A stretch of 64,000 nucleotides of DNA from Steroidobacteraceae bacterium. Lineage in GTDB: Bacteria > Pseudomonadota > Gammaproteobacteria > Steroidobacterales > Steroidobacteraceae. This document shows positions 1 through 64,000 of this stretch, piece by piece. The stretch is from NCBI GenBank assembly GCA_965279665.1, contig OZ257256.1, positions 1,475,871 to 1,539,870 on the forward strand, in the 5' to 3' direction. The notes below the pieces were generated by a model. It saw nothing but the letters and a program-made list of their open reading frames with translations. It was not told the DNA's origin and did no database searches. How positions within the stretch are numbered: position 1 is the stretch's first letter; each line of letters begins with the position of its first letter. The position numbers and the translations under genes are program-made.

Positions 1-22
1 AATCCGGCCGCGTTCGAGTAGG

Positions 23-42
23 GCGCGTCCGGGTCGACGCGC
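23..42 (-). terminator. GC-rich hairpin just downstream of the fabI stop (possible intrinsic terminator, no U-tract)
   Basis: gcgcgtc (23-29) pairs with gacgcgc (36-42) around a 6-nt loop, 12 nt beyond the fabI stop codon (54-56). Confidence 0.25.
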
Positions 43-53
43 GCCGCGTTCGA

Positions 54-854
54 CTAGCCTTCCGCTTCCTGCGGAAAGCTCATGCCAACGGTGTTGAAGC
101 CACCGTCCACATAGAGGATCTCGCCGGTGATGCCGCCGGCCAGATCCGAGCTGAGGAACGCCGCGGCGTTGCCCACATCCTCGAGCGTGACGTTGCGGCG
201 CAGCGGCGCGACCTCGGCCACCCGTGACAGCATCTTGCGAAATCCGCCGATGCCCGCGGCAGCCAGTGTCTTGATCGGGCCTGCCGAGATGCCGTTCACG
301 CGGATGCCCTGCGGACCGAGATCCGCCGCCAGGAAGCGCACGTTGGCTTCGAGACTCGCCTTGGCGAGACCCATGACGTTGTAACTCGGGATCGAACGCA
401 CGGCGCCGAGATAGGACAGCGTCAGGATCGCGCCATGCCGGCCCTGCATCAGCGGCGCGGCGCCGCGGGCGAGGGCGGTCAGGCTGTAGCTCGAGACATC
501 GTGCGCGATGCGGAAAGCCTCGCGGCTGGTCTGTTCCGTGAAGCCACCGGCGAGCGCTTCGCGCGGCGCGAACGCGACGGCATGCACGACGATGTCGAGT
601 GAACCCCAGTCACGCTTCAGGTTCGCGAACACCGCATCGAGCTGGGCGTCATCGGTCACGTCGAGCGGCAGCACGATCTTCGAGCCGACCGACGCCGCCA
701 GCGGTTCGACCCGCTCGCGCAGCTTGTCGCCGGCATAGGTGAATGCGAGTTCGGCACCTTCGCGATGCATCGCCTGCGCGATGCCCCAGGCGATCGAACG
801 CTCCGTCGCCACGCCCACGATCAGTGCGCGCTTGCCTGCGAGAAATCCCATCAT
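54..854 (-). CDS. fabI: enoyl-[acyl-carrier-protein] reductase (NADH) FabI
   Basis: 266-aa ORF. It has the '[10 protein letters not shown]' nucleotide-binding loop. The '[24 protein letters not shown]' Tyr-x6-Lys block is almost identical to E. coli FabI. Confidence 0.95.
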
Positions 855-904
855 CGTCCCCTTCGTTCTCGTGAGAGCAGAGCCGATTCAATCGGCCCGA
901 CGCG

Positions 905-2590
905 TCAGCGGCGACGCGGCATGTTGATCGAAAGCTTCTGGCCGGGCCGCAGCGGACTGTTGGCGACGAGGCCGTTCCACGACAGCAGCTGCGCCACCGT
1001 GACGCCGTGCAGCCGCGCGATGCGATACAGCGAATCGCCACGGCGCACGGTGTAGCGAACGGTGCGTGCGCTGCCGCTGCCACTCGATGAACTCGAGCGC
1101 GACGACCCACGCGCATCCGCCACCTTGAGCCGCTCACCGGCTTTCAGCGTCTGCCCGGGCTTCAGGCCGTTCAGGCGCATCAGCGTGTTCACGTCCATCT
1201 TGTTGCGACGCGCGATCGCCCACAGCGAATCACCGCGCCGCACGACATGGATCACCGGTCGGCGCGCACCGCGCGACGTGGCGCGACCGCCGCCGCGATC
1301 GACGCGCGCCGCCGCGTTCAACACCTTCTGCGGCAGCGCGGTGCTGCCGGAGGGGACGCGCAGGTCCGTGCCCACCGAGAGCGGGCCGTCGCCCAGGCCG
1401 TTGATCGAGCGGATCACCTGCGGCTCGGTCTTGTATTGAGACGAGAGCGAGGCCAGGGTTTCGCCGGGCTTCACGACATGGTGAGTGACGCGCAGCAGCT
1501 CATCCGGCGTCAGCTGCGAAAGATTCTGGCGCAGCAGGTCCGCGGCATCGGCCGGCACCAGCAGGTGATGCGGACCCTGCGGTGGCGTCGCCCAGCGGTG
1601 GAAGGCGGGATTCAGCTCGAACAGTTCTTCATGCGTGATGCCGGCGAGATCGGCCGCGAGCTTCAGATCGATCTGGCTGCCGGTCTCGACGCGCACGAAG
1701 TACGGTTCGTTCGGGATCGCGCCGAACGCGATGCCATAGGCCTCCGGGTTCGCGACCAGGCGCTTCATCGCCAGCAGCTTCGGCACGTAGGCGCGCGTTT
1801 CCGTCGGCAGCTTCAGGCTCCAGAAGTCGATCGGCTTGCCGGCGGCGCGATTGGCGCGGATCGCGCGGGCCACGCAGCCTTCGCCGCAGTTGTAACCGGC
1901 GATCGCGAGCAACCAGTCGCCGTTGAATTCATCGTGCATGAACTGCAGGTAATCCAGCGCGGCGCGCGTCGACTCCAGTACGTCGCGGCGGCCGTCGTAC
2001 CACCAGTTCTGGTTCAGGCTGAAGCGCTGGCCCGTGCCCGGGATGAACTGCCACAGGCCGGCCGCGCGGGCGCGCGAATAGGCGTAGGGCTCGAACGCGC
2101 TCTCCACCACCGGCAACAGCGCGATCTCCAGCGGCATGCCGCGGCGCTCGACTTCGCTGACGATGTGGTGGAAGTAGAGCTCCGAGCGGCCGAAGACGCG
2201 CTCGAGGTACTCGGGATTGTTCGCATAAAAGCGAAGCTGCACATCGATGCGCGACTGATCCGGATCCTCGAACTGGAAGCCCGCGCGGATACGCTCGAAC
2301 AGATCCGCATGCGGTGAGGCGGCGGTCTGGGTCGCACTGCCGGCAACGGGCGCTGTCGCGGGCAGCGGATCAGCGGCGGCAATCGTGGGCGACGCTGCGG
2401 CGGGCGCGGGTGGCGTGGATTCGGGAACGACGGTGGCGGACTGCGGGGGCGTCTGCGCCGGCGGGGCCGCAGATGACGCGACCGGCGCGGGAGAAGGGGG
2501 AAGCTCCCGGTCGTACAACGAAGCGCATCCAGGCAGGAGCGCGAAGGCAACGAGAGGCAGGGCGGTTCGACGCAGCTTCGAGATCAGCAA
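905..2590 (-). CDS. mltD: membrane-bound lytic murein transglycosylase D-like lipoprotein with three LysM repeats
   Basis: SLT core 'LPVVESAFEPYAYSRARAAGLWQFIPGTG'. Three C-terminal LysM-like repeats ('HVVKPGETLASLS', 'HVVRRGDSLWAIARR', 'YTVRRGDSLYRIARL'). The ORF runs to 2674, but a TTG at 2590 gives a clean lipoprotein signal '(M)LISKLRRTALPLVAFALLPGC'. Confidence 0.88.
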   Translation of the reverse strand: MLISKLRRTALPLVAFALLPGCASLYDRELPPSPAPVASSAAPPAQTPPQSATVVPESTPPAPAAASPTIAAADPLPATAPVAGSATQTAASPHADLFERIRAGFQFEDPDQSRIDVQLRFYANNPEYLERVFGRSELYFHHIVSEVERRGMPLEIALLPVVESAFEPYAYSRARAAGLWQFIPGTGQRFSLNQNWWYDGRRDVLESTRAALDYLQFMHDEFNGDWLLAIAGYNCGEGCVARAIRANRAAGKPIDFWSLKLPTETRAYVPKLLAMKRLVANPEAYGIAFGAIPNEPYFVRVETGSQIDLKLAADLAGITHEELFELNPAFHRWATPPQGPHHLLVPADAADLLRQNLSQLTPDELLRVTHHVVKPGETLASLSSQYKTEPQVIRSINGLGDGPLSVGTDLRVPSGSTALPQKVLNAAARVDRGGGRATSRGARRPVIHVVRRGDSLWAIARRNKMDVNTLMRLNGLKPGQTLKAGERLKVADARGSSRSSSSSGSGSARTVRYTVRRGDSLYRIARLHGVTVAQLLSWNGLVANSPLRPGQKLSINMPRRR

Positions 2591-2674
2591 TGTTCCGTCC
2601 CCTGCGTGGGTGGAGTGCAAAGAGTGGCGCGTATTTAACCCGCAAGTCCAGAAAATTGCTATCGTTTTGGTCAC

Positions 2675-3385
2675 ATGTCCGGCTCATTGAATGACTGGCT
2701 CCACAGTTCTCGCGGCGAGGCATTGCGCGCCGCAGAAGCCTCGCTGTTGAGCGAGGCGCTGGATGACTGTTTCGGCTGGGAAATGCTGCAGATCGGCGCC
2801 TGGGGCGCAGGACGCGATCTGATCGCCGGCGCGCGCACGCGTCGCCAGACTGTGATCTCGAGCACAGTTGCGCCGGGCGTCGATGTCCAGTCGCGCCTCA
2901 CGCAGCTGCCCGTCGCGAGCGATTCGGTGGATGCCGTGCTGCTGCCGCACACGCTCGAGTTCGAAGCCGATCCTTACGCCGCGCTGCGCGAAGTGGATCG
3001 CGTGCTCACGGGCGAGGGCAAGTTGCTGATACTGGGTTTCTCGCCGTGGAGCCTGTGGGGCGCGCGCTCGCGTGCCTCGCGCGGCGGGTTTCCACCGCAG
3101 CTGAGACGATTGCTGTCCGAAGGTCGACTGCGCGACTGGCTCGTGCTGCTCGGCTATGAGGTGGCCGAGGCGCGCCGGTATCTGTACGAAGCGCCCTGGG
3201 GTGCGCCCGTGCCGCCGCAGCAGAGCCTGCATCGCAGCCTGTTCAAGCCGCTGCCCGCCGGCGCGTATCTGCTGAAGGCGCGCAAGCGCGTGTATGCGGT
3301 GTCGCCGTTGCGGATGCGGCTGCTCGAACGTGCGCACCTGATCGGTGGACTCGTGAAGCCCACCGCGCAACGCAAGTCGGAGTAA
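2675..3385 (+). CDS. class I SAM-dependent methyltransferase (Methyltransf_11-like)
   Basis: 236-aa ORF with '[11 protein letters not shown]', '[12 protein letters not shown]' and '[16 protein letters not shown]'. It sits between mltD and rnhA, as in many gammaproteobacteria. Confidence 0.7.
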
Positions 3386-3389
3386 TTCC

Positions 3390-3830
3390 CTGGACACGAC
3401 AGTCGAGATCTATACCGATGGCGCCTGCAAGGGCAATCCGGGCCCGGGCGGTTGGGGCGCCACGCTCGCCTGGGGCGAACACTTCCGCGAACTCTCCGGC
3501 GCCGAACGCGACACCACCAACAATCGCATGGAGCTCACTGCCGTGATCCGCGCGCTCGAAGCGCTGAAGCGACCGATGAGCGTGAAGATCTACACGGATT
3601 CGCAGTACGTGCGCCTCGGCATCACCGAATGGATGACCGGCTGGAAGGCGCGCAACTGGCGCACCGCCGACAAGAAGCCGGTGAAGAACCGTGACCTCTG
3701 GGAAGCGCTCGACGCGGCGCAGGCCCAGCACCAGGTCGAATGGCACTGGGTCAAGGGACATTCGGGCGTGCCCGGCAACGAGCGCGTCGACGCGCTCGCA
3801 AATTCCGCGATCGAAGCTCTGCTGGCGTAG
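3390..3830 (+). CDS. rnhA: ribonuclease HI (apparent CTG start codon)
   Basis: The frame reads '[26 protein letters not shown]...[17 protein letters not shown]...[10 protein letters not shown]...[20 protein letters not shown]', a full RNase H fold. The ORF track only shows it from an internal ATG (3528). There is an in-frame stop at 3354-3356. No ATG, GTG or TTG lies between that stop and the conserved N-terminus. GGAG (3379-3382) sits 7 nt before the CTG at 3390. Confidence 0.85.
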
Positions 3831-3857
3831 AATCCCCGCTTTCCAACGAGCCCGCGC

Positions 3858-4583
3858 ATGCGCCAGATCATCCTCGATACCGAAACCACCGGCCTCGAAG
3901 CCGAGCGCGGCCATCGCATCATCGAGATCGGCTGCATCGAGCTCGTCAACCGGCGCACCACCGGCCGCAGCTTCCACCGGTATCTGAATCCCGAGCGGGA
4001 CATCGACGAAGGCGCGCAGGCCGTGCACGGCATCTCGCGCGCCCAGCTCGAGCACGAGCCGAAGTTCCGCGAGATCGCCACCGAGCTGGTCGAGTTCATC
4101 GCCGGCGCCGAGCTCGTGATCCACAACGCCTCGTTCGACGTCGGCTTCCTCGATGCGGAGTGGAAGCGCCTCGAGGGCGAAAAACGCCGCACCGCCGACC
4201 TCTGTCGCATTCTGGATACGCTTGCTCTGGCGCGATCGCTACATCCCGGCCAGCGCAACTCCCTCGACGCGCTGTGCAAACGCTACAGTATCGACAACTC
4301 CGGCCGCGACCTGCACGGCGCATTGCTCGACGCGCAGTTGCTGGCGGATGTGTATCTGGCGATGACGGGCGGGCAGAGCGCGCTCGCCCTGCACGAGGAC
4401 ACCGGAGGCCGGCGCAACGCAGATGCGACGCAGACCGCCGAACAGCGCGGCTGGACGCGTCCGGTCGAAGCGCTGGTGGTGCGGCAGCCGTCCGAGGACG
4501 AGCTGGCGGCCCATGAGGCCTTCCTCGAGAAAGTCGCCAAGGCGAGTGGTGGGAAGGTCCTGTTTCGCGAGGTGGGTCACTGA
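3858..4583 (+). CDS. dnaQ: DNA polymerase III epsilon subunit (3'-5' proofreading exonuclease)
   Basis: Exo motifs 'IILDTETTGL', 'LVIHNASFDVGFL' and 'HGALLDAQLLADVYL'. The rnhA-dnaQ neighbourhood is conserved. Confidence 0.95.
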   Translation: MRQIILDTETTGLEAERGHRIIEIGCIELVNRRTTGRSFHRYLNPERDIDEGAQAVHGISRAQLEHEPKFREIATELVEFIAGAELVIHNASFDVGFLDAEWKRLEGEKRRTADLCRILDTLALARSLHPGQRNSLDALCKRYSIDNSGRDLHGALLDAQLLADVYLAMTGGQSALALHEDTGGRRNADATQTAEQRGWTRPVEALVVRQPSEDELAAHEAFLEKVAKASGGKVLFREVGH

Positions 4584-4618
4584 CCTAACCGCAGCAAGAG
4601 TTCCCGCGAATCGTCTGA

Positions 4619-5932
4619 ATGGATTCCTGGGGTTCTTGTGTGTTGGGGGTTTTGGTGGACAGTCTTCGCAATCTGAAAGTCGGCGTCGTGGGTCTCGGGT
4701 ATGTGGGCCTGCCGCTCGCTGCAGAACTCGGCAAGCATTTCGACACGGTCGGCTTCGACGTCAAGGCAGCGCGCATCCGCGAGCTGAAGGCCGGGCGTGA
4801 CAGCACTCTCGAAGTGTCGCCCGCCGAGTTGCGGCAATCGAAGAAGCTGCGCTTCTCCACGGACCTGCGCGATCTGAAGCGCGCCCGCGTGTACATCGTC
4901 ACCGTGCCGACGCCGATCGACGAATACAAGCGGCCGGACCTGACGCCGCTGGTCAAGGCCAGCGAGAGCGTCGGTCAGGTGCTGAAGAAGGGCGACGTCG
5001 TGGTGTACGAATCCACGGTGTATCCGGGCTGCACCGAAGAGATCTGCGTGCCGATCCTCGAGCGCGTCTCCGGCCTGAAGTACAACCGCGACTTCTTCGC
5101 CGGATACAGCCCGGAGCGCATCAATCCCGGTGACAAGCAGCATCGGCTGCCGTCGATCAAGAAGGTCACCTCCGGCTCGACACCCGAGATCGCGAAGTTC
5201 GTCGACCAGATCTACGCGACGATCATCACCGCGGGCACCCACTGTGCGTCGTCGATCAAGGTCGCCGAGGCGGCCAAGGTCATCGAGAACACGCAGCGCG
5301 ACGTCAACATCGCGTTGATCAACGAACTCGCGCTGATCTTCAACCGCCTCGGCATCGATACCGAGGAAGTGCTGAACGCCGCTGGTACGAAGTGGAACTT
5401 CCTGCCGTTCCGTCCGGGCCTCGTCGGCGGCCACTGCATCGGCGTGGACCCGTACTACCTGACGCACAAGGCGCAGGAAATCGGCTACCACCCGGAAATG
5501 ATCCTCGCGGGTCGTCGCCTGAACGACAACATGGCGATCTACGTCGCCGGCGAGATCGCGCGCCTGATGAGCGACAAGCGGCTGCATGTGAAGGGTGCCC
5601 GCGTGCTGGTGCTCGGCCTCACGTTCAAGGAGAACTGTCCGGACATCCGCAATTCCAAGGTCGCGGATGTGGTCAAGGAACTGGCCAAGTTCGGCGCGAA
5701 GGTCGAAGTGTACGATCCGTGGGCCACGCCGTCCGAAGCCAGGCACGAGTACGGCATTTCCTTGACCAAGACCCTGAAGGCGGGTCGCTACGATGCCGTG
5801 GTGGCGGCCGTCGGCCATGACGAGTTCAAGAAGTGGGGCATCCGCGGCGTGCGCCGGCTGTGCAAGCCGAAGCATGTGGTGTATGACATCAAGCATGTGT
5901 TCAAAGCGAGCCAGACGGACGGACGGTTGTAA
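4619..5932 (+). CDS. nucleotide-sugar 6-dehydrogenase (UDP-glucose/GDP-mannose dehydrogenase family, TviB/WbpO/CapL-like)
   Basis: Rossmann '[19 protein letters not shown]' and catalytic Cys block '[15 protein letters not shown]'. The true start may be TTG 4652 or GTG 4655. Confidence 0.9.
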
Positions 5933-5935
5933 TTC

Positions 5936-6943
5936 ATGAAGGTTCTTGTCACCGGCGCGGCAGGGTTCATCGGCTCGCACGTGAGCCAACTGCTGCTCGC
6001 GCGTGGGGATGAGGTGGTCGGGCTCGACAACCTCAACAACTATTACGACCCGACCCTGAAGCAGGCGCGGCTCGACCGGCTGCTGCCGCTGAAAGGCTTC
6101 CGCTTCGTGAAGCAGGAACTCGCAGATCGTGACGGCATGGCGGCACTGTTCGCGCGCGAGAAGTTCCATCGCGTCGTGCATCTGGCCGCGCAGGCCGGCG
6201 TGCGGTATTCGCTCGAGAATCCGCATGCCTACATCGACAGCAACGTCACGGGCACGCTGAACGTGCTGGAAGGTTGCCGGCATCATGGCGTCGAACATCT
6301 GGTCTTCGCCTCGACCAGTTCGGTGTACGGCTTGAACACCAATATGCCGTTCACGGTTCACAAGGGCGTGGACCATCCCCTGTCGCTGTACGCCTCGACG
6401 AAAAAGGCCAATGAGCTGATGGCGCACAACTACGCCGCACTGTTCAAGCTGCCCTGCACGGGGCTGCGCTTCTTCACGGTCTATGGCCCCTGGGGTCGGC
6501 CGGACATGGCGCTGTTCCTGTTCACGCGCAATATCCTCGAAGGCAAGCCGATCGACGTCTTCAACTACGGACGCCACAAGCGTGACTTCACGTTCGTCGA
6601 CGACATCGCCGAAGGCGTGGTGCGGGCGCTGGATCGCCCCGCTGCGCCGAACCCCGAGTGGTCAGGCGATCATCCGGATCCGGCGACCAGCAGCGCGCCG
6701 TTTCGCCTGTACAACATCGGCAACAACAGTCCGGTGGAACTCTCGCGCTACATCGAAGTGCTGGAGGACTGCCTCGGTCGCAAGGCCGAGCGCAACCTGT
6801 TGCCGCTGCAGCCCGGTGACGTGCCGGACACTTTCGCGGACGTCGAAGACCTGGTGCGGGATGTCGGCTATCGGCCGGCCACACCGGTGGAAGTCGGCGT
6901 CCGCCGCTTCGTCGACTGGTATCGCGGTTATTACAAGGTCTAG
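5936..6943 (+). CDS. NAD-dependent nucleotide-sugar epimerase (UDP-glucuronate/UDP-hexuronate 4-epimerase-like)
   Basis: '[16 protein letters not shown]', '[11 protein letters not shown]', and the 'YASTKKANE' YxxxK catalytic motif. Confidence 0.85.
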
Positions 6944-6995
6944 ATGACCGCCTGCGCCTGCTAGAATTCCGGGCAATCGCTGCCCGGAGTTCCGC

Positions 6996-8189
6996 ATGTC
7001 CGCCAAGCCCCTGCCCACACCTGCCATGCAGGTGCCGCTGCTCGATCTCAAGCCGCAGTACCGCGCGCTCAAGGCGGAGATCGATGCGGCGATCGAGAAG
7101 GTCTGCGATTCGCAGGGCTTCATCCTCGGGCCCCAGACCAAGCAGCTCGAGGCGGACATCGCCGCCTACAGCCAGTGCAAGCATGGCATTGGGGTCTCCT
7201 CAGGCACGGATGCGCTGCTGGTCGCCCTGATGGCGCTCGACATCGGTGCTGGCGACGCGGTAATCACGACGCCGTACACGTTTTTCGCCACCGCCGGCAC
7301 CATCGCGCGCACCGGCGCGCGGCCTCTCTTCGTCGACATCGATCCGGTCAGTTTCAATCTCTCGATCCCAGCGCTCGAGGGCTTCCTCGCCCGCGATTGC
7401 GCCTATCACGAGGGTCGGCTCGTGCATCTGGCGAGCGGCACCACCGTCAAGGCGCTGATGCCGGTGCACCTGTACGGCCAGATCTGCGACATGCAGGGCA
7501 TCATGCGGCTCGCGCGCCATTACGGGCTGCGCGTGATCGAAGACACGGCCCAGGCCATCGGTGCCGCAGACGCAGCGGGGCGCGTGGCCTGCAGTATCGG
7601 CGATATCGGCTGTCTGTCGTTCTTCCCGACCAAGAACCTCGGCGCGTTCGGCGATGCAGGCATGTGCGTGACGAACGACGCCGCGCTCGCGGCCAAGCTC
7701 ACGATGCTGCGCGTGCATGGCATGGAGCCGAAGTACTACCACCAGCTCGTCGGCGGGAATTTCCGCATCGATGAGCTGCAGTCCGCCGTACTCGTGATCA
7801 AGCTGAAGCATCTCGATGCCTGGAGCACGAAGCGCGCCGAGAACGCATGCTTCTACTACGGCGCGTTCGAAAAGGCGGGCCTGAAGGGCCGCATCACGCT
7901 GCCGCAGGCGGCGCCGGGCGTACGGCATATCTACAACCAGTTCATCATCCGCGCGCCGCAACGCGACGAGTTGCGCGCACACCTCGGCAAGTGCGGCGTC
8001 GGCGCCGAGATCTACTATCCGGTTCCGCTGCACCTGCAGCAGTGCTTCGGCTACTTGGGGCAGGGTATGGGCAGATTCCCCGAATCCGAGCGCGCCGCGC
8101 GCGAGACACTCGCGCTGCCGATCTTCCCGGAGCTCGCCCGCGAGCAGCTGCAGTACGTCGTCGATTGCATCGCGAGCTTCTATTCATGA
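6996..8189 (+). CDS. DegT/DnrJ/EryC1/StrS-family PLP-dependent sugar aminotransferase
   Basis: 'GVSSGTDALLVALMAL', 'FFPTKNLGAFGDAG' (PLP-lysine context) and 'YYPVPLHLQ'. Confidence 0.9.
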   Translation: MSAKPLPTPAMQVPLLDLKPQYRALKAEIDAAIEKVCDSQGFILGPQTKQLEADIAAYSQCKHGIGVSSGTDALLVALMALDIGAGDAVITTPYTFFATAGTIARTGARPLFVDIDPVSFNLSIPALEGFLARDCAYHEGRLVHLASGTTVKALMPVHLYGQICDMQGIMRLARHYGLRVIEDTAQAIGAADAAGRVACSIGDIGCLSFFPTKNLGAFGDAGMCVTNDAALAAKLTMLRVHGMEPKYYHQLVGGNFRIDELQSAVLVIKLKHLDAWSTKRAENACFYYGAFEKAGLKGRITLPQAAPGVRHIYNQFIIRAPQRDELRAHLGKCGVGAEIYYPVPLHLQQCFGYLGQGMGRFPESERAARETLALPIFPELAREQLQYVVDCIASFYS

Positions 8190-9796
8190 CATTGGCGTCG
8201 AACACGCCGGCCTGGGCGACGCTGGAGAAGCTCGTGCTCGAACGCGGCTCGCGCTCCGTCGCCGGGGCGTTCGCGGCAGATCCGACGCGAGGCGATTCGA
8301 TGTCGGCCGAAGCTCTCGGCCTGCTGCTGGATTTTTCCCGCCAGCGAGTCGATGCCGAAGTAATCAGCGCGCTGACGCGCCTCGCTGACGAACGCGATCT
8401 GCGCTCGCGCATCGAATCGATGTTCCGCGGCGCCGTGATCAACGTGACCGAGAAGCGCCAGGTACTGCACGTGGCGCTGCGCGGCGCGACTGCTGATGCG
8501 GGCGCCCATTCGAACGCCGAAGCCAATCCCTGGGGCGCGGACATCACGAGCGCCGTGCTCGCGGAGCGGGCGCGCATGCTCGCGTTTGCAGAGAACGTGC
8601 GCGCGGGCCGCATTCGCAGCAGTTCGAAGCAGCCGTTTCGCCATGTGATCAACATCGGCATCGGCGGCTCGGACCTTGGTCCCTGCATGGCCGTCGAGGC
8701 GCTGCGCGGTCTCGCCGCGGGCGGGCCGCAGGTGCGCTTCGTCTCGAACGTGGACGGCGGCGATCTGATGGATGCGCTCGCGGACGTCGATCCCGCGACC
8801 ACGCTGTTCGTCATCTGCTCCAAGACCTTCACGACTCAGGAGACCCTGGCGAATGCGCGCACCGCGCGGGCCTGGCTCGCGAGCCGGCTCGGCGAGGCGG
8901 CTGTGCGTGACCATTTCGCAGCCGTGTCGGTGAATGCATCCGCGATGGATACGTTCGGCGTGCATCCGGACTATCGCTTCGAGATGTGGGACTGGGTCGG
9001 CGGTCGCTATTCGCTGTGGTCGTCCATAGGTGTGTCTCTGGCCATCGCCATTGGCGCCGCAGAGTTCGAGCGACTGCTGGCCGGCGCGGCGGCGCTCGAT
9101 GCGCACTTTCGCAGCGCTCCCTGGACTCGGAACCTGCCGGTGCTGATGGGTCTGATCGGCGTCTGGAACATCAACTTCCTGAAGCTGCCGACGCTCGCCG
9201 TGCTGCCGTATGAGTCCCGCCTCAAGCGCTTCCCGGCCTTCCTGCAGCAGCTCGACATGGAGAGCAACGGCAAGCGCGTCACGGCAAGCGGCACGACGCT
9301 GGACTACGAGACCGCGCCCGTGGTCTGGGGTGAGCCCGGCAACAACGCGCAGCATTCGTTTTTCCAGCTGCTGCACCAGGGCACCCCGCGCGCCGCGCTG
9401 GATTTTCTGCTGCCGGCGGAATCGTCGAGCGCGCTGCCGGATCATCAGGAACTCGCGATCGCGAACTGCCTCGCGCAGGCCGAGGCCTTCATGTGCGGCC
9501 AGGCCGGCGTGCCGCCGCAGCGTGTACACGAGGGGAATCGGCCGAGCTCCATCCTCGCGTTCCGGCGTCTCGACGCGTACACGCTTGGTGCGTTGATCGC
9601 GCTCTACGAGCAGAAGGTGTTCGTGCAGAGCGTGATCTGGGGCATCAACGCATTCGATCAATACGGCGTCGAACTCGGCAAGAAGCTCTGCGAAGGCGTG
9701 CTGCCGATCGTGCGCGGTGAAGCTGGGGCCGGCGCAACGCCGGCTTCGATGAAGCGTGTGCTGGGCTATCTCCGCGGTTCGCCTGGCGGGGGCTGA
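8186..9796 (+). CDS. pgi: glucose-6-phosphate isomerase
   Basis: 'HVINIGIGGSDLGP', 'FVICSKTFTTQET', 'GGRYSLWSSIG', 'GEPGNNAQHSFFQLLHQG'. The ATG at 8186 overlaps the aminotransferase stop as ATGA. The longer ORF from 7847 is an out-of-frame overlap artefact. Confidence 0.93.
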   Translation: MTLASNTPAWATLEKLVLERGSRSVAGAFAADPTRGDSMSAEALGLLLDFSRQRVDAEVISALTRLADERDLRSRIESMFRGAVINVTEKRQVLHVALRGATADAGAHSNAEANPWGADITSAVLAERARMLAFAENVRAGRIRSSSKQPFRHVINIGIGGSDLGPCMAVEALRGLAAGGPQVRFVSNVDGGDLMDALADVDPATTLFVICSKTFTTQETLANARTARAWLASRLGEAAVRDHFAAVSVNASAMDTFGVHPDYRFEMWDWVGGRYSLWSSIGVSLAIAIGAAEFERLLAGAAALDAHFRSAPWTRNLPVLMGLIGVWNINFLKLPTLAVLPYESRLKRFPAFLQQLDMESNGKRVTASGTTLDYETAPVVWGEPGNNAQHSFFQLLHQGTPRAALDFLLPAESSSALPDHQELAIANCLAQAEAFMCGQAGVPPQRVHEGNRPSSILAFRRLDAYTLGALIALYEQKVFVQSVIWGINAFDQYGVELGKKLCEGVLPIVRGEAGAGATPASMKRVLGYLRGSPGGG

Positions 9797-9799
9797 ACG

Positions 9800-11311
9800 A
9801 TGCCTCGCGCTGCAGGATGCGGCCGGGCTTGGCGAGCAGGACTTCTCGGCGCGTTGATCACGGTCGGCGCAGTTGGCGCAGCTCATGCCGGCAGCGGCTG
9901 GATCGAAGTGCGCGATACCGGGATTCGCGCGGATCTGCAGTACCTTGCGGATCAGGGCGTTCTGGCCATTCCTCTCAACACATGGCCGATGCCTGCGGCA
10001 ATGGTGCGGGACGCAATGGATGAGGCCGGCGCGCGGAGTCCATCCAGCTCCGATGCGGACATCACCGATACCTTGAGCCGCGTGCGTAGTTGGCTCGATC
10101 CGGATTCGGCTGATGGCCTGCGCTTCGGCTCGTACGCCGCCGGGTCCGATACGCCACGGCTTCGCGAGCTCGCGGCGGCCTGGCGCGAAGGCGCGGAGTT
10201 CGGTGCGAGCGCCGAAAGTGTCGGCGAACGTGTCAGCGCTCGGCTGGAAGTGTCCGGCACGCGTGCGCGCGGCGGCGAGGAGTCGTTACGGGTCGACGGC
10301 TCGCATGTCTCCGGCGAACTCGCGGGCTGGGTGGTCAGCGCGAATCTCCTCGACCGGCACTGGGGGCCATCCTTCGAGAGCAGCCTGATTCTGTCGGACA
10401 ACGCGCGGCCGATGCCTGCACTGATGCTCGATCGTGCGAGCGCGAAGCCGTTCGAGACGAAATGGCTGCGCTGGATCGGGCCCTGGCGCGCAACCCTGCT
10501 CGCTGCGAGGATGGAAAGCGAACGCGTGGACGTCGATCATCCGCTGTTCCTCGGCGCGCGCGTCGAAATACAGCCGAAGCCGTGGCTGAACATCGGCCTT
10601 TCGCGCACCGCGCAGGCCTGCGGGCGAGGGCGGCCCTGCAATCTGAAGACGCTCAAGGATCTGCTGCTGGGCAATGACAATCTCGGTATCGATGCCACGT
10701 CTGCCACGGAGCCGGGCAACCAGATGGCCGGGTTCGATGTGCGCATCCGGTCGCCGTGGGCGGGCATTCCCGTCGCGGTGTATTCGCAGATGATCGGTGA
10801 AGACGAGTCCGGATATCTGCCGGTGAAGTATCTCGGCCAGTTCGGCGTGGAGACCTGGCGAGTGCTGCCGGGTGGCGGGCAGCTGCGGGCCTTCGTCGAG
10901 TATGCCGACACCACCTGCTCGTTCAATCGTCCCGATCCGCGCTTCAATTGCGCTTACGTGCAGGGCGTCTTCAATCGCGAGGGCTACCGGTATCGCGGAC
11001 GCAGCATCGGTCATACGGCGGATGGCGATGCCGAGATCTGGAGCACAGGTTTGCGATGGCGGACACCGCGCAGCGACGAATGGAACGCGCATCTGCGCAC
11101 CGGCACTTTGAACAGGGACGCTGGCATCGATACTCGCAATACCGTCAGCGCCTTCGCCGCCGACTATTCATCGGCCAGCCTCGGCTGGCGCGGCGCTCGT
11201 GGCTGGGGCGACCTGCAGGTCCAGTTCGGAGTCGAGCGCTACGAGCCGCTGGCGGGTGGCGGGGCGACGGGTGGATTTGGCAGCGTGAGGCTCGAGAAGA
11301 GCTGGCGTTAG
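9800..11311 (+). CDS. wzi: capsule assembly protein Wzi family (outer-membrane beta-barrel lectin), paralogue 1
   Basis: Signal peptide ending 'GAAHA'. N-terminal 'IRADLQYLADQGVLAIPLNTWPM' motif. Also 'HWGPSFESSLILSDNARPMP', 'WLRWIGPW', 'GNQMAGFDVRIRSPW' and 'IGEDESG'. Confidence 0.8.
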   Translation: MPRAAGCGRAWRAGLLGALITVGAVGAAHAGSGWIEVRDTGIRADLQYLADQGVLAIPLNTWPMPAAMVRDAMDEAGARSPSSSDADITDTLSRVRSWLDPDSADGLRFGSYAAGSDTPRLRELAAAWREGAEFGASAESVGERVSARLEVSGTRARGGEESLRVDGSHVSGELAGWVVSANLLDRHWGPSFESSLILSDNARPMPALMLDRASAKPFETKWLRWIGPWRATLLAARMESERVDVDHPLFLGARVEIQPKPWLNIGLSRTAQACGRGRPCNLKTLKDLLLGNDNLGIDATSATEPGNQMAGFDVRIRSPWAGIPVAVYSQMIGEDESGYLPVKYLGQFGVETWRVLPGGGQLRAFVEYADTTCSFNRPDPRFNCAYVQGVFNREGYRYRGRSIGHTADGDAEIWSTGLRWRTPRSDEWNAHLRTGTLNRDAGIDTRNTVSAFAADYSSASLGWRGARGWGDLQVQFGVERYEPLAGGGATGGFGSVRLEKSWR

Positions 11312-11521
11312 TCGAAGAGTGCAAGGTGCTCCAAAGTGAGGCACTCGTGAATCGTGAATTGCCAATGCTTCGGGATTAAGAAGAGCGGCTTGTCAGCTTC
11401 ATCGCATCGCGTTCGCAGAAGCACTGTATCCCAGTGCGACGACCCCGGAGGTTTTCCAGATCTGGCTGGATGGAGGGCGGGTGGATGTGTCGCGATTCGT
11501 TTCGATGTTGCTTCAGGAATA

Positions 11522-11959
11522 CTAGCCTTCGATCAGCGGATTGCGCACCCGCAGTGCCGGCATGCGCGAGAAATCCCGATCCGCCGACCACAGTTCTGAG
11601 ATTCCATGACTGATGCAGATCGCGGCGATGCGCGCATCGTGAATCTGCGATCCAGCGAGTTTTCCTCTGGTCACCAACTGATCGAGGATTTCGAGATGTC
11701 GCGGGCCTTCGCCTAGCAGATCGCAGTTGGACTCGGCTTCAAGGGCGCGCAGCGTTGCGAGCGCGTCGGCGGGAGAGGTCGCGCTCTTCAGGCGGCGAGC
11801 ATTCGTGACCGTCGCGAAGAATTCATACACCGCTGGCCAAGGAATCGCCCACCGGGATGGCCCCGCTTGCAAGCGCGAAATGCAGCTCTTCGCTTGTGCA
11901 TGCCATGGCGAGTCGGCGCGGTGGGCGTAGACGAGAATGTTCGTATCGAGCGCAATCAT
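11522..11959 (-). CDS. vapC: type II toxin VapC (PIN-domain ribonuclease)
   Basis: 145 aa with PIN acidic residues in 'IALDTNILV', 'VYEFF', 'IHDARIAAI' and 'SADRDF'. It overlaps the upstream antitoxin by 4 nt. Confidence 0.88.
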
Positions 11960-12252
11960 GTGTTCGGTGGATACGGCTCGATCCCGAGCATTTTCTTCTC
12001 GCGGTCTTCGTAGTCGTCGTAAATGGCCTGCATCAAGCCGAGCTTGTCGTAAGGAGGCAGCAGCCAGCCTTCGCCCGACGTCGGCAGCGGGGTTGGCGTT
12101 CTCGCCGCGCCCGACGCGCGCTCTTTCAGCACGGCCCGCAATCCGTCTTCCACCAGTGCGCGAACGGTGGTGCCATCGCGCTGCGCAATCTTGCGGGCGC
12201 GCTCGAGCAGGGCGTCCGTGATTTCTATCGTAGTCTTCATATGGGTAGCCAT
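11956..12252 (-). CDS. vapB: type II antitoxin, VapB-like (N-terminal ribbon-helix-helix-like DNA-binding segment)
   Basis: '[42 protein letters not shown]'. The start is ATG 12252 or ATG 12240. The ORF-track extension to 12351 is unlikely. It is translationally coupled to vapC. Confidence 0.75.
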
Positions 12253-12276
12253 ATTACTCCACCCATACGTATGGGT
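12239..12276 (-). promoter_or_regulatory. candidate VapB autoregulatory operator
   Basis: A perfect 16-bp palindrome ACCCATACGTATGGGT (12261-12276) lies immediately 5' of vapB. An inverted repeat ATATGG-gtag-CCATAT (12239-12254) spans the start codons. Confidence 0.45.
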
Positions 12277-12433
12277 CATACTTCTGCGGCATCGCCGCGC
12301 CGCTCGACGGTTGAAGCATCGCAGCAACCCGGCGCGCCGCCTGACCCCCATTTGTGGCGCAAACGCCTGATTTCATTGCACCGACCCCGCTCGGCCACGT
12401 ATTATGTCGGGATAGGTCAAGGGGGGTTTCCCG

Positions 12434-13948
12434 TTGTTTTACAAGCACTTGCTGCGTTTCGTTGCAGCAGTTTCCTGTATCTGTGCCACGCCGGCAGCGG
12501 TCGCGGACCCCTGGCTGGCCCCCGGCGACCTCGGATTGCGGCATGACATCGAACTTCTGGCTGACGAAGGCATCATCCGCTCGCCCGTCACCACCTGGCC
12601 GATGTCCTGGCCCGATATCGCGCGCGACGTGCTCGCCGCGTCGACTGCATCCACGCAGAACCCGCTGATCGAAGGCGCTTTGCAACGCGTCGCGCGCGCC
12701 GCCCGTGCGGCGTCCACGCCGGGGCCCGGCGGCCTCGAGATCCGCGTCGCCGGCGCTGCAGAACCCACCGAACTGCGCACCTTCAGCGACACACCGCGTG
12801 ATCAGGGCGAAGCCGCCGCCGCGATGTCATGGCTCGGCGAGCGCTTCGCCGCGCGACTCGAAGTCACCGCCGCCGCAGATCCGATCGATAACGCCACCGT
12901 GCGTCTCGATGGCTCGTATGTCGGCGTGAACGTCGGCAATTTCATGATCTCCGGCGGCCTCATGCAGCGCTGGTGGGGACCCGGATGGGAGGGCAGCCTG
13001 ATCCTCGGCACGAATGCTCGGCCGATTCCGAGCCTCACGGTGGAACGCAATTACACCGATGCATTCAAGACGCCATGGTTGCGCTGGATCGGACCGTGGC
13101 GCGCGAGCCTCGCGGTGGGACAGGCAGATCGCGGTGACACCGCTCGCGACGGCACGCTGGCCGTGCTGCCGGACGTGAAGTACCTTGCCGCGCGCGTGAA
13201 CTTCAAGCCCAAGCCCTGGCTCGAGTTCGCGCTGACGCGGAGCGCGCAGTTCTGCGGCCAAGGACGCGAGTGCAATCTCGGCACCGTGGGTGATCTGCTC
13301 CTCGGCAGGGACAATCAGGTGGTCAACGGCAGCACCGCTACGCAGCCCGGCAATCAGATGGCCGGCTACGATGTTCGCGTCCGATCGCCTTGGAAGAAGT
13401 TGCCGGTCGCAGGTTATTTGCAGTTGATCGGCGAAGACGAAGCGAGCGGTCTGCCGAGCAAGTTCATGGGACTGCTCGGCGGCGAAGTGTGGGGCGCCAA
13501 CCGGTTCGGCAGCTGGAGATTGCGTGGCGAGTTCGCGGATTCCGCGTGCACCTTCACGCGCAGCACGCCCCAGTTCGATTGCGGCTACCGCAACGGCCTT
13601 TTCCCGCAGGGCTACACCTACCGCGGTCGGGTGATCGGGCATTCTATGGATAACGATGGTCGGATGTACTCCGCTGCGGCTTTGCTCGTGCGACCTTCAG
13701 GTGAAACCTGGAGCCTGCTGGTTCGAAAGGTGAATCTGAATCGCGGCGGCGGGTTGGATTCAGCGCATGCGTTGAGCCCAGGCCCGGCCGAGATCAAGAA
13801 CGTCGAGCTCCAGTACAATCGTGGGCTGAAGTTGGGTGGCCTCGGCTCCGGTCAGTTGAGAATTGGCCTCGGCTTCGATGATTCATCGGGTCCTGTGCGG
13901 CAGTCGACGGACCTACGAGGCTTTCTGGAATGGCGACAGGGATTCTGA
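12434..13948 (+). CDS. wzi: capsule assembly protein Wzi family, paralogue 2
   Basis: TTG start and signal peptide 'FYKHLLRFVAAVSCICATPAAVA'. Also 'LRHDIELLADEGIIRSPVTTWPM', 'WWGPGWEGSLILGTNARPIP', 'WLRWIGPW', 'GNQMAGYDVRVRSPW' and 'IGEDEASG'. Confidence 0.8.
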   Translation: MFYKHLLRFVAAVSCICATPAAVADPWLAPGDLGLRHDIELLADEGIIRSPVTTWPMSWPDIARDVLAASTASTQNPLIEGALQRVARAARAASTPGPGGLEIRVAGAAEPTELRTFSDTPRDQGEAAAAMSWLGERFAARLEVTAAADPIDNATVRLDGSYVGVNVGNFMISGGLMQRWWGPGWEGSLILGTNARPIPSLTVERNYTDAFKTPWLRWIGPWRASLAVGQADRGDTARDGTLAVLPDVKYLAARVNFKPKPWLEFALTRSAQFCGQGRECNLGTVGDLLLGRDNQVVNGSTATQPGNQMAGYDVRVRSPWKKLPVAGYLQLIGEDEASGLPSKFMGLLGGEVWGANRFGSWRLRGEFADSACTFTRSTPQFDCGYRNGLFPQGYTYRGRVIGHSMDNDGRMYSAAALLVRPSGETWSLLVRKVNLNRGGGLDSAHALSPGPAEIKNVELQYNRGLKLGGLGSGQLRIGLGFDDSSGPVRQSTDLRGFLEWRQGF

Positions 13949-16764
13949 TGCGCAGCGTGCAATCGACATTCGCGACTCTCGCGGGGCCCTTCATTCTGGC
14001 TGCATCGCTGACACTCGCCTTCAGCGCCGCGCCATCGTTTGGACAGGTGCCCTCGGCCGAACAGATCGAGCTGCTGCGAACACTAAGTCCGGAAGATCGC
14101 GCAGCGCTGATGCAGCAGCTCGGCATCGGCGATTCTTCGATGGGCGCGAGCGCCGCGGCGAGCAAGGATCGTGACACGGGCAGCGGCGCCGCAAGTCGTG
14201 GTGCCAGCCTCGCAGACCTGCAGCGCCTCGATACGACGTTGAAGGCCGACGACAGCGTCCTGATCGACATCGATTTCATCAAGGCGAAACCTGCAAGAGT
14301 CGAGTCTCCGGGGCCGGGCCTTCCGCCCGTGTCCGTTCCTGGGGAGCCGGCGCCCACATATGAGCCGCAAGAGCGGCTGGAGCTCGAGCGCGTCATTGCA
14401 CTGATCCGGGCCCGCAATCCGTATGTGATCAATCGTACGGGCGCCCTTGAGCTGCCCGGCTTCCTGCCGATCGTCCTGGCGGGGCTTTCCGACGAGCAGG
14501 CGACCCGACGTTTGTCGGTGGAGCCATCATTGCTGAAGCTCGCAGTGAAGGTAACGCGCTTGCCGGTCGCCAAGCAGGGCGTCGCCGCGCTGAAGCCCTT
14601 CGGCTATGACCTGTTCAGCGAATCCCCCTCGACGTTCGCCCCGGTGACGGACGTGCCGGTCCCGAGTGACTACATCGTCGGTGCGGGTGATGAGCTGATG
14701 GTGCAGCTCTATGGCAGCCAGAACCGCAGCTTCAGATTGACTGTGGGTCGGGATGGCCGCGTCAACTTCCCGGAGCTCGGGCCGATTTCCGTAGCGGGCC
14801 AGCGATTCAATGCCGTGGCGGCCAGTCTCGAGTCGCGCGTATCTCGCCAGATGATCGGCGTGCGTGCCTCCGTAAGCATGGGGGACACCCGTTCGATTCG
14901 CGTGTTCGTGCTTGGCGAAGCGAATCGTCCTGGCTCCTACACGATCAGCGGATTGGGCAGCGTCACCACAGCGCTGTTCGCCTCGGGCGGAGTGAAATCA
15001 ATCGGCTCGCTGCGCGATATCCAGCTGAAGCGCCAGGGTGCCGTGATTCGGCGCATCGATCTTTATGATCTGCTGATCCGCGGCGACACCAGCAATGACG
15101 CGAAGCTGCTGCAGGGCGACGTGATCTTCATCCCGCCCGCCGGGCCGACTGCGGCAATCGATGGCGAAGTTCGGCGTCCAGCCGTTTACGAGCTCAAGGG
15201 CGAGACGAATGTTGCGGATCTGGTGGCGCTCGCCGGCGGGCTGACGTCCGAAGCGGATAACAGCCGTGCTGCCGTCGTGCGCATCAATGAGCAGCGTCAG
15301 CGCGTAGTGTTGAACGTGCCGCTGAACACGGCCGAGGGCCGAAGCGAACGACTGCGCAATGGTGACAGCCTGCGCGTGCTGCGGCTTCGCCCAACCCTGG
15401 ATTCCGGCGTCGCGATCGAGGGCTTTGTGTTCCGGCCCGGCGTCGTCGCGTGGCGCGAAGGACTGCGCCTGTCCGATGTGATTCCGTCGGTGGATGATCT
15501 GCGGCCGAACGCGGACCTCAACTATCTGGTGATCCGACGCGAACTCCCTCCCGATCGGCGCGTTGCGGTGCTGTCTGCCGACCTTTCGGCGGCGCTGAGG
15601 GCGCCTGGCTCATCGAGCGATGTCCAGCTCGCGCCGCGGGATCGGATCATCGTGTTCGACGTGGAGTCCGGGCGCCAGCAGGTGCTGGCTCCTTTGATCG
15701 ACGAGCTGAAGAGGCAGTCGCGGCTCGACCGCCCGACGGAGGTCGTCAGTGTGGCGGGGCGAGTGAAGGCTGCCGGCGATTATCCGCTCGAGCCGGGCAT
15801 GCGCATCAGTGACCTGCTGCGCGCCGGCGGCAATCTGCAGGACGCTGCCTACGGAGCGAAGGCGGAGCTCACCAGATATCGTGTCAGTTCCGGGGGGCGT
15901 GAAACCGAACTGATCGAAGTGGATCTGGCGGCCGTGAATCGTGGCGACGCGACCGCAAACGTACTGCTGCAGCCGTTCGACTACCTGAACGTGAAGGAAT
16001 TGCCCGAGTGGGGTGAGCAGGAGCAGGTCACCGTCTCCGGCGAAGTGCGTTTCCCGGGAACTTACCCGATCCGCCGCGGCGAGACGCTGCGCTCCATCCT
16101 CGATCGTGCTGGCGGTCTGACGAGCCTTGCGTTCCCGAGCGGCGCGGTATTCACGCGCGTGGAGCTTCAGCAGCGCGAGCAGCAGCAGATCGACCGGCTC
16201 GCGGAACGCCTGCAGAGCGATCTTGCCGTCGCAGCACTGCAGGGCTCACAGGCCAACCAGGCTGGAGCAGGACAAGCTCTCGCCGTAGGCCAGTCGCTGC
16301 TGAGCCAGTTGAAAGGCGCGAAGGCCGTTGGACGGCTCGTCATCGATCTCGACCGCGTCATCGCCAGCGCCCCGAATTCCGCGAACGACGTCGTGCTGCG
16401 AAGCGGCGATCAGTTGATCATTCCGAAGACGAAGCAGGAAGTCACCGTGATCGGCGAAGTGCAGAACACGACGTCGCATCTGTACCGCGAATCCCTCGGG
16501 CGCGACGACTACATTGCGCTGAGCGGTGGTCTGACTCGGAAGGCCGATGACGGCAGGATCTACGTGGTGCGTGCGGACGGCAGCGTGATTTCGAGCGAGA
16601 GCAGCGGCTGGTTCCGTCGCGGATCGCAGGTCGCGATCAGACCCGGAGACACGATCGTGGCGCCGCTCGATACGGAGCGGCTGCCTACCCTCCCGCTGTG
16701 GCAGGCCGTGACCCAGATTGTCTACAACCTCGCCATTGCGGCTGCGGCCGTGAATTCCTTCTGA
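13948..16764 (+). CDS. large outer-membrane polysaccharide export protein (OPX; Poly_export domain plus multiple SLBB repeats)
   Basis: Non-lipoprotein signal peptide '[32 protein letters not shown]'. '[18 protein letters not shown]' Poly_export motif. Repeated 'GEV..PG.Y....G.(T)L.d.i..AGG' SLBB units. Hydrophobic C-terminal helix '[18 protein letters not shown]'. The ATG at 13948 overlaps the wzi stop; an alternative ATG is at 13930. Confidence 0.85.
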
Positions 16765-16780
16765 ACCCGGAGATCCCGAA

Positions 16781-17737
16781 TTGACGACTGCTAACGCATA
16801 TCCGCGCAGGATCGCCGTGACGGGCGGCGCCGGCTTTCTCGGGTCCCATCTGTGCGCCAGATTGCTGGCGGATGGTCACGAAGTGCTCTGTATCGACAAC
16901 TTCTTCACCGGTCGCCGCAGCAATGTCGCGCACATGCTCGCCAATCCACGGTTCGAGCTCATGCGGCATGACGTCACTTTCCCGCTGTACGTGGAAGTCG
17001 ACGAAATCTACAACCTCGCCTGTCCCGCCTCGCCTATCCACTATCAGTTCGATCCCGTACAGACGACCAAGACCAGCGTGCATGGTGCGATCAACATGCT
17101 GGGGCTCGCCAAGCGCGTCAAGGCCAAGATCTTTCAAGCCTCGACCAGTGAAGTTTACGGGGATCCTGCGGTACATCCCCAGACCGAAAGCTATTGGGGG
17201 AACGTCAATCCGGTCGGGATCCGGTCTTGCTACGACGAGGGCAAGCGATGCGCGGAAACGCTGTTTTTCGACTACTGGCGGCAGCACAAGCTTCGCATCA
17301 AGGTTGCGCGGATCTTCAATACCTACGGCCCGAACATGCACCCGGCCGATGGTCGCGTCGTGTCCAACTTCATCGTTCAGGCGCTTCGTGGCGATCCGAT
17401 CACGGTGTACGGCAAGGGCGATCAGACGCGCGCTTTCTGCTACGTTGATGATCTGATAGAGGGATTCGTACGTCTGATGGCGACGAACGATGACATCACC
17501 GGGCCGATAAACCTCGGTAATCCTGGTGAGTTCACTATTCTCGAGCTCGCGGAACTTGTAATTGGGCTTACCAAATCGCGTTCGACGATAGTATTCGCGC
17601 CGCTACCCAGCGATGACCCGATGCAGCGGAGACCGGATATTGGCATGGCACAGAGTGTGCTCGGCTGGGAGCCCAGGGTTCCACTAGTGGAGGGGCTGGG
17701 CCATACGATCCGTTACTTCAGGGAACTTGTGACTTGA
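16781..17737 (+). CDS. UDP-glucuronate decarboxylase (UDP-xylose synthase)
   Basis: '[16 protein letters not shown]', 'IDNFFTGR', '[15 protein letters not shown]', '[10 protein letters not shown]', '[14 protein letters not shown]' and 'IFNTYGP' match the UXS family throughout. Confidence 0.92.
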
Positions 17738-17744
17738 TCATTCG

Positions 17745-18710
17745 GTGCTCGAAATTGGATTTGGAGCGAGTTGCTTCGCGGGTGCGGAGATGAGCGTCGA
17801 TGCCCCGTCGGGCGTGATCGCGAATACGCTGCTAGCGGAGATCTTTCGCGCGCTGTTGCGCCGATGGTGGATCCCTGCACTCACGGTAATGGTGTGCGCG
17901 GGGCTCGCTGTCTTCTATGCAATCAACGCACCGCGGGTCTACCGTGCAGAGACACTGCTGGTACCCACCGCCGAGGAACGGGTCGGTCTGGGTGGCGGCG
18001 ATCTTGCGCGCTTTGCGTCGCAGTTTAGCGGCTTATCCTCCCTGGTCGGCCTGGCTGGTGGAAGCACGGGTAGCGGCAAGGAGATCGCGATGGCAACGCT
18101 CACATCGCGCGGATTTCAGGCACGCTTGGTCGACGAACTGGGACTGATGCGAGTGTTCTTTGAGGATCGGTGGGATCCAGAAAGCAGATCGTTCCAACCC
18201 TCGTGGACCGGCGCGGTGCCCACAGTCGACGACGCCATAAAGTATTTTAATGAGCAGGTTTTCTCGGTTTCCGAAGATCGGAAGACAGGCCTTCTGCGTC
18301 TGCGGATCGAGTGGTACGACCGCAAGATCGCCGCGGAGTGGGCCAACGAGATCGTTCGACGCATCAACGAGTCGATGCGTGCGCAGGCCAGCGCGGAGGC
18401 AAAGCGGAGCATTGAGTTTCTGGAAGCGGAACTTAAGCGAACGAACAACCTCGAAGTGCAGAGATCGATTTACAGCCTCATGGAAGCGCAGGTAAATCGG
18501 ATCATGCTCGCGAATGTTCGCGAGCAGTACGCGTTCCGGGTGCTGGATTTCGCGGTTCCCCCGTCGGAGCGAAACTCGGTGCGACCACGCAAGGTCCGGA
18601 TAGTGCTTATCGGACTGATGGTCGGGATCGGCCTGGGTGTCGGTCTGATTCTGCTTTTCGAGATAACGCTGCCGCGGCGGAAAGCGCTCGCGGTTGGCAG
18701 CTTGAGGTAG
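17745..18710 (+). CDS. Wzz-like polysaccharide co-polymerase / chain-length determinant without a kinase domain
   Basis: N-terminal TM followed by 'PRVYRAETLLVP'. Long coiled-coil periplasmic region. C-terminal 'RPRKVRIVLIGLMVGIGLGVGLILLF' TM. The start may be ATG 17790. Confidence 0.75.
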   Translation: MLEIGFGASCFAGAEMSVDAPSGVIANTLLAEIFRALLRRWWIPALTVMVCAGLAVFYAINAPRVYRAETLLVPTAEERVGLGGGDLARFASQFSGLSSLVGLAGGSTGSGKEIAMATLTSRGFQARLVDELGLMRVFFEDRWDPESRSFQPSWTGAVPTVDDAIKYFNEQVFSVSEDRKTGLLRLRIEWYDRKIAAEWANEIVRRINESMRAQASAEAKRSIEFLEAELKRTNNLEVQRSIYSLMEAQVNRIMLANVREQYAFRVLDFAVPPSERNSVRPRKVRIVLIGLMVGIGLGVGLILLFEITLPRRKALAVGSLR

Positions 18711-18716
18711 CGCCGC

Positions 18717-19565
18717 GTGGAAGAGGTCGACGGTTTCAAAGCATTCACTCTCCGTTCACGGAGCTGCGCCCGCAGCGTCGCAAGAATCATGTTGAAGCGG
18801 GTTCGGCGGGATCGCAGCGTGGTGGCTGATGAATATCACCGCGGGCACTGGGCTCGGGTCTTGGAGCGTCGCGCGTGGGACGGCGCGTTCAATCTCGAAG
18901 CGTTTCTTGTCGGGGATGACGACCGCGAGATCTTCGCGCGCGCCGAGTCGCGAGTCCATCGAACACGCGTTCAGGATTACTATCGCTATCGTCTTCAAGC
19001 CTTGCCTAAGCTGCTTGAGGAGATGATCGGTGGGCGCGACGGGGTCGTCGAACTTGGGAGCGGATTTGGCTACAACCTCTTTGCGTTGTCGCTGGCCTGG
19101 CCAGGTTCCACGATGACTGGTCTTGAGCTCTCGGAGAATGGACTCGAGGCGGCGGGCGCAATCGCGGGGCATTTTCGCCTCGGCGACAGACTTCAGTTCA
19201 ACCAGATCGACCTCACGGTCCGGGGTCATCCCGGATTCGCAAGCGTTCGAGGGCGACCGGTGTTTACGTTCTTCTGTCTGGAACAGATTCCGTACGATAT
19301 CGAAGCAGTGGTCGCAAACATTCTCGATGCGCAGCCGTCGCGCATCGTGAACATCGAGCCAAGCATCGATATGTTTCGGCCATACCGATTCTCGGACTGG
19401 CCGAACTACCTGTACGTGAAGTCGGTGGACTACCAGACGCGCCTGACAGAAGTGCTAGCTTCGCTGGAGGCTCGTGGACGAATCAGAATCGTCGAGCGCC
19501 GCAGGATGCCGTTCTCGCCGACCATTCAGAACGAGGGTTTAGCAGTCGCATGGGAGCCGGTCTAA
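18717..19565 (+). CDS. class I SAM-dependent methyltransferase
   Basis: Motif I 'VVELGSGFGYNL' and motif II-like 'VFTFFCLEQIP'. It overlaps the next gene. Confidence 0.65.
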   Translation: MEEVDGFKAFTLRSRSCARSVARIMLKRVRRDRSVVADEYHRGHWARVLERRAWDGAFNLEAFLVGDDDREIFARAESRVHRTRVQDYYRYRLQALPKLLEEMIGGRDGVVELGSGFGYNLFALSLAWPGSTMTGLELSENGLEAAGAIAGHFRLGDRLQFNQIDLTVRGHPGFASVRGRPVFTFFCLEQIPYDIEAVVANILDAQPSRIVNIEPSIDMFRPYRFSDWPNYLYVKSVDYQTRLTEVLASLEARGRIRIVERRRMPFSPTIQNEGLAVAWEPV

Positions 19566-20149
19566 TGTCGATCGATGGTCTTGACTATTCTGCAGCCTTT
19601 CGCGCGGCGATTGACGCGGCTCGGGACCGGCTCGCGCGGTTGGTCGTAGAATCGGACCAAGTCGCCGCCGCAGCAGGCCTACTCATCGCGTGTTTCCGAG
19701 CCGGCGGCAAGGTCATGTTCTGCGGCAATGGCGGCTCAGCGGCCGACAGCCAACACCTTGCAGCCGAGTTCATGGGACGCTATCTCAAGGATCGCGATCC
19801 GCTACCGTCGATCGCACTGACCGTGGACACTTCGGCGCTCACGGCCATCGGCAACGACTATGGCTACGAGCAAGTGTTCTCTCGCCAGCTGCGCGGAATC
19901 GGTCGTGGCGGCGACGTCCTGGTCGGAATCTCCACGAGCGGTAACAGCGGGAACGTCGTGCGTGCGTTCGAGGCTGCACGTGAAATGGGCATCTCGACCC
20001 TGGCGCTCACTGGAGCGGGCGGCGGTCTCCTCGCTGATCTGGCCGATATCGCCATCAAGGTGCCGAGTTCGCGAACGAATGAGATTCAGGAGATGCACAT
20101 CATGATCGGCCACATGCTGTGCGGGTTCGTTGAGGACGCTGTTTGCTGA
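19565..20149 (+). CDS. gmhA: D-sedoheptulose-7-phosphate isomerase (SIS domain)
   Basis: 'FCGNGGSAADSQHLAAEF', 'LTVDTSALTAIGNDYGY', 'GISTSGNSGNV' and 'EIQEMHIMIGHMLC'. The ATG at 19565 overlaps the upstream stop (TAATG). An alternative ATG is at 19550. Confidence 0.9.
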   Translation: MSIDGLDYSAAFRAAIDAARDRLARLVVESDQVAAAAGLLIACFRAGGKVMFCGNGGSAADSQHLAAEFMGRYLKDRDPLPSIALTVDTSALTAIGNDYGYEQVFSRQLRGIGRGGDVLVGISTSGNSGNVVRAFEAAREMGISTLALTGAGGGLLADLADIAIKVPSSRTNEIQEMHIMIGHMLCGFVEDAVC

Positions 20150-21330
20150 AACAGGCTGCATTCCTTGTAGGAGGCATGGGAACCCGGCTGGGCGATCTCA
20201 CGAGATCGACACCGAAGCCACTGATCGACGTCGGCGGCAGGCCTTTCATCGACTACCTCATCGACGAGGTGGCTCGACACGGTTTCTCCGAGGTCCTGCT
20301 TCTGGCAGGCTACCTCGGTGAGCAGTTCGTCGCTCACTACGACGGCATGCAGCGGCTGGGCGCCACTATTCGTGTCGTGACCGAGCTGTCCCCCCTCGGT
20401 ACGGGCGGGGCAGTACGCGGCTCTCTTCAGCGGCTCGACCGGCAGTTCCTGCTCGCCAATGGCGATACCTTTTTCGATATCAATCTTCGCGCGCTGAGCG
20501 CGCCGCCGCCAGGCTACCTTACGATGGCGCTGCGCTCTGGGGTGGAAGGGGGGCGCTATGGGCGCGTCACCGCGGACGCAGGTCGAGTTCTGGGCTTTCA
20601 CCCGCCGGTCGACAGGCAGGCCGATCCGATCAACGCGGGCATCTACATCGTTTCCCGGGAGGTCGTGGAAGCGAGACCGGAAGGGCGGTCGTCAATAGAG
20701 CAGGATTGGTTTCCGGAATTGGCGTCTGCCGGACGCATCATCGGTTGTGAATTTGCCGGTTACTTCATCGACATGGGGGTGCCAGAGGATCTTGAACGCG
20801 CGCGGAGGGAACTACCGCTCCGAACCCGCCGGCCCGCGGTGTTCCTCGATCGCGACGGGGTCATCAACGTGGACCGTGGCTACGTGCATCGGCCCGAGGA
20901 GTTCGACTGGATCGATGGAGCCCAAGCTGCGATCAGGCTGTGCAATGACCTCGGCTACTTGGTATTCGTCGTATCGAACCAGGCAGGGGTTGCGCGCGGA
21001 TTTTATGGCGAGCAGGACGTTCGCGACCTGCACCGATGGATACAAGAACAGCTCGCAGTGCATGGCGCCCATGTCGATGCCTTCGAGTTCTGCCCGCACC
21101 ACCCCGATGGACGCATCGAGCCCTATCGGCGCAACTGCAGGCGGCGGAAGCCGGGTTCGGGCATGATCCAAGACGTCCTTGAGCGATGGCCCGTCGATCC
21201 TGCGAAGAGCTTGCTCGTCGGCGACAAGGACAGCGACATGGCGGCAGCGGTCGCTGCCGGGATCCGCGGGCACCAGTTCGAGGGCGGCAATCTGCTCGAC
21301 TTCCTGGCGCCGTACCTCGCGGAACGGTGA
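20143..21330 (+). CDS. bifunctional heptose-1-phosphate nucleotidyltransferase (HddC-like) / D,D-heptose 1,7-bisphosphate phosphatase (GmhB, HAD) fusion
   Basis: The N-terminal half has 'AFLVGGMGTRLGDLTRSTPKPLIDVGGRPF' (NTP-transferase G-loop). The C-terminal half has 'VFLDRDGVIN', 'VSNQAGVARG', 'CPHHPDG', 'RRKPGSGM' and 'VGDKDSDM' (GmhB/HAD motifs I-IV). Confidence 0.85.
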   Translation: MLKQAAFLVGGMGTRLGDLTRSTPKPLIDVGGRPFIDYLIDEVARHGFSEVLLLAGYLGEQFVAHYDGMQRLGATIRVVTELSPLGTGGAVRGSLQRLDRQFLLANGDTFFDINLRALSAPPPGYLTMALRSGVEGGRYGRVTADAGRVLGFHPPVDRQADPINAGIYIVSREVVEARPEGRSSIEQDWFPELASAGRIIGCEFAGYFIDMGVPEDLERARRELPLRTRRPAVFLDRDGVINVDRGYVHRPEEFDWIDGAQAAIRLCNDLGYLVFVVSNQAGVARGFYGEQDVRDLHRWIQEQLAVHGAHVDAFEFCPHHPDGRIEPYRRNCRRRKPGSGMIQDVLERWPVDPAKSLLVGDKDSDMAAAVAAGIRGHQFEGGNLLDFLAPYLAER

Positions 21331-21336
21331 GGGCGC

Positions 21337-22167
21337 TCAGAGCACCGACCGGCCGCCGTCGATTACGATGTTCTGGCCAGTCATGTAGCTCGACGCGTCC
21401 GAGCAGAGAAACTGCACGGCAGATCGGTATTCGTCGCGCATCGCCATGCGCCCCAACGGAATCAGGTCCGACAGGCGGCTGACAAACTCCTCACCCTGCC
21501 CATTGAATACGCCACCGGGTGATAGCGCATTGACGCGGACACCGTGGCGAGCCCAATAGGTCGCGAGGTACTTCGTCAGACCGACCAGCCCGTGCTTGAT
21601 GACCGAGTAAGTCACGGGCTTAACGGGCTGAAGCATCTCGTCGTCGAGATCGTCTCGACGGTAGAGGCGCTGGTCCGGTGCGATCACGGACAGGTCCGAA
21701 GCGATGTTGAGAATCACGCCCTGTCCGCGTCGGGCCATGGATGCCCCAAACGTGCGAGCGCAGAGCATCGCGCCAGTCAGCCCGACATCGATCTCGAGGC
21801 GCCACTGGTTCAGGTCGAAGACTTCGAGTCGGGTGCCATTGGCCACCCCCGGCGTGGCAGAGACCTTGGCGTCGATGGCAGCATTGTTGACCAGGATGTC
21901 GACCCTGCCGGCCAAATCGTGCAACGCGTCTATAGAGGCCAACGAGGTGACATCGAGGCGGTGGCCTTCCACCCGATTGCTGCCGGTTTCCTCCGCGACC
22001 GCACGCGCTGCAGCCTGAGCCCTGTCTTCGGCGATGTCGGCTATCAGCACTCTGGCGCCAAGCGCGGCCAGGGCAGCCGCGTGCTGCGGGCCGAGCAGTC
22101 CAGCGCCACCGGTGACGATCGCTGTGCGGCCTGTGAGGTCGAATTTGCGGTCAGGGGCTGTCGACAT
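21337..22167 (-). CDS. SDR-family oxidoreductase (PtmA-like; paralogue of 30421-31224)
   Basis: 'GRTAIVTGGAGLLG', 'YSVIKHGLVGLTKYLA' (YxxxK). It shares 'SDLSVIAPDQRLY' with 'SIYGIVAPDQRIY' of the other copy. Confidence 0.85.
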   Translation of the reverse strand: MSTAPDRKFDLTGRTAIVTGGAGLLGPQHAAALAALGARVLIADIAEDRAQAAARAVAEETGSNRVEGHRLDVTSLASIDALHDLAGRVDILVNNAAIDAKVSATPGVANGTRLEVFDLNQWRLEIDVGLTGAMLCARTFGASMARRGQGVILNIASDLSVIAPDQRLYRRDDLDDEMLQPVKPVTYSVIKHGLVGLTKYLATYWARHGVRVNALSPGGVFNGQGEEFVSRLSDLIPLGRMAMRDEYRSAVQFLCSDASSYMTGQNIVIDGGRSVL

Positions 22168-22185
22168 GAATGCACCTCGAAGCGA

Positions 22186-22944
22186 CTAGCCTCTGATCTG
22201 CCCACCGTCAGCGACATAGATCGCACCTGTGACGAATCCCGCCCGAGCCGACGCCAGGAACGCCACGATTGCCGCGACTTCCTCCGCAGTTCCGAATCGT
22301 CCGAGTGCGACGTCCTTTTCCAGCATGCTGCGGACACCCTCCGGATCTTTGGCAACGCGCTCCTGCCAACTGCCGCCGTCGAACAAAATGTTCCCTGGCG
22401 CTATCGCATTGATCCGGATGCCTTCCTTCGCCAAAGGGCGCGCCAAGCCGCGGACCGTTGCATTGAGCGCTGCCTTCGCTGCGGAGTAGGTCACCGGCGC
22501 GCCCAGCGCCTCGATACCGCAGATCGAGGATATGCAGACGATAGAGCCGCCACCAGTTGCACGCATCGCCGGTCTGACGGCCGCGATGACGTGCGTCGCC
22601 GACAGTAGATTGATGTCCAGCACGCGCTGCCACTCATTCGCGTCTTCCTCTCCAGGGGGTACCGACCTGCCACTGCCGACGTTGCAGACGGCGATGTCGA
22701 TGCGCCCCCAGCGATCCTCGGCCTCGCGGACGAAACGCGCAGCCTGCTGACGGTCTGTGGTGTCGCATCGGTGCGTTGACGCCGCCGCGCCAATTTGCGC
22801 TTGCGCTACCTCAAGTTGCTCGAGTGTACGAGCGGCGATGGCGACACTCGCGCCTTCAGCCACGAAGGCCCGCGCGATCGCTAGTCCGATGCCACGGCTC
22901 CCGCCTGCGACGATCGCCACCTTGCCTACGAGTTCGAGATTCAT
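22186..22944 (-). CDS. SDR-family oxidoreductase (FabG-like)
   Basis: 'GKVAIVAGGSRGIGLAIA', 'NVGSG' and 'YSAAKAALNATVRGLA'. Confidence 0.85.
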   Translation of the reverse strand: MNLELVGKVAIVAGGSRGIGLAIARAFVAEGASVAIAARTLEQLEVAQAQIGAAASTHRCDTTDRQQAARFVREAEDRWGRIDIAVCNVGSGRSVPPGEEDANEWQRVLDINLLSATHVIAAVRPAMRATGGGSIVCISSICGIEALGAPVTYSAAKAALNATVRGLARPLAKEGIRINAIAPGNILFDGGSWQERVAKDPEGVRSMLEKDVALGRFGTAEEVAAIVAFLASARAGFVTGAIYVADGGQIRG

Positions 22945-23789
22945 AATCGCCGCGCTGCCAGCCAGCCTGCCGTCATCGCTGCATACCCAGCGAGTACGCC
23001 CGCGTGATCACCGTCAGTCGCCCTCGCGGTCTGAAGGATAAAGCGTCCTTCAAACCTGGAGTCGCGGAGCAGCGCGAACGCTCGAGGCAGGTCGGCATTG
23101 CCAGTACCAAGCGGCACCGTGGTGCCACCGAGTACTCGGTCCTTGACATGGACGTTCCGGATGCGAGGTCCATATGCGGAGATCTCCTCGCCGCAGTCGA
23201 AACCCAATGCCGCACTGTTGCCGATATCGTAATTCACACCGAAGCAGTCGACGGGTAGTTGCTCGATGAATCGAGCGAGTTCCTGGGGTCCGTAGTCGCA
23301 CTCAAACGCGACGACAAGTCCGTCGCGCCTGAGGCGATCGGCGCGCGAGCCGAATTCGTTGGCCACCACCTGCTCATGATCGGAACTCGCCATGGCGCCA
23401 GCATCGACGAGAGGTACGACGACGATGCCGATGCCGGCCGCGGCACAGGCATCGAGGACGAGATCGAGCTCTGCGAGCCGCGTGGCACGCTCGGAGCCCG
23501 CGGTTCGCCAGAAGGGGGCCTGCATGAAGATGTCGCCGGTCAATGAGACCGGGCGCACGCCGTGTCGGCGAGTGAGCTCTGCGATCTCGCGCTGGCCCGC
23601 ATCCGTCAGCAAAGGGTTCTCGCGAAACCTCTCATGATCGAGAGTCCACTCGAGCATGCCGAGCCCGAGTGCCTCTGCAGCCGGGAACTCGTCGCGCCAG
23701 TGCGTCCAGGGAAACGCCTGGATGCGCCCGTCGACCAGCGGCGAGAGCCTGCCCTGCATGAAGCCGATTCGGTTGAGACTGCTCATCAC
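22941..23789 (-). CDS. sugar-phosphate isomerase/epimerase (xylose-isomerase-like TIM barrel, UlaE/SgbU-like)
   Basis: 'RIGFMQGRLSP...W..EF..A..LGLGMLEW', 'VAFECDY', 'VNYDIGNS' and 'VHVKDR' are typical of the AP_endonuc_2/TIM-barrel family. Confidence 0.7.
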   Translation of the reverse strand: MMSSLNRIGFMQGRLSPLVDGRIQAFPWTHWRDEFPAAEALGLGMLEWTLDHERFRENPLLTDAGQREIAELTRRHGVRPVSLTGDIFMQAPFWRTAGSERATRLAELDLVLDACAAAGIGIVVVPLVDAGAMASSDHEQVVANEFGSRADRLRRDGLVVAFECDYGPQELARFIEQLPVDCFGVNYDIGNSAALGFDCGEEISAYGPRIRNVHVKDRVLGGTTVPLGTGNADLPRAFALLRDSRFEGRFILQTARATDGDHAGVLAGYAAMTAGWLAARRL

Positions 23790-24556
23790 TGATCCACGGC
23801 GACCAAGCCATTCGCCGTCCAGCCGCCATCAATGAAGATTTCCTGGCCTGTCATGTATGCCGACGCGTCCGAGGCTAGGAAGACCGCTGCACCGGCGATG
23901 TCCTCCGGGTCGCCCCAGCGTCCCAGCAGGGTATGGCTCTGACGTTGCCGGTTCAGCGCAGGATCGTTGAAGCTCCTGTCCGTCATCGCCGTGTGCACAT
24001 AGCCTGGCGCCAGGCTGTTCACCCTGATGCGCTCACCTCCGAGGTCGACCGCGAGAGCGCGAGTGAGGCCTGCGAGTCCCGACTTCGCGGCCACGTAGCC
24101 CGGATTCCCGGGGAATCCCAGCCTCGAATTGATGCTGGTGATGTTGATGATGCTTGCTGCCTTCGAGCGGCGCAGCGCAGGTAGCAGTGCGAGTACCAGT
24201 CGATACGGTGCGATGAGGTCGACCTCGAGAGTCGTGCGCATGCGCTCGATCTCCCTCTCGGCATCCTGTGCGGGCGGCAGGCTGATCGCCGCGGCGTTAA
24301 CGAGGATATCGAGGCGACCCGATGACGAGTCGATCACGCGGCGCACGGCTTGCGGAGCGTCCGCGCTCCCGACGTCCAGCGAAAGGTGCCGAAGCCGCGA
24401 GGTATCGTGGCCGCCGCTGCGGCTGATCGCCAGCACGTCGGCTCCAGCGTTACAGAGGGCGAGCGCGATGGCCGCGCCTATGCCGCGAGAGGCGCCGGTG
24501 ACGACGGCTTGGCGGCCCTCAAGCGGCGGGCACATGGTCCGGTGCAAGTCAGACAT
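23786..24556 (-). CDS. SDR-family oxidoreductase
   Basis: 'GRQAVVTGASRGIGAAIA', 'NAAA' and 'YVAAKSGLAGLTRALA'. Confidence 0.85.
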   Translation of the reverse strand: MSDLHRTMCPPLEGRQAVVTGASRGIGAAIALALCNAGADVLAISRSGGHDTSRLRHLSLDVGSADAPQAVRRVIDSSSGRLDILVNAAAISLPPAQDAEREIERMRTTLEVDLIAPYRLVLALLPALRRSKAASIINITSINSRLGFPGNPGYVAAKSGLAGLTRALAVDLGGERIRVNSLAPGYVHTAMTDRSFNDPALNRQRQSHTLLGRWGDPEDIAGAAVFLASDASAYMTGQEIFIDGGWTANGLVAVDQ

Positions 24557-25250
24557 AGCCGTAACCGCGCATGATGGCCTCGCACAGCCGGATGTCTTCC
24601 GGCCGGTCGATCTGGAACATCTTATGGCGTTCCATCACGGACATGCCGATACGCCCGCCCAGCCGATTCATGGTCTGCCGGAGTTGGGACGGGCGAAACA
24701 CATAGAATGAACCATTCTCCAAGTAGCGCTTCTCGATCTCCTGGCGGCGGCGCCTGTTCCGCCAGTCGTAGTTGACGGACTCGGCGAGACCATCCGCGCT
24801 GACACGCCAGTTGAAGAAGTCCTCCACCTCGCAGACGGTCAGGACGCTGTCCAGCTTTTCCGTCGCCAGAAGCGAGATCGCTTGATCAATGTCCGATGGC
24901 TCGCGGATCGGCGACGTCGCCTGCATCGCGACCACGAGGTCGAACGTCCCGGACTGTCGTTCCCGCGCGTCGAGGGCGTGCAGCCAAGCCGACTCGGAAC
25001 TGGCAGTGTCGCCGGCGATGTCCGGTGGCCGCGGCACTGCCACTGCGCCGAAGGCCTGAGCAGTAGCGAGTATTTCGTCACTGTCGCTCGATACCGCGAC
25101 TTCGGCGATTGCGGCAGACGCGCGCGCCTGCTCGATAGACCAGGCCAGCAGCGGTTTGCCGCAAAGGTCGATGAGGTTCTTGCGGGGGATGCCCTTTGAG
25201 CCTCCGCGGGCTGCAATTACAGCAAGGATGCGCGGGCGCGAATCCTTCAA
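24549..25250 (-). CDS. acylneuraminate (CMP-ulosonic acid) cytidylyltransferase family, copy 1
   Basis: 'ILAVIAARGGSKGIPRKNLIDLCGKPLLAWSI' P-loop-like CTP-binding motif, 'MQATSPIR' and 'NGSFYVF'. Confidence 0.88.
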   Translation of the reverse strand: MKDSRPRILAVIAARGGSKGIPRKNLIDLCGKPLLAWSIEQARASAAIAEVAVSSDSDEILATAQAFGAVAVPRPPDIAGDTASSESAWLHALDARERQSGTFDLVVAMQATSPIREPSDIDQAISLLATEKLDSVLTVCEVEDFFNWRVSADGLAESVNYDWRNRRRRQEIEKRYLENGSFYVFRPSQLRQTMNRLGGRIGMSVMERHKMFQIDRPEDIRLCEAIMRGYGYV

Positions 25251-27169
25251 AGGTATGGCTCCAGCTTGTCGAGCGCCACCCAGAAGCCTTCGCCCAGGTT
25301 CTTGTGCCCCTGCCAGATCTCGGGAATGAAGCTCGCGTGCGGTGCATGGACTTGCATCGTCTCGCCGAGTGCCCGGAAGTCGATCTCACCGTCTCCAACC
25401 TGCAGGCCTTCGCCGTCCACGCCGCGCGCGTCGCCAAGATGATAGTGCGCCGTGTAGGGTCCGAGCGCCGCAATTCCCTGCAGGAAGTCGAATCCGAAGT
25501 GATTGGCCGCAAGCCGGGTATGGGACACATCGACGCACATTCGCAGACTGAGCTCCTCACAAACGTGAGCGGACTCTTCCGGGAGAATGAAGATGTTCTG
25601 GTGCCGCTGCCCCCCAAAATGCCACGGGAAAGGGGCCATCGTCTGCGGTATGAGTTCTACGCCATCGAGGTCAAGCTCGCGAAGGCTGCGAGCGAAGGTC
25701 TCGTACAGGCGGGGCTTCTCGGACCCTGCCAACGGCACGTCGGTAGAGAACCCACCGACGTTTGCCACGATCGGTGGTCGCTCGGTGCCGGGAAAGTAGG
25801 GCTTCAGCGCGCGCGTGATGTCGATGACGCGCTGGGTTTCGCGGATCGAGAACTGACGGTATTCCTCGTCGGCGGAAGCGAGGTCCATCAGTCTGCTCCC
25901 TGAAAACAGTTCCGGCGCGTGTACGACGAATCCTACCGAGTAGGTACCGGAGAAGTACGACGCCGGATCGCGGTCCATGTCCTGATAGCTCAGATGGAAC
26001 TCGATGACGTCGGGCTCGGACCGTGCGATAAATGCGAGGGCATCGTGGTACCGGACCGGCACGCCCCATGGACGCTTGAACCGGTAGCGGCGCAGCGCGC
26101 TGGCGTCGTCCGCGAGATCGGATGCGAAGAAGTAGTCGTCTGCACCCACTTTTCGGTGCAGACGGCGGCCTATGAGGCCCGGCAGGTTGATCGGTGAGAG
26201 TCCTTGGCCCGGGCTTCTGACAATAACGTCGGATTCCTCGACGAGATGACCGGCGGCCAGGTCGCGCGAAGCGACTAGGCTCTTCGCGAGATTCTCTCGA
26301 TTGATCAGTTCTCCCTGACTGAGCGGCCGTTCGCCGTCGACGCTGGCGACCCCCATGGCGCTCTCCACTTCTCGAATGCCAGTGACCAGCGACGCGAACT
26401 CCCCTGGCTCTAGGCTCGCGGCATGGTCAGGACCTTCCATAGTTCGGTCGAGCGTGATGTGCCGTTCTACGATGCAGGCGCCGAGTGCGACGGCGGCCAA
26501 GGTCACCGCGGTACCGCGCTCGTGACCCGAGTAGCCGATGACCGGATGCAGTTCGCGGAGCGTCTCCATGAAGCGCAGGTTGATGTTGTGGAATGCCGCC
26601 GGGTACGTGCTCTGGCAGTGCAGGAGCGCGAATGCCGCCGAGCGGGCACCGAGAAAGTTGACCACCGCCGTGATCTCGGCAAGACGGCTCATCCCGGTCG
26701 AAAGAACGAAAGGCTTGCCCGTGGCTGCGATCGCCCCGAGAAGAGGCAGATTCGTCAGGTCCGCTGATGCGACCTTGTAGGCCGGGACGTCGAAGGATTC
26801 TAGCGCTCGCAGGCTCGAGACGTCCCAAGGCGTGCACAGATATGCGATGCCGCGCTGGGAGCAGTATTCTTTGAGTCTCCGATGCTTTTCCGGAGGCAGT
26901 TCGAACCTGCGCAGCAGGTCGAGCGTGTACTCGACCGAGAGATCGTCCTCACTTCCGGCGAGGCTACGCGCTCGGTAGACTTCCTCGAGCTTGCGCATCT
27001 GGAATTTCGCGCAATCTGCCCGTGCGTCGACTGCAGCATCGATAAGAGAGATGGCCCGATCGAAGTCGCCGTTGTGGTTGTTGCCGACCTCTGCGATGAC
27101 AAAGCACGCTTCGCCAGGGCCGACACTCCGGTCGGCAATCCGCAGTTTGTTCGAAGGAAACTGGGTCAT
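25247..27169 (-). CDS. NeuB-family PEP-condensing ulosonic-acid synthase (NeuB + SAF) fused to a C-terminal xylose-isomerase-like TIM-barrel domain
   Basis: Starts at ATG 27169 ('MTQFPSNK'). The ORF-track extension to 27514 overlaps the upstream gene. NeuB motifs 'FVIAEVGNNHNGD', 'ADCAKFQ', 'YKVASADLTN', 'STGMS', 'LLHCQSTYP' and 'GYSGHE'. SAF-like 'LVASRDLAAGHLVEESDVIVRSPGQG'. A further ~290 aa follows ('IEFHLSY', 'VVHAPE', 'VANVGG', 'CVDVSHT', 'HYHLGD'). Confidence 0.85.
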   Translation of the reverse strand: MTQFPSNKLRIADRSVGPGEACFVIAEVGNNHNGDFDRAISLIDAAVDARADCAKFQMRKLEEVYRARSLAGSEDDLSVEYTLDLLRRFELPPEKHRRLKEYCSQRGIAYLCTPWDVSSLRALESFDVPAYKVASADLTNLPLLGAIAATGKPFVLSTGMSRLAEITAVVNFLGARSAAFALLHCQSTYPAAFHNINLRFMETLRELHPVIGYSGHERGTAVTLAAVALGACIVERHITLDRTMEGPDHAASLEPGEFASLVTGIREVESAMGVASVDGERPLSQGELINRENLAKSLVASRDLAAGHLVEESDVIVRSPGQGLSPINLPGLIGRRLHRKVGADDYFFASDLADDASALRRYRFKRPWGVPVRYHDALAFIARSEPDVIEFHLSYQDMDRDPASYFSGTYSVGFVVHAPELFSGSRLMDLASADEEYRQFSIRETQRVIDITRALKPYFPGTERPPIVANVGGFSTDVPLAGSEKPRLYETFARSLRELDLDGVELIPQTMAPFPWHFGGQRHQNIFILPEESAHVCEELSLRMCVDVSHTRLAANHFGFDFLQGIAALGPYTAHYHLGDARGVDGEGLQVGDGEIDFRALGETMQVHAPHASFIPEIWQGHKNLGEGFWVALDKLEPYL

Positions 27170-27180
27170 CCGGTCACCCG

Positions 27181-28629
27181 CTAGGCGATGGCATCGGCGC
27201 GGCCCGCACTCGTGCCCGCCCCAGCAATGTTGCCAAGCACGGGGGTCGCCGCCGCGGGTAATTCGGACAGCCGGGTGCGCCACGAACGCAGACCGCCGTC
27301 CTCGAACATCACCCTCTCGCAACGGTAGCCGCGACTCGACATGACGTCGAGGACCCGACACTGCTGGAACGGCGGCACGAAGAACATGAAGAACCCGCCG
27401 CCGCCGGCGCCGAGAATCTTGCCGCCGAGGGCGCCCTGGGCGATCGCGGTGTCGTAGATCCCGTCCAGTTCGCCATCGCTGATCATCGGGCTGTCCTGAC
27501 GCTTCAGGACCCATGCCTCATGCAGCAGGCGTCCATAACCGTAGACGTCGCCACGCAGCAGACGACGCTTCATTTCAAGAGTGAGTTCCTTGGTACGGCC
27601 GCGCGACGCAGCCGACTTGGCTCCTGGCGAGAGTAGTCTTGCGCGCTGATCCCGGTGAATGGCACCCGAGTCGTGCTTGCGGCCCGTGTAGCAGAGTAGC
27701 AGGGTCTCTTCGAGTTCCGAGATGGTCTTGGGTTCGAGACGCAGAGGAAAGATCACGTTGTGGTCCGCGGTGAATTCCATGAAGTTGAATCCGCCGAACA
27801 CCGCTGCATATTGATCCTGCCATCCGCCCGGAATGTTTAGGATCAGGCGCTCGGCCTGGAATGCCATTTCCGAGATCTGGTGCTTATCCCAGGGATCCGA
27901 CCGGAATTCGTTGAAGCAACCGATAACAGCCGCAGCGACAGAAGCGGATCCACCAAGCCCGGAACCAACTGGATAGTCAGCCGCCACTTCGATCTCGAAG
28001 CCAAAACCAGGCTGGATCATTTGAATCACCGAAACGATGAGGTCCAGTTCCCCGTTTAGCTCGAGGTCCGCTGGCGAGACCGCTTCGACCGTTCGCTTTA
28101 GGTCGTGAGAGTAGATTCGCACGCGCGAGTCGGTGCGGCGGCGCAGCGTGGCATGGGCATACTTGCGAATTGCGGCATTCATAACCACGCCGCCCTGATC
28201 GACGAAATAGTGTGTCAGGTCGGTTCCGCCGCCGCCGAAGGTGATACGCGCCGGCGCCCTGGCGCGCGCGAAAACTTCCTCCTCGGCGTCCGGACGGAAG
28301 TCGCTGCGGCTGCATAGATCAACGAGGCGGCGCTGGGTGTCCAAGATCGGTACGTGGTGCACGCGGTGGTCCAGCAGTTTCAGTATTTGTTCCCGCGCGG
28401 TGCCAGCAGCGGCCCAGATGAACTCCTGATTCATGAATGCTGCGAGGCTCGCTCCGAGGTCGTTGTCCGTGAGCAGCCGACGGCGAATGTCACCGTCGGT
28501 GATACAACCGACGATGCGGGCGTCGCTGTCGGTCGCGAACAAAATTCCCAGCTGGTTTGCGTTGAGTTGACGAAACGCCTCCTGGATCGTCGCTGCCGCA
28601 GGAATGCACACACTTCTCAACTTCGACAT
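27181..28629 (-). CDS. CBS-pair domain fused to a GHMP sugar kinase (HddA / heptose-7-phosphate kinase-like)
   Basis: The N-terminal ~115 aa form a CBS pair ('ARIVGCITDGDIRRRLL', 'HHVPILDTQRRLVDLCSRSDF'). The kinase part has 'RAPARITFGGGGTDLTHYF', 'DYPVGSGLGGSASVAAAVIG' (GHMP motif II) and 'GGKILGAGGGGFFMFF' (motif III). Confidence 0.85.
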   Translation of the reverse strand: MSKLRSVCIPAAATIQEAFRQLNANQLGILFATDSDARIVGCITDGDIRRRLLTDNDLGASLAAFMNQEFIWAAAGTAREQILKLLDHRVHHVPILDTQRRLVDLCSRSDFRPDAEEEVFARARAPARITFGGGGTDLTHYFVDQGGVVMNAAIRKYAHATLRRRTDSRVRIYSHDLKRTVEAVSPADLELNGELDLIVSVIQMIQPGFGFEIEVAADYPVGSGLGGSASVAAAVIGCFNEFRSDPWDKHQISEMAFQAERLILNIPGGWQDQYAAVFGGFNFMEFTADHNVIFPLRLEPKTISELEETLLLCYTGRKHDSGAIHRDQRARLLSPGAKSAASRGRTKELTLEMKRRLLRGDVYGYGRLLHEAWVLKRQDSPMISDGELDGIYDTAIAQGALGGKILGAGGGGFFMFFVPPFQQCRVLDVMSSRGYRCERVMFEDGGLRSWRTRLSELPAAATPVLGNIAGAGTSAGRADAIA

Positions 28630-28770
28630 ACAAGTCTCGATTCCCGACCGAATGGCCAGTTACCATATGATTTTGCCATATCGAGCCGGCGGAAAACCGA
28701 TGTCCGAAGCAATCTGTGTCTTGGTATCCAGGATCTGTGCGCGTGGTCACAGGGGTAGGCAATCCCTGTG
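28630..28770. promoter_or_regulatory. divergent control region between the two ulosonic-acid operons; inverted repeat over the SD/start of the plus-strand operon
   Basis: 138-bp gene-free spacer. CACAGGG (28748-28754) and CCCTGTG (28764-28770) form a 7-bp inverted repeat with a 9-nt loop. The repeat covers the AGGGG/GGTAGG SD-like purines and the GTG start (28768). Confidence 0.4.
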
Positions 28771-29739
28771 AGGATCCTGGTTGCCGGGACCGGTTCTATC
28801 GGTCGACGTCACGTGGAGTCCATTCGGGCGCTTCGCTCCGGAGCCGAATTCGTGTTCCTGCGACGCGATGTCCGCGCCGACGAGTACTCCCGGTCCCTCG
28901 GCGCGACCATCGCCACGGACATCGACGAGGCGCTGGCACTCCAGCCCGACATGGCCATCGTCGCCAATCCCTCGCATGGTCATGCTGAACTCGTGCTCAC
29001 ACTGCTGAAGGCCCGGATGCCTATGTATGTCGAGAAGCCGGTGGCGACGGATGCGTCGCAGATCGCGGCGATCCGCGGCGCAATGGTTCTGCAGGACCCG
29101 CCGACCGTTCTGTGCGGCTGCAACCTGAGGTTCCTGCCGGCGTTGCAGGTGTTGCGTGGACTGCTGCGAGACGGGCGAATCGGCCGTGTCGTCCGTGCCA
29201 CGTTCCAGGTCGGTCAGTGGCTGCCTTCGTGGCGTCCAGGGATCGATTACCGTCATTCGTACAGTGCCCGCCGCGACCTCGGTGGCGGCGTCGTGCTTGA
29301 TCTAGTGCACGAACTCGATGCGGCTCTCTGGTTACTCGGCGAGCTCGACGTTGCTGCGGCAGTGGGCGGCCATTGCAGCAGCCTCGAGATCCATAGTGAA
29401 GATGCGGCCTGGGTGCTGCTCTCGCGCCCGGAAGGTCCCGTCGTCGCTGTCGGCCTGGACTATATCGCGCGCCGTCCTCTGCGCCGGTACGAGTTCATCG
29501 GTGAGGACGGCACTTTGGTGATCGATCTAATCAGTCGCAGCATGGCTGTCGAGACGGCGTCGGGCATCGAGCCTGTCGAGATGCCCGAAGGTGCCTTCGA
29601 CATCGCGCAAACGTATCGAACAGCGATGACGGAGTTCATGGACGCCATGGCTCGCGGGTCGCAGACCAGCCAGGACCTGGCTGAGGGGCTGCGATCGGCA
29701 GAACTGGCCGTGCGTGCCAATGGAATGATCCGACAATGA
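28768..29739 (+). CDS. Gfo/Idh/MocA-family NAD(P)-dependent oxidoreductase (PtmF-like)
   Basis: 'MRILVAGTGSIGRRHV' Rossmann start and the 'VEKPVA' (EKP) motif. Confidence 0.85.
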   Translation: MRILVAGTGSIGRRHVESIRALRSGAEFVFLRRDVRADEYSRSLGATIATDIDEALALQPDMAIVANPSHGHAELVLTLLKARMPMYVEKPVATDASQIAAIRGAMVLQDPPTVLCGCNLRFLPALQVLRGLLRDGRIGRVVRATFQVGQWLPSWRPGIDYRHSYSARRDLGGGVVLDLVHELDAALWLLGELDVAAAVGGHCSSLEIHSEDAAWVLLSRPEGPVVAVGLDYIARRPLRRYEFIGEDGTLVIDLISRSMAVETASGIEPVEMPEGAFDIAQTYRTAMTEFMDAMARGSQTSQDLAEGLRSAELAVRANGMIRQ

Positions 29740-30428
29740 CCACGATCGCCACGATCTGCGCGCGCGGTGGATCCACGGGGCTGCCGCGAAAGAACATCCG
29801 GCCGCTGCTGGGGAGGCCCCTGATCGTCTGGACCATCCAGCAGGCGCTTGCGGTTCCGCGTATCGATGCCACCTTCGTCTCGACCGACGACGACGAAATT
29901 GCTGCCGTCGCCGCGGCCGCTGGTGCGCGCGTGCTCGGCCGGCGTCCGGCCCATCTCGCAACCCAGACGGCCCCAAAGATCCCGGTCATCGAGCACCTCG
30001 TGGGGCAGGTAGAAGCGACTGGGCTCGCCGTCGATTGCATCGTCGACCTGGATCCGACCTCGCCGCTGCGGGCGGTCACCGACATCGAAGCCTGCATCAA
30101 TCTGCTGACGGATGAAGTCGACGCGGTCATCACGGGATTCCCGTCTGAGAAGAATCCTTACTTCAACATGGTCGAGCAGCAGGCTGACGGGAACTTCAGG
30201 CTGGTGAAGCAGCCGCCGGGAGCAGTCGGTGGGCGGCAGCAGGCGCCACTGGTGTACTCCATGAATGCGTCCGTCTATGTCTGGCATCGACGGACGCTGG
30301 CGCTCGGATTGTGGGGAGGACGGGTGCGCCTGCACTCCATGCCGCGCGAGAGATCCATCGACATCGATTCGCTCCTCGACTTTCGTCTGGTCGAGATGAT
30401 TCTTCAGGAGAGGCTGGCGCATGACTGA
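29736..30428 (+). CDS. acylneuraminate (CMP-ulosonic acid) cytidylyltransferase family, copy 2
   Basis: 'TICARGGSTGLPRKNIRPLLGRPLIVWTI' and 'LDPTSPLR'. ATGA overlap with the upstream gene. Confidence 0.88.
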   Translation: MTTIATICARGGSTGLPRKNIRPLLGRPLIVWTIQQALAVPRIDATFVSTDDDEIAAVAAAAGARVLGRRPAHLATQTAPKIPVIEHLVGQVEATGLAVDCIVDLDPTSPLRAVTDIEACINLLTDEVDAVITGFPSEKNPYFNMVEQQADGNFRLVKQPPGAVGGRQQAPLVYSMNASVYVWHRRTLALGLWGGRVRLHSMPRERSIDIDSLLDFRLVEMILQERLAHD

Positions 30429-31224
30429 TTCGCGGTTTCGCCTAGACGGGCGCGTCTGCGTGGTGACGGGGGGTGCCGGAATCCTGGGCGAGCCCATGTG
30501 TCACGCGCTGCTGACGCAGGGTGCGCGCGTGGCCGTCCTCGATCGGGAGACAAGCAGTCTCGAGGCGGCGCTGTCGCGCATGCCGGCGGCCTTCCGCGAT
30601 CAGGTGGTGATGGTTCGCGCTGACATCACCGATCGCGAAGATCTCGTCCGCGCACGCGCGGATATTCGATCGGCACTCGGCGACGCGGACGTTTTGGTCA
30701 ACAACGCGGCGGCGAAGAGCGCCAATTTCTTCGAGCCGTTCGAGTCGTTCCCGCTCGCGGACTGGAACGAAGTCATGGGCGTGAACCTGACCGGCGCCAT
30801 GCTGTGCTGCCAAGTGTTCGGCGCGTCGATGGCCGAACGCCAGCGTGGCAGTATCATAAACACCCTGTCGATCTACGGAATCGTGGCGCCCGACCAGCGC
30901 ATCTACGAAGGTGCGTTCTACGAGGGCATGGCGATCAACACGCCTGCCGTTTACAGCGCCAGCAAGGCGGGCCTCTGGGGACTGACGAAGTATCTCGCAG
31001 CCTACTGGGGGGCGGCGGGCGTCCGGGTCAACGCCATCACGCCCGGAGGAGTCTTCAGCGGCCAGAACGACGCCTTCGTGCAGCGCTACAGCGCGCGCGT
31101 GCCTCTCGGGCGAATGGGCCAGCGCGAAGAGATGGCGTCGGCTGTGGTCTACCTTGCGTCGGACGCGTCGTCCTACGTGACGGGGCTGAATCTGGTGGTG
31201 GACGGGGGGCTCACGGCATGGTGA
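30421..31224 (+). CDS. SDR-family oxidoreductase (PtmA-like)
   Basis: 'GRVCVVTGGAGILG', 'NNAA' and 'YSASKAGLWGLTKYLA'. Confidence 0.85.
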   Translation: MTDSRFRLDGRVCVVTGGAGILGEPMCHALLTQGARVAVLDRETSSLEAALSRMPAAFRDQVVMVRADITDREDLVRARADIRSALGDADVLVNNAAAKSANFFEPFESFPLADWNEVMGVNLTGAMLCCQVFGASMAERQRGSIINTLSIYGIVAPDQRIYEGAFYEGMAINTPAVYSASKAGLWGLTKYLAAYWGAAGVRVNAITPGGVFSGQNDAFVQRYSARVPLGRMGQREEMASAVVYLASDASSYVTGLNLVVDGGLTAW

Positions 31225-32249
31225 GTTCATCTTCGTGCTACGTGATCGCCGAGGCCGGCGTCAACCACAACGGCTCGCTTGATCTTGCGCTGCGCCTGAT
31301 CGACGCGGCGGTTGAGGCCGGCGCCGACGCGGTCAAGTTCCAGACTTTCCGCGCCGAGACGCTCGTCGGCGCCGGTGTGTCGAAGGCGGCATACCAGGAG
31401 CGTGCTACCGGCGGCGGTGATCAGCGGGCGATGCTCAAGGCGCTGGAACTCGCGTTTGAAGACCACGTCGCGCTATACGAACGCTGCGTGGAGCTCGGAA
31501 TCGAATTCCTGTCGACGCCGTTCGACGCGGAGGCGCTCAAGTTCCTGGTCGGCCTCGGCATGCGTCGCGTCAAAATTGCGTCCGGAGAGTTGACCAACCG
31601 ACCATTCATCGAGCTCGCCGCGTCCACGGGTCTGCCGATCATTCTCTCGACGGGGATGGCGGAGTTGTCGGAGGTCGGCGAAGCGATCGATTGGATCCAA
31701 CGTGCGCGCCCGTCGCCGATGCCGACCGCCGAAATCGTGCTGCTTCACTGCACATCGAACTATCCGACGGCGCTCGTGGACGTGAACCTGCGCGCGATGT
31801 CGACCATGGCGCAGGCATTCGGGCTGACCGTTGGCTACTCGGACCACACTGCAGGAATCGAGGTGGCGCCTCTCGCCGTTGCGCTCGGGGCGATGGTGAT
31901 CGAGAAGCACTTCACGCTGGATCGTTCACTACCGGGCCCCGACCACATGGCGTCGCTTGAGGTGCCCGAACTGCGCGAGATGATCCGGTCCATCCGGTCC
32001 GCCGGTATTGCGCTTGGCGATGGTGCGAAGGCGCCCCGCCCGGCCGAGATCGCAGTCAGGGATCTGGTTAGGCGCAGCGTCGCGGCCCGACACGACCTGC
32101 CGGCTGGCCACGTGCTGCGAAGCGAAGATCTGAGCTGTATGCGTCCCGGAACCGGGATTCCGCCCAAAAACCTCGGTTCCGTCGCAGGGCGCTCGTTGCG
32201 CCGGGCAATATCTGCCGGCGCATTGATCACGGAGCAGGATCTGGCGTGA
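31218..32249 (+). CDS. neuB: N-acetylneuraminate/legionaminate synthase family (NeuB + SAF)
   Basis: The ATG at 31218 gives 'MVSSSSCYVIAEAGVNHNGSL'. Also 'ADAVKFQTF', 'VKIASGELTN', 'STGMA', 'LLHCTSNYP' and 'GYSDHT'. The ORF-track start at 30804 lies inside the preceding SDR gene. Confidence 0.92.
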   Translation: MVSSSSCYVIAEAGVNHNGSLDLALRLIDAAVEAGADAVKFQTFRAETLVGAGVSKAAYQERATGGGDQRAMLKALELAFEDHVALYERCVELGIEFLSTPFDAEALKFLVGLGMRRVKIASGELTNRPFIELAASTGLPIILSTGMAELSEVGEAIDWIQRARPSPMPTAEIVLLHCTSNYPTALVDVNLRAMSTMAQAFGLTVGYSDHTAGIEVAPLAVALGAMVIEKHFTLDRSLPGPDHMASLEVPELREMIRSIRSAGIALGDGAKAPRPAEIAVRDLVRRSVAARHDLPAGHVLRSEDLSCMRPGTGIPPKNLGSVAGRSLRRAISAGALITEQDLA

Positions 32250-33376
32250 GTCGGCGAGTGCTCTATGTATCTGGGACGCGTGCGGACTTTGGTCTGATGC
32301 GCTCTACGCTGTTGAGGCTTCAGGCGGACGAGCGGCTGGATGTGGCCGTCTGCGCAACCGGTCCGCACCTCATGCAGGAGCATGGCATGACGGTGACCGA
32401 GATTCGCGAGTCCGGTCTGCGCGTGGCCGCCTGCGTCGAAGCCCCCGTCGCGGTCAGCACTGGAGCGGGGATGGCGAAAGCCGTCGCCGCGTCGCTTGCG
32501 GGAATCGTCGACGTCATCGAGCGCGAGAAGCCCGAAATCGTGATGCTGCTCGGGGATCGGGGCGAGATGCTGGCCGGAGCGATCGCAGCCGTACATGTTG
32601 GAATACCCATCGTGCATCTGCACGGCGGAGAGCGCTCCGGAACGATCGATGAACAGGTTCGGCACGCGATCTCGAAGTTGTCGCACTTTCATTTTGTCGC
32701 AACTCAGGCTTCCCGGGAACGGCTGTTGCGGATGGGTGAGTCGGCTGACAGGGTGTTCGTCACGGGCGCGCCCGGCCTGGACGGGCTATTGGATTCGGTG
32801 CAATGCAGTCGAGAGTCGCTCGCCGCCGAAGAGGGGCTGGATCCCGGCAAACCGATCGCTCTAATGGTGTTTCATTCCGTGGTGCAGGACGCTTTGGAGG
32901 CTGGTGACCAGGCGGCGGCCATCCTGCGCGTGCTAGCCAAAAAAGGCCTGCAGGTGGTTTGCCTGCGGCCCAATTCAGACGCCGGTGGCAGCGCGATCCT
33001 CGACCGTCTGCAGCAGCAGCGCTCGTCACGGTTCCGCCTGCACACCCACTTTCCGCGCGCACGTTTTGTAGGCTGGATGAGCGCCGCTGATTTCATGATT
33101 GGCAATTCGAGCAGCGGCATCATCGAGGCGCCCGTCTTCGGCGTTCCCGTCGTCAACGTCGGCGACCGGCAAGCGTTGCGTGAAAGATGCGCGAACGTGA
33201 TCGACTCTGATTACACTGACCGCTCGATCAATTCTGCTGTGGAGCTCGCGCTGCAACGCGGCCGGCGGTCGACCGAAAACTTGTACGGCGATGGGCATGC
33301 AGGCGAACGTATCGCGGCGCTCATTGCCGTACTCCCGCTGCATGCCGGCCTTCTCAAGAAAATCAATGTCTACTAG
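32246..33376 (+). CDS. neuC: UDP/GDP-N-acetylhexosamine 2-epimerase (hydrolysing), NeuC family
   Basis: 'VLYVSGTRADFGLM', 'VMLLGDRGEMLAGA', 'VHLHGGERSGTIDE' and 'IGNSSSGIIEAP'. Confidence 0.9.
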   Translation: MSRRVLYVSGTRADFGLMRSTLLRLQADERLDVAVCATGPHLMQEHGMTVTEIRESGLRVAACVEAPVAVSTGAGMAKAVAASLAGIVDVIEREKPEIVMLLGDRGEMLAGAIAAVHVGIPIVHLHGGERSGTIDEQVRHAISKLSHFHFVATQASRERLLRMGESADRVFVTGAPGLDGLLDSVQCSRESLAAEEGLDPGKPIALMVFHSVVQDALEAGDQAAAILRVLAKKGLQVVCLRPNSDAGGSAILDRLQQQRSSRFRLHTHFPRARFVGWMSAADFMIGNSSSGIIEAPVFGVPVVNVGDRQALRERCANVIDSDYTDRSINSAVELALQRGRRSTENLYGDGHAGERIAALIAVLPLHAGLLKKINVY

Positions 33377-33995
33377 ACGGCTGATTCTCATTGGTGCCGG
33401 CGGCCACGGCAGCGTTGTCTATGATGCCGCTCGTCTGTCGGGTAGATGGGAGGTTGTCGAACTGCGCGACGATCGCCAGGTCGAGACCGGCGGGCGGTTT
33501 GATGGCCTTGCCGTCCGCGTTCCGGCGATTCCCGCCGAGTCGCTCGAGAATGCAGAGGTTCACGTGTCGATCGGCGACAACACGATCAGGGCACGAATCT
33601 GCTCCTCCCTGCGCGCACTGGGCGCACAGGTCGTTCCAATTGTTCATCCAGCTGCGATCATCGCGCGTACGGCAACGCTCTCCCCTGGTGCGTTCGTGGC
33701 CGCGGGAGCCGTCGTGGCGCCGCACGCGCGGGTCGGCGAGGGCGTCATCATCAATCATGGCGCTGTTGTGGACCACGACTGCGTGGTCGGGGCATGGACA
33801 CATGTCGCGCCGGGAGCGTTGCTTGGGGGCGGCGTGCTTGTTGGCTCCGATGTGCTGATGGGGACAGGTTGCGTGGTGCTTCCGGGTTTGTCCGTCGGCG
33901 ATGGATCAACCGTCGGCGCTGGCGCGGTCGTGACCCGGCCAGTAGACGCCAAGAGTGTGGTGATCGGAATGCCTGCGCGGAGGGTCAATTCGTGA
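33366..33995 (+). CDS. NeuD/PglD-like sugar N-acetyltransferase (left-handed beta-helix)
   Basis: The ATG at 33366 gives 'MSTRRLILIGAGGHGSVV'. The C-terminus has hexapeptide repeats ('VGEGVIINHGAVVDHDCVVGAWTHVAPGALLGGGVLVGSDVLMGTGCVV'). Confidence 0.85.
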   Translation: MSTRRLILIGAGGHGSVVYDAARLSGRWEVVELRDDRQVETGGRFDGLAVRVPAIPAESLENAEVHVSIGDNTIRARICSSLRALGAQVVPIVHPAAIIARTATLSPGAFVAAGAVVAPHARVGEGVIINHGAVVDHDCVVGAWTHVAPGALLGGGVLVGSDVLMGTGCVVLPGLSVGDGSTVGAGAVVTRPVDAKSVVIGMPARRVNS

Positions 33996-35461
33996 TGCGA
34001 CCGGCAACACCGTTTCTCGTCGGACGGGATGCGACCCTGCGCGATGCTTTCGGGAAGATCGAGCGCGGCGCCTGCGGGATCGCACTGCTGGTGGAGACCG
34101 ACGGCAGGCTGGTACGCACGGTCACTGATGGAGATCTACGGCGGTTGATCCTGGGGGGTGCCGATCTCTCCAGCCAGATGTCGGGGCTCCCTGCACGGGC
34201 GTCGGTCACTGCCGGTACGGAAGTCGATCCGGCACGGGCACTTGAGATTCTCAACGAGCGCAAGATTGATCACCTCCCGGTAGTCGACGAGCAGGGCCAT
34301 CCGGTCGGGGTCTATTTCCGGCGCGACATCGACGCACAGATCTTGCTGTCGACGCCGCACATGGGCTCCTTCGAGCGGGAGTACGTGGATGAGGCGTTCA
34401 GGACTAACTGGATCGCGCCACTCGGACCCAACGTCGATGCCTTCGAGCGCGAGCTTGCCGCTTACGTCGGTATTGGGCACGCCGCCGCCGTCGTCTCTGG
34501 CACGGCGGCGCTGCACCTGGCGCTGAGACTGGTCGGGGTGCAGCGGGGCGATCGCGTCTTTTGCTCCAGCTTCACGTTCGTCGCGAGTGCCAATCCGATT
34601 CTGTACGAGGGCGCAGTCCCGGTATTCATCGACTCGGAGCCGGAGTCATGGAACATGTCCCCGCTTGCTCTTGAGCGCGCGCTCGAAGACGCGTCGCGCC
34701 GTCGACAGCTGCCGAGAGCGGTGATCGTCGTCAATCTCTATGGGCAGAGCGCCGACATGGATCCGCTGCTGGAATTGTGCGGACGGTACTCGATTCCGGT
34801 CATCGAGGACGCTGCGGAGTCTCTCGGGGCGTCCTATCGCGGCCGGAAGAGTGGAACTATTGGGCGGATCGGCACGTACTCGTTCAACGGTAACAAGATC
34901 ATCACTACTTCCGGCGGCGGCATGCTCGTGTCGGACGACGAGGATCTTATCCGGCACGCCCGCAAGCTCTCTACACAGGCTCGCGAGCCGGTTGGTCACT
35001 ACGAGCACTTAGAGGTCGGGTACAACTACCGAATGAGCAATGTGCTTGCGGGTATTGGAAGAGGTCAACTCAAAGTTCTCGACGCGCGAGTCGCCGCGCG
35101 GCGACGGGTATTCCAGCGGTACGTCGACGGCGTCAGCGGCGTTGCCGGGCTCGAGTGGATGCCCGAGCAGTCGTTTGGAACGTCGACGCGCTGGCTGACG
35201 GCAGCAGTAGTGCGACTAGATGGTGGTCCGGAGAGGCTAATCGCAGCTCTTTCTGGGCATCGCATAGAGGCCCGTCGCGTTTGGAAGCCGATGCACCTTC
35301 AACCACTCTTCCACGGTGCTGAGTACTTTGAGCACAAGCATGGAAACGACGTATCGCGTGACCTATTTGAGCATGGCGTCTGTCTACCATCAGGTTCGAA
35401 CCTATTGGAAGACCAGCTGGACCGAATCATCGAGGCTCTGCGAGCTGCGCTTGCGGGTTGA
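33995..35461 (+). CDS. CBS-pair domain fused to a DegT/PglE/LegC-like sugar aminotransferase
   Basis: The ATG at 33995 overlaps the upstream stop. CBS pair ('GRLVRTVTDGDLRRLIL', 'HLPVVDEQGHPVGVYFRRDI'). Then 'LSTPHMGSFEREYVDEAF', 'VVSGTAALHLAL' and 'SFNGNKIITTSGGGML' (PLP-lysine). Confidence 0.88.
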   Translation: MRPATPFLVGRDATLRDAFGKIERGACGIALLVETDGRLVRTVTDGDLRRLILGGADLSSQMSGLPARASVTAGTEVDPARALEILNERKIDHLPVVDEQGHPVGVYFRRDIDAQILLSTPHMGSFEREYVDEAFRTNWIAPLGPNVDAFERELAAYVGIGHAAAVVSGTAALHLALRLVGVQRGDRVFCSSFTFVASANPILYEGAVPVFIDSEPESWNMSPLALERALEDASRRRQLPRAVIVVNLYGQSADMDPLLELCGRYSIPVIEDAAESLGASYRGRKSGTIGRIGTYSFNGNKIITTSGGGMLVSDDEDLIRHARKLSTQAREPVGHYEHLEVGYNYRMSNVLAGIGRGQLKVLDARVAARRRVFQRYVDGVSGVAGLEWMPEQSFGTSTRWLTAAVVRLDGGPERLIAALSGHRIEARRVWKPMHLQPLFHGAEYFEHKHGNDVSRDLFEHGVCLPSGSNLLEDQLDRIIEALRAALAG

Positions 35462-36993
35462 AGCTGCGAGTGCCACCGATGTTCCGCATGCTCTTTGTCA
35501 ATACTGCGGTTTCGGGCCTAGTATTTGCGGTCTCCAGCGTGCTGGTGCTCCTTTTGGTACCGATCTTGCTCGGTGCATATGGCGCATCCGGGTTGGGATT
35601 GATCATGCTCGCCAGGGCGTTTCTACCGACGGGACTGGGCGCCCTCTTCGATCTTGGGGTGTCGGAGGTCGTCGCTCAGGCCGTCGCGCGCGCGAGAGAG
35701 AGCAAAGAGTGGTCCACGGCAGGCGGCCAGGTGACCTTGCTCGCAGGAGTCGCTTTACTCGTTGGCGGGCTGCTCGGAGCCGGCTTGTGGGGTTACGCGG
35801 GAGCTTTAGCCGAGATACTGCGGGTGAACGATTCGCAATCTTCCAGCTTCGCCGAGCTGCTGCAGCTCACTGGGGTTGCTCTGGTCCTGCTCTTTCCGGC
35901 GCTGGTGGCGGAAGGCGTCGTCAAGGGATTCGAGGCCTATTGGGCGCTCCGCCTAGCCGAGCTAGTGCCAACCGTGGGCTACGTTTTGGGATCCGTCGCG
36001 CTGGTCGAATTTGGCTACGGCTATCAGGCCGTTGCCCTGATGTTCCTCGGTTCCATTCTGCTGCGCGCGTTGATTACCATTGTCATCGCTATCAACTTGT
36101 CGCTGCGCGCGAATCTGCGCATGCAACGATGCGCGCGGCTTGATCGTGCTGACGCGCTCGAGCGCTGTCGACTGATGTTCGCGGGTAAGGCGGTCACAGC
36201 TCTTCAGACGCAGGCTCCTCCACTCGCGATCGGGGCGTTGATTGGTCCAGCCGGCGTTGGTGTGTACGACGTTCTTTCCCGATTGCCGAGGTTCGCTAAG
36301 TCGATCCTTGGCCTCCTTACGTCCCTGTTGACGCCGATCAGTGCTCGTCTCGACGAGGCCCGTGACACGGACGGGCAGCGACGGCTGGGAAGTGCGGGAG
36401 TACTGCTCGTGCCGTTGCTGGTCATTCCGGTGCTGGGCGCTGCGGCACTGCTGTCGGCGCCTCTGCTCGGTCTCTGGCTTGGACCCGAGTACCGGAGCCT
36501 CTGGGGCTGGCACTCGGCGATGTTCCTCGTCACGACTTTGGCGTCGCTGGTTAGTTTCGCGTCGGTCGTAGTGATGGTCAGGAAGGCTGATGCGCGCCGG
36601 GTCATCCGGATGACGGCCGTCATGGTCATGGCTCAATACGGTATCTCGCTGATTGCCGTCGGCTTACTGCAGGAACGTGCGTTCATCCTCGGGCAGGTAC
36701 TGGCTGCTGTGATGGTGTTTCCGTTCCAGCTTAGATTTCTGCTGTTGGCGCAGGGGGTGCCCATGGCTGCACTGGTCAGGCTCCTCGCATCACTGATCGC
36801 GATGAGTGTCTCCGTGGCAGTCGTCGCGCCGATCGTGGTCGACCGAATACAAGATCTGCTGACCACACTTCTGGTCGGTGCTTGCTGGGCGATCGCTTGG
36901 TGGCTTCTGTTGACTCGCGTTTTGCTGACTGGTGCGCAACGCCGCGCTGTGAGCAATGCCCTGAATGGACTCCTGGCATCTGGGCGGCGGTAG
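35458..36993 (+). CDS. wzx: Wzx-type polysaccharide flippase (MOP superfamily)
   Basis: ~500-aa highly hydrophobic protein with about 12-14 predicted TM helices. It has the typical position and size of a flippase. TTGA overlap with the upstream stop; an alternative ATG is at 35479. Confidence 0.7.
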   Translation: MKLRVPPMFRMLFVNTAVSGLVFAVSSVLVLLLVPILLGAYGASGLGLIMLARAFLPTGLGALFDLGVSEVVAQAVARARESKEWSTAGGQVTLLAGVALLVGGLLGAGLWGYAGALAEILRVNDSQSSSFAELLQLTGVALVLLFPALVAEGVVKGFEAYWALRLAELVPTVGYVLGSVALVEFGYGYQAVALMFLGSILLRALITIVIAINLSLRANLRMQRCARLDRADALERCRLMFAGKAVTALQTQAPPLAIGALIGPAGVGVYDVLSRLPRFAKSILGLLTSLLTPISARLDEARDTDGQRRLGSAGVLLVPLLVIPVLGAAALLSAPLLGLWLGPEYRSLWGWHSAMFLVTTLASLVSFASVVVMVRKADARRVIRMTAVMVMAQYGISLIAVGLLQERAFILGQVLAAVMVFPFQLRFLLLAQGVPMAALVRLLASLIAMSVSVAVVAPIVVDRIQDLLTTLLVGACWAIAWWLLLTRVLLTGAQRRAVSNALNGLLASGRR

Positions 36994-38129
36994 TGATTGC
37001 CATATCCGCAAAGCTGGGCTATTTCGACTGGCTTCGGGCGCTATCCTCGCAGAGCGTCGTGGTCGGTCACGCGCTGAACATTTTTCTGCCGTCACTGTTC
37101 ATGGTCGAGCGTGCCGACGGATTCCTGGAGGCCGCGAGGAATGTGCCGTACATCCAGAATCTTGGCGTCGTAGTGTTCTTCGCGCTGTCGGGCTATCTCG
37201 TGACGTCCTCGGTCGTGCGAAAGGCGCGAATGCCGCACTACTCATTCGAAGCATTCCTCGTTGATCGGGCGACACGCATCTTTGTTCCTCTGTTGCCTGC
37301 GATTGCGCTCGTCTGGATCTTCGATACCTTGCTTCTAGGGGCGGGAGCCGATAATCCGTACACTGACGTCTCTCTAGGTCCCTGGACCGTCATCGCAAAC
37401 GTGCTGATGATCTTCAACCATCCGGCAATGTCAATCGCCGCGAAGCTTACGGGCATCCCCGGCGCCGCGACCGGCCCAATCGGCACCGCCGATCCGTTCT
37501 GGACTGTGGTCCTCGAGTGGTGGATCTACGTAACGTTTGGGTTGTTTGTTCTCAAGATACTCAACGGGCGTCGTCTCGGTTTCTCGGGAGCAGCGTTACT
37601 GCTGTTCGCTCTCGCGCCGCTCGTCGTTTCCCTCAGTGGCGGTTCCGGTCTGATACTCGCATGGCCCGTCGGCATGCTGGTTGCGATTGCCGAACCGACT
37701 CTGCGTTCCGTGAACGCTCGGCTGATCGGCGCAACCGTGGTTCTCGCCGTGGGCGTGGCCGTTGCGGTCTGGTTGCGGACGCGATTCGATTTCTATGCAC
37801 CCGTCTTCGTCGTATGCTTTGCGTACGCAATGACGGCGGTCGTGACGCTGGATCGCCGGCCGGAACCGCTGGCACAAAAGACCGCCGGCGGAAGCCTCTT
37901 TGTCGAGCGACTTTCAGACTATTCCTACTCTCTTTACCTCGTGCACTTTTCCATTCTGATCTACCTGCAGTTATACCTCCCGCGGCACTGGAATCCCGTC
38001 GCTTCGATCTTGCTGTCTGTGGTGGTGTGCAACGGTGCCGCGTTCGGGTTCTGGTGGCTGTTCGAACGCCACTATCTAAATGTGCGTCGCGCTGCACTGC
38101 TGAGGCTCGAGAACAGTCGATTGCGCTGA
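36993..38129 (+). CDS. acyltransferase family 3 membrane protein (polysaccharide O-acetyltransferase)
   Basis: The GTG at 36993 overlaps the wzx stop. 'YFDWLRALSSQSVVVGHAL', 'VVFFALSGYL', and about 10 TM helices typical of Acyl_transf_3. Confidence 0.7.
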   Translation: MIAISAKLGYFDWLRALSSQSVVVGHALNIFLPSLFMVERADGFLEAARNVPYIQNLGVVVFFALSGYLVTSSVVRKARMPHYSFEAFLVDRATRIFVPLLPAIALVWIFDTLLLGAGADNPYTDVSLGPWTVIANVLMIFNHPAMSIAAKLTGIPGAATGPIGTADPFWTVVLEWWIYVTFGLFVLKILNGRRLGFSGAALLLFALAPLVVSLSGGSGLILAWPVGMLVAIAEPTLRSVNARLIGATVVLAVGVAVAVWLRTRFDFYAPVFVVCFAYAMTAVVTLDRRPEPLAQKTAGGSLFVERLSDYSYSLYLVHFSILIYLQLYLPRHWNPVASILLSVVVCNGAAFGFWWLFERHYLNVRRAALLRLENSRLR

Positions 38130-38171
38130 ATCCCGTCCTTTCACAACGGCTTCGCCGAATTCGCCCACACA

Positions 38172-39059
38172 ATGCAAACACCGCTGATCAGTCGAGCCAT
38201 CTGGCATCTTCATCGCACGCCCGCTGCGGCAATGCTGAAGCAGGCGCTGCGCCTGGCGCATGGCGGCGCATGTCGCCAACGTCGCGCACTGCTTTCGCAG
38301 CTTCCTAGCGACCCGGTGATTAGCGCGTTGGCCAAGTCCCTTGATGACGAAGGGCACGTCATGCTGAGTCCCGTTGCTGATCCAGCGCTCCTTCAGACGC
38401 TTTGGCGTCATGGTGTGGACAAGCTCCAGCGCCGTGAGCATCTTGCGCAGAGCCAGGCCACCAAACACAAGAGTTTCTGGGTTCGCTTGTCTGACGAAGA
38501 CGTCGTCGATGGTCAGTTCGATGTCGGCAACCCCATGGTGCGCTTCGCGCTGCAACCGAGAATTCTTGCGGTGATAGCGCAGGCTTTCGGAGAAGTGCCG
38601 CAGTTATCGGACGTGCTGATGTCGCTATCATCTGATTCCGATCCAGAACTGAAGTATTCTCAGCTCTGGCACAGGGATTACGACGATGTCAGGACCATAA
38701 AGCTTTTCTCGTACTTGACGGATGTGCTGTCTGAGGAAGACGGTCCATTCACATTCATTCCAGGCGCGGAGTCAGATCGTGTTCGTTTCACTACCAGAAC
38801 TCATTTGCCGGATGCGCAGTTGCTACGGAGCGGGGTCTTGCACCCCCGCTCCGTAAAGGCACCGCGCATGTCCGTGTTTGCCGTGGAGACTTCGCGTTGT
38901 CTGCACATGGGAAGCCGGATGGCGCCCGGACATGCGCGCCTGCTGTACACTGCGACATTCATCAGGTACCCGCGTCTTTACCCCGAGCCGCCGCCCCGAT
39001 TCCGGCTCGAGACGGCTGCCGACAATCTGACGCGAGCTGTGCTCACGGCCGGCCATTAG
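38172..39059 (+). CDS. hypothetical protein, possible Fe(II)/2-oxoglutarate dioxygenase (PhyH-like)
   Basis: 'LWHRDYDD' (HxD), 'IKLFSYLTDV..EDGPFTFIPG' and the distal 'RCLHMG' His resemble the PhyH facial triad. This is a by-eye assignment only. Confidence 0.4.
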   Translation: MQTPLISRAIWHLHRTPAAAMLKQALRLAHGGACRQRRALLSQLPSDPVISALAKSLDDEGHVMLSPVADPALLQTLWRHGVDKLQRREHLAQSQATKHKSFWVRLSDEDVVDGQFDVGNPMVRFALQPRILAVIAQAFGEVPQLSDVLMSLSSDSDPELKYSQLWHRDYDDVRTIKLFSYLTDVLSEEDGPFTFIPGAESDRVRFTTRTHLPDAQLLRSGVLHPRSVKAPRMSVFAVETSRCLHMGSRMAPGHARLLYTATFIRYPRLYPEPPPRFRLETAADNLTRAVLTAGH

Positions 39060-39080
39060 CCCTTCACCGAGAGCGCCGTA

Positions 39081-40472
39081 GTGCATCTTGGAGTCATCGT
39101 AGATCACCCGAAGCGCGACCTGCCCGGGGCAGTGATGTTGGCCGCGGCGCTTGTTCGCCGGGGCTGCCGCGCGAGCATCATTCCGCTCTATGAGCAGGGC
39201 GTAGACGTTCCGCTCCTTGGGCTGGATGCCCTGATTGTCACCTTCGCACGACCTGCGAATGTGGATCTCGTCGACGGCTACAAACGCATGGGCTTGCCGG
39301 TCTATGTGCTCGACACCGAGGGTGGCGTACTCACGGAGTCCGGTGCCAACTCGCCGGAGCAGCTTGCGCGGTATGTATCACGAAGCGGCTTTCGGGAGCT
39401 GCTGGCCGGCTATTTTTTCTGGGGCTCGCGAACCCGTGATGCGTTCGTCGCGGATTCCGGCATGCCAGCGCCCAGGTTGCGGACCACTGGCTGCCCTCGC
39501 TTCGACTACGCGAGCCCGCGATGGTGGGACCTGCTCGACTTCGAGTTACGCGACTACATCCTAGTCAATGCCAATTTTCCGCTGGTCAACCCGCTGTTTG
39601 TGCGCACGCCGGAAGAGGAGGTCGGATCTCTGGTGGCAGCCGGCTGGGATCGCCAGTACGTCACTCAAATGTTCGAAGATCTCAAGCGGATCATGTCGGG
39701 GTACGTTGCTTCCGTCTTGGAAATGGCGCGGCAGTTTCCCGATCTCACAGTTCTCGTCCGGCCGCATCCGTTCGAGCGCGCCCGGACCTACATCGATGCG
39801 TTCGCACAAGTCCCGAATATTCGGGTGGACGGGCGCGGAAGCGTCCTCAATGTCATCAGGAACGGCCGTTGCGTTGTGCACCTCAACTGCGGGACCTCGA
39901 TTGAGGCGACAATGCTTAGACGGCTGCCAGTTTCGCTCGAGTACCTCAATACGCCCCTGATGGCGAAGCACGGACCGCTGCCGAGCCGAATCAGTCTTCC
40001 GGTTCGTTCGGCGTCGGAGCTGTTCCATGTAGTAGCGAATCTAGAGAAACTGACGTCTGAATTTGCGTTCGAGCGGAACTACGGGGAAGAGATCAAGCCG
40101 TGGTTCCACGACAATGACGGTGCGGCCGCCGATCGCATCGTGGAGGCGGTGCTGGGCGACGTAGGTCGATGCGACCGTGGGCGCCACAGCATCGCATGGT
40201 CGCTGGGCAGCAGTCGGCGCAGAACGCGGCTTTCCCAAAGGATGCAGGCTCTCGCAGGGAATTTTCTTGGGTCGTCCACAACCTCTCGCTTGCGAGCACT
40301 GTCGAGTCCTGTGAGACAGGAAAAGCACTTTGGTCCGAGCACCGTCGCCGGCATGCTGGCGCGCATCGCAGCACACGAGTCGCGGCCGCCGCCCGTGTGT
40401 GTACACGCGCGTCACCCGTGGACCGGGCTCGCGCTGTCAACGGTGTCAGTGACACCAGGGCGCGGAGGATGA
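39081..40472 (+). CDS. hypothetical GT-B-like surface-carbohydrate biosynthesis protein (candidate ulosonic-acid transferase)
   Basis: GTG start. The N-terminus 'VIVDHPKRDLPGAVMLAAALVRRGCRASIIP' resembles the 'surface carbohydrate biosynthesis protein' families found next to nonulosonic-acid genes. 'VRPHPFE' and 'VVHLNCGTSIEA' look like a nucleotide-sugar-binding half. The C-terminal ~90 aa are Arg/Ser-rich. Confidence 0.4.
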   Translation: MHLGVIVDHPKRDLPGAVMLAAALVRRGCRASIIPLYEQGVDVPLLGLDALIVTFARPANVDLVDGYKRMGLPVYVLDTEGGVLTESGANSPEQLARYVSRSGFRELLAGYFFWGSRTRDAFVADSGMPAPRLRTTGCPRFDYASPRWWDLLDFELRDYILVNANFPLVNPLFVRTPEEEVGSLVAAGWDRQYVTQMFEDLKRIMSGYVASVLEMARQFPDLTVLVRPHPFERARTYIDAFAQVPNIRVDGRGSVLNVIRNGRCVVHLNCGTSIEATMLRRLPVSLEYLNTPLMAKHGPLPSRISLPVRSASELFHVVANLEKLTSEFAFERNYGEEIKPWFHDNDGAAADRIVEAVLGDVGRCDRGRHSIAWSLGSSRRRTRLSQRMQALAGNFLGSSTTSRLRALSSPVRQEKHFGPSTVAGMLARIAAHESRPPPVCVHARHPWTGLALSTVSVTPGRGG

Positions 40473-41848
40473 TCGTGGGTGCTGGTCCGACCATCGTTTT
40501 CACGACGCTGGCCCGCTATCAGACGGAGTTCTGGATTCGGATCGCCAGAGAGATGGCACAGAGCGGATATCGCGTCGCGTTCCTGTCCTTTGACGATCCG
40601 AGTACGGCGCAATTGCGTGCCGCGGGCCAGCGCGTGTATGGGCCGCCGAGGATCGACTACGAGCGCGACTATCCGCCAATTGACCTAGACAACCTGAACT
40701 TCTGGCTGTCACACGAGCGCTTCGTCTTCGGTGAGACACTGACGGCCAGGCTTGAGCGACGCCTGGCCGCCTACCTTCATTGCGCGCGAGAAGCTCTCGA
40801 GGAATTGCATCGCGAAGGGCCCGTCACGCTCGTCCAGGAAGTGGGAGGATTCCTTTCGGTCATCGCCAGTTTCTTCGCGGCGCGCGAACGCGGTATCGAT
40901 AACTGGTTCGTTGAGCCGGCCTTCTTTCGGGGGCGAGTGTTCCTAAATAGGAATTCCTTCGCTGCGCCTCGAATCACCGGGGCTTTGCCCGAGACGGTGA
41001 GTGTGCCCGTCGAGCGCTATTTGGCGGATACGATTGCGACCCAGTCGATCGTGGTGCCGCTCAAGGACCGACACCAGTATCGATCCGCTTCGCGCAAGGT
41101 ATTTAACCTGCGAAACGCAAAGCGGCTGGTAGAGAAGCTCGTTGACAAGCATGTGTTCCGCCGGCACATGGAGTTTGGGCACATCGGCCGCCATGCGTTC
41201 ACGCACCTCGCGATGGTGCGCAACAGCATTTCGATGCGGAGCAGCTACACTCCATTGTCCGAGGCTGGACCTTTCGTCTACTACCCCCTTCATGTTCCCG
41301 GGGACATGGCGCTCACACTGAGATCCCCGGAGTATCTGGATCAGTTGGCGCTCGTTGACTACCTCGCGAGAATCGTGCCTGCATCCCATCGCGTGGCGAT
41401 AAAGGAGCATCCGGCGATGATCGGCGCGCTCGATTCGACCCGCGTTCGCTCGCTGCTGCGACAGCACGACAACGTGGTCGTATTGCCTCCCGAGACCAAC
41501 AACTTCGACGTGCTCCGTGCGTCCACCGCGGTCGTCTCGGTGAACTCGAAATCCGGCGCAGAAGCAGCCTTGATCGGAAAGCGAGTGCTCGTACTCGGCG
41601 ACGCCTTCTACACGGAAGCCCCTATCGTCGAGACAGTGCGGAGACTGGCTGATCTCCCCGGAAGACTAGCTAGTTGTGTTGTGAACCCCCAGCCTCCTGC
41701 AGACGCTGTGACGGTCGCGAGGTACTTCGAGCTCGTGTGGCGCGGGTCATCGCCCGGCGAACTCTACGTAGGCTCGGAGTCGAGCGCGGCCACGTTTGCG
41801 CAGTCACTGAACGAGGCGATTCTCAGAGGCTCGAGCGGGGCGCATTGA
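40469..41848 (+). CDS. capsule polysaccharide biosynthesis protein (Capsule_synth family, KpsS/KpsC-like)
   Basis: The ATG at 40469 (GGAGG upstream, ATGA overlap) gives 'MIVGAGPTIVFTTLARYQTEFW'. 'VYYPLHVPGDMALTLRSPEY', 'VAIKEHPAMIG' and 'VVSVNSKSGAEAALIGKRVLVLGDAFY' match the KpsS/KpsC-type fold. Confidence 0.7.
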   Translation: MIVGAGPTIVFTTLARYQTEFWIRIAREMAQSGYRVAFLSFDDPSTAQLRAAGQRVYGPPRIDYERDYPPIDLDNLNFWLSHERFVFGETLTARLERRLAAYLHCAREALEELHREGPVTLVQEVGGFLSVIASFFAARERGIDNWFVEPAFFRGRVFLNRNSFAAPRITGALPETVSVPVERYLADTIATQSIVVPLKDRHQYRSASRKVFNLRNAKRLVEKLVDKHVFRRHMEFGHIGRHAFTHLAMVRNSISMRSSYTPLSEAGPFVYYPLHVPGDMALTLRSPEYLDQLALVDYLARIVPASHRVAIKEHPAMIGALDSTRVRSLLRQHDNVVVLPPETNNFDVLRASTAVVSVNSKSGAEAALIGKRVLVLGDAFYTEAPIVETVRRLADLPGRLASCVVNPQPPADAVTVARYFELVWRGSSPGELYVGSESSAATFAQSLNEAILRGSSGAH

Positions 41849-41849
41849 G

Positions 41850-43247
41850 ATGGCGTGGATCGGAGTCACGAGCGGATTGATGCTTCTCGCCTGGCTTTGG
41901 CGGTTCGTGCGTACGCGTCCGATTCTTGCAGTCGCCTTCTTCTTCATCTTTTTTCAGATCGTCCTGCGCACCAGCGCGTCAATATTCCTGGACGCATTCG
42001 GCCCCGTCTATGCCGTCGAGCTCGACGACGAGGTGGGCGGCACGGGCGCCACTCTCGGGTGGGCATTAGCGGTCGTGATCACGGTCCTGACGGTGGCGGC
42101 TTTCCTCTCTCCGCGTACCATTTCCCGAGGGCTGAAGCCTGCCGCTGGCCCGGCGTTGGATGAGGCGATAACGGTAGGAGATGTCGGCTTCTGGCTGGCG
42201 GCGCTTCTCGTATTTGCGCTCTACGCCGACATGATTGCCGGCGGCGTCATCCCGCTGCTAGAGGGGCTCGAGCGTTGGGAGTACACGGAACAGTACGCCG
42301 GTCCCGTGCATCGTTGGTTCTTCGAATTCGGCATTATCGTCGTGTTCGTTCTTGGCATGCTCAGCGTATATCCGCGCGCAATCGGTGGGCGTACCGATCT
42401 TCGATTCGTGGCCCTTCTTGGCGTGATATTTGTGTACTGCGTGCTGGCGGGGCACCGCTTCTCGATCTTCTATGCATTCGGCGCATACTTTCTGCTGCCG
42501 CGCGCCGTACTCTCGATGCCTGGTATTCCCGCTTCCGTCGAAGTGTCTGCTGCCTCACTTTGGATCCGGAGAGTGGCAGCTTCGCGGCTGGCCCGCTTCT
42601 CGGGAACTGCCGTCGCGATCGCGCTTGTAGCGTTCGCGCTGATCAATTCCCTATTGAACGTTCGCGGGTTCGCCCCGGCGCTGGCTCTCTTCTCCTTTGC
42701 ACAGCGCGTGCTTGTGCAGCCGCAGCAGATGTGGTTCGTGACTTGCGAGCGGGTGTTGACCAACGGGCAATACGACCCGGGTGCTGCGTTCGCATTCCTG
42801 TTCGACGACCCGATCGACCCGGAGCGAAATACGACGGTCCAGTATCTGATGGCGTTGGCGCTCGGCGAGCGCCGCGCCACCGAGATCATCGCGCAGGGAA
42901 TGCAGTACGCTGGTGGCTTCCCCGAGATCTTCTTCGAACTGGCGGGCCCCTATCTCGGCTGGCTGCTCGTCTTCCTGCTGGCGGTGTTTGTCGGCTCGCT
43001 GCTCAGGGGATTGTTGCGGGCCATCTTCGAAGGCCGGCTCCTGTCGGCATTTGCGATCCTGTACGTTCTCTTCGCCTTCTTTATCACCTACATCGGCGGG
43101 ATGCTGAATAATCTGGTCGCGGCGACCTTCTGGATCAAAGTCGCCTTCATGTTCGTGGTGCTCGCTCTGGAGCGGGGCAGCGATGGCAGGCCGCAACCCG
43201 TATTGCCTTGGGTACTGTGGGTGCCAAGACGAGTACTGCAGTCATGA
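41850..43247 (+). CDS. polytopic inner-membrane protein, candidate Wzy-type polymerase
   Basis: 465 aa with more than 10 hydrophobic segments and a large loop ('VQPQQMWFVTCERVLTNGQYDPG'). No other polymerase candidate lies in the locus. The assignment rests on context only. Confidence 0.45.
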   Translation: MAWIGVTSGLMLLAWLWRFVRTRPILAVAFFFIFFQIVLRTSASIFLDAFGPVYAVELDDEVGGTGATLGWALAVVITVLTVAAFLSPRTISRGLKPAAGPALDEAITVGDVGFWLAALLVFALYADMIAGGVIPLLEGLERWEYTEQYAGPVHRWFFEFGIIVVFVLGMLSVYPRAIGGRTDLRFVALLGVIFVYCVLAGHRFSIFYAFGAYFLLPRAVLSMPGIPASVEVSAASLWIRRVAASRLARFSGTAVAIALVAFALINSLLNVRGFAPALALFSFAQRVLVQPQQMWFVTCERVLTNGQYDPGAAFAFLFDDPIDPERNTTVQYLMALALGERRATEIIAQGMQYAGGFPEIFFELAGPYLGWLLVFLLAVFVGSLLRGLLRAIFEGRLLSAFAILYVLFAFFITYIGGMLNNLVAATFWIKVAFMFVVLALERGSDGRPQPVLPWVLWVPRRVLQS

Positions 43248-44011
43248 CCGCTGAGGCCCGCCAAGACCTCGTCTCGGTCGTCACTCCAGCTTGGCGCGCC
43301 TCCCGTTTCGTGGGCGAGACGATCCGCTCCGTCCAGGCGCAGGAACACGCGCACTGGGAAATGCTGGTCGTGGACGATTGCTCACCGGATGACACTGCAG
43401 CCGTTGTTGACAGCTTTGCAGAGCGCGATCCGCGTGTCCGTCTGATCCGGCAGCCTCGCAACGGCGGGCCTGCCGCTGCGCGCAATGCTGCGCTCGAGGC
43501 CGCGGCCGGCCGATACCTCGCGTTTCTCGATAGCGACGATCTCTGGCTGCCGGGAAAGTTATCGACTCAGCTGGCGTTCATGCGCAATGAGCGAGTCGCG
43601 CTCTCATATACCGAGTTCAGGCGAATCTCGGAGGATGGCGTGAGGACCGGCGATCGTGTGCAGGTTCCCCAGGCGCTGACGTATCGACAGTTGCTGTGCG
43701 ATACGTCGATCGCGACGTCGACTGTGATGATCGACCGGACGCTCGCCGGCGAGTTCCGGATGAAGAAGACGTACTACGACGATTTCGCCGCGTGGCTCGA
43801 GATCCTGCGTCGCGGCCACGTCGCGAGGGGCTTGCGGGAGGACCTTATGCGGTATCGCGTGGTTGGCAAGTCAGTCTCTCGGAACAAGCTGCGGTCTGCA
43901 GCCATGGTCTGGCGAGCCTATCGCGAAATCGAACACCTTGGTTTTCTCGATTCAAGCTGGTGCTTCCTGAACTATGCGATCCGTGGAACGCTCAAGTACC
44001 GTCGTTTCTGA
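43244..44011 (+). CDS. glycosyltransferase family 2
   Basis: ATGA overlap with the upstream gene. 'VSVVTPAWRASRF', 'VVDDCSPDDT' and 'FLDSDDLW' (DxD). Confidence 0.88.
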   Translation: MTAEARQDLVSVVTPAWRASRFVGETIRSVQAQEHAHWEMLVVDDCSPDDTAAVVDSFAERDPRVRLIRQPRNGGPAAARNAALEAAAGRYLAFLDSDDLWLPGKLSTQLAFMRNERVALSYTEFRRISEDGVRTGDRVQVPQALTYRQLLCDTSIATSTVMIDRTLAGEFRMKKTYYDDFAAWLEILRRGHVARGLREDLMRYRVVGKSVSRNKLRSAAMVWRAYREIEHLGFLDSSWCFLNYAIRGTLKYRRF

Positions 44012-44966
44012 TCGTTCGCGGGTCGCGGTGGTGACGGGCGCCCGCGGATTCGTCGGCGCACGGACCGTGCTTGCGCTGCGTGCCCGCGGTTGGCGCGTTC
44101 GAGCAGTGTCGCGTACCGCCCCGCAGGCGATAGCCGAGGGAGTGGACGGCGTATGCGTGCCGTGCCTCGAGGATCCGGCTGCATGGGACCGCGTGCTATC
44201 AGGGGCCGAGGTCATCGTGCACTGCGCAGGACTGGCACACGTCGCAGAGGCAGTCGCCGTCGAACGTCGCGACGCCTTCATGCGCGTAAACGTCGAGGGA
44301 ACTCTTTCACTCGCGTCCGCTGCCTTGCGGCAGGGCGTGAGGCGGATGGTGTTCGTGAGTTCGATCGGGGTCAACGGCAGTCGCACGGGGGATCGCCCGT
44401 TCAGCGAAGTCGATCCGCCCGATCCGAAGGGCGTATACGCCGATTCCAAGCTCAGGGCGGAAAGGGCTCTCAACGAGCTGGCACGCGATACTGCGCTCGA
44501 GACCGTGATCGTGAGGCCCTGTCTGGTTGTGGGACCCGGAGCGCCGGGCAACCTTGAGCGTCTCGTCTCTCTGCTGCGCCGGGGGCTTTGGATCCCGTTC
44601 GGTTCGGTCGACAATCGGCGAAGTCTGATCGGCGTCGATCGGCTCGCCGACCTTCTCGCAATCGCGGCGCAGCATCCGGCCGCAAATGGGCGCGTGTTTC
44701 TTGCCGCGCAGGACCCGCCCGTGTCGACGCCCGCCATCGTCCGCGCGCTCGCACGGGGGGCCGGACTCAAGCCGCGACTTGTCAGCGTTCCGGTGCCGAT
44801 GCTGCGCCTGCTTGGAACTCTGCTGGGGCGGCGCGTCGACATAGACCGTCTTTGTGATTCGCTCGAAGTCGACGCGTCGGCCGCGCGCGAACTGCTCGGC
44901 TGGACCTGCGATACATCCATCCTGAGCGAACTCGAGCGCGCCGCGGCAGTTCATCGCAATGTCTGA
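43974..44966 (+). CDS. NAD-dependent epimerase/dehydratase-family reductase (WbpK/WbpV-like 4-ketoreductase)
   Basis: 'VAVVTGARGFVGART', 'SSIGV' and 'YADSKLRAE' (YxxxK). It sits immediately before a WbpL-like gene, as in Pseudomonas O-antigen loci. The start is uncertain. Confidence 0.8.
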   Translation: MRSVERSSTVVSDRSRVAVVTGARGFVGARTVLALRARGWRVRAVSRTAPQAIAEGVDGVCVPCLEDPAAWDRVLSGAEVIVHCAGLAHVAEAVAVERRDAFMRVNVEGTLSLASAALRQGVRRMVFVSSIGVNGSRTGDRPFSEVDPPDPKGVYADSKLRAERALNELARDTALETVIVRPCLVVGPGAPGNLERLVSLLRRGLWIPFGSVDNRRSLIGVDRLADLLAIAAQHPAANGRVFLAAQDPPVSTPAIVRALARGAGLKPRLVSVPVPMLRLLGTLLGRRVDIDRLCDSLEVDASAARELLGWTCDTSILSELERAAAVHRNV

Positions 44967-45987
44967 TCTCGTTCTCGCAGCGTTGCTCTGCGCATTGAGC
45001 GTGCTGGCGTCGTGGGTGCTGACGGGCTTGATTCGCCGGCGCGCAATGCAGAGCGGAATGCTCGATCGCCCGAATGAACGCAGCTCGCACAACACGCCTA
45101 CGCCGCGCGGAGGAGGGCTCGCTGTTCTGATAGTGACGGGCGCCGGCATTGCAGTAGCTATCGCGATCGAGCTACTCCCGGCCGCGGTTGGGTTGGCAGT
45201 GTTGCCCGGGTACCTCGCGATAGGCTGGATCGGCTGGCGCGATGATCGGCAGGGCGTCCCCGCTTCGATACGTTTCGTCGTTCATCTCGCGTCTGCGGCC
45301 TGGCTGCTGGTCGTCATCGAGGCCACACTTGGCTCCGGCAATATGATCGCGTCGGTCCATGCGGTCGCGGTGGCGGGTTTCCTGTGGATCTCGATCGCAT
45401 GGGCCACCAATGTGTTCAATTTCATGGACGGCATCGACGGGATTGCCGGATCTCAGGGGATTTTCCTTGGAGCGGCCGGCGTCGGCATCGCGATTCTGCA
45501 GGGGCAACCGGGATTTGCGGTTCTCTGGGCAGTCGTCGCCGGAAGCTGCGCAGGATTCCTCGTCTGGAACTGGCCGCCCGCAAGAATCTTCATGGGCGAT
45601 GTCGGCAGCGGATCACTGGGCTTCCTGTGCGCGGCGCTGCCCGTCGTATCCGGTGGCGGTCGCCTGGATGCGATCTGGCCGTGGGTGATTCTGTGGAGCA
45701 CATTCGTCGTCGATGCGACGGTGACGTTGATTCGTCGGGCCATGCGCCGTGAGGCCGTCCACAAGGCGCACCGTAGCCACGCCTATCAGTGGATGTCGCG
45801 CCGCTGGAATTCTCATACGCGTGTCACGGTCTGTTTCATCTCGATCAATGTTCTCTGGGTCGCGCCGTTAGCGTACGTGGCGGCGCTTTGGCCGGCCCGA
45901 GGAATGGTTGCCGCCATGGGCTGTCTCGCTCCGCTGGTGGTGTTGGCGTTGATTGCTGGGGCCGGAAAATCCGAGACGTCGCCGTGA
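44959..45987 (+). CDS. wbpL: undecaprenyl-phosphate HexNAc-1-phosphate transferase (GT4/MraY-WecA family, WbpL-like initiating enzyme)
   Basis: 'DRPNERSSHNTPTPRGGGLAV', 'NVFNFMDGIDGIAG', and about 10 TM helices. Confidence 0.85.
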   Translation: MSDLVLAALLCALSVLASWVLTGLIRRRAMQSGMLDRPNERSSHNTPTPRGGGLAVLIVTGAGIAVAIAIELLPAAVGLAVLPGYLAIGWIGWRDDRQGVPASIRFVVHLASAAWLLVVIEATLGSGNMIASVHAVAVAGFLWISIAWATNVFNFMDGIDGIAGSQGIFLGAAGVGIAILQGQPGFAVLWAVVAGSCAGFLVWNWPPARIFMGDVGSGSLGFLCAALPVVSGGGRLDAIWPWVILWSTFVVDATVTLIRRAMRREAVHKAHRSHAYQWMSRRWNSHTRVTVCFISINVLWVAPLAYVAALWPARGMVAAMGCLAPLVVLALIAGAGKSETSP

Positions 45988-46060
45988 ACACTGTCTCCGA
46001 TGGGCGACAGTTCAGGGGAGCCCCCGACGCTGTCAACCGTCCAGCGGGGCCGCCGTTAAC

Positions 46061-46157
46061 TTGTTGTTGGATCTGACAATAAACGCATCAGGTTTTCCGT
46101 AGAATATTGACATAAGCACATTTGGTTGTTTAGCAACGCTTTTTTCAGGAGAGACGC
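46061..46157 (+). promoter_or_regulatory. AT-rich spacer with promoter-like hexamers upstream of the WbpM-like gene
   Basis: This is the only markedly AT-rich stretch in the locus. It contains cTGACA (46073-46078), TAGAAT (46100-46105) and TTGACA (46107-46112). AGGAGAG (46147-46153) precedes the GTG start at 46158. Confidence 0.4.
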
Positions 46158-48146
46158 GTGACTCGGGATTCGGCACGCAGCCAGGTCGGATCGTTGTTCA
46201 GAGGCCTTCTGGAGTTGCCGCGATTGCGCAAGCAACTCCTGATGCTGCTGTCCGATCTGGTCATGATGCCGCTGGCTCTGTGGTCCGCATTCGTCTTGAA
46301 ATTCGAGTCGCTGGTGCCGGCATTCATCGGTTGGCCAATGATGCTGGCCGTATCTGGGTTGGCCGCAGTGCCGATCTTTCTGAAACTCGGCCTTTACCGA
46401 GCGGTGGTTCGATACTTCGGATTGAACGCGATTTTCGCCGTGATCGGCGGCGTCACCTTGTCAGTACTGGTTCTGGCGGCGGTGGATCGCTTCTCCGGCG
46501 TCGATGCACTGACTCCTTCCCTGCTGGCGATCTACTGGGCGTTGGGAACGCTCTACGTCGGTGGTACCCGCATGGTCATGCGGTATGCCTTCAACCGTTA
46601 CACGGGACGCCATGCGGAGCGCGTGGCGATTTACGGCGCGGGGGAAGCTGGCGCGCAGTTGGCTGCTGCCCTGATGGGAGGGCGAGAGTGCTGGCCTGTG
46701 GCGTTCATCGATGACAAGCGAGCGCTGCATGGAACGGTGATCCACGGCGTCGAGGTTTTCGGGCCCGAGGCGCTCCAGCACCTCGTGCACCAGCGAGATA
46801 TTCGAGGTGTATTGCTCGCGATTCCGACAGCGTCTCGCCGGCGGAAGCGAGAGATACTTGCGCTGCTGGAGCCGTTGGGCCTGCATGTCAGGTCGCTGCC
46901 CGACATGTCCGACATTCTGACCGGACGTGCCGCGACGAACGAAGTACGGGAAGTCGATGTTGCGGATCTGTTGGGCAGGGATCCCGTACCGCCTAGCCCG
47001 CGTCTGTTCGACGCCTGCATCCGCGGCAAATCGGTCATGGTCACCGGTGCCGGCGGGTCCATCGGATCCGAACTGTGCAGGCAGATCGTGCGCGTGCAGC
47101 CGACCCGGCTCGTTCTTTACGAGAGCTCGGAGATCGCGCTGTACCAGATCGATCAGGAACTCGCGGGCATCCTGAAGCGAGAGAACCTGAAGGTCGAGGT
47201 GGTCTCTTTGCTCGGAAACGCTCATCACCGCGACCGCGTGCTCGACGTGATGACGACCTACCGTGTCCAGACCGTCTACCACGCGGCCGCGTACAAGCAC
47301 GTCCCGATCGTCGAGCAGAACGTCATCGAAGGCGTGCACAACAACGTTGTGTCCACATGGAATACCGCGGAAGCGGCGATGGAAGCGCAGGTTGAAACTT
47401 TCCTGCTGATTTCCACCGACAAAGCGGTGAACCCGACGAATGTGATGGGCGCGACCAAGCGCGTCGCGGAAATCGTTTTGCAGGGTCTGCACCAGCGCTC
47501 TACCAGGACCCGCTTCTGCATGGTCCGATTCGGCAACGTGCTCGCTTCATCCGGTTCTGTTGTGCCGCGTTTCTATGAACAGATTCGTGCCGGTGGCCCG
47601 ATCACGGTCACGCACCCGGACGTCACCCGGTATTTCATGACAATTCCGGAAGCCGCGCAGCTCGTTATCCAGGCGGGTTCCATGGCACGAGGCGGTGATG
47701 TGTTCGTGCTCGACATGGGGAAGCCCGTCAAGATCGACGAACTTGCGCGTCGTATGGTCAACCTCATGGGCATGACGGTTCGGAATGACGCAAACCCTGA
47801 CGGCGACATCGAGATCGCGTATACGGGGCTGCGTCCTGCGGAAAAACTTTACGAAGAATTGCTGATCGGCAACAACGTTTCCGGCACGGACCACCCCATG
47901 ATCATGCGCGCAGTCGAGCACGCGCTGCCGTGGGAAGAAGTCGAGTCCTGGCTCAAGGAGATGATGTCGGCCCTTCGCGGATTCGACTGCGAACGTGCCC
48001 TGCAGCTTCTGCAGCGCGCTGTCATCGAGTACGAGACGTCGCCGGAGCTCCACGATCTCGTAACCCTCGAAAAACGTGATCTGGCCGCCGAGCAGCGCAA
48101 GGTCACCGATCTGCAGTCCCGGCGTGCCCGTCAGGGCCTGAACTAG
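46158..48146 (+). CDS. wbpM: membrane-anchored UDP-HexNAc 4,6-dehydratase (CapD/WbpM/PglF family)
   Basis: Four N-terminal TM helices, 'VAIYGAGEAG', 'VMVTGAGGSIGSEL' and 'VMGATKRVAE'. 662 aa is the typical length. Confidence 0.92.
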   Translation: MTRDSARSQVGSLFRGLLELPRLRKQLLMLLSDLVMMPLALWSAFVLKFESLVPAFIGWPMMLAVSGLAAVPIFLKLGLYRAVVRYFGLNAIFAVIGGVTLSVLVLAAVDRFSGVDALTPSLLAIYWALGTLYVGGTRMVMRYAFNRYTGRHAERVAIYGAGEAGAQLAAALMGGRECWPVAFIDDKRALHGTVIHGVEVFGPEALQHLVHQRDIRGVLLAIPTASRRRKREILALLEPLGLHVRSLPDMSDILTGRAATNEVREVDVADLLGRDPVPPSPRLFDACIRGKSVMVTGAGGSIGSELCRQIVRVQPTRLVLYESSEIALYQIDQELAGILKRENLKVEVVSLLGNAHHRDRVLDVMTTYRVQTVYHAAAYKHVPIVEQNVIEGVHNNVVSTWNTAEAAMEAQVETFLLISTDKAVNPTNVMGATKRVAEIVLQGLHQRSTRTRFCMVRFGNVLASSGSVVPRFYEQIRAGGPITVTHPDVTRYFMTIPEAAQLVIQAGSMARGGDVFVLDMGKPVKIDELARRMVNLMGMTVRNDANPDGDIEIAYTGLRPAEKLYEELLIGNNVSGTDHPMIMRAVEHALPWEEVESWLKEMMSALRGFDCERALQLLQRAVIEYETSPELHDLVTLEKRDLAAEQRKVTDLQSRRARQGLN

Positions 48147-48181
48147 TCTGGTTGTAACCGGATTCGCCTAGAATCCTTCGG

Positions 48182-49603
48182 ATGCTGACCCCCGTCATCC
48201 TGTCCGGCGGTGCCGGAACCCGGCTCTGGCCGCTGTCCCGCGAGCTGCACCCGAAGCAACTCCTGGCCCTCACGAGCTCACGCACGATGCTGCAGGAAAC
48301 GGCGGCGCGCCTGGCCGGCATGCCGGCCGTGGCGGCGCCGGTGGTGGTCTGCAACGAGGCTCACCGCTTCATGGTGGCGGAGCAGATGCGCCAGCTCGGC
48401 ACGGCGCCTTCGGCCATCGTGCTCGAGCCGGCAGGCCGCAACACGGCGCCGGCGATTGCGCTTGCGGCGCATGCAGCGCTGGCGGCCTCGGGCGAGGGCG
48501 CGCTGATGCTGGTGCTGCCAGCGGACCATGTGATCCGGAACGTCGCAGCCTTTCAGGCGGCGGTGAAGGCGGCGCTGCCGGCGGCTGAAGCGGGCAAGCT
48601 GGTCACCTTCGGCATCGTGCCTTCGGCGCCGGAGACGGGCTACGGCTATATCCGTCGCGGCGGCGGTGTCGGTCCGATCTATCCGATCGTCCAGTTCGTC
48701 GAGAAGCCGGATGTCGCTCTGGCGAAGCAGTTCGTCGCGGCGGGGGACTATCTCTGGAACAGCGGCATGTTCCTGTTCCAGGCGAGGCGTTATCTGCAGG
48801 AGCTCGAGAAGTTCGCGCCGGACATCGCGAAGGTGTGCGCGACGGCCTATGCCGCGAGCACGCGGGATCTCGATTTCACGCGCATCGATGCGAAGCACTT
48901 CGAGCCCTGCCGCAGCGATTCGATCGACTACGCGGTGATGGAGAAGACGGCGGACGCGGTGGTCGTGCCGCTCGATGCAGGCTGGTCGGACGTCGGTTCC
49001 TGGTCCTCCCTGCACGATGCGGTTCCGCAGGACGCGAATGGCAACGTATTGCATGGCGATGTGATCGCGGAGGATTCCGAGGGCTGTTACGTGTATGCGG
49101 ACAGCCGCCTCGTGGCGACGGTAGGCCTGAAGGATCACGTCGTGATCGAGACCAAGGATGCGGTGCTGGTGGCGCCGAAGGACAAGGTCCAGGACGTCAA
49201 GAAGCTGGTGGCGCGGATCAAGGCGGAAGGTCGTGGCGAGCACCTGCTGCATCGCGAAGTGTTCCGGCCCTGGGGCAGCTACGACAGCATCGATGCGGGC
49301 GACCGCTTCCAGGTGAAGCGGCTGACGGTGAAGCCGGGTGCGTCGATGTCGCTGCAGCTGCATCATCATCGTGCGGAGCACTGGATCGTGGTCTCGGGTA
49401 CGGCCCGGATCACGCGCAACGATGAGGTGTTCCTGCTCGAGGAAAACCAGTCCACGTACATCCCGGTGGGCGCGAAGCATCGCATCGAGAATCCGGGAAA
49501 GATCCGGCTGCACATGATCGAAGTGCAGTCCGGCAGCTATCTTGGCGAGGACGACATCGTCCGCTTCGAGGATCGTTACGGGCGGGAAGGGTCGGGGAAA
49601 TAG
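48182..49603 (+). CDS. manC: mannose-1-phosphate guanylyltransferase / mannose-6-phosphate isomerase (type II PMI)
   Basis: '[17 protein letters not shown]', 'EKPD', 'RPWGSYDSI', and the cupin '[16 protein letters not shown]'. Confidence 0.95.
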
Positions 49604-49732
49604 TGGTGCCGCGAGGCCGCTCGCTGCCGCGGGATTCCTCGGCCTTCGCACGAGATTTGCAGCTCGTTGGGCGAAGTATCGGCCGCTAGCATTTCCGCCG
49701 TACGCCGCCAGTCGGCTCGCGGAGATCCTCCC

Positions 49733-50368
49733 TTGAATTTCAGGCTCGTTCTGTACGAAGCTCTGGCTAGCGCCAACGTCCCGAGTGATCAGGCTCGTGC
49801 GGTCGTGGAAGCGCTGGAGCACGAGATGTACACGGTGCTGGCGACGAAGTCTGATCTTGCGGCGAGCATGGAGCTCTTCAAGGAGCAGCTCGCGCGCTAT
49901 TCAGCCGAGATCCGTCAGGAACTGGCGGAACAGGACGGGCTGACTCGAAAAGAGTTCTATCAGCAGTTCGCTGAGTCGAACGCGAGCGTTCGTAGGGAGC
50001 TGCGTGAAGCGGTCGCCGGGCTCGCGAGTCAGGAGCAAGTGGCGAGTCTGCGGGCGGAGCTGGGGCTGCAGATGTCGTCCTCTGTGGCGGAGCTTCGGTC
50101 GGAGCTTCGGTCGGAGCTCAGTGAACGGATGGCCGGTCTCGCCCGAAAGGATCAGCTGGCAGCGGTGCACGCGGAGCTCAGCGAGCGGATGACGCTCATG
50201 GCCACGCGTGACCAGGTCAAGGGCCTGGTGACCTATGAGCAGTTTGATGCGGCTCTGACATCGGTTCGCAAGGAAATGGAACTGCTTCGGGCCGGCATGA
50301 CGATCCGCCTCGGGTCCATGCAAGCCATCGGACTCGGTGTGCTGTTCGCAGCGTTGAAGCTGACCTGA
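49733..50368 (+). CDS. DUF1640/CCDC90-like coiled-coil protein with a C-terminal TM anchor
   Basis: The TTG at 49733 follows GGAG. 'LYEALASANVPSDQARAVVEALEHEM..LATKSDL' resembles the DUF1640 N-terminus. It has repeated 'SELxERMxxLAxxDQ' heptad-like segments and a C-terminal 'AIGLGVLFAALKL'. The ORF track starts at 49667. Confidence 0.5.
   Translation: MNFRLVLYEALASANVPSDQARAVVEALEHEMYTVLATKSDLAASMELFKEQLARYSAEIRQELAEQDGLTRKEFYQQFAESNASVRRELREAVAGLASQEQVASLRAELGLQMSSSVAELRSELRSELSERMAGLARKDQLAAVHAELSERMTLMATRDQVKGLVTYEQFDAALTSVRKEMELLRAGMTIRLGSMQAIGLGVLFAALKLT
50089..50112 (+). repeat. perfect 12-bp tandem duplication inside the coiled-coil gene
   Basis: GGAGCTTCGGTC occurs twice (50089-50100 and 50101-50112), followed by a partial third copy GGAGCT. 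It encodes (A)ELRSELRSEL. Confidence 0.9.
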
Positions 50369-50386
50369 CCGAGACCCTGCGTCACC

Positions 50387-50779
50387 CTAGGCAAGCTTCA
50401 GCGCTGAGATCTTCGCGATCTCAGTGAAATCCCGATCGCGCGTCAGCAGTTCATGGCCCCCCTTGAGACAGGCCTGCGCGATCAGGCAATCCAAAATTGA
50501 TCGAATCGTCACGCCGCGCACCCGGCAACGCCGGTACAGATCGGCAGCGGCGCGATAGTCCTCCCATTGCAGTTCGGGCAACGTCTCCAGGCCGCCGAGC
50601 AGGTCCGAAATCCGGGCGCACTCCCGATCAGAGTGAATGCCCATCAGCAATTCGGTGACGACGACGTCCGGCACGGCCACCGGCTCATCTTCCGTGAGCG
50701 CGGCGGCCAGACGATTCGTTTCCTGCGATCTGCGACCGCCGAGGAAATCGATCCAGACGGAGGTATCGACGACGAGCAC
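50387..50779 (-). CDS. vapC: type II toxin VapC (PIN-domain ribonuclease), second module
   Basis: 'MLVVDTSVWIDFL', 'VVTELLMG', 'ILDCLIAQ' and 'LTRDRDF' supply the four PIN acidic residues. Confidence 0.88.
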   Translation of the reverse strand: MLVVDTSVWIDFLGGRRSQETNRLAAALTEDEPVAVPDVVVTELLMGIHSDRECARISDLLGGLETLPELQWEDYRAAADLYRRCRVRGVTIRSILDCLIAQACLKGGHELLTRDRDFTEIAKISALKLA

Positions 50780-50791
50780 TGGCCGGGGCCG

Positions 50792-50998
50792 TCAGTCTGA
50801 ACGCGAGCGGCGCAACTGCTCGAGATCGCCTTTCCAATCGATCTTGCCCCGAAGCTCCAGCAGCTTGCGGCGCTTCAGCAGGCGCGCGTACTCGACGAGG
50901 GCGGCGTTGACGGCCGCGCGCTTCGTTTCGAAACGGCCGAGCCGAAGTACGTCCCGCAGCGGCTTGTCGTCGATCTCGATGTGGGTCTTCATGTACAT
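50792..50998 (-). CDS. vapB: type II antitoxin VapB family (DUF2191-like)
   Basis: 68 aa, 'MKTHIEIDDKPLRDVLRLGRFETKRAAVNAALVEYARL'. It lies 12 nt upstream of vapC. Confidence 0.8.
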   Translation of the reverse strand: MYMKTHIEIDDKPLRDVLRLGRFETKRAAVNAALVEYARLLKRRKLLELRGKIDWKGDLEQLRRSRSD

Positions 50999-51022
50999 GA
51001 ATCGTATAGAATCATGTACATC
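50989..51022 (-). promoter_or_regulatory. candidate VapB operator (two palindromic ATGTACAT boxes)
   Basis: A perfect 12-bp palindrome TCATGTACATGA (50989-51000) overlaps the vapB start. A second box, TCATGTACATc (51012-51022), lies 23 bp away centre to centre. Confidence 0.45.
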
Positions 51023-51158
51023 AATGCAGCACTACCTGGAAAGTGTCCGGAATTGCACAGATATTCGATGCCGACTCGGGCATCCTTCCTCCCGAATCCG
51101 TCGGCCGAAGTAACATAATGCCGCCGATGGCCTGCCGTTTCTTCGGAGTGATTGCAGC

Positions 51159-52508
51159 ATGCGCGTAACGATTTTTGGCTCGGGCTATGTCGGTCTGGTG
51201 ACGGGCGCCTGTCTCGCGGATGCGGGCAACGACGTGCTCTGCGTGGACGTGGATGCGAGCAAGATCGAGCGCCTGAATCGTGGCGAAGTGCCGATCCACG
51301 AGCCGGGCCTGGACGCGCTGATCGAGCGCAATGCGAAGGCGGGGCGCCTGCGCTTCACGACGAATGCGGCGGAAGGCGTCGCGCATGGCCTGTTCCAGCT
51401 GATCGCTGTCGGCACGCCGCCGGACGAGGACGGCTCGGCGGACCTGAAGTACGTGCTCGCGGTGGCACGCACGATCGGCGAGAACCTGTCCGAATACCGA
51501 ATCGTGATCGACAAATCCACGGTGCCGGTCGGCACGGCGGACAAGGTTTCTGCGGAGATCGAGGCGGCGCTGGCGCGGCGCAAGGCGTCGGTGGAATTCG
51601 ACGTGGTCTCGAACCCGGAGTTCCTGAAAGAAGGCGCGGCGATCGACGACTTCATGCGCCCGGACCGCGTGGTCGTGGGCACGAGCAACCCGCGTACGGT
51701 GGAGCTGATGCGCGCGCTGTACGAGCCGTTCACGCGCAACCACGATCGCTTCGTCGTGATGGACGTGCGCTCGGCGGAGCTGACCAAGTACGCCGCTAAC
51801 GCGATGCTCGCGACCAAGATCAGCTTCATGAACGAGCTGTCGCGTATTGCCGAGAAGGTCGGCGCGGACATCGAGAAGGTCCGCGTCGGCATCGGCTCGG
51901 ATTCGCGCATCGGCTACAGCTTCATGTATCCAGGCGCCGGCTATGGCGGCTCGTGCTTCCCGAAGGACGTGCAGGCACTGGCGCGCACGGCGGCGGGGCA
52001 GGGCCTCAAGACTCCATTGCTGGAAGCGGTCGAGACGGTGAACCGCACGCAGAAGCAGGTGCTGTTCGAGAAGATCTCGAACCATTTCGGCGGCAAGCTT
52101 GCAGGGCGCACGATCGCGCTGTGGGGTCTGGCGTTCAAGCCGAACACGGACGACATGCGCGAGGCCTCGAGCCGCGTGCTGCTGGAGCAGCTGTGGGCGG
52201 CAGGCGCCACGGTGCGCGCCTATGACCCGGTGGCGATGGACGAGACGCGTCGCATCTACGGCGCGCGGCCGGATCTCATCTACGTGAATTCCGCGCTGGA
52301 GGCCGTGGCCGGCGCCGATGTGCTCGCGATCGTCACCGAGTGGAAGGAATTCCGCAGCCCCGATTTCGAGGCCCTGAAGGCGAAGTTGAAGCAGCCGGTG
52401 ATCTTCGATGGCCGCAATCTCTATGAGCCGAGCCTGGTGGCGCGGTTTGGCCTCGAGTACTACGCGATCGGCCGCGGCCGGTCGATCGAACAGGGGAAGT
52501 CCAAATGA
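51159..52508 (+). CDS. ugd: UDP-glucose 6-dehydrogenase
   Basis: '[20 protein letters not shown]', '[12 protein letters not shown]' and '[14 protein letters not shown]'. Confidence 0.95.
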
Positions 52509-53878
52509 AGCTGTCCGCATTCAAGGCCTACGACGTCCGCGGTCGCATCCCGGATGAGATCAATGCGCAGATGGCCCGCGACATCGGTCGCGCCTATGCG
52601 GCCTTCGTGAAGCCGAAGCGGGTGATCGTCGGGCGGGACATTCGCGCGTCGAGCGCGGAGCTGTGCGCGGCGCTGGCATCGGGGCTCACGGATTCGGGCG
52701 TGGATGTGCTGGACATCGGCCTGTGCGGCACGGAAGGCGTGTACTTCGCCACCTTCGATCAGAAAGTCGACGGCGGCATCATGGTGACGGCGAGCCACAA
52801 TCCGCCGGACTACAACGGCATGAAGTTCGTGCGCGAAGGCTCGCGACCGATCAGCGCCGACACGGGCCTGAACGCGATCCGGGATCTGATCGCTGCGGGC
52901 ACATTGCCGCCGATCGCGGCCGCCAAGGGCACGCTGCGCGAGGTCGAGGCCAATCAGCGCTACCTGAATCATTTGCTGAGCTATGTGGATGTGCCGAAGC
53001 TGAAGAAGCTGAAGGTCGTGGTCAACGCCGGCAACGGCGGCGCGGGGCTGGTCGTGGACCAGCTCGAGCCCCATCTGCCGTTCGAGTTCATCAAGATCAA
53101 TCACCAGCCGGACAGCAGCTTCCCGAACGGCGTGCCGAATCCGATGCTGATCGAGAACCGCAAGGTCACGGCCGACGCGGTGCGCAAGCACGGCGCCGAT
53201 GTCGGACTTGCCTGGGACGGCGATTTCGATCGCTGCTTCTTCTTCGACGAGACCGGCGCCTTCATCGAGGGCTATTACCTGGTCGGCCTGCTGGCCGAAG
53301 TGTTCCTGAAGCGCAAGCCGGGCTCGAGCGTCGTGCACGATCCGCGCGTGATGTGGAACACGATCGACATCGTGAAGTCGCTCGGCGGCACGCCGGTGCT
53401 GTGCAAGTCCGGCCACGCGTTCATCAAGCAGAAGATGCGCGAGGTCGATGGCATTTACGGCGGCGAAATGAGCGCGCATCACTATTTCCGCGATTTCGCC
53501 TACTGCGACAGCGGCATGATTCCGTGGCTGCTGGTGCTGCAGGTGATCTGCGAGTCAGGCAAACCCCTGAGTGCACTCGTCGGTGAGCGCATCGCGAAAT
53601 TTCCGTCGAGCGGCGAGATCAACAATCGCGTACCGGATTCGAAGGCGACGATCGCCGCCGTGCAGAGTCACTACGAGCGCGCCGCGAAGAGCCTGGATTT
53701 CACGGACGGCCTGTCGATCGATCTGGGCGATTGGCGCTTGAATTTGCGGGGTTCGAACACCGAGCCGCTCATTCGACTGAATATCGAGAGTCGCGCGAAC
53801 GCCCCTTTGCTCGCGGAAAAAACTGCCGAAGTGCTCGCACTTCTCGCGACGCTCGGCGCTGTTCCTGCTGATCATTAA
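52505..53878 (+). CDS. manB: phosphomannomutase/phosphoglucomutase
   Basis: '[15 protein letters not shown]' (active-site Ser), '[13 protein letters not shown]' (Mg site), '[10 protein letters not shown]'. ATGA overlap with ugd. Confidence 0.95.
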
Positions 53879-54230
53879 GTCGCATAAAAAATAAGTTAAT
53901 GACGACTTCGTGACAGCGTTCTCGCTGTCGCCGTGCGCAGACGTCTGTCGTCGGCAACAGGTTGCCGGCCTTGCTTTCTCACGTTCCAATGCTTGCGACG
54001 AAGATGGCAAACCCGCTGTAAGGCGGGGACGCAAAGCTTCCGGTCTTGCAGGAATCACACTGTGAGATAGCGGGGTTGCCAACTGAGGCGGATCGAAAAC
54101 GATCCACACCAGTTGTCGATTCCTCTCTCGATTTCCTCGCTGTCGCTGCGAGGAACTCGAACGCGAAGTTCCTGTGTTGCTGTCGAAGTCTGATTCGGGA
54201 CTTCCAACTCCAGCATCGGGCGTTCGAGAC

Positions 54231-55889
54231 ATGACCAAATCCGCTGCCTTCCTCTCCTCGCTGTCGCGCAATCTCGCGGTCGCCCTGCTGAGCACGGTCG
54301 TGCTCGCAGGCTGTCTCGACGATTCACCTCAGGTCACGCCGCCAGAGATCCAGGGTGTGCCGGCGACTGAAGTGACCGCGGGCACGACGTATTACTACAA
54401 GCCCACGCTGGCGGACTCATCTGCCGAAATCCTGGCCTTCGAAATTGCCGGCAAGCCGGATTGGGCGCAGTTCGACACGGTGACCGGTGAGCTCACGGGT
54501 ACGCCCCCCGACGCTGCCGTCGGCGAAACGAATCCGATCATCATCTTTGCGAAAGTTCGCCGCGGGCAGGGCAGCATCGGGCCGTTCCGCATTCGCGTGA
54601 TCAAGCGCAACACGACCCCGGCGCCGACGCCGCCTCCCGCGCCGGCTCCCGCGCCAGCACCGGCCCCTGCGCCGGCACCCGCTCCTGCACCGGCGCCCGC
54701 TCCTGCGCCAGCCCCCGCTCCGGCACCGGCACCCGCTCCGGCACCGGCACCGGCGCCAGCCCCCGCGCCGGCTCCGGCTCCTGCGCCGAACTCGCCGCCG
54801 GTGATCTCTGGCTCGCCGCCGGCGACTGTTGTCGCGGGTCAGGCCTACCGTTTCACACCGACCGCATCGGATCCGGATGGCAATACGTTGTCGTTCGTCG
54901 CGAGCAACCTGCCGGCCTGGGCGACGTTCAGCACGACGACCGGCACGATCAGTGGCACCCCGGGCTCCGCGGCCGTGGCCACCTATAACAACATCGTGAT
55001 CAGCGTCAGCGACGGCACGTCCAGTGCCTCGATGGCCGCATTCTCGATCGCGGTCGAGGCGCCGCCGAATCGCGCGCCGACGATTTCCGGCACTCCGGCA
55101 ACGACGGTAGCGGCCACGCGCGCGTATTCCTTCCAGCCTTCGGCGACGGATCCGGACGGCAACACGTTGACGTACTCGATCACGAACCGTCCGACCTGGG
55201 CGACCTTCAGCACGTCCACCGGCCGCCTCAGCGGCACGCCGGCCACGACGAACGTGGGCAGCTACACGGGCATCGTGATCTCGGTCAGCGATGGCACGGT
55301 GAGCACGGCGTTGCCGGGCTTCTCGATCAATGTGACGGCCGCGCCGAATGCGGCGCCGACGATCAGCGGCACGCCGACGCCGTCGGTGGTGGCGGGTACG
55401 GCCTACAGCTTCACGCCGACGGCGGCCGATGCCGACGGCAACGCGCTGACGTTCAGCGTCACCAACCTGCCGACCTGGGCGACGTTCTCGTCCACGACAG
55501 GCCGCATCTCCGGCACTCCGGCTGCGACGAACGTCGGCGCGTACTCGAACATCGTGATCACGGTCAGTGACGGCACGCTGTCGGCCTCGCTGCCGGCGGC
55601 CACGATCACGGTGACCGCAGCGCCGACGGCGACGGGTAGCGCGACGCTGTCGTGGGTGCCGCCGACCGAGAACGAGGACGGCACGCCGCTCGTGGATCTT
55701 GCGGGCTACCGCATCTACTACGGCACCAGCGCGGGATCGCTGACGAATGTCATCACGATCAACAGTGCCGGGACGACGACGCAGGTGATCAGCAATCTGG
55801 CGGCGGGTACCTGGTACTTCGGTGTGCGCGCGTTCACATCGAGTGGCACCGAGAGCGCGATGTCGGGCGTCGCGAGCAAGACGATCTGA
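54231..55889 (+). CDS. secreted lipoprotein: Ig-like (He_PIG/cadherin-like) repeats, (AP)25 linker and C-terminal fibronectin type III domain
   Basis: The ATG at 54231 gives the lipobox 'LSTVVLAGC'. One degenerate and three clear ~90-aa repeats carry 'ISGTP...Y.F.P.A.D.DGN.L.FS..N.P.WATFS..TG.ISGTP...NVG.Y..IVI.VSDG'. C-terminal FN3-like 'LSWVPPTENEDGTPLVDLAGYRIYYG...GTWYFGVRAF'. Confidence 0.8.
   Translation: MTKSAAFLSSLSRNLAVALLSTVVLAGCLDDSPQVTPPEIQGVPATEVTAGTTYYYKPTLADSSAEILAFEIAGKPDWAQFDTVTGELTGTPPDAAVGETNPIIIFAKVRRGQGSIGPFRIRVIKRNTTPAPTPPPAPAPAPAPAPAPAPAPAPAPAPAPAPAPAPAPAPAPAPAPAPAPAPAPAPNSPPVISGSPPATVVAGQAYRFTPTASDPDGNTLSFVASNLPAWATFSTTTGTISGTPGSAAVATYNNIVISVSDGTSSASMAAFSIAVEAPPNRAPTISGTPATTVAATRAYSFQPSATDPDGNTLTYSITNRPTWATFSTSTGRLSGTPATTNVGSYTGIVISVSDGTVSTALPGFSINVTAAPNAAPTISGTPTPSVVAGTAYSFTPTAADADGNALTFSVTNLPTWATFSSTTGRISGTPAATNVGAYSNIVITVSDGTLSASLPAATITVTAAPTATGSATLSWVPPTENEDGTPLVDLAGYRIYYGTSAGSLTNVITINSAGTTTQVISNLAAGTWYFGVRAFTSSGTESAMSGVASKTI
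54618..54788 (+). repeat. coding Pro/Ala linker; 25 consecutive Ala-Pro dipeptides (54639-54788)
   Basis: Read codon by codon. GCN-CCN occurs 25 times with mixed synonymous codons (gcg/gct/gca/gcc and ccg/ccc/cca/cct). Confidence 0.95.
54795..55619 (+). repeat. three tandem ~270-280-bp coding repeats (Ig-like domains) in the lipoprotein gene
   Basis: Repeat boundaries lie near 54795, 55062 and 55341, ending near 55619. Blocks such as 'WATFS(T/S)(T/S)TG(T/R)(I/L)SGTP' and 'IVI(S/T)VSDGT' are conserved. Confidence 0.85.
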
Positions 55890-55893
55890 GGCA

Positions 55894-55931
55894 CGTCAGA
55901 CACTTGCGGAATTTTCCTCAAGTGTCTGACG
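55894..55931 (+). terminator. perfect 13-bp stem hairpin 4 nt after the lipoprotein stop codon
   Basis: CGTCAGACACTTG (55894-55906), a 12-nt loop cggaattttcct, then CAAGTGTCTGACG (55919-55931). No downstream T-tract. Confidence 0.5.
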
Positions 55932-56058
55932 CGTTGGTCGATGCACGATTGACGTAGGCAGCGACCGACACACAGCGTCGGCAGTTGCCGACATATTGCG
56001 GGTGAAGTCGAGAGACGGTTTACTGAATCCCACGCTTGTTTTGAAAGGAGTTCGCCGA

Positions 56059-56505
56059 GTGCGACGCGAAACGGTACTGATCGCCCTGACCACGATTCTG
56101 CTCACTGCTTGCGGTGGCGGGGAGCCGGTGGTCGAGATCCAGCCGCCCACGTCCCCGGTGACTGGAACCCCCAACACGCCGACGACGCCAACCACGCCCA
56201 CGACTCCGACGACGCCCACCACGCCGGCGCCGAGCACTCCGACGGTAGGCAGCGCATCGCTGTCATGGCTTCCGCCGACCGAGAATGAAGACGGCACGGC
56301 ACTGGTCGATCTCGCCGGGTACCGCATCTACTACGGCAACAGCAGCGCGAACCTCGATCGCGTGATCACGATCGACGGCGTCGGCACGACGCGCTATGTG
56401 GTCGACAACCTGACGTCTGGCACGTATTTCTTCGGCATCCGCGCGGTCAACCGGGCCGGGGCGGAGAGCGCGATGTCGGGCATCGCTTCCAAGACCATTG
56501 GCTGA
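56059..56505 (+). CDS. small lipoprotein: (TP)n linker plus FN3 domain, paralogous to the C-terminus of 54231-55889
   Basis: The GTG at 56059, 8 nt after AAGGAG, gives '(M)RRETVLIALTTILLTAC' with a lipobox. 'TPNTPTTPTTPTTPTTPTTPAPSTPT' linker. FN3 block 'LSWLPPTENEDGTALVDLAGYRIYYG...GTYFFGIRAV'. The ORF track starts at 55996. Confidence 0.75.
   Translation: MRRETVLIALTTILLTACGGGEPVVEIQPPTSPVTGTPNTPTTPTTPTTPTTPTTPAPSTPTVGSASLSWLPPTENEDGTALVDLAGYRIYYGNSSANLDRVITIDGVGTTRYVVDNLTSGTYFFGIRAVNRAGAESAMSGIASKTIG
56167..56244 (+). repeat. coding Thr/Pro linker repeat
   Basis: Reiterated ACN-CCN / ACG-ACG-CCN codons encoding TPNTPTTPTTPTTPTTPTTPAPSTPT. Confidence 0.9.
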
Positions 56506-56528
56506 TCAGCTGATCCGGCCTCAGCTGA
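56506..56528. terminator. short hairpin at a convergent gene junction (possible bidirectional terminator)
   Basis: The palindromic octamer TCAGCTGA occurs twice (56506-56513 and 56521-56528) with a 7-nt spacer. The two copies are part of a 12-bp direct repeat TCAGCTGATCCG. Confidence 0.3.
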
Positions 56529-57267
56529 TCCGATAGCCCAGGTCGATCCCCGCGAGCTCGAAGCCGCGCCGGAAATCCCGGACGTGCTTTCCCATCCACA
56601 CTGACGCCTGTTCGGCTTTGCCATCCGCGACGGCCTCGAGCAGGCGGCGTTGCGCCACCGAGATGCGCGCCCGCGCGTTCGGCGCCTGATCGATCATCAC
56701 GATCAATGAACTCTGCAGCAGCTGCAGCAGCGGCTCCTGCATCATCGCGAGCACGGGGTTGTTGCTGGCGGCGGCGAGCGCGCGGAAGAAGTCGCCCACG
56801 CCTTCGACGGACTCCGCCGACCGAACGCCCGGTGTGGTGGCGCTGGCGGCGAAGCGCGCGGTGGCCGCTTCCAGCACGGCGAGTTGCGGGGCGGTGCGGC
56901 GCTGCGCGGCGGCCGCGGCGAGCGGCGGTTCCAGCAGTTCGAGGGCTTCGCAGATCTGATGGACCGTGACGTCCTGCAGCGCGAGGGCGCGACTGACGCC
57001 GCGCGCGACGGCGGCCGGGGCGGGGCGCGAGACGACGAGTCGCTTCGATCCCTTGCGCCGCTCGAGCAGGCCGTTGCTCTCGAGCTCACGCAATGCTTCG
57101 CGCAGCGTCGAGCGGTTCACGCCGAGCTGGGCGGCGAGGGCGGTTTCCGTCGGCAGCGTGTCGCCATCCTTCAGTGAGCGGCTCACGATCCGTTCGCTGA
57201 TGGCGGCCGCGACGCGTCGGTAGGTCGGCTCGCTGCGGATGGGATCGAAGGCGGGAATCGTGCTCAT
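56521..57267 (-). CDS. GntR-family transcriptional regulator (FadR/FCD subfamily)
   Basis: The N-terminal wHTH 'YRRVAAAISERIVSRSLKDGDTLPTETALAAQLGVNRSTLREALRELESNGLLERR' is followed by a helical FCD-like domain. Confidence 0.88.
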   Translation of the reverse strand: MSTIPAFDPIRSEPTYRRVAAAISERIVSRSLKDGDTLPTETALAAQLGVNRSTLREALRELESNGLLERRKGSKRLVVSRPAPAAVARGVSRALALQDVTVHQICEALELLEPPLAAAAAQRRTAPQLAVLEAATARFAASATTPGVRSAESVEGVGDFFRALAAASNNPVLAMMQEPLLQLLQSSLIVMIDQAPNARARISVAQRRLLEAVADGKAEQASVWMGKHVRDFRRGFELAGIDLGYRIS

Positions 57268-57281
57268 CGCGATATCGAGCC

Positions 57282-58421
57282 TCAGCCTTGCGACATCAAC
57301 TCGCGGCCGATCAGCATCCGGCGGATCTCCTGCGTGCCGGCGCCGATTTCGTACAGCTTCGCATCGCGCAGCAGTCGGCCGGTCGGGTAGTCGTTGATGT
57401 AGCCGTTGCCACCGAGCGCCTGGATCGCTTCGAGCGCGACTTTCGTCGCGCGCTCGGCGCTGAACAGGATGCAGCCGGCGGCGTCGGCGCGTGTCACGCG
57501 GCCGGCATCGCAGGCGGCGGCGACGTCGTATACGTAGGCGCGGCTCGCGGCGAGATCGGTGTACATGTCGGCGAGCTTCGCCTGCATCAGCTCGAACGTG
57601 CCGATCGCGACGCCGAACTGCTTGCGCTCGCGCACATACGGCAGCACGGTATCGAGCGCGGCCTGCATCAGTCCGAGCGGGCCGCCGGAGAGCACGACGC
57701 GTTCATAGTCGAGGCCACGCATCAGCACGCGCACGCCGCCATTGAGCTGACCGAGCACGTTGTGCGCCGGCACTTCGCAGTCCTTGAACACGAGTTCGCA
57801 GGTGGAGGAGCCGCGCATGCCGAGCTTGTCGAGCTTGGGGCTGGTGCTGAAGCCCGCGAAGCCGCGCTCGACCAGGAAGGCGGTGATGCCGCGCGGGCCG
57901 GCGTCCGGATCGGTCTTGGCATAGACCACGAGCACGTCGGCATCAGGGCCATTGGTGATCCACATCTTCGTGCCGTTCAGCACGAAGCGGTCGCCACGCA
58001 GTTCGGCGCGCAGCTTCATCGAGACGACGTCGGAGCCCGAGCCCGCCTCGGACATCGCCAGCGCGCCGACATGCTCGCCATTGACGAGCTTCGGCAGGTA
58101 TCGGTCCCGCTGGGCGTCGGTGCCATTCAGGCGGATCTGGTTCACGCACAGGTTCGAATGGGCGCCGTAACTGAGGCCCACGGACCCCGAGGCGCGCGAG
58201 ATTTCCTCCATGGCGACCACGTGGGCGAGGTAGCCCAGGTCCGCGCCACCCCAGCGGGCGGGCACGGTGAGGCCCATCAGGCCCATCTCACCCATCTCGG
58301 GCCAGAGGTCCCGCGGGAAGTCATTGCTGCGGTCGATCTCGGCAGCGCGCGGCGCGATCCGCTCGGAGGCGAACCGGCGCACGTGCTGCTGCAGTTCCTG
58401 CAGTTCGTCGGGGAGATGCAT
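57282..58421 (-). CDS. liuA: isovaleryl-CoA dehydrogenase
   Basis: The ATG at 58421 gives '[18 protein letters not shown]'. '[14 protein letters not shown]', '[19 protein letters not shown]' and '[32 protein letters not shown]'. The rest of the 901-aa ORF-track entry is antisense to the next gene. Confidence 0.92.
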
Positions 58422-58452
58422 GTCGGATTTCCCAAAAGAGGCTCTGGCAATA

Positions 58453-58465
58453 ATTGTCCGACAAT
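58453..58465. promoter_or_regulatory. GntR-type operator-like palindrome in the divergent liuA / carboxylase promoter region
   Basis: ATTGTC-c-GACAAT (58453-58465) fits the GT-N-AC core typical of GntR/FadR operators. It lies in the 96-bp spacer between the divergent starts. Confidence 0.45.
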
Positions 58466-58517
58466 CCGATAATAGGCGCAACCGGGGATTCTGGAGCCCC
58501 GCCTGGGAGAAACCGCC

Positions 58518-60125
58518 GTGGCTCGCCTGACCTCGCAGATCAACCCCCGCAGTGCCGAGTTCGTGGCCAACCAGGCCGCCATGCAGGCCCTCGTGTCGGA
58601 CTTGCGGACCCGAGCGGCCGCCGTCGCCCAGGGCGGCTCTACCAAGGCGGTGGAGAAGCACCGGGCGCGTGGGCGGCTGCTGGCCCGGGAGCGGGTGGAC
58701 CTGCTGCTGGACCCGGGCGCGCCGTTCCTGGAGTTCTCGCAGCTCGCGGCCCACGGCCTGTATGGCGGCGAGGTGCCGGGGGCGGGGCTGGTGACCGGCG
58801 TGGGCCGGGTCAGTGGCCGGGAATGCGTGATCGTCGCGAACGACCCGACCGTCAAGGGCGGCACGTATTACCCGATGACGGTCAAGAAGCATCTGCGCGC
58901 GCAGGAGATCGCGCGCGAGAACCGCTTGCCCTGCGTGTACCTCGTCGAGAGTGGCGGCGCCTTCCTGCCGGCCCAGGACGAGGTGTTCCCGGATCGCGAT
59001 CACTTCGGACGCATCTTTTTCAATCAGGCGAATCTGTCCGCAGCCGGCATCGCGCAGGTGGCCGTCGTGCACGGCAACTGCACTGCGGGCGGTGCGTACA
59101 TGCCCGCGATGTCGGACCAGAACGTGATCGTCCGCAACCAGGGGCAGGTGTTCCTCGGCGGGCCGCCGCTGGTGAAGGCCGCGACCGGCGAGGAGATCGA
59201 TGCGGAATCGCTGGGCGGCGCGGACGTGCACTGCCGCGAGTCCGGCGTCTGCGATCACTACGCCGAGAACGACGCGCATGCGCTCGCGATCGCACGGCAG
59301 ATTGTCGGCCGATTGAAAACACCGCCCGACACGCGACCGCCGCGCGCGCCGCGAGATCCGGCCTACGATCCGGCGGAAATCTACGGCCTGGTGCCGACCA
59401 GCCTCCGGAAGCCCTGGGATGTCCGCGAGCTGATCGCTCGCGTCGTCGATGACTCCCACTTCGAGGAGTTCAAGCAGCTGTATGGCAGCACGCTGGTCTG
59501 CGGCTTCGCGGACCTGTGCGGCTATCCCGTGGGCATCATCGCGAACAACGGCATCCTGTTCAGCGAGAGTGCTCTGAAAGGCGCGCACTTCATCGAGCTG
59601 TGCGCGCGCGAGCAGATCCCGCTGGTATTCCTGCAGAACATCACCGGGTTCATGGTCGGGCGCAAGGCCGAAGCGGGCGGCATCGCGAAGGATGGCGCGA
59701 AGATGGTGACGGCCGTGGCCTGCGCCAATGTGCCGAAATTCTCGATGATTGTCGGAGGCAGCTACGGCGCCGGCAATTACGCGATGTGCGGGCGAGCGTA
59801 TTCGCCGCGGCTGCTGTGGCAGTGGCCGAATGCGCGCACCTCGGTGATGGGCGGCGAGCAGGCGGCCAACGTGCTGCTGACGATCCGCCGCGATCAGCTC
59901 GCAAGTGAAGGCAAGCCGGCGCTGACCACGGAGCAGGAGAACGCGTTGCTCGATCCGATCCGCGCGCAATACGAACTGCAGGGCCATCCGTACTACGCCA
60001 GCGCGCGATTGTGGGACGACGGCATCGTCGATCCGCGCGACACACGGCGGGTGCTTGCGCTGGGCCTTTCGATGGCGCGCAACGCGCCGCCCGTCGAGAC
60101 ACGCTTCGGCATCTTCCGGATGTGA
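58518..60125 (+). CDS. liuB: methylcrotonyl-CoA carboxylase, carboxyltransferase (beta) subunit
   Basis: 535 aa with a GTG start. '[16 protein letters not shown]', '[14 protein letters not shown]', '[13 protein letters not shown]' and '[13 protein letters not shown]'. Confidence 0.92.
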
Positions 60126-60127
60126 CC

Positions 60128-62020
60128 ATGTTCAACACACTGTTGATTGCCAATCGAGGCGAGATTGCCTGCCGCGTGATCCGGACCGCGAAGCGGCTCG
60201 GTCTCCGCACCGTGGCCGTGTACTCGGATGCGGATGCCGGCGCACAGCATGTGCGCATGGCCGATGTCGCCGTGCGGCTCGGCCCCGCCGCGGCGCGCGA
60301 CAGTTATCTGAATGTCGAGCGCGTGCTGGCTGCGGCACGCGAAAGCGGCGCGGACGCCGTGCATCCCGGCTATGGATTCCTGTCCGAGAACACGGCATTC
60401 GCGCAGGCCTGCGCCGATGCCGGCATCGCGTTCGTCGGGCCCGGGATTGCGGCGATCGAATCGATGGGCAGCAAGCGCGCCGCGAAAGAGGCCATGGCGC
60501 GGGTCGGTGTGCCGGTGTTGCCCGGGTATCACGGTGAGCGGCAGGGGCTCGATGAACTCGAGTCCGAGGCCGAGCGCGTCGGTCTGCCATTGATCGTGAA
60601 GCCGAGCGGCGGCGGCGGCGGAAAGGGGATGCAGATCGTCACGGAGCGCGCCCAGTTGCGCGGTGCGCTCGAGGCCGCGCGCCGCCTCGCATCGAGTGCG
60701 TTCGCGGATCCGACCCTGCTGCTCGAGCGCTACCTGCCGGCGCCGCGGCATGTCGAAGTGCAGTTGCTGGCCGATACGCACGGCAAGGTGCTGCATCTGT
60801 TCACGCGGGACTGTTCGGTGCAGCGGCGGCACCAGAAGCTGATCGAAGAGGCGCCGGCGCCGGGAATTCCGGAGTCGGTGCGCGAGCGGCTGCATGCGGC
60901 GGCCGTCACGGTGGCGCGCACGATTGGCTATACGAATGCCGGCACGGTCGAGTTCCTGTACGCCGACGGCGAATTCTGGTTCATGGAAATGAACACGCGC
61001 CTGCAGGTGGAGCATCCGGTGACCGAGGCCATCACCGGACTCGATCTGGTCGAGTGGCAGTTGCGCATCGCGGCGGGTGAGCCGCTGCCGTTCGAACAGG
61101 CACAGCTCGCACTGCGCGGTCACGCGATCGAAGTGCGGGTGTGTGCGGAGGATCCGGATCACGATTTCCTGCCGAGTTCAGGGCTGTTGCATCGCGCGGA
61201 CTGGCCGGTGTCTGCCGCGGGCGTCCGGGTGGATGCGGGTTTCACGGCGGGCGATATCGTGCCGAGCGACTACGATTCCTTGCTTGCGAAGGTGATCGCG
61301 CACGGTCGCGACCGTGCTGAAGCTATCGACCGGTTGCAGGTCGCGCTGGCTCGCACCCATCTGGCGGGCGTGTCCGACAACGCGGCCTGGCTGCACCGTG
61401 CGCTCGCGACCGAGGCCTTTCGCGAGGGCGGTGTGACCACGCGATTCCTGGCCGAGCAGGCCGGGGCGCTGCAAGCGCCCGCGGATCCACCGCAGGCGGT
61501 ACTGCAAGCGGCGGCGCGCGCCGTGCTGTCCGAGCCGCGTGCGCGCGCAGCGCAGCGGAGCCAGGCATCGCCGTGGGAGATCGGCGATGCATTTCGCGTC
61601 AATCTCGCGTCGCCCAGTCAGGTCACGCTGCTCTGGCAAGGGCGCAAGCACGTGGTCGATGCGCAGGGCCATGCTCCTGTGAGTGATGTGATCACGGAGC
61701 TGCGGGGACACGACGTCGTCGCCTGGCACCGCGCCGAGAAATTCACGCTGGCGCTGCTGGATCCTCGCGAGATCGTCGCGACGAATTCAGCCGCCGAAGG
61801 CGAGCTCGTCGCCCGGCTGCCGGGGCTCATCGTGCAGCTCGCGGTGGCCATCGGCGATGCGGTCGAGGCGGGCCAGGTCGTGATGGTGGTGGAGGCGATG
61901 AAGATGGAGCACAGTATCGCCGCGCCCCAGGCGGGCCGGGTCCGCGCGCTTCACTACGCGGTGGGCGAGCGGGTGCTGGAAGGTGCGATCCTCGCCGAGA
62001 TCGAGGCGGATCCGGTCTGA
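60128..62020 (+). CDS. liuD: methylcrotonyl-CoA carboxylase, biotin carboxylase/BCCP (alpha) subunit
   Basis: The ATG at 60128 gives '[20 protein letters not shown]'. ATP-grasp 'GGGGKGM', '[14 protein letters not shown]', and the C-terminal biotinylation motif 'VVEAMKMEH'. Confidence 0.93.
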
Positions 62021-62105
62021 GGGCGGATCCGTCTGGTTGAATGCGGCGACGTCGGAACCTCCTGCCGGGGTTTGGGTCGAACCTGCATCGAACGGAGGAT
62101 TGTCC

Positions 62106-62810
62106 ATGTCCGCGAAAACTCTCTACCGCGCCAGTCGTGCACTGGCGGTTGCCTGCGTGCTGTTCACCGGCGCCAACGTTGCCGCTGCCAAGGATGCGCC
62201 GCAGCCCAACACCGAAGGACTCGTCGAAGTGAAGGTCGCGGGCCTGCAGCAGGTGCTCGCGACGCCGGATGCCGATCTGTCGCGCTACAAGGCGGTGATG
62301 CTCGATCCGATCGAAGTGACGTTCCACAAGAGCTGGGACCCGCGTCCGGCCGGGCGCTCGCTCGATGCAGGCGAGAAGACGAAGATCCGCAAGGACATGG
62401 CCGAGGTGCTGCGCAAGGAGTTCGTCGCCGAGCTCGGCCAGGGTGGGTATCGCATCGTCGACAGTCCGGGCGATGACGTGCTGCGCGTGCGCGCGGAGAT
62501 CCGCGACCTGTACATCAACGCCCCGGATGTCGATCGTGCCGCGACGATTCGCACCTACACCCGCTCGACCGGGGAAATGACGCTCGTCGCCGAGCTGCGT
62601 GACTCGGTCAGTGGTTCGTTGATCGCCAAGGCCGTCGATCGCCGCGTCGATCCCGACAGTGCCTGGTTCGAGTGGACCACGCGCATCGACAACGCCGACT
62701 CGGCGCGGCGTGCGGCGGAGAAGTGGGCGCGGGCCCTGCGCAGTCAGCTCGATGTCGCGCGCGCCTCGCTGCCGCGCACCAACCTCGAGAGCGATCTCAA
62801 GCGTCCCTGA
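62106..62810 (+). CDS. secreted/lipoprotein-like protein of unknown function (DUF3313-like)
   Basis: The ATG at 62106 follows GGAGG. Signal peptide 'MSAKTLYRASRALAVACVLFTGANVAAA'. 'LSRYKAVMLDPIEVTFHKSWDP' resembles DUF3313 proteins, from memory only. Confidence 0.45.
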   Translation: MSAKTLYRASRALAVACVLFTGANVAAAKDAPQPNTEGLVEVKVAGLQQVLATPDADLSRYKAVMLDPIEVTFHKSWDPRPAGRSLDAGEKTKIRKDMAEVLRKEFVAELGQGGYRIVDSPGDDVLRVRAEIRDLYINAPDVDRAATIRTYTRSTGEMTLVAELRDSVSGSLIAKAVDRRVDPDSAWFEWTTRIDNADSARRAAEKWARALRSQLDVARASLPRTNLESDLKRP

Positions 62811-62932
62811 CGGCTGCGCGACGGGGCGTCGCGTCGTGCGCAATATGTAGATGTAGCAGCGCACAGGCACTTCCGCGCATGTTCCGCGGCGCGCCATCGC
62901 GCGACACTACGCGCCAACTTCAGGAGAACCGC

Positions 62933-63412
62933 ATGGCACAGTTACTCGTGGTCGCCGATGGTGGTCGGGCACGGATTCTTCGCGTGACGTCGGCCAGACC
63001 CTGGAGTTTCGAGCCTCTCGCCGACATCGAGCGCGCTGCGGTGCGAACGGGGCGACGACTGGAAGGTGCAGGACCGCGGGGTACGGGAGCATTGGCGACG
63101 GCACGCGCGGGCGCGCACAGTGACGCGGACGCCCACGCCGGTGAATTGTTGCGATTTGCCAAGCGACTGGTGACTCGACTCGATCGTGAACGTCAGGCCG
63201 GTCGCATGGACAGTCTGCTGCTGATCGTCGAGCCGAAGTTCCTCGGCGTGCTGCGCGAGCACCTCTCCGCGGCGACCCGGCGACGCGTGCGCTGGGAACA
63301 CCCGCGCGATCTGGTCCGCGCCGACGACAAGCGCATCGCGGCAGCCCTGACTCGCGGCGGTGTGGTGGGAGAGATGACTCAACTCGGCAGGCCGCTGCGC
63401 GCGGCCAGCTGA
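62933..63412 (+). CDS. host attachment protein (Host_attach family)
   Basis: The ATG at 62933 follows AGGAG. 'MAQLLVVADGGRARILRV', 'FAKRLVTRLDRE' and 'LLLIVEPKFLGVLREHL' follow the family pattern. Confidence 0.65.
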   Translation: MAQLLVVADGGRARILRVTSARPWSFEPLADIERAAVRTGRRLEGAGPRGTGALATARAGAHSDADAHAGELLRFAKRLVTRLDRERQAGRMDSLLLIVEPKFLGVLREHLSAATRRRVRWEHPRDLVRADDKRIAAALTRGGVVGEMTQLGRPLRAAS

Positions 63413-63442
63413 GGGACTATCGACACGCACCGGGAGGTTGCC

Positions 63443-63895
63443 ATGGCGTGTGCAACAGATCCTCGAGGTCTCGTGCTGTATGTCGAAGATGATCGGCCGG
63501 TGGCCGACAGCACGGCGTTACTGCTGAAGGCCGCCGGCTATCGGGTCGTGACGGCCGAGGACGGGGACGTCGCGCTCGCCTGGATCCACGACAGCGAACT
63601 GCGGCCGGATGTGCTGCTCGTCGACTTCAATCTGCCCGGATCGATGGATGGCACCGAGGTGGCGGAGGCGGCCTGTCGTGCGATGGGCTACTGCGTGCCC
63701 ACCATCATCCTCAGCGGCAATCTCCCCAACGCTGAAGTGCCGTGGATGCCCGGCGTGCCCGTATTGCCGATGGCCAAGCCGGTCGATCCCGATCTGCTCT
63801 GCAAGGCCGTGCAGACGTTCATGGACTTCGGCCGTTTCGCGGCGTTGCGTCGTCGGCGCGCGCCTACGACGGCCCTCTGCGCGGACCGACTGTAG
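63443..63895 (+). CDS. single-domain response regulator (CheY-like receiver)
   Basis: 'VLYVEDDRPV', 'VLLVDFNLPGSMDGTEV' (phospho-Asp context), 'TIILSGN' and 'MAKPVDPDLL' (conserved Lys). Confidence 0.85.
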   Translation: MACATDPRGLVLYVEDDRPVADSTALLLKAAGYRVVTAEDGDVALAWIHDSELRPDVLLVDFNLPGSMDGTEVAEAACRAMGYCVPTIILSGNLPNAEVPWMPGVPVLPMAKPVDPDLLCKAVQTFMDFGRFAALRRRRAPTTALCADRL

Positions 63896-64000
63896 CCGCG
63901 GGCCGCAGGTCCCAGCATGACGCTGTGGGCAGACGCAGCCACCGTCAATGTGGCGGCGCGCGTCTCCCGAGGAGCGATACATGAACTGGGACCGAGTGGA

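Follow-up and report, generated by a model that had tools for sequence, protein, structure and literature searches.

Heptose genes of a Steroidobacteraceae bacterium are part of a widespread but unstudied cassette, the probable product of which is a sialic-acid-like surface sugar of ten carbons

The window analysed, a stretch of 64,000 nucleotides from contig OZ257256.1 of a Steroidobacteraceae genome, carries on its plus strand gmhA for sedoheptulose-7-phosphate isomerase (19550..20149; SIS_2, 96.4 bits), followed by a gene for a 395-aa protein (20143..21330) in which an HddC-like sugar-1-phosphate nucleotidyltransferase (about 20152-20817) is joined to a GmhB-type HAD-IIIA heptose-1,7-bisphosphate 7-phosphatase (about 20830-21276). 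This gene order and domain composition, proposed in the initial annotation, was borne out by profile searches of both halves of the fusion. Residues 8-223 matched NTP_transferase (58.8 bits) and residues 331-376 matched Hydrolase_like/HAD_2 in Pfam, while residues 231-375 passed the cut-off of the GmhB model TIGR00213 (151.6 bits, cut-off 149.6) and residues 4-219 matched the HddC model NF049965 at 111 bits, below its equivalog cut-off of 300. The solved structures nearest to the C-terminal half were those of E. coli GmhB (3l8e/2gmw, 131.1 bits). GmhA gave a full-length match to TIGR00441 (208.9 bits, NCBIfam cut-off 209.45) and scored 213.6 bits against NF010546 (NCBIfam cut-off 276). Two in-frame ATGs, at 19550 and 19565, are usable as its start, the latter overlapping the stop of an upstream methyltransferase ORF as TAATG. 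The fusion gene overlaps the gmhA stop by 7 nt from a TTG start at 20143, and the N-terminus given by this start was kept in homologues; the recorded start (P0001, 384 aa) would remove part of the glycine-rich loop, which, like the HAD aspartates D236 and D238, was invariant or nearly so among 20 homologues.

Fused proteins of this kind were found to be widespread. Thus, all of the best 120 database matches were 368-415 aa long with at least 56% identity, and the best 80 of 581 relatives in one-genome-per-species contigs were all full-length, which places the complete fusion in at least 80 species genomes. It occurred in several different heptose gene clusters, NeuB-free ones included, namely Halioglobus-type loci with GT4 genes and plain sets of a GHMP kinase, gmhA and the fusion (L080). 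The fusion is therefore a common architecture, ordinary when taken alone, and the earlier description of the pathway as rewired did not hold. No HddC/GmhB fusion was described in the literature searched, as judged by titles and abstracts with mostly open-access coverage.

The ORF overlapping gmhA (18717..19565, plus strand) encodes a putative class I SAM-dependent methyltransferase of 282 aa. It had no Pfam or NCBIfam match at default thresholds and only a sub-threshold Pfam match to Methyltransf_12 (E = 0.0015, residues 111-201), and its translation shows a glycine-rich loop. An AlphaFold model (pLDDT 84.6) was compared with known structures by Foldseek, and the matches listed were SAM methyltransferases or methyltransferase-fold enzymes with E values from 5.7e-10 to ~5e-8, alpha-keto-acid C-methyltransferases included, at TM ~0.5 and probability 1.00. 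A Rossmann-like class I SAM methyltransferase fold was thereby supported, in agreement with the original call. Homologues at 44-76% identity were present in loci L002, L011, L027 and L036, and six more fusion loci held homologues at 22-28% identity, so that this gene, distant relatives included, recurs in heptose clusters at 10 of 80 loci; no homology was detectable to the methyltransferases of the aquatic loci L128 and L141. Possibly the enzyme tailors the heptose or an ulosonic acid.

The remaining enzyme of heptose activation is encoded on the minus strand (27181..28629) as a 482-aa protein in which a CBS pair precedes an HddA-like GHMP kinase (CBS, GHMP N and GHMP C domains in Pfam). It matched HddA NF049969 at 242.8 bits, below the equivalog cut-off of 600 but by far the best family, and its nearest solved relatives were heptose kinases (4usk, 212.5 bits; 3k85, 207.7 bits; 4n3o, 193.6 bits). 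The gene is the first of an operon, and 11 nt separate it from the downstream ATG (27169) of a second fusion gene (25247..27169, minus strand), the 640-aa product of which combines a NeuB-type phosphoenolpyruvate-condensing ulosonic-acid synthase, a SAF domain and a metal-dependent sugar isomerase/epimerase-like TIM barrel (Pfam: NeuB 278.3, SAF 37.3 and AP_endonuc_2 62.9 bits).

This NeuB-SAF-TIM protein scored below the cut-offs of both NeuB_NnaB (321.2 bits, cut-off 399.65) and the PseI equivalog (225.1 bits, cut-off 340.25), and in an alignment with the Neisseria enzyme its NeuB domain retains the catalytic residues. In that enzyme Arg314, within the SAF domain, contacts the N-acetyl group of the substrate. 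The position, which is the residue changed in entries 4ipi and 4ipj, is Ser in NeuB-SAF-TIM and invariant as such in 7 of 7 family members, in contrast with Arg in all three LegI-like or PseI-like synthases compared (from this window, L009 and L014). The TIM domain was modelled with a pLDDT of 83.7, and its nearest folds were ketose 3-epimerases, UlaE, L-rhamnose isomerase and endonuclease IV, all at TM ~0.6; no specific reaction could be assigned from the fold. Candidate metal-ligand acidic and His positions were invariant; we take these to be the usual metal ligands of the TIM fold, an assignment of our own that was not aligned to a solved structure.

Downstream on the same strand follow a CMP-ulosonic-acid synthetase (24549..25250; CTP_transf_3, 85.2 bits; PseF TIGR03584, 119.6 bits, below the cut-off of 205.7), a classical SDR (23786..24556; Pfam and synteny), a stand-alone xylose-isomerase-like TIM-barrel protein (22941..23789; AP_endonuc_2, 81.2 bits, with a weak match of 28.3 bits to L-ribulose-5-phosphate 3-epimerase) and two further classical SDRs (22186..22944, adh_short_C2, 189.2 bits; 21337..22167, adh_short_C2, 141.6 bits). 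In cassette loci the TIM-barrel gene was syntenic and always just ahead of the last two SDR genes, the former of which was likewise syntenic and the latter conserved at 45-87% identity. This last gene of the operon is convergent with the HddC-GmhB fusion gene across a 6-bp gap. A promoter and terminator scan of 16500-29000 gave nothing above shuffled expectation.

The association of these genes was examined in metagenome contigs scanned with seven NeuB-TIM proteins, from which 608 relatives were recovered and the best 78 of the 608 loci were kept; with L147 left out (52% identity, threshold 55%), 77 loci remained, 47 of which had at least 1500 bp upstream. Among these 47 loci, chosen by way of NeuB-SAF-TIM, the CBS-kinase gene lay directly upstream of the synthase in 46 and about 600 bp away in the other. 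The GHMP kinase was accordingly where the initial annotation had put it, CBS-fused and first in the NeuB-fusion operon on the minus strand, but since adjacency to NeuB-TIM is the conserved state it cannot be called exiled. An architecture like that of the window (kinase, NeuB-TIM, CMP-transferase and further genes) was found in 26 loci, and of the 9 with enough flank, 5 had the fused hddC-gmhB no more than 10 kb away. In a second, aquatic architecture gmhA followed NeuB-TIM directly (31 loci) and a separate nucleotidyltransferase gene directly preceded that of the kinase (17 of 18 loci with enough flank), such that gmhB, hddC, kinase, neuB-TIM and gmhA were consecutive genes of one operon. The Pfam order in L128 was HAD phosphatase, NTP_transferase, CBS-GHMP, NeuB-SAF-TIM, SIS and CTP_transf_3; the L141 operon was similar and had genes for a class III aminotransferase, a VOC protein and a methyltransferase where the window has the SDR gene at 23786-24556. 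No HddC or GmhB match was seen in 45 of the 77 loci, most of which were short contigs.

Starting from the fusion instead, pieces of the NeuB-TIM operon at more than 50% identity were found in 14 of 80 fusion-bearing species loci, and the fusions of these 14 loci fell within one clade (FastTree; support values not given). Six of the eight clade members without the operon in the flank had NeuB-TIM elsewhere in the genome, and the gene was absent from two control genomes outside the clade. One genome with NeuB-TIM at 49% identity had no HddA-like kinase at E <= 1e-20, its contig ending beside the gene. The carriers included cultivable Bradyrhizobium species, and gmhA was missing from the flank of most Bradyrhizobium loci. 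In the loci from genomes, a CBS pair was seen in the kinases beside NeuB-TIM; kinases of other heptose clusters were mostly 330-371 aa and too short for such a pair, and that of L069 (444 aa) was without one. These results place the heptose genes in a widespread, unstudied gene cassette.

Whole-genome profile searches identified the gmhA of the window as the sole good GmhA match (runner-up 22.5 bits), the CBS-kinase as the only HddA-like match (runner-up 20.9 bits) and the fusion as the sole GmhB above cut-off. HldE was absent from the genome, the best match to rfaE domain I, the ribokinase-like kinase, scoring 34.4 bits against a cut-off of 345. With no other gmhA, no other HddA-like kinase and no HldE, the heptose route in this genome is confined to the cassette.

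On balance we favour a reading in which a single conserved cassette of some ten genes would condense heptose with phosphoenolpyruvate and CMP-activate a predicted C10 ulosonic acid, with gmhA, the HddC-GmhB fusion gene and the CBS-kinase gene serving as its feeder branch and not as a stand-alone GDP-heptose supply. This reading rests on the linkage of kinase and synthase, the position of heptose genes inside the NeuB-TIM operon, the lack of another gmhA or HldE in the genome and the Ser at the Arg314 position. The end product of the cassette would probably be a ten-carbon sialic-acid-like surface sugar. The fate of the activated heptose, previously called unexplained, has on the evidence of cassette linkage a likely answer, namely that the synthase encoded next to these genes draws its substrate from it. 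In the proposed route GmhA would convert sedoheptulose 7-phosphate to D-glycero-D-manno-heptose 7-phosphate, the CBS-kinase would phosphorylate C1, the C-terminal half of the fusion would remove the 7-phosphate and the N-terminal half would make an NDP-heptose, most likely GDP-heptose. The heptose would next be freed from the nucleotide, perhaps being tailored en route by the two TIM barrels and three SDRs; to our knowledge, release of the sugar from its nucleotide precedes condensation in every known bacterial sialic-acid-type pathway. The NeuB domain would then condense the heptose with phosphoenolpyruvate and the neighbouring cytidylyltransferase would add CMP to the product, predicted to be a 3-deoxy ulosonic acid that has ten backbone carbons and lacks a 5-acetamido group. 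The enzyme families, the fusion and its spread, the conserved linkage and the uniqueness of these heptose genes within the genome are observed, whereas the choice of nucleotide, the enzyme that releases the sugar, the sequence of tailoring and the product are what we infer. Several observations weigh against the feeder-branch reading, which leaves the purpose of nucleotide activation of the heptose without explanation: the cassette has no recognisable releasing enzyme, the HddA and HddC scores are below cut-off, one genome with a more distant NeuB-TIM has no HddA-like kinase match, many metagenomic loci show neither HddC nor GmhB, and most Bradyrhizobium loci have no gmhA in the flank.

A more far-reaching version is offered tentatively, and we lean somewhat against its being right in full. 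According to this version the cassette would be the first genetically defined C10 sialic-acid-like route, in which the NeuB-fused TIM barrel stands in for NeuC, LegG or PseG and frees the heptose of GDP-D-glycero-D-manno-heptose, condensation with phosphoenolpyruvate gives a 3-deoxy-dec-2-ulosonic acid, and cycles of SDR oxidation, TIM-barrel action and SDR reduction follow. Some lineages might add an amino group or a methyl group to the product (the latter possibly at C3, through the protein resembling alpha-keto-acid methyltransferases) before CMP activation for capsule or O-antigen in soil and water bacteria, many Bradyrhizobium among them.

The main rival, and in our judgement a rather unlikely one, holds that the locus supplies two donors to one glycan unit, GDP-heptose passing to capsule through an unrecognised non-GT9 glycosyltransferase while NeuB-TIM makes a C9 Kdn-like acid from mannose or mannose 6-phosphate. 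Conserved linkage would fit equally well if GDP-heptose and a Kdn-like C9 acid were two donors invariably used side by side. The occurrence of the fusion in NeuB-free clusters is in keeping with this rival, as is the lack of any NeuC-, LegG- or PseG-type releasing enzyme, or other nucleotide-sugar hydrolase, in the cassette; mannose phosphates could moreover come from PGI, ManC and a phosphomannomutase, all encoded in the window, and there are also a GT2 gene and two candidate transferases that are uncharacterised. Genes of separate sugar pathways are, however, usually grouped by pathway, whereas in the aquatic operons gmhB, hddC, kinase, neuB-TIM, gmhA and the CMP-transferase gene are consecutive, and those operons examined encode no other aldose supply. 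Adjacency of kinase and synthase, moreover, outlasts rearrangement of everything else, and the CBS pair of the kinases beside NeuB-TIM, for which most other heptose kinases in the genome loci are too short, also speaks against two independent donors.

Supply of GDP-heptose to the LPS core by an ordinary pathway that merely lies within a capsule locus appears improbable. As noted in the initial annotation, no GT9-like heptosyltransferase is present in the locus: PF01075 was matched by none of the 61 window ORFs scanned, a search in which non-GT9 heptosyltransferases are not recognisable by sequence. Capsule heptosyltransferases are often not GT9 proteins, and the absence of GT9 says little either way. 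The genome as a whole has one GT9 match (143.8 bits to PF01075), which together with the lack of an ADP-heptose route (no HldE, no second gmhA) would suit a core function. This protein, however, is encoded about 680 kb away and falls below every heptosyltransferase equivalog cut-off (HepI, 114 bits against 185.3; HepIII, 103.9 bits against 170.2), GT9 core heptosyltransferases use ADP-L,D-heptose and not GDP-D,D-heptose, and the conserved linkage with NeuB-TIM would be left unaccounted for.

Most improbable of the three is a ManC- or PtmE-like role of the N-terminal domain of the fusion, which would then activate a hexose or hexosamine 1-phosphate, for example to GDP-GlcNAc for the ordinary Leg-like operon that adjoins the cassette (28768-35461). 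The domain scored slightly higher with a mannose-1-phosphate guanylyltransferase model (134.5 bits) than with the HddC model and, among solved structures, nearly as well with human GMPPB (92.7 bits) as with HddC 6jq8 (94.6 bits), and no PtmE-like gene was found in the Leg-like operon by Pfam or NCBIfam. Against this role stand the other half of the chain, a GmhB above its cut-off, and the translational coupling of the fusion gene to gmhA. In addition, a separate ManC (48182-49603) covers mannose-1-phosphate, a UDP-based Leg route could draw on a PglF-like dehydratase (46158-48146), and in Bradyrhizobium loci the fusion occurs alongside a different protein, of CBS + NTP_transferase type, that is encoded within a Leg-like operon.

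The locus shares with the GDP-heptose pathway its four enzyme families and presumably its four reactions, and the nearest solved relatives of the kinase, the phosphatase domain and the transferase domain are heptose-pathway enzymes. It differs in the fusion of steps 4 and 3 within a single chain, in the CBS pair of the kinase, in the location of the genes inside a NeuB/CMP-transferase operon or convergent to one, in the lack of a recognisable heptosyltransferase and in HddA and HddC scores that stay below the equivalog cut-offs. HldE, the bifunctional protein of the ADP-heptose pathway, offers a precedent for two non-consecutive heptose-activation steps in one protein but with other folds and steps, being a ribokinase-like kinase joined to a cytidylyltransferase-like domain. 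The proposed sequence of nucleotide sugar, free aldose, phosphoenolpyruvate condensation by a NeuB-family enzyme and CMP activation is that of the Neu5Ac (NeuC/NeuB/NeuA), legionaminic and pseudaminic pathways; unlike these, the cassette encodes a heptose precursor in place of a 2-acetamido hexose, its core is without a hydrolase of the types named above, an aminotransferase or an acetyltransferase, and its synthase is the TIM-fused form described here. The Kdn pathway of Bacteroides thetaiotaomicron comprises Kdn-9-P synthase, a Kdn-9-P phosphatase that is KdsC-like rather than GmhB-like, and CMP-Kdn synthetase. It resembles the cassette in having a NeuB-family synthase for an amino-free sugar, a HAD phosphatase and then CMP activation, and differs in needing no anomeric kinase or nucleotidyltransferase and in its C9 product.

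Characterised pathways to sialic-acid-like sugars all start, as far as we know, from six-carbon precursors. Bradyrhizose, a C10 sugar of photosynthetic Bradyrhizobium, has no carboxyl group. As a product of the cassette it was rejected, being assigned, in the accessible text of its source, to a different 11-gene cluster with a dTDP-glucose dehydratase (PMC4743980), and the carriers here are other Bradyrhizobium species. Mass spectrometry, so far the sole evidence for sialic-acid-like sugars of this size, has revealed C10 ulosonic acids in Magnetospirillum gryphiswaldense, and the accessible portions of both sources name no biosynthetic genes and assign no pathway to them (PMC8157484; bioRxiv 10.64898/2026.04.20.719630). 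As reported in those portions, they share with the predicted product a CMP-activated alpha-keto-acid form and a backbone of more than nine carbons, but they carry two N-acetyl groups and one O-acetyl group, in contrast with a cassette core that is without an aminotransferase, and are not the sugar predicted here. Literature searches with mostly open-access coverage, supplements excluded, returned nothing under C10 ulosonic acid names and no described pathway joining heptose with NeuB or an ulosonic acid. To these mass spectrometric hints, with which genes have so far not been linked in the accessible text, the cassette adds a concrete and widespread candidate. Given relatives of the fused synthase in 608 metagenomic stretches and cultivable Bradyrhizobium carriers, the question is directly testable; annotation of the locus as a GDP-heptose supply beside an orphan NeuB operon would miss a single pathway.

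Farther upstream in the window, an extended SDR of 318 aa (16781-17737) was considered as an NDP-heptose 4,6-dehydratase or other heptose enzyme and rejected, being identified as a UDP-glucuronate decarboxylase (425.7 bits to human UXS1). A gene of this kind adjoins hddC in four aquatic loci.

The genome is a single 4.39-Mb contig, of which the window occupies 64 kb with a G+C content of 60-69% (2-kb windows), and the window contains a large capsule or O-antigen locus. Gene order, taken from Pfam and NCBIfam scans of 61 window ORFs, begins with sugar-nucleotide enzymes, followed by two Wzi proteins and a Wza-like exporter, an extended SDR (318 aa, 16781-17737, plus strand), a Wzz-like protein, a 282-aa ORF to which these scans gave no family (18717-19565, plus strand), gmhA (19550-20149, plus strand) and the nucleotidyltransferase-phosphatase fusion of 395 aa (20143-21330, plus strand). 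Convergent with the gmhA-fusion side is a seven-gene minus-strand operon comprised of a CBS-GHMP kinase (27181-28629), a NeuB-SAF-TIM fusion (25247-27169), a cytidylyltransferase (24549-25250), an SDR (23786-24556), a TIM barrel (22941-23789) and two more SDRs (22186-22944 and 21337-22167). A legionaminic-acid-like operon (28768-35461) diverges from the kinase gene, with transferase and polymerase-like genes beyond it. The two Wzi paralogues and the exporter (9800-11311, 12434-13948 and 13930-16764, plus strand) lie ahead of the gmhA-side sugar genes, and the exporter is unusually long (944 aa), having several SLBB domains in addition to Poly_export.

All of the elements named in the initial annotation were present, i.e., gmhA, the fusion and the CBS-kinase of the NeuB operon. 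In profile searches, the C-terminal half of the fusion was confirmed as GmhB (151.6 bits, cut-off 149.6) and the N-terminal half was HddC-like, as claimed, at 111 bits, which is below the HddC cut-off of 300; the best solved relative of this half was Yersinia HddC (94.6 bits). The score of GmhA against TIGR00441 (208.9 bits) fell half a bit short of the cut-off (209.45). Heptose kinases were the best solved relatives of the CBS-kinase (212.5, 207.7 and 193.6 bits), which scored 242.8 bits against the HddA equivalog without reaching its cut-off of 600. The best match of its CBS pair was that of KpsF/GutQ arabinose-5-phosphate isomerases (27.6 bits), and such a pair on the kinase would suit feedback control of a committed step. 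A whole-genome search detected no HldE, and it found gmhA, GmhB above cut-off and an HddA-like kinase nowhere in this genome but in the cassette. The reading frames of the 282-aa ORF, gmhA and the fusion are tightly coupled, the stop of the first overlapping one of the candidate starts of gmhA and the TTG start of the fusion overlapping the gmhA stop by 7 nt. This TTG, at 20143, gives the N-terminus conserved among fusion homologues. The protein on record (P0001, 384 aa) starts 11 residues later (window 20143-20176) and, by comparison of sequences, would lack the initial strand and some of the glycine-rich nucleotide loop, features retained in every homologue.

Relatives of the fusion were numerous. 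A search of 5.8 billion proteins, from which 8000 candidates were scored, gave 4913 matches with E <= 0.001, the best 120 of which were all 368-415 aa long with at least 56% identity and at least 92% query coverage. At least 581 relatives were found in one-genome-per-species contigs; each of the best 80 matched at least 372 of the 395 residues, and their sources included Bradyrhizobium, Reyranella, Azospirillum, Halioglobus, Ensifer and many uncultured bacteria. From rough gene prediction, clustering and Pfam runs on cluster representatives, several contexts emerged among these 80: the NeuB-TIM operon (14 loci); a set in which a B12-radical-SAM enzyme and an aldo-keto reductase accompany E1/transketolase-like pairs plus a GDP-mannose-dehydratase-like gene; clusters of the Halioglobus type, holding genes for GT4, MBOAT and AsnB; and plain sets of kinase, gmhA and fusion. 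Cultivable Bradyrhizobium strains are among the carriers of the cassette (L008, L014, L027 and L036). Given so many full-length relatives in several contexts, the fusion is a regular component of heptose gene clusters rather than a local oddity, contrary to the proposal that it rewires the pathway. What had been observed in the window was correct, and its interpretation was partly supported; the fusion alone is ordinary, and interest attaches to its link with the synthase. The second context was seen in Reyranella-type loci (L015, L019, L030, L034, L039, L040, L045, L049, L051, L054, L056, L066 and others), which also hold a plain GHMP kinase and appear to encode an uncharacterised route to a branched heptose or one with an extended chain.

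The linkage was evident when loci were collected by the synthase. Seven NeuB-TIM proteins, in which the ulosonic-acid synthase is joined to a TIM barrel, were aligned, and a scan of metagenome contigs with this alignment found 608 relatives. The best 78 loci were retained, less one (L147, 52% identity) that a threshold of 55% excluded. Among the 47 of the remaining 77 loci with at least 1500 bp upstream, the CBS-kinase was directly upstream on the same strand in 46 and about 600 bp away in the other. Contrary to the earlier suggestion, the kinase is not exiled. In 26 loci arranged like the window, the synthase was followed by the cytidylyltransferase; the fused gene was present in 5 of 9 such loci with at least 9 kb downstream, and at least one of the other 4 has it just past the flank (L106 and L023 are parts of one contig). 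In a second architecture, noted in 31 loci of lower-G+C DNA, gmhA directly followed the synthase and a separate nucleotidyltransferase was immediately 5' of the kinase in 17 of 18 loci with enough upstream DNA. Phosphatase and transferase in operons of this kind were separate genes in reaction order; by Pfam, one (L128) read HAD phosphatase, NTP_transferase, CBS-GHMP kinase, NeuB-SAF-TIM, SIS isomerase and cytidylyltransferase, and another (L141) was similar. The same need is thus served in two ways, of which the window's fusion is one. Across the 77 loci, the fused form was found in 9, both separate genes in 10, the transferase only in 13 and neither in 45, most of the last being short contigs.

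The same association was apparent from the fusion side. In a midpoint-rooted FastTree tree of 80 fusions and that of the window, printed without support values, all 15 operon-linked fusions fell in one clade of 23. Six of the 8 members with no operon within the 10-kb flank encoded the synthase TIM domain at another site in the genome, at 69-73% identity and as part of 646-757-aa open frames; the genomes of the other two were only 3.4 and 2.0 Mb. The domain was absent from two control genomes of other clades. Three matches to it occurred among 400 further genomes sampled evenly from the phylum. The first (71% identity) lay no more than a few kb from the kinase (60%) and the fusion (52%), and the third (35% identity), in a frame of 399 aa, probably represents a different protein. 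The second (49-53% identity) is a real exception to the kinase linkage: its genome (G052), 98% complete, had no HddA-like kinase at E <= 1e-20, although the contig terminates next to the gene. Some NeuB-TIM proteins may form a subfamily that does not draw on heptose. The gene concerned (contig C42, L170:9969-12224, minus strand) encodes a more distant NeuB-SAF-TIM fusion directly downstream of a cytidylyltransferase gene cut by the contig end.

Inferred from enzyme families, the heptose branch would supply a sugar that is freed from its nucleotide, condensed with PEP and activated with CMP, since all known bacterial sialic-acid-type pathways proceed in that way. The expected product is a 3-deoxy ulosonic acid with ten carbons. 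Epimerisation or deoxygenation by way of keto intermediates is the probable role of the SDRs and TIM barrels. In one aquatic relative (L141:13208-15722), one of the window SDRs gives way to a class III aminotransferase, a glyoxalase/VOC protein and a methyltransferase, which suggests reduction of a keto group in one lineage and its amination in another, and a variant of the sugar with added amino and methyl groups. Alignment with the Neisseria enzyme spans the window NeuB domain, which retains the residues that we take to be catalytic in that enzyme. Arg314 of the Neisseria enzyme, changed in entries 4ipi and 4ipj according to their sequences, presumably contacts the substrate N-acetyl group; this position is Ser in the window and in 7 of 7 family members and Arg in LegI-like and PseI-like synthases of the window, L009 and L014. 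The substitution fits a substrate that would lack a 2-acetamido group, e.g., heptose. The modeled TIM domain (pLDDT 83.7) was predicted to resemble ketose 3-epimerases, UlaE, L-rhamnose isomerase and endonuclease IV (TM about 0.6), and acidic and His positions, which we assigned as the usual metal ligands of the fold without alignment to a solved structure, were invariant in 16 sequences.

The strongest rival to a heptose-fed synthase is a two-donor reading, in which a single conserved glycan unit receives sugar from both GDP-heptose and a nine-carbon Kdn-like acid; no heptose-releasing enzyme was identified in the cassette. A weaker alternative is that the heptose genes supply a GT9 protein. 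The window was rightly said to lack a GT9 gene (61 ORFs scanned), and the one GT9-family protein of the genome, about 680 kb away (C1:794339-795070; L001:1342-2451, minus strand), scored below all heptosyltransferase equivalog cut-offs. It is the single GT9 protein of a genome that is nevertheless without HldE and without gmhA outside the capsule locus. Also weaker is the reading of the transferase domain as ManC- or PtmE-like: the Leg-like operon of the window has no CBS plus NTP_transferase gene, but the window has a separate ManC, and Bradyrhizobium loci hold both the fusion and, in their Leg-like operons, a 348-363-aa protein with a CBS pair and NTP_transferase (Pfam shown for L014) that we take to be similar to Campylobacter PtmE (L008, L012, L013, L014, L018, L021, L023, L025, L026 and L028, at about 16.5-18.3 kb in each). 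In the literature, most subscription journals lying outside the search, neither a heptose-fed NeuB pathway nor an HddC-GmhB fusion was found. The link between fusion and synthase differs from described pathways as a variant of known pathway kinds. C10 ulosonic acids were detected in Magnetospirillum by mass spectrometry, in the portions consulted without naming of genes (PMC8157484; bioRxiv 10.64898/2026.04.20.719630), and a C10 marker fragment for DMB-labelled acids is described in PMC8157484.

The 282-aa ORF gave methyltransferase matches below threshold only, and its predicted fold matched class I SAM methyltransferases, in agreement with the initial annotation. Alpha-keto-acid C-methyltransferases (4m6x/4kib, 8r4z and 8rxg) were among the best fold matches of the model, at a TM of only about 0.5. 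A 3-deoxy-2-ulosonic acid belongs to the alpha-keto acids and its C3 is free; the modeled likeness is offered as a lead only. The extended SDR at 16781-17737, which lies three genes ahead of gmhA, is identified by its match to human UXS1 (425.7 bits) as a UDP-glucuronate decarboxylase, and from this assignment the glycan probably contains xylose. A homologue with 72-76% identity was located directly upstream of hddC in four aquatic loci (L118, L124, L151 and L154).

What the first reader, a model, noticed from the sequence alone, without database searches (positions are those of the whole stretch)
21337..28629. Orphan second CMP-ulosonic-acid operon whose product cannot be assigned from gene content
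Seven tightly packed minus-strand genes encode, in order:
- a CBS-GHMP kinase;
- a NeuB-SAF-TIM-barrel fusion;
- a cytidylyltransferase;
- an SDR;
- a UlaE-like sugar-phosphate isomerase/epimerase;
- an SDR;
- a PtmA-like SDR.

The operon carries the two hallmark enzymes of a CMP-ulosonic acid pathway: a PEP-condensing synthase and a cytidylyltransferase. It has none of the enzymes that make the classical aldose substrates. There is no NeuC-type hydrolysing 2-epimerase, 4,6-dehydratase, aminotransferase or N-acetyltransferase.

All of those lie in the divergent plus-strand legionaminic-like operon (28768-35461), which has its own NeuB and its own cytidylyltransferase. The locus therefore seems to make two different CMP-activated keto-sugars. 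The second does not match the Neu5Ac, Leg, Pse, Kdn or Kdo gene sets as I know them.

The first gene of the operon is the kinase missing from the GDP-heptose gene set. That set (gmhA, hddC-gmhB) ends 6 nt from the operon's last stop codon (21330 versus 21337). Speculatively, the aldose partner could be heptose-derived or a reduced or epimerised sugar phosphate. That would give a higher-carbon or otherwise undescribed ulosonic acid.
Basis: partly seen in the sequence, partly recalled or inferred. Interest (0 to 1): 0.85.

Follow-up and report, generated by a model that had tools for sequence, protein, structure and literature searches.

The report
Widespread uncharacterised Kdn-like ulosonic-acid cassette
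Next to an ordinary legionaminic-acid operon sits a seven-gene operon, found in hundreds of bacterial species but never characterised, that most likely makes a CMP-activated, sialic-acid-like sugar with no amino group, possibly with ten carbons built from a heptose.

Summary
They are not an orphan. The NeuB-SAF-TIM-barrel synthase and its CBS-kinase partner occur in at least 583 species-representative genomes across phyla, including Bradyrhizobium, Leptospira, Bacteroidota and Chlorobium. Leptospira papers noticed the fusion in 2012 and 2016 and guessed it was an animal-like Neu5Ac pathway.

- **Product type.** The cassette's cytidylyltransferase carries the arginine that makes CMP-Kdn synthetases specific for a 5-hydroxy sugar. 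The synthase lacks the arginine that I recall as the N-acetyl contact in NmNeuB. The product is therefore Kdn-like, not Neu5Ac, Leg or Pse.
- **Sister clade.** CBS-NeuB-SAF-TIM plus a cytidylyltransferase alone, sometimes with ManC, looks like a minimal Kdn pathway in which the fused barrel is the phosphatase.
- **Heptose link.** Only the kinase-type clade, to which this window belongs, carries GmhA, an HddA-like kinase, GmhB and HddC-like genes around the synthase, together with the tailoring enzymes.
- **Best reading (about 0.4).** Heptose-7-phosphate plus PEP gives a ten-carbon Kdn homologue, which is remodelled and then CMP-activated.
- **Main rival (about 0.3).** Ordinary nine-carbon Kdn that is remodelled, with the heptose genes serving a separate GDP-heptose.

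Nothing here has been tested biochemically.

The parts
27181..28629 (-). G: CBS pair fused to an HddA/WcbL-like GHMP sugar kinase (482 aa)
   Evidence: Pfam finds CBS plus GHMP_kinases_N/C. The NCBIfam best model is HddA at 243 bits, below the cut-off of 600. The best PDB sequence matches are the heptokinases WcbL 4usk, 3k85 and C. jejuni 4n3o. The gene lies directly upstream of the synthase in 79 of 80 related genome loci.
25247..27169 (-). F: NeuB + SAF + xylose-isomerase-like TIM barrel fusion (640 aa). Predicted PEP-condensing synthase with a fused phosphoesterase.
   Evidence: The start at about 27169 comes from the translation and a 100% full-length match to P0001. The residues I recall as the NmNeuB catalytic set are conserved, while R314S, E134D, G133A, D214G, I28N and F288N are changes fixed across the clade. 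In the TIM domain, the AF2 model has pLDDT 83, and Foldseek hits ketose 3-epimerases, UlaE and endonuclease IV about equally. There are eight invariant histidines. This barrel family occurs almost only fused to NeuB-SAF.
24549..25250 (-). E: CMP-ulosonic acid synthetase of the Kdn type (233 aa)
   Evidence: Pfam finds CTP_transf_3. The PseF model scores 120 bits, below the cut-off of 206. The best PDB match is PpNeuA 9T4Z, a CMP-Kdn synthetase. An Arg aligns with the Kdn gatekeeper Arg196, whereas window LegF has Leu there (PMC12934254).
23786..24556 (-). D: classical SDR (256 aa). Its slot is taken by an aminotransferase in other phyla.
   Evidence: Pfam and NCBIfam matches are KduD, gluconate-5-dehydrogenase and FabG-like, all below cut-off. 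D is present in 48 type I loci. In 24 type II loci it is replaced by a class IV, class III or DegT aminotransferase.
22941..23789 (-). C: stand-alone xylose-isomerase-like TIM barrel, of the ketose-3-epimerase/UlaE type (282 aa)
   Evidence: Pfam finds AP_endonuc_2. The PDB sequence match is UlaE 3cqh at E = 2e-5. The family invariants are E163, D188, H214, K216 and D217, the usual single-site pattern of sugar epimerases. C is present in 72 of 80 loci.
22186..22944 (-). B: classical SDR (252 aa)
   Evidence: Present in 67 of 80 loci. In the DegT-type variants a Gfo/Idh/MocA oxidoreductase replaces it.
21337..22167 (-). A: PtmA-like SDR (276 aa)
   Evidence: The best NCBIfam model is PRK09186. 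A is 45% identical to the SDR of the Leg operon at 30421-31224. Present in 70 of 80 loci.
19550..20149 (+). gmhA: sedoheptulose-7-P isomerase, convergent neighbour and proposed supplier of the aldose phosphate
   Evidence: TIGR00441 scores 208.9 bits against a cut-off of 209.45, and PRK13936 scores 213.6. A SIS gene follows the synthase directly in most type II loci. SIS lies near 34 of 92 kinase-type loci and 0 of 27 CBS-type loci (Fisher p = 4.7e-5).
20143..21330 (+). hddC-like nucleotidyltransferase fused to a GmhB HAD phosphatase
   Evidence: Pfam finds NTP_transferase plus HAD. GmhB TIGR00213 scores 151.6, above the cut-off of 149.6. The N-terminal half best matches a mannose-1-P guanylyltransferase model (134.5) and HddC (111), both below cut-off. 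In other phyla the separate NTP-transferase and HAD genes have HddC and alpha-GmhB as their best models. The NTP-transferase gene sits directly upstream of the kinase in 19 of 24 type II loci.
28630..28767 (.). 138-bp divergent intergenic region between the cassette and the legionaminic operon (presumed promoters)
   Evidence: Position only. The consensus scan found no sigma-70-like site.

Best explanation
The cassette makes a CMP-activated, deaminated (5-hydroxy, Kdn-like) ulosonic acid whose aldose part comes from heptose. That would give a ten-carbon homologue of Kdn, which is then stereochemically remodelled.

Proposed steps, all inferred:
1. GmhA turns sedoheptulose-7-P into D-glycero-D-manno-heptose-7-P.
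2. The NeuB domain of F condenses it with PEP to a 3-deoxy-dec-2-ulosonate 10-phosphate. This is the same logic as A5P to Kdo-8-P and Man-6-P to Kdn-9-P.
3. The fused His-rich TIM barrel of F removes the terminal phosphate.
4. SDRs B, D and A and epimerase-like barrel C oxidise, epimerise and re-reduce hydroxyl positions. In other phyla an aminotransferase takes the place of D and gives an amino variant.
5. E activates the acid with CTP.
6. The HddA-like kinase G, GmhB and the HddC-like transferase draw on the same heptose-7-P to make NDP-heptose. This may be a second donor for the same glycan, or (less likely) the actual feed to F.
7. The KpsF-like CBS pair on G would regulate this branch point.

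Shown here: gene content, conservation, catalytic-residue conservation and specificity-residue patterns. Not shown: any substrate, product or activity.
For: **5-hydroxy, non-acetamido product**
- E aligns an Arg with the Kdn gatekeeper Arg196 of PpNeuA. An R196L mutation switches that enzyme to Neu5Ac (PMC12934254).
- Window LegF has Leu there, the Leptospira LegF-like enzyme has Val and the Vibrio Neu5Ac enzyme has Phe.
- The Arg is present in 55 of 69 cytidylyltransferases within 6 kb of kinase-type fusions and in 15 of 20 next to CBS-type fusions.
- E's best solved relative is the CMP-Kdn synthetase.
- F keeps the residues I recall as the NmNeuB catalytic set but has R314S. From memory, R314 contacts the N-acetyl group. 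F also has a more polar pocket.

**TIM barrel of F as phosphatase**
- The sister clade consists of only CBS-NeuB-SAF-TIM plus a cytidylyltransferase, sometimes with ManC (GMP/PMI). This holds in Ensifer pT173e and in 26 metagenome loci, none of which has an identified HAD phosphatase beside the synthase; the one HAD hit among them (L094) sits in a convergent kinase-HAD-nucleotidyltransferase set.
- Characterised Kdn synthases use Man-6-P and need a phosphatase (PMC6200933).
- The barrel has eight invariant His, whereas barrel C has one.
- Endonuclease IV is among its best structural matches.

**Heptose supply**
- G's best PDB relatives are heptokinases.
- In Leptospira, Chlorobium and Bowmanella loci the neighbouring genes have HddC, alpha-GmhB, GmhA and HddA as their best NCBIfam models.
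- The order HAD-NTP-KIN-NEUB-SIS has overlapping stop and start codons, so the synthase sits between hddA and gmhA.
- SIS is found at 34 of 92 kinase-type loci and 0 of 27 CBS-type loci (p = 4.7e-5).
- ManC is near only 2 of 80 kinase-type loci.
- The kinase-type synthases differ from the sister clade at pocket positions 138 (L/I against H/Y), 249 (A against K/R) and 250 (A against V).

**Keto intermediate during tailoring**
- One gene slot holds either SDR D or an aminotransferase of three unrelated folds.

**Precedent**
- CMP-activated C10 ulosonic acids have been detected by MS in Magnetospirillum (preprint 10.64898/2026.04.20.719630).
Against: - There is no biochemical evidence for any step.
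- The role of the kinase is unexplained if F uses heptose-7-P directly, yet the kinase is the gene most tightly linked to F (79 of 80 loci).
- Many Bradyrhizobium operons have no gmhA or nucleotidyltransferase within 10 kb.
- E is most like an enzyme for the nine-carbon Kdn.
- The window has a canonical ManC that could supply Man-6-P.
- The loss of basic residues at positions 138 and 249 could mean the substrate is not phosphorylated at all.
- All heptose-family scores except GmhB are below NCBIfam cut-offs.
- The phosphatase role of the barrel rests on gene-content logic. Foldseek scores ketose epimerases equally well.
- The C10 acids reported in Magnetospirillum are diacetamido sugars, which is a different chemistry.
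Confidence: 0.4

Rival explanations
1. Remodelled nine-carbon Kdn. F is a Kdn-9-P synthase/phosphatase that uses housekeeping Man-6-P, like its sister clade. B, C, D and A convert Kdn into an epimer or keto-reduced isomer (an amino-Kdn in other phyla), and E activates it. The gmhA, kinase, gmhB and hddC genes only make GDP-heptose for a heptose residue of the same glycan.
For: - The sister clade plus ManC looks like plain Kdn.
- E has the Kdn gatekeeper and is closest to CMP-Kdn synthetase.
- A canonical ManC lies in the same locus at 48182-49603.
- Many type I operons lack nearby heptose genes.
- Kdn is a known bacterial sugar (PMC12934254).
Against: - This does not explain why the heptokinase is inseparable from the synthase (79 of 80 loci) while the other heptose genes can drift away.
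- It does not explain why the synthase gene is inserted between hddA and gmhA with overlapping codons.
- It does not explain why GmhA never accompanies the CBS-type clade (0 of 27).
- It does not explain why the substrate-pocket residues differ between the two clades.
- ManC is rarely near kinase-type loci (2 of 80).
Confidence: 0.3
2. Legionaminic-like route through the nucleotide sugar. [quoted passage not shown] The fused TIM barrel (or another cassette enzyme) releases free heptose from GDP-heptose or heptose-1-P right at the synthase. The NeuB domain then condenses the unphosphorylated heptose with PEP. The product is again C10.
For: - It uses all four heptose genes in one pathway.
- It explains the translational coupling of NTP-KIN-NEUB.
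- Loss of K/R249 and H138 relative to the sister clade fits a substrate without a terminal phosphate.
- The Leg pathway offers the precedent of GDP-linked precursors and a CBS-bearing nucleotidyltransferase (PMC4481668; the rest is my recollection of Schoenhofen 2009).
- Endonuclease IV, a phosphodiesterase, is a structural neighbour of the barrel.
Against: - The barrel would need a new activity, different from the one inferred for the sister clade.
- Activating a sugar only to hydrolyse it unmodified is wasteful.
- No NeuC- or PseG-type enzyme is present.
- No extended SDR or cupin of the kind that modifies GDP-heptose lies in the cassette.
- Many Bradyrhizobium operons carry the kinase but no nucleotidyltransferase within 10 kb.
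Confidence: 0.12
3. Animal-like Neu5Ac pathway, the published Leptospira reading. The kinase phosphorylates ManNAc, the NeuB domain makes Neu5Ac-9-P, and the fused barrel dephosphorylates it.
For: - This was proposed for L. interrogans LA_1613, and Neu5Ac was detected in strain L1-130 grown in defined medium (PMC3438082; PMC4758666).
- The idea that the barrel is a phosphatase is kept in my best reading.
Against: - The partner cytidylyltransferases, including those of two Leptospira species, carry the Arg that excludes Neu5Ac in PpNeuA.
- The synthase lacks R314.
- The kinase belongs to the anomeric heptokinase family, not the ROK ManNAc kinases.
- No ManNAc-forming enzyme or acetyltransferase is present in the cassette.
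- F scores below the NeuB cut-off, at 321 against 400.
- L. interrogans itself was not examined here.
Confidence: 0.03
4. Accessory module of the neighbouring legionaminic pathway. The cassette supplies or modifies Leg (for example epimers such as 8-epi-Leg) rather than making its own sugar.
For: - The cassette lies next to Leg genes here and in Leptospira.
- A is PtmA-like.
- Some variants also carry a PtmF-like Gfo/Idh/MocA oxidoreductase.
Against: - The cassette has its own synthase and its own cytidylyltransferase, with different specificity residues.
- It occurs without any Leg genes in Bradyrhizobium and in most of the loci examined.
Confidence: 0.05

Closest known systems
Kdn pathway (Kdn-9-P synthase, Kdn-9-P phosphatase, CMP-Kdn synthetase) of Bacteroides thetaiotaomicron and Prymnesium parvum
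   Same: - A NeuB-family enzyme condenses PEP with a non-aminated aldose phosphate.
- A dephosphorylation step follows.
- The cytidylyltransferase has the Arg gatekeeper for a 5-hydroxyl.
   Different: - The phosphatase here would be a xylose-isomerase-like TIM barrel fused to the synthase, not a HAD enzyme.
- The cassette adds a heptokinase, GmhA, GmhB and HddC-like genes, three SDRs and an epimerase-like barrel.
- The aldose may be a heptose.
Leptospira interrogans LA_1611-LA_1615 (nucleotidyltransferase, hypothetical protein, sas/neuB2 fusion, aminotransferase, neuA2), published as an 'animal-like Neu5Ac pathway'
   Same: - The same fusion synthase family and the same neighbours.
- It also lies beside a legionaminic cluster.
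- Loci L057 and L074 from other Leptospira species show the full module.
   Different: - The Leptospira version is the aminotransferase (type II) variant, whereas the window has SDR D instead.
- The published functional reading is untested.
- That reading conflicts with the Arg gatekeeper seen in Leptospira homologues.
[quoted passage not shown]
   Same: All four enzyme families are present around the synthase. Heptose-specific models or structures are their best matches, except the window's nucleotidyltransferase half, whose best model is a mannose-1-P guanylyltransferase.
   Different: - The kinase carries an N-terminal CBS pair.
- All scores except GmhB are below equivalog cut-offs.
- The genes are interleaved with a NeuB synthase, which is not known for any described heptose locus.
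Kdo pathway (KdsD with SIS + CBS, KdsA, KdsC, KdsB)
   Same: The logic is the same: ketose-phosphate isomerase, then PEP condensation, then phosphatase, then CMP activation. The CBS pair resembles that of KpsF/KdsD.
   Different: - The synthase family differs (NeuB rather than KdsA).
- The carbon number differs.
- There are extra tailoring enzymes.
CMP-legionaminic acid pathway (LegB, C, H, G, I, F with PtmA, E, F)
   Same: - A NeuB-family synthase, a CMP-transferase and a PtmA-like SDR.
- A CBS pair on an early enzyme.
- A GDP-type nucleotidyltransferase nearby.
   Different: - There is no dehydratase, aminotransferase, acetyltransferase or NeuC-type hydrolysing epimerase.
- F scores below the NeuB/LegI cut-off, whereas the window's own LegI passes it.
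Kdo8N formation in Shewanella (KdnB oxidase plus KdnA aminotransferase acting on Kdo); from my own knowledge
   Same: It is a precedent for late oxidation and transamination of a finished ulosonic acid, as inferred for the SDR/aminotransferase slot.
   Different: The enzyme families differ, and the sugar has eight carbons.

Membership tests
N-acetylneuraminate/legionaminate synthase (NCBIfam TIGR03569 NeuB_NnaB equivalog) | Whole-protein score at or above the curated cut-off of 399.65 bits | tested here: not met
   F scores 321.2 bits. The window's LegI at 31224-32249 scores 414.8.
NeuB family (Pfam PF03102): catalytically competent PEP-condensing enzyme | Metal, PEP and catalytic residues of NmNeuB as I recall them (E25, K53, Q55, T110, K129, S132, S154, Y186, S213, H215, E234, H236, D247) | tested here: met
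   All of these positions, taken from my memory of the NmNeuB structure paper, are conserved in F and in eight distant homologues.
N-acetylated-substrate NulO synthases (NeuB, LegI) | Arg314 of the SAF domain. From memory of the NmNeuB structure paper, this residue contacts the N-acetyl group of ManNAc. PDB entries 4ipi and 4ipj are variants at this residue. | tested here: not met
   The position is Ser in F and in all kinase-type homologues, and Ser or Ala in the CBS-type clade. It is Arg in NmNeuB and in the window's LegI.
Pseudaminic acid synthase PseI (TIGR03586) | Score at or above 340.25 bits | tested here: not met
   225.1 bits.
Kdn-specific CMP-sialic acid synthetases | Arg at the position of PpNeuA Arg196, the gatekeeper for the 5-hydroxyl | tested here: met
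   E reads ...TMNRLGG..., aligned with KCRLGE of PpNeuA. The Arg is present in 55 of 69 cassette-linked homologues. The role of the residue comes from PMC12934254.
Kdn-specific CMP-sialic acid synthetases | Absence of the Lys that is invariant in Neu5Ac-specific enzymes (NmCMAS Lys16; Val23 in PpNeuA) | tested here: not met
   E and its homologues keep Lys (GGSKGIPRKN).
Heptose-7-phosphate kinase HddA (NCBIfam NF049969) | Score at or above 600 bits, and closest relatives being heptokinases | tested here: inconclusive
   G scores 242.8 bits, which is the best model but below the cut-off. The top PDB matches are the heptokinases WcbL, 3k85 and CjHddA.
Sedoheptulose-7-P isomerase GmhA (TIGR00441) | Score at or above 209.45 bits | tested here: inconclusive
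   208.9 bits, just under the cut-off. Type II homologues score 164-171.
GmhB heptose bisphosphate phosphatase (TIGR00213 subfamily) | Score at or above 149.6 bits | tested here: met
   151.6 bits for the C-terminal half of 20143-21330, and 163.9 for the Leptospira stand-alone HAD.
HddC heptose-1-P guanylyltransferase (NF049965) | Score at or above 300 bits | tested here: not met
   The window protein scores 111 bits, with a mannose-1-P guanylyltransferase model scoring higher at 134.5. Type II homologues have HddC as their best model at 117-145 bits.
Legionaminic acid pathway | Presence of LegB-, LegC-, LegH- and LegG-type enzymes feeding the synthase | tested here: not met
   None of these lies in 21337-28629. 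LegC, LegH and LegG are encoded in the separate plus-strand operon; the candidate LegB-type 4,6-dehydratase (PglF-like) lies outside it at 46158-48146.
Endonuclease IV-type phosphoesterase, compared with ketose 3-epimerase, for the TIM barrel of F | Trinuclear metal site and phosphoester hydrolysis | not testable with these tools
   Foldseek gives both groups TM scores of 0.6-0.68. Sequence search finds only MJ1311, of unknown function. The eight invariant His are suggestive only.

The most novel reading that the evidence does not exclude
The kinase-type NeuB-TIM cassette makes a new class of bacterial sugar: CMP-activated ten-carbon 3-deoxy-ulosonic acids (Kdn homologues) built from sedoheptulose-7-P through heptose. 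Hydroxy (type I) and amino or methylated (type II) variants would be present in hundreds of species, including soybean symbionts (Bradyrhizobium) and pathogenic Leptospira. The synthase would carry a new kind of fused TIM-barrel sugar-acid phosphatase.
Probability: 0.45. Interest if true: 0.85.

Novelty: new variant of a known kind. Interest (0 to 1): 0.7.

Why it matters
- Sialic-acid-like sugars decide how bacterial surfaces are seen by hosts, phages and immune systems, and their pathways are drug and vaccine targets.
- This cassette is common (at least 583 species-representative genomes and at least 581 metagenome loci for the wider family). It sits in agriculturally and medically important genera, and no product has been assigned to it.
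- The analysis gives a concrete, testable prediction: a 5-hydroxy, Kdn-type acid, probably C10 and heptose-derived.
- It gives a reason to doubt the published Neu5Ac reading in Leptospira.
- It offers a candidate new phosphatase type in the xylose-isomerase-like fold.
- It offers a simple sister system (CBS-NeuB-TIM plus a cytidylyltransferase) in which to test that phosphatase.
- If the C10 reading holds, it extends the Kdo (C8) and Kdn (C9) series by one member. It would also provide genes for the 'higher-carbon' CMP-ulosonic acids that mass spectrometry has begun to detect.

Tried and rejected
- **Literature.** I searched for a characterised pathway with terms for NeuB plus heptose, GHMP or GmhA, for deculosonic acids, for Bradyrhizobium neuB, for Leptospira, for Kdn synthase and for teichulosonic acid. 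No paper characterises the cassette. There are only the two Leptospira mentions, plus a preprint reporting CMP-C10 acids in Magnetospirillum with no genes assigned in the parts I read.
- **Schoenhofen 2009.** The paper could not be retrieved, so the roles of PtmA and PtmF rest on secondary sources and on memory.
- **Host organism.** A Pgi search shows only distant named relatives, at about 65% identity to Steroidobacteraceae and gammaproteobacterial MAGs. No known glycan structure can therefore be linked.
- **TIM domain of F.** Sequence and profile searches of the PDB find only MJ1311, of unknown function. The AF2 model plus Foldseek could not separate epimerase from phosphoesterase.
- **Promoter and terminator scan.** It was uninformative.
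- **My first crude gene caller.** It failed in high-GC loci, so I replaced it with role-based tblastn.
- **Bradyrhizose as the product.** I considered this and dropped it. As I recall it, bradyrhizose is an aldose without a carboxylate and so needs no CMP activation, and it is known only from photosynthetic strains, whereas the cassette is in many other Bradyrhizobium.
- **Heptose-type enzymes acting on the ulosonic acid itself** (kinase on O2, then an NDP-ulosonate). I rejected this because GmhA chemistry needs a C1 hydroxymethyl group and the cassette has its own CMP-transferase.

Full report
**1. Observation**

- G: CBS pair plus GHMP kinase.
- F: NeuB-SAF-xylose-isomerase-like TIM barrel.
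- E: CTP_transf_3 cytidylyltransferase.
- D: SDR.
- C: AP_endonuc_2 TIM barrel.
- B: SDR.
- A: SDR.

Neighbouring genes overlap by a few bases or are 11-18 nt apart.

The longest ORF of F runs into the kinase gene. The conserved start is near 27169, which gives 640 aa and matches a database protein exactly over its full length.

On the other strand, gmhA (19550-20149) and a fused hddC-like/gmhB gene (20143-21330) end 6 nt from the stop codon of A.

The divergent plus-strand operon 28768-35461 is a canonical legionaminic set: PtmF-like Gfo/Idh/MocA, LegF, PtmA-like SDR, LegI (415 bits, above the NeuB cut-off), LegG, LegH and a CBS-LegC fusion. It contains no 4,6-dehydratase. A PglF-like one lies at 46158-48146.

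The whole stretch from about 12 to 50 kb is a polysaccharide locus. It holds a Wza-like exporter, a Wzz-like protein, glycosyltransferases, a KpsS-like protein and ManC.

**2. The cassette is widespread**

These include many Bradyrhizobium, Leptospira, Mycobacteriaceae, Bacteroidota, Chlorobium, Nitrospirota and Burkholderiales.

I ran tblastn with role-specific queries on 80 loci. The counts were:

| Role | Loci out of 80 |
|---|---|
| Kinase directly upstream of the synthase | 79 |
| Barrel C | 72 |
| SDR A | 70 |
| SDR B | 67 |
| Cytidylyltransferase | 67 |
| HddC-like nucleotidyltransferase | 59 |
| GmhB-like HAD | 37 |
| GmhA-like SIS | 28 |

Two layouts exist.
- **Type I** (48 loci, including this window and Bradyrhizobium) has the order KIN-NEUB-CMP-SDR_D-TIM-SDR_B-SDR_A.
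- **Type II** (24 loci from other phyla) has the order (HAD)-NTP-KIN-NEUB-SIS-(CMP)-aminotransferase-(methyltransferase)-TIM-SDR_B-SDR_A.

In type II the aminotransferase is class IV in 14 loci and class III or DegT in 7 each (four loci carry two kinds). One slot filled either by a reductase or by three unrelated aminotransferase folds points to a keto intermediate.

In low-GC genomes the NTP, KIN, NEUB and SIS genes overlap at their stop and start codons.

One Bradyrhizobium locus with called genes shows the seven-gene operon alone, with no heptose genes within 10 kb.

**3. Prior literature**

No paper characterises the cassette.

Ricaldi et al. [quoted passage not shown] They proposed an animal-like Neu5Ac-9-P synthase/phosphatase (PMC3438082). 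Fouts et al. 2016 repeat this and list LA_1611 (nucleotidyltransferase), LA_1612 (hypothetical), LA_1613 (sas/neuB2), LA_1614 (aminotransferase) and LA_1615 (neuA2) next to the Leg genes (PMC4758666). That is the type II module.

A 2026 preprint reports CMP-activated C10 ulosonic acids in Magnetospirillum by mass spectrometry. They are diacetamido species, and no genes were linked to them in the sections I read.

**4. What kind of sugar**

*The synthase.* The NeuB domain of F keeps the residues I recall as the metal, PEP and catalytic set of N. meningitidis NeuB. All members of the clade have I28N, G133A, E134D, D214G, F288N and R314S, relative both to NmNeuB and to the window's own LegI. From my memory of the NmNeuB structure, R314 contacts the N-acetyl group of ManNAc. 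Its loss and a more polar pocket fit a non-acetamido aldose.

*The cytidylyltransferase.* Among solved structures, E is most similar to PpNeuA (9T4Z), the CMP-Kdn synthetase of Prymnesium parvum. That paper shows three things (PMC12934254):
- Arg196 is the gatekeeper for the 5-hydroxyl.
- It is found only in Kdn-specific enzymes, including those of the Kdn producers Klebsiella ozaenae, Brevibacterium and Streptomyces albus.
- R196L switches the enzyme to Neu5Ac.

E aligns an Arg with Arg196. So do the Bradyrhizobium, Ensifer, Leptospira and Bacteroidota homologues. The window's LegF has Leu, a Leptospira LegF-like enzyme has Val and Vibrio CMAS has Phe.

Across all loci the Arg is present in 55 of 69 cytidylyltransferases within 6 kb of a kinase-type fusion and in 15 of 20 next to CBS-type fusions. 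It is present in only 1 of the 14 cytidylyltransferase genes lying more than 6 kb from the fusion.

The second Kdn signature, loss of a conserved Lys, is not met.

I conclude that the product carries a 5-hydroxyl, like Kdn. The Neu5Ac reading for this family is therefore unlikely. L. interrogans itself was not examined.

**5. The fused TIM barrel**

A search of 1.84 billion representative proteins finds 832 clusters for this barrel. Nearly all are NeuB-SAF-TIM (about 620-640 aa) or CBS-NeuB-SAF-TIM (about 730-770 aa).

In Ensifer canadensis pT173e the CBS-type gene sits between a cytidylyltransferase with the motif KCRLG and glycosyltransferases. ManC (GMP/PMI) lies just upstream, and there is no kinase, SIS, SDR or HAD.

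In 26 metagenome loci of this type the core is simply CMP-transferase plus CBS-NeuB-SAF-TIM.

Characterised Kdn synthases use Man-6-P and need a separate phosphatase (PMC6200933). The most economical reading is therefore that the fused barrel is that phosphatase.

Supporting but not decisive points:
- The barrel has eight invariant histidines, whereas barrel C has the ordinary Glu/Asp/His pattern of sugar epimerases.
- Endonuclease IV is among its best Foldseek matches, on a par with ketose 3-epimerases and UlaE (AF2 pLDDT 83).
- Sequence searches reach only MJ1311, of unknown function.

**6. The heptose link**

- G's kinase domain is closest to the heptokinases WcbL, 3k85 and C. jejuni HddA.
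- The window's gmhA scores 208.9 against a cut-off of 209.45, and the GmhB half passes its cut-off.
- In Leptospira, Chlorobium and Bowmanella the separate NTP, HAD, SIS and KIN genes all have the heptose-specific NCBIfam models as their best hits.
- The association is clade-specific. A SIS gene is near 34 of 92 kinase-type loci and 0 of 27 CBS-type loci (Fisher p = 4.7e-5). ManC is near only 2 of 80 kinase-type loci.
- The kinase-type synthases differ from the CBS-type at pocket positions 138, 249 and 250, where bulky or basic residues become Leu, Ala and Ala.
- In several metagenome loci CBS-KIN-NEUB is collinear with the CBS-NEUB of the sister clade, as if the kinase had been inserted between the two.

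**7. Mechanism**

The best-supported reading extends the series A5P to Kdo-8-P and Man-6-P to Kdn-9-P by one carbon:
1. GmhA supplies heptose-7-P.
2. The NeuB domain of F condenses it with PEP.
3. The fused barrel dephosphorylates the product.
4. B, C, D and A remodel hydroxyl stereochemistry through keto intermediates.
5. E activates the acid.
6. G, GmhB and the HddC-like enzyme divert heptose-7-P to NDP-heptose.

The weak point is the kinase. It is the gene most tightly bound to the synthase, yet this scheme does not need it for the acid itself.

A variant in which GDP-heptose or heptose-1-P is the feed and the barrel releases free heptose uses all the genes, but it requires a new activity for the barrel.

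The main rival is that F still uses Man-6-P, so the product is a remodelled Kdn and the heptose genes serve a separate residue.

My estimates are:

| Reading | Probability |
|---|---|
| Heptose-7-P route | about 0.40 |
| Route through the nucleotide sugar | about 0.12 |
| Remodelled C9 Kdn | about 0.30 |
| Other readings | the remainder |

No step has been tested.

**8. Verdict**

This is a genuine second, uncharacterised CMP-ulosonic-acid pathway, and the heptose link is conserved. It is neither an orphan nor unrelated to Kdn, and it was noticed before in Leptospira.

It is a new variant of a known kind, the NeuB-type ulosonic acid pathway. It makes a concrete and testable prediction of a new sugar and a new phosphatase type.

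Noticed in passing
window 33794-35461 and 27181-28629; L083 11611-13965: A KpsF-like CBS pair is fused to the LegC aminotransferase and to kinase G in this window. In the sister clade it is fused to the NeuB-SAF-TIM synthase itself. The CBS pair seems to move between early enzymes of nonulosonic-acid pathways and may be a shared feedback sensor.
   Followed up: partly
window 40169-41848: A protein with a Capsule_synth (KpsS/KpsC-like, PF05159) domain lies downstream of the Leg operon. It is a candidate transferase for one of the two CMP-ulosonic acids.
   Followed up: no
window 35458-36993, 38172-39059, 39081-40472, 18717-19565: Four sizeable ORFs inside the polysaccharide locus have no Pfam match. 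They may be a polymerase, a flippase or novel glycosyltransferases.
   Followed up: no
window 46158-48146 and 48182-49603: A PglF/PseB-like 4,6-dehydratase, whose N-terminal region matches polyprenyl sugar-phosphotransferase models, is followed by a bifunctional ManC (GMP/PMI). The dehydratase is probably the missing first step of the Leg pathway.
   Followed up: partly
loci L001-L080 (for example L057 14029-15012, L067 13516-14916, L080 13278-14480): The same slot of the cassette is filled by SDR D (type I) or by aminotransferases of three unrelated folds: class IV, class III and DegT. This is a clear case of non-orthologous displacement. The variants that were aligned (DegT: L059, L080; class III: L067) also use a different cytidylyltransferase that lacks the Arg gatekeeper.
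   Followed up: partly
L083 (Ensifer canadensis pT173e) 9408-15569: manC, a cytidylyltransferase with the PpNeuA-like KCRLG motif, CBS-NeuB-SAF-TIM and a GT4 form what looks like a minimal Kdn cluster. The record has no annotation in the plasmid collection.
   Followed up: partly
L081 4301-8405 (Bradyrhizobium): Upstream of the stand-alone seven-gene operon lie an N-acylglucosamine 2-epimerase-family gene, an AMP-binding enzyme and a NodU/CmcH-type carbamoyltransferase. Any link to the cassette is unknown.
   Followed up: no
literature: PMC3438082, Figure 2: DMB-labelled peaks of m/z 407 and 440 from Leptospira were left unassigned in 2012. They may be worth re-examining in the light of a non-standard ulosonic acid from this cassette.
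   Followed up: no
whole window: The host appears to be an unnamed lineage. Its phosphoglucose isomerase has no named relative above about 65% identity (Steroidobacteraceae and gammaproteobacterial MAGs). G+C content is even at 60-69% across the window, so the locus does not look recently acquired.
   Followed up: partly

Follow-up and report, generated by a model that had tools for sequence, protein, structure and literature searches.

Genes and domains at the locus

The window, a 64,000-nt stretch of a Steroidobacteraceae genome, carries a gene in which a NeuB-type synthase with its SAF domain is joined to a TIM barrel. The fusion, its domains and its neighbours are listed below in window coordinates.

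19550..20149, plus strand: GmhA-type sedoheptulose-7-P isomerase (NCBIfam gmhA 208.9 bits against a cut-off of 209.45; PRK13936 213.6 bits)
20143..21330, plus strand: HddC-like nucleotidyltransferase fused to a GmhB-type HAD phosphatase (Pfam NTP_transferase and HAD; NCBIfam GmhB TIGR00213 151.6 bits against a cut-off of 149.6; HddC model 111 bits)
21337..22167, minus strand: SDR oxidoreductase (Pfam; same cluster as the SDR of the neighbouring Leg-like cluster)
22186..22944, minus strand: classical SDR oxidoreductase (Pfam; subgroup operon)
22941..23789, minus strand: free-standing AP_endonuc_2 TIM-barrel protein, TIM2 (Pfam E=1.2e-22)
23786..24556, minus strand: classical SDR oxidoreductase, probable tailoring enzyme (Pfam adh_short_C2 E=8.9e-53; conserved subgroup operon)
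24549..25250, minus strand: cytidylyltransferase, CTP_transf_3, whose start overlaps the fusion stop (Pfam; NCBIfam PseF-like 119.6 bits, below cut-off)
25247..27169, minus strand: NeuB–SAF–TIM-barrel fusion gene, 640 aa plus stop (ORF, Pfam, homologues, AF2)
25250..26068, minus strand: MJ1311/endonuclease-IV-like metallo-TIM-barrel domain, residues 368–640 (Pfam, AF2, Foldseek, profile)
26114..26284, minus strand: SAF (antifreeze-like) domain, residues 296–352 (Pfam PF08666, E=3e-9, 37.7 bits)
26348..27046, minus strand: NeuB catalytic (PEP-condensing) domain, residues 42–274 (Pfam PF03102, E=4.8e-83, 278.8 bits)
27181..28629, minus strand: CBS-pair and GHMP kinase, HddA-like (Pfam CBS, GHMP_kinases_N, GHMP_kinases_C; NCBIfam HddA 242.8 bits, cut-off 600)

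The HddA-like kinase gene stops 11 nt before the fusion start, and most of the 19 loci in the window's subgroup have such a kinase immediately 5′ of the fusion. TIM2 is found in 18 loci, nearly all of them of this kinase subgroup, while the SDR at 21337..22167 has BLAST matches in 39 of 80 loci (median identity 45 %). An SIS gene homologous to the window GmhA directly follows the fusion in three loci (L007, L008 and L030). The earlier note on this DNA had pointed to TIM2 as a free-standing relative of the fused barrel; it does exist, as the third gene downstream, but it is remote (BLASTP 30 % over 69 aa, E=3e-5), and with no close paralogy between the two it is a poor guide to what the fused barrel does.

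One reading frame with three domains

The stop-free frame spans 25247..27514 on the minus strand, and a start at 27169 (MTQFPSNKL...) yields the 640-aa protein, in agreement with the N-termini and lengths of homologues (mostly 630–660 aa, coverage 99–100 %). The NeuB and SAF scores both exceed the Pfam cut-offs, as does a match to AP_endonuc_2 (PF01261) at residues 387–627 (E=3.6e-17, 63.3 bits against 31.1). The in-frame fusion described in the earlier note is borne out by this single ORF with its three Pfam domains, and the xylose-isomerase-like TIM-barrel fold assigned to its extension by the Pfam score, AF2 and Foldseek (probability 1.0); the four motifs read there (IEFHLSY, VVHAPE, CVDVSHT and HYHLGD) are all present in the translation. 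A frameshift or assembly join at the junction, which had been raised as a concern, finds no sign among homologues: the best 120 database matches (69–100 % identity) carry the same three-domain architecture in 120 of 120 cases, and the best matches of the N-half and the C-half share one ORF in 76 of 79 loci. The AlphaFold2 model of the full-length chain has a mean pLDDT of 91.9. The fusion is a genuine and ancient bifunctional enzyme, and both halves look catalytic, judging from their conserved residues and confident models.

The NeuB–SAF half

From its residues and modelled fold, the N-terminal half can be assigned as a ulosonic-acid synthase, metal-dependent and PEP-condensing, whose catalytic apparatus is complete. 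Neisseria meningitidis NeuB (1xuu) matches the NeuB domain with E=7.6e-50 and a Foldseek TMt of 0.88, and the half scores TMt 0.87–0.89 against NeuB and PseI structures. Residues E25, K53, Q55, H215, E234, H236 and D247 of the meningococcal enzyme align with E27, K55, Q57, H216, E235, H237 and D248 of the fusion, which are kept in 74 of 74 fusions; the metal-binding His pair and the PEP/substrate residues of the NeuB family are thus all found. The SAF motif reads VRSPGQG where canonical NeuB has K-R314-P-G, and the protein scores below the NCBIfam equivalog cut-offs for NeuB_NnaB (TIGR03569, 321.8 against 399.65) and PseI (TIGR03586, 225.7 against 340.25). The second NeuB copy of the window, held up in the earlier note as an example of the canonical form, is just that: a 342-aa NeuB plus SAF protein at 31221–32246 on the plus strand, passing the NeuB_NnaB cut-off (414.8 > 399.65).

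The TIM-barrel half

The AF2 model of the TIM domain alternates strands and helices at a pLDDT of 95.4. Among PDB sequences, a profile of the domain finds MJ1311 at 2.2e-13 and endonuclease IV (EndoIV) at 1.6e-5 and 1.7e-4, with UlaE at just 0.19. Foldseek gives its best E-values to ketose 3-epimerases and UlaE, with top TM-scores of 0.6–0.69, and TM-scores of 0.56–0.69 to MJ1311/EndoIV. MJ1311 is the M. jannaschii homologue of EndoIV, as listed in PMC2770678. By profile and model, we assign this half as a predicted metal-binding (β/α)8 barrel in the MJ1311/EndoIV-like branch of the xylose-isomerase-like superfamily, a branch seen almost exclusively in fusion with NeuB.

Nine ligands of the trinuclear Zn centre of EndoIV were scored (His69, His109, Glu145, Asp179, His182, His216, Asp229, His231 and Glu261), and the window protein has five of the nine. 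Equivalents of His69, Asp179, His182, His216 and Glu261 are retained as H417, D547, H550, H577 and E617; His109 is replaced by Asn470 and Glu145 by Gln509, and the segment holding Asp229 and His231 is missing, with E587 close by. With only these five ligands, an EndoIV-type trinuclear centre is unlikely in the window protein; the His/Glu branch of the fusions retains seven of the nine. All nine are reportedly conserved in MJ1311, according to its structure paper, and the alignment of MJ1311 with the TIM profile, spanning eight of the ligand positions, agrees with this. The Glu-Asp-His-Glu metal tetrad of ketose 3-epimerases, whose two Glu residues serve as acid and base, is incomplete as well, its first Glu being replaced by Gln509 while D547, H577 and E617 remain. 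Position 509 is Gln in 52 of 74 fusions, that of the window among them, and forms a coupled pair with N470, the two positions changing strictly together. Invariant or near-invariant residues of the domain comprise R373, E390, H392, D397, H417, W516, D547, H550, H577, D580, E587, E617 and H622, and about 12 polar residues are conserved at ~100 % across the fusions and across phyla. This invariance, together with the strict coupling of positions 470 and 509, argues for selection on a working TIM site.

Distribution and evolution of the fusion

A survey of its spread upheld the fusion as real but not as something rare or specific to one genome: it belongs to a large and old family, with at least 595 loci in species-representative genomes from many bacterial phyla and one haloarchaeon. 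Bradyrhizobium, Pseudomonas, Rothia, marine cyanobacteria and CPR bacteria are among the carriers, and the best genome match to the window fusion has 73 % identity. Searched alone, the TIM half gives 186 clusters at 50 % identity (E<=1e-30); the full-length members listed among them are NeuB–SAF–TIM or CBS–NeuB–SAF–TIM, a few are free-standing, and many short matches are apparently truncated. Candidates for other fusions of the TIM domain were rejected, the proteins of 400–540 aa being truncated NeuB–SAF–TIM fragments; one TIM plus CBS protein was seen. Identities of the N-half and the C-half are correlated (r=0.90, Mantel 0/999), so the halves co-evolve, and the NeuB domains of the fusions form a single clade. 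The family already has generic annotations at NCBI and JGI. A search under several wordings found no paper on the architecture, and the family seems never to have been studied; likewise, the remark in the earlier note that no such link is known in characterised nonulosonic pathways stands for the searchable literature.

A candidate replacement for a missing phosphatase

The sole constant neighbour of the fusion is the cytidylyltransferase, a homologue of which occurs in 61–64 of 80 fusion loci and lies on the same strand within 3.5 kb in 48 of 77. Among 120 further neighbours of the fused genes, neither a recurrent phosphatase nor NeuC or PseG turned up. The nearest unfused synthases, at a distance of 0.54–0.56 vs ~0.72 for LegI/NeuB paralogues, have the operon order CTP_transf_3, NeuB plus SAF, KdsC-type HAD in five of five inspected contexts (locus L080 included), a small sister-clade sample biased to relatives of one query. 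In two Chloroflexi loci the HAD is instead fused to the cytidylyltransferase. By HMM, no KdsC-type HAD lies beside the fused gene in 80 loci and the window (15001–38000). L080 was considered as a split NeuB and TIM pair and rejected, since its downstream ORF is a KdsC-type phosphatase (matching NCBIfam NF058599, with a weak mannose-6-P-isomerase-like C-terminal region) and not a TIM barrel.

The presence of a KdsC-type HAD in the sister clade and its absence beside fused genes suggest, tentatively, that the TIM domain most likely stands in for this phosphatase. The same coupling of the nearest sampled clade points, indirectly, to a terminally phosphorylated aldose as the likely substrate of the fused synthase. 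In the full phosphatase reading, the NeuB–SAF synthase would condense PEP and an aldose phosphate into a terminally phosphorylated 3-deoxy-2-ulosonic acid, the TIM domain would take off the terminal phosphate at the operon position held by the HAD phosphatase in the sister clade, and the translationally coupled cytidylyltransferase would then make a CMP-sugar for capsule or glycan assembly. We give this reading a probability of roughly 0.4. The earlier note had offered isomerisation, epimerisation or a dephosphorylation-type step as the partner of condensation, with putative channelling between the two; the last is best supported, indirectly, by the sister-clade HAD, whereas canonical isomerisation or epimerisation is disfavoured because Gln509 takes the place of the first catalytic Glu and the profile scores favour MJ1311/EndoIV and not UlaE.

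Several observations count against the phosphatase reading. The top structural matches are ketose 3-epimerases at low TM-scores (0.6–0.69), the window protein holds five of nine EndoIV metal ligands, and positional replacement is no proof of functional equivalence. The HddA-like, GmhB-like and HddC-like enzymes of the window subgroup would make GDP-heptose, without a terminal phosphate, and the GmhB-like HAD could itself be the phosphatase. We also know of no phosphatase with the fold of this domain. The proposal concerns a KdsC-like role and not kinship with KdsC (HAD C0 subfamily), whose DxDGVLTDG nucleophile motif and HAD Rossmann-like fold are absent from the TIM domain.

Alternative roles for the TIM domain

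The Pfam family name suggests an aldose–ketose isomerase or epimerase that prepares the aldose (e.g. Fru-6-P to Man-6-P, or 2-epimerisation). Such a role is unlikely, although ketose 3-epimerases and UlaE are the best Foldseek matches, the canonical Asp-His-Glu of the metal site is retained, and the L080 ORF at the equivalent position has its mannose-6-P-isomerase-like region: Gln509 replaces the first catalytic/metal Glu in the 52 fusions counted above, the profile is nearer to EndoIV than to UlaE, GmhA already supplies isomerisation in the window subgroup, and the pathway would still be without a phosphatase.

Next in rank, and doubtful, is a phosphodiesterase-type hydrolase acting before condensation, freeing the reducing sugar for the NeuB site from a GDP-sugar or sugar-1-phosphate (GDP-heptose in the window, GDP-mannose in minimal clusters), a task performed by NeuC, LegG and PseG in known pathways. 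EndoIV cleaves phosphodiesters, with an alkoxide as the leaving group, and the TIM domain is EndoIV-like by profile, while NeuC and PseG homologues are missing from the fused loci. The window subgroup has a full GDP-heptose route (GmhA, HddA-like, GmhB, HddC-like); its CBS pair sits on the kinase, and elsewhere on the fusion, as expected if each were the committed step; and 21 of 77 loci have NDP-sugar dehydratase/epimerase genes no farther than 3.5 kb away. However, the partners of the unfused sister clade are KdsC-type phosphatases, enzymes whose targets are terminal ulosonic-acid phosphates, and not NDP-sugar hydrolases, the metal site of the window branch is incomplete, and to our knowledge an NDP-sugar or sugar-1-phosphate hydrolase of this fold has no precedent.

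It is improbable that the domain tailors the nascent 2-keto-3-deoxy acid by C3 enolisation (4-OH elimination, C4 inversion or cyclisation) before CMP activation or ThDP use. The superfamily does hold metal-dependent dehydratases acting beside a carbonyl, such as IolE and AsbF, and the TIM domain is kept whether a cytidylyltransferase or a ThDP enzyme follows, which ties it to the acid itself. Yet we know of no ulosonic acid that needs a C3-enolisation step, the absent phosphatase or hydrolase would be left unexplained, and the pattern of KdsC-type HAD replacement points elsewhere. A non-catalytic module for structure, oligomerisation or regulation, left over from a decayed enzyme, would fit the two EndoIV-type ligands that the window branch has lost, but is very improbable given the polar active-site-type residues invariant across phyla and the strict coupling of 470 and 509.

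A possible ten-carbon product

Returning to the phosphatase reading, the fusion in the window has GmhA and further heptose genes on its flanks, which suggests that heptose-7-P and PEP lead to a CMP-activated ten-carbon (C10) ulosonic acid. The aldose phosphate would probably be D-glycero-D-manno-heptose 7-phosphate from the nearby GmhA; the C10 acid may be tailored by the three SDRs and TIM2, and the split between this route and GDP-heptose synthesis would be under the control of the HddA-like kinase with its CBS pair. The window may make such an acid, a weaker proposal than the phosphatase role. CMP-activated C10 ulosonic acids bearing two N-acetyl groups have been detected by mass spectrometry in Magnetospirillum, in a preprint whose accessible part names no genes (bioRxiv 10.64898/2026.04.20.719630). 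The window operon alone leaves two such N-acetyl groups unexplained. For the teichulosonic acid (Kdn) of actinomycetes, the accessible part of the literature gives the polymer structure without gene assignment. Bradyrhizose, a C10 bicyclic sugar, was considered as product because many Bradyrhizobium genomes carry the fusion, and was dropped for want of support, the published candidate cluster being a dTDP-glucose-dehydratase operon of photosynthetic strains with no mention of NeuB.

More speculatively, and with rather low odds, the fusion, its overlapping cytidylyltransferase and GmhA would form a pathway to CMP-activated C10 ulosonic acids, the TIM domain would found a new, non-HAD class of sugar-acid phosphate phosphatases of EndoIV/MJ1311-like origin, and the Pseudomonas/Burkholderia synthase would feed a YerE-like ThDP carboligase to give long acyl-branched sugars.

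Significance

Capsules, LPS, flagella and S-layers carry nonulosonic and related ulosonic acids, which shape immune recognition and phage sensitivity. The fusion exposes an annotation gap, as a second, putatively catalytic domain is unstudied in a family of hundreds of species, and the pipeline label 'N-acetylneuraminate synthase family protein' is probably wrong on the product. If the TIM domain is a phosphatase, the phosphorylated route (synthase, phosphatase, CMP-synthetase) would be far commoner in prokaryotes than its HAD version suggests, and the DNA-repair/sugar-isomerase fold would hold a new type of phosphatase. If the heptose link holds, the locus would supply candidate genes, open to testing, for the C10 CMP-ulosonic acids seen by mass spectrometry and an enzymatic route to rare ten-carbon sugars.

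Comparison with known systems

With bacterial NeuB/LegI/PseI synthases, such as N. meningitidis NeuB, the fusion shares the NeuB barrel and SAF domain with their PEP, metal and catalytic residues. It differs in its extra domain of ~270 aa, its separate clade, its shifted SAF Arg motif (VRSPGQG) and, probably, a substrate that is phosphorylated and, in the window, a seven-carbon aldose.

The nearest solved sequence relatives of the TIM domain are MJ1311 (PDB 3wqo) and endonuclease IV (Nfo/End), which share with it the VHAP...(I/L)NLAS-type, CxDxxH, HxxD and xxE motifs (His69, Asp179/His182, His216 and Glu261). Unlike EndoIV, the window domain has Asn470 and Gln509 for His109 and Glu145, lacks the Asp229/His231 insert, and is of a kind almost always joined to a sugar-acid synthase. 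Ketose 3-epimerases and UlaE have in common with it the fold and the Asp-His-Glu of the metal tetrad, whereas the window branch has Gln for the first catalytic Glu, the UlaE profile E-value is 0.19, and strands 1–3 carry additional invariant His, Glu and Arg residues.

In the Bacteroides thetaiotaomicron Kdn pathway and in animal NANS/NANP/CMAS, a Kdn-9-P or Neu5Ac-9-P synthase, a phosphatase and a CMP-synthetase act in turn. Fusion loci share this three-step logic with Kdn-9-P/Neu5Ac-9-P synthase, KdsC-type HAD and CMP-synthetase pathways, and their gene order (cytidylyltransferase, synthase, phosphatase position) is that of the HAD-coupled synthase operons, whose synthases are the nearest sampled relatives of the fused NeuB. 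What sets the fusion apart from these HAD-based pathways is that the phosphatase position is taken by a metallo-TIM barrel that is part of the synthase chain and bears no relation to HAD enzymes, with a putative phosphatase role.

Architecture and distribution of the fused synthase

The gene lies in an open reading frame that runs without interruption from 25247 to 27514 on the minus strand, and the ATG at 27169 gives a fusion protein of 640 aa. This start agrees with the N-termini and lengths of homologues and is preceded, 11 nt upstream, by the stop of the previous gene. Pfam assigns three domains to the protein:

aa 42-274: NeuB domain (E=4.8e-83)
aa 296-352: SAF domain (E=3e-9)
aa 387-627: AP_endonuc_2 domain, a xylose-isomerase-like TIM barrel (E=3.6e-17, above the gathering score)

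The four motifs on which the earlier note based a C-terminal TIM barrel (here, the TIM half) are all present in the translation, and the second NeuB copy (31221-32246, 342 aa) is canonical, as had been proposed, clearing the NCBIfam NeuB equivalog cut-off. The fused NeuB scores below it (321.8 vs 399.65 bits); the protein is a NeuB family member, yet neither an N-acetylneuraminate nor a pseudaminate synthase equivalog. TIM2, the free-standing AP_endonuc_2 protein at 22941-23789, is indeed encoded by the third gene downstream of the fusion, but is only remote kin of the fused domain (30% identity over 69 aa).

The fusion is neither an artefact nor rare. The same three domains at about the same length are found in all 120 best matches (69-100% identity) from a collection of 5.8 billion proteins, and a scan of one genome per species yields at least 595 fusion loci, in Alpha-, Beta- and Gammaproteobacteria, Actinobacteria, Cyanobacteria, Chloroflexi, Bacteroidota, Verrucomicrobia, Planctomycetes, CPR phyla and one haloarchaeon. 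Using the TIM half as sole query against 1.84 billion cluster representatives results in 831 matches (186 below 1e-30), comprising NeuB-SAF-TIM proteins (~620-640 aa), CBS-NeuB-SAF-TIM proteins (~730-770 aa) and a few free-standing proteins (~270-300 aa), while matches of in-between length are truncated fragments. In 76 of 79 loci, one reading frame contains the best matches to both the N- and the C-terminal half. Pairwise identity in one half correlates with that in the other (r=0.90, Mantel 0/999) and the fused NeuB domains form a single clade, which points to a single ancient fusion event, passed on as a unit. The sole clearly split case observed is L078:10053-11931, from an Arsukibacterium MAG, where three reading frames in different phases (NeuB part 10157-11089, TIM part 11092-11931) reflect either a pseudogene or MAG assembly errors. 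We found no description of the NeuB-SAF-TIM architecture in the literature searched, in which subscription journals were thinly covered. It is already visible in databases, under the names 'N-acetylneuraminate synthase family protein' or 'sialic acid synthase SpsE/sugar phosphate isomerase/epimerase'.

Active sites of the two halves

The NeuB half aligns to Neisseria meningitidis NeuB (E=7.6e-50) and matches NeuB and PseI structurally (TMt 0.87-0.89). Equivalents of NmNeuB E25, K53, Q55, H215, E234, H236 and D247 are kept in 74 of 74 fusions, so the condensing activity should, judging by these residues, be intact.

The TIM half is modelled as a (beta/alpha)8 barrel (pLDDT 95.4) with about equal, moderate likeness to ketose 3-epimerases, MJ1311, UlaE and endonuclease IV (EndoIV; TM 0.56-0.69). 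By sequence profile, its nearest solved relative is MJ1311 (2.2e-13), listed as the Methanocaldococcus jannaschii EndoIV homologue (PMC2770678), followed by endonucleases IV (1.6e-5 and 1.7e-4), while UlaE reaches 0.19 only. In the alignments, EndoIV His69 corresponds to H417, Asp179/His182 to D547/H550, His216 to H577 and Glu261 to E617; the Asp229/His231 segment is absent, with the invariant Glu587 adjoining the gap. The positions of His109 and Glu145, the latter being that of the first catalytic Glu of ketose 3-epimerases, hold His and Glu in 22 of the 74 fusions (Chloroflexi, CPR, archaeal and others) and Asn/Ser/Thr with Gln in the other 52, including the window protein (N470, Q509). This coupling is strict, with no mixed states among the 74; a single event, it seems, removed or remodelled one metal sub-site. 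R373, E390, D397, W516, D580 and H622 are likewise invariant, and H392 is kept in 73 of 74. This pattern indicates strong selection at an active-site-like cluster. The TIM half is a xylose-isomerase-like superfamily member that shows the defining active site of neither ketose 3-epimerases nor endonuclease IV; it is not a canonical member of either group. Proteins of the His/Glu form come from Chloroflexi, CPR, archaea and Desulfobacterota, and all of them lack CBS domains.

The window operon and its possible product

The fusion region is part of a capsule/EPS locus that includes a PglF-like dehydratase and a Capsule_synth-family protein. Surrounding the minus-strand fusion genes, which overlap or follow each other closely between 28629 and 21337, are:

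9800-18710 and 40169-43247, plus strand: export and assembly genes (two Wzi paralogues, a Wza-like exporter, a Wzz/GNVR protein, Capsule_synth and DUF6418)
19550-21330, divergent from the fusion genes: GmhA and HddC-GmhB
28768-35461, plus strand, divergent from the fusion genes: second NulO cluster, legionaminic-acid-like
46158-48146, plus strand, beyond the second NulO cluster: PglF-like 4,6-dehydratase

The Wza-like exporter (944 aa) has several SLBB domains. The Capsule_synth (PF05159) gene is followed by that of the DUF6418 protein. In 11 other loci, the gene immediately after the fusion is likewise of the Capsule_synth family, which makes the Capsule_synth protein a candidate for the transfer of the ulosonic acid. 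The second NulO cluster encodes a GFO/IDH/MocA oxidoreductase, a cytidylyltransferase, an SDR, the canonical NeuB (which clears the NeuB_NnaB cut-off), a NeuC-type hydrolysing 2-epimerase, a PglD-like acetyltransferase and a CBS-DegT aminotransferase. Together with the fusion operon, its gene content makes it appear that the capsule locus produces two different ulosonic acids.

Nineteen loci, the window among them, form a subgroup drawn from Bradyrhizobium and relatives, Rhodobacterales, Algibacillus, one flavobacterium, Burkholderia and Pseudomonas/Stutzerimonas. Their conserved operon encodes an HddC-like nucleotidyltransferase, a CBS-GHMP (HddA-like) kinase, the fusion (without CBS), a GmhA-like SIS isomerase, the cytidylyltransferase, an SDR, TIM2 and two further SDRs, along with a GmhB-like HAD. 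In the window, the HddC-like nucleotidyltransferase is fused to the GmhB-type phosphatase (20143-21330, plus strand, 395 aa), as in Bradyrhizobium-like loci, while loci L006-L008 have separate genes. In three marine members (L006, L007 and L009, ~13.2-17.2 kb), a class-III aminotransferase, a glyoxalase/VOC-fold protein and a methyltransferase are inserted between the cytidylyltransferase and the SDRs, which hints at the same sugar acid in aminated and methylated form.

CBS pairs sit on odd partners in the window, namely the HddA-like GHMP kinase (27181-28629, minus strand) and a DegT-type aminotransferase (33794-35461, plus strand). Most other lineages carry the pair on the N-terminus of the fusion (the ~750-aa forms), while in the window subgroup it is on the kinase, suggesting that this kinase controls an entry or branch point. 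The first enzyme of the pathway, whichever it is, seems to be the one that acquires the CBS regulatory module.

GmhA immediately follows the fusion in three subgroup loci and lies nearby in the window, which makes D-glycero-D-manno-heptose-7-P, a manno-configured aldose phosphate like Man-6-P, an obvious candidate substrate. Condensed with PEP, this heptose phosphate would yield a C10 acid of the 3-deoxy-2-ulosonic type. A 2026 preprint reports higher-carbon (C10) ulosonic acids in CMP-activated form in Magnetospirillum gryphiswaldense, and its accessible part assigns no genes to them (bioRxiv 10.64898/2026.04.20.719630). Acids of this kind thus exist in Alphaproteobacteria; those of Magnetospirillum carry two N-acetyl groups, for which the window operon alone offers no explanation. 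The HddA-like, GmhB and HddC-like genes may make GDP-heptose instead or also. The proposed condensation provides a concrete, testable tie between the fusion and higher-carbon ulosonic acids.

Neighbours of the fusion across loci

The sole constant neighbour of the fusion is a CTP_transf_3 cytidylyltransferase, with a homologue in 61-64 of 80 loci; it mostly abuts or overlaps the fusion, and even the streamlined genomes of CPR bacteria, Prochlorococcus and Pseudothioglobus retain it. The 120 other same-strand neighbours include methyltransferases, glycosyltransferases (some polysialyltransferase-like), sulfotransferases and radical-SAM enzymes; no phosphatase recurs among them, and a NeuC-like protein appears just once. 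Fusion and cytidylyltransferase thus look like a self-contained module leading from a central metabolite and PEP to a CMP-sugar.

In L017, L021, L025, L041 and L076 (Burkholderia pyrrocinia and Pseudomonas/Stutzerimonas, ~11.8-13.7 kb) and at L024:7689-9578, the fusion is followed by a ThDP-dependent enzyme (~600-670 aa, TPP_enzyme_N/M/C), and the cytidylyltransferase is absent from that position. The Pseudomonas/Stutzerimonas and Burkholderia loci have an NDP-sugar 4,6-dehydratase and DegT upstream, the former group also a nucleotidyltransferase, and three (L021, L025, L076) have an FkbM methyltransferase nearby. YerE-like ThDP enzymes use polyhydroxylated alpha-keto acids to form acyl-branched sugars (PMC9306805). 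In these loci, what the fusion makes may serve as donor in the synthesis of a long-branched sugar.

A proposed stand-in phosphatase

The closest unfused relatives of the synthase offer the decisive clue to the probable role of the TIM half. In L080, a locus of an ANME-type archaeon, a cytidylyltransferase and NeuB+SAF are followed by a third reading frame, which is a KdsC-family phosphatase and not a TIM barrel (TIGR01670, 181.9 bits vs a cut-off of 106.95; Kdn-9-P phosphatase model, 169 bits, below the cut-off of 180). This protein (L080:8012-8872) has a C-terminal cupin region weakly matching the mannose-6-P isomerase part of GMP_PMI and may be a phosphatase-isomerase fusion for a Kdn-type pathway. 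L080-type synthases form a large family: four further, diverse members show the order CTP_transf_3, NeuB+SAF, Hydrolase_3 (150-175 aa), in some with overlapping gene ends, and two Chloroflexi loci have a KdsC-like domain fused to the cytidylyltransferase, adjoining an unfused NeuB.

Among the synthases sampled, none lie closer to the fused clade by distance than these HAD-coupled ones: they are 0.56 from the His/Glu branch, as far as the two fused branches are from each other, and 0.64 from the Asn/Gln branch, while ordinary LegI/NeuB paralogues lie at ~0.72. Of the two forms of the TIM half, His/Glu is the one closest to the HAD-coupled clade. An HMM built from the sister-clade HADs detects no KdsC-type phosphatase beside fused genes in the 80 loci and the window. 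Across the sister clades, one operon position thus holds either the HAD phosphatase or the TIM domain, and the two have complementary distributions, which is most simply read as non-orthologous replacement. We therefore infer, with a probability of roughly 40%, that the TIM domain is a stand-in phosphatase replacing the KdsC-type HAD. The synthase would form a terminally phosphorylated ulosonic acid, as Kdn-9-P and Neu5Ac-9-P synthases do in the Bacteroides and animal pathways; the TIM domain would take off the phosphate, and the cytidylyltransferase would activate the product.

An isomerase or epimerase, as the family name and the Foldseek ranking would have it, is unlikely, since this role clashes with Gln509, GmhA is already present, and the pathway would still be missing a phosphatase. 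Hydrolysis of an NDP-sugar or sugar-1-P would account well for the heptose-activation genes, and possible GDP-heptose synthesis keeps a GDP-sugar hydrolase alive; this role leaves the sister-clade phosphatases without an account, and we deem it improbable. A tailoring enzyme acting on the keto-acid (quite improbable) and a non-catalytic domain (very improbable) both account for less. For a stand-in phosphatase, the closest functional likeness is the synthase-phosphatase-CMP-synthetase route to Kdn and sialic acid, from which the fusion would differ in having its phosphatase fused to the synthase and of another fold.
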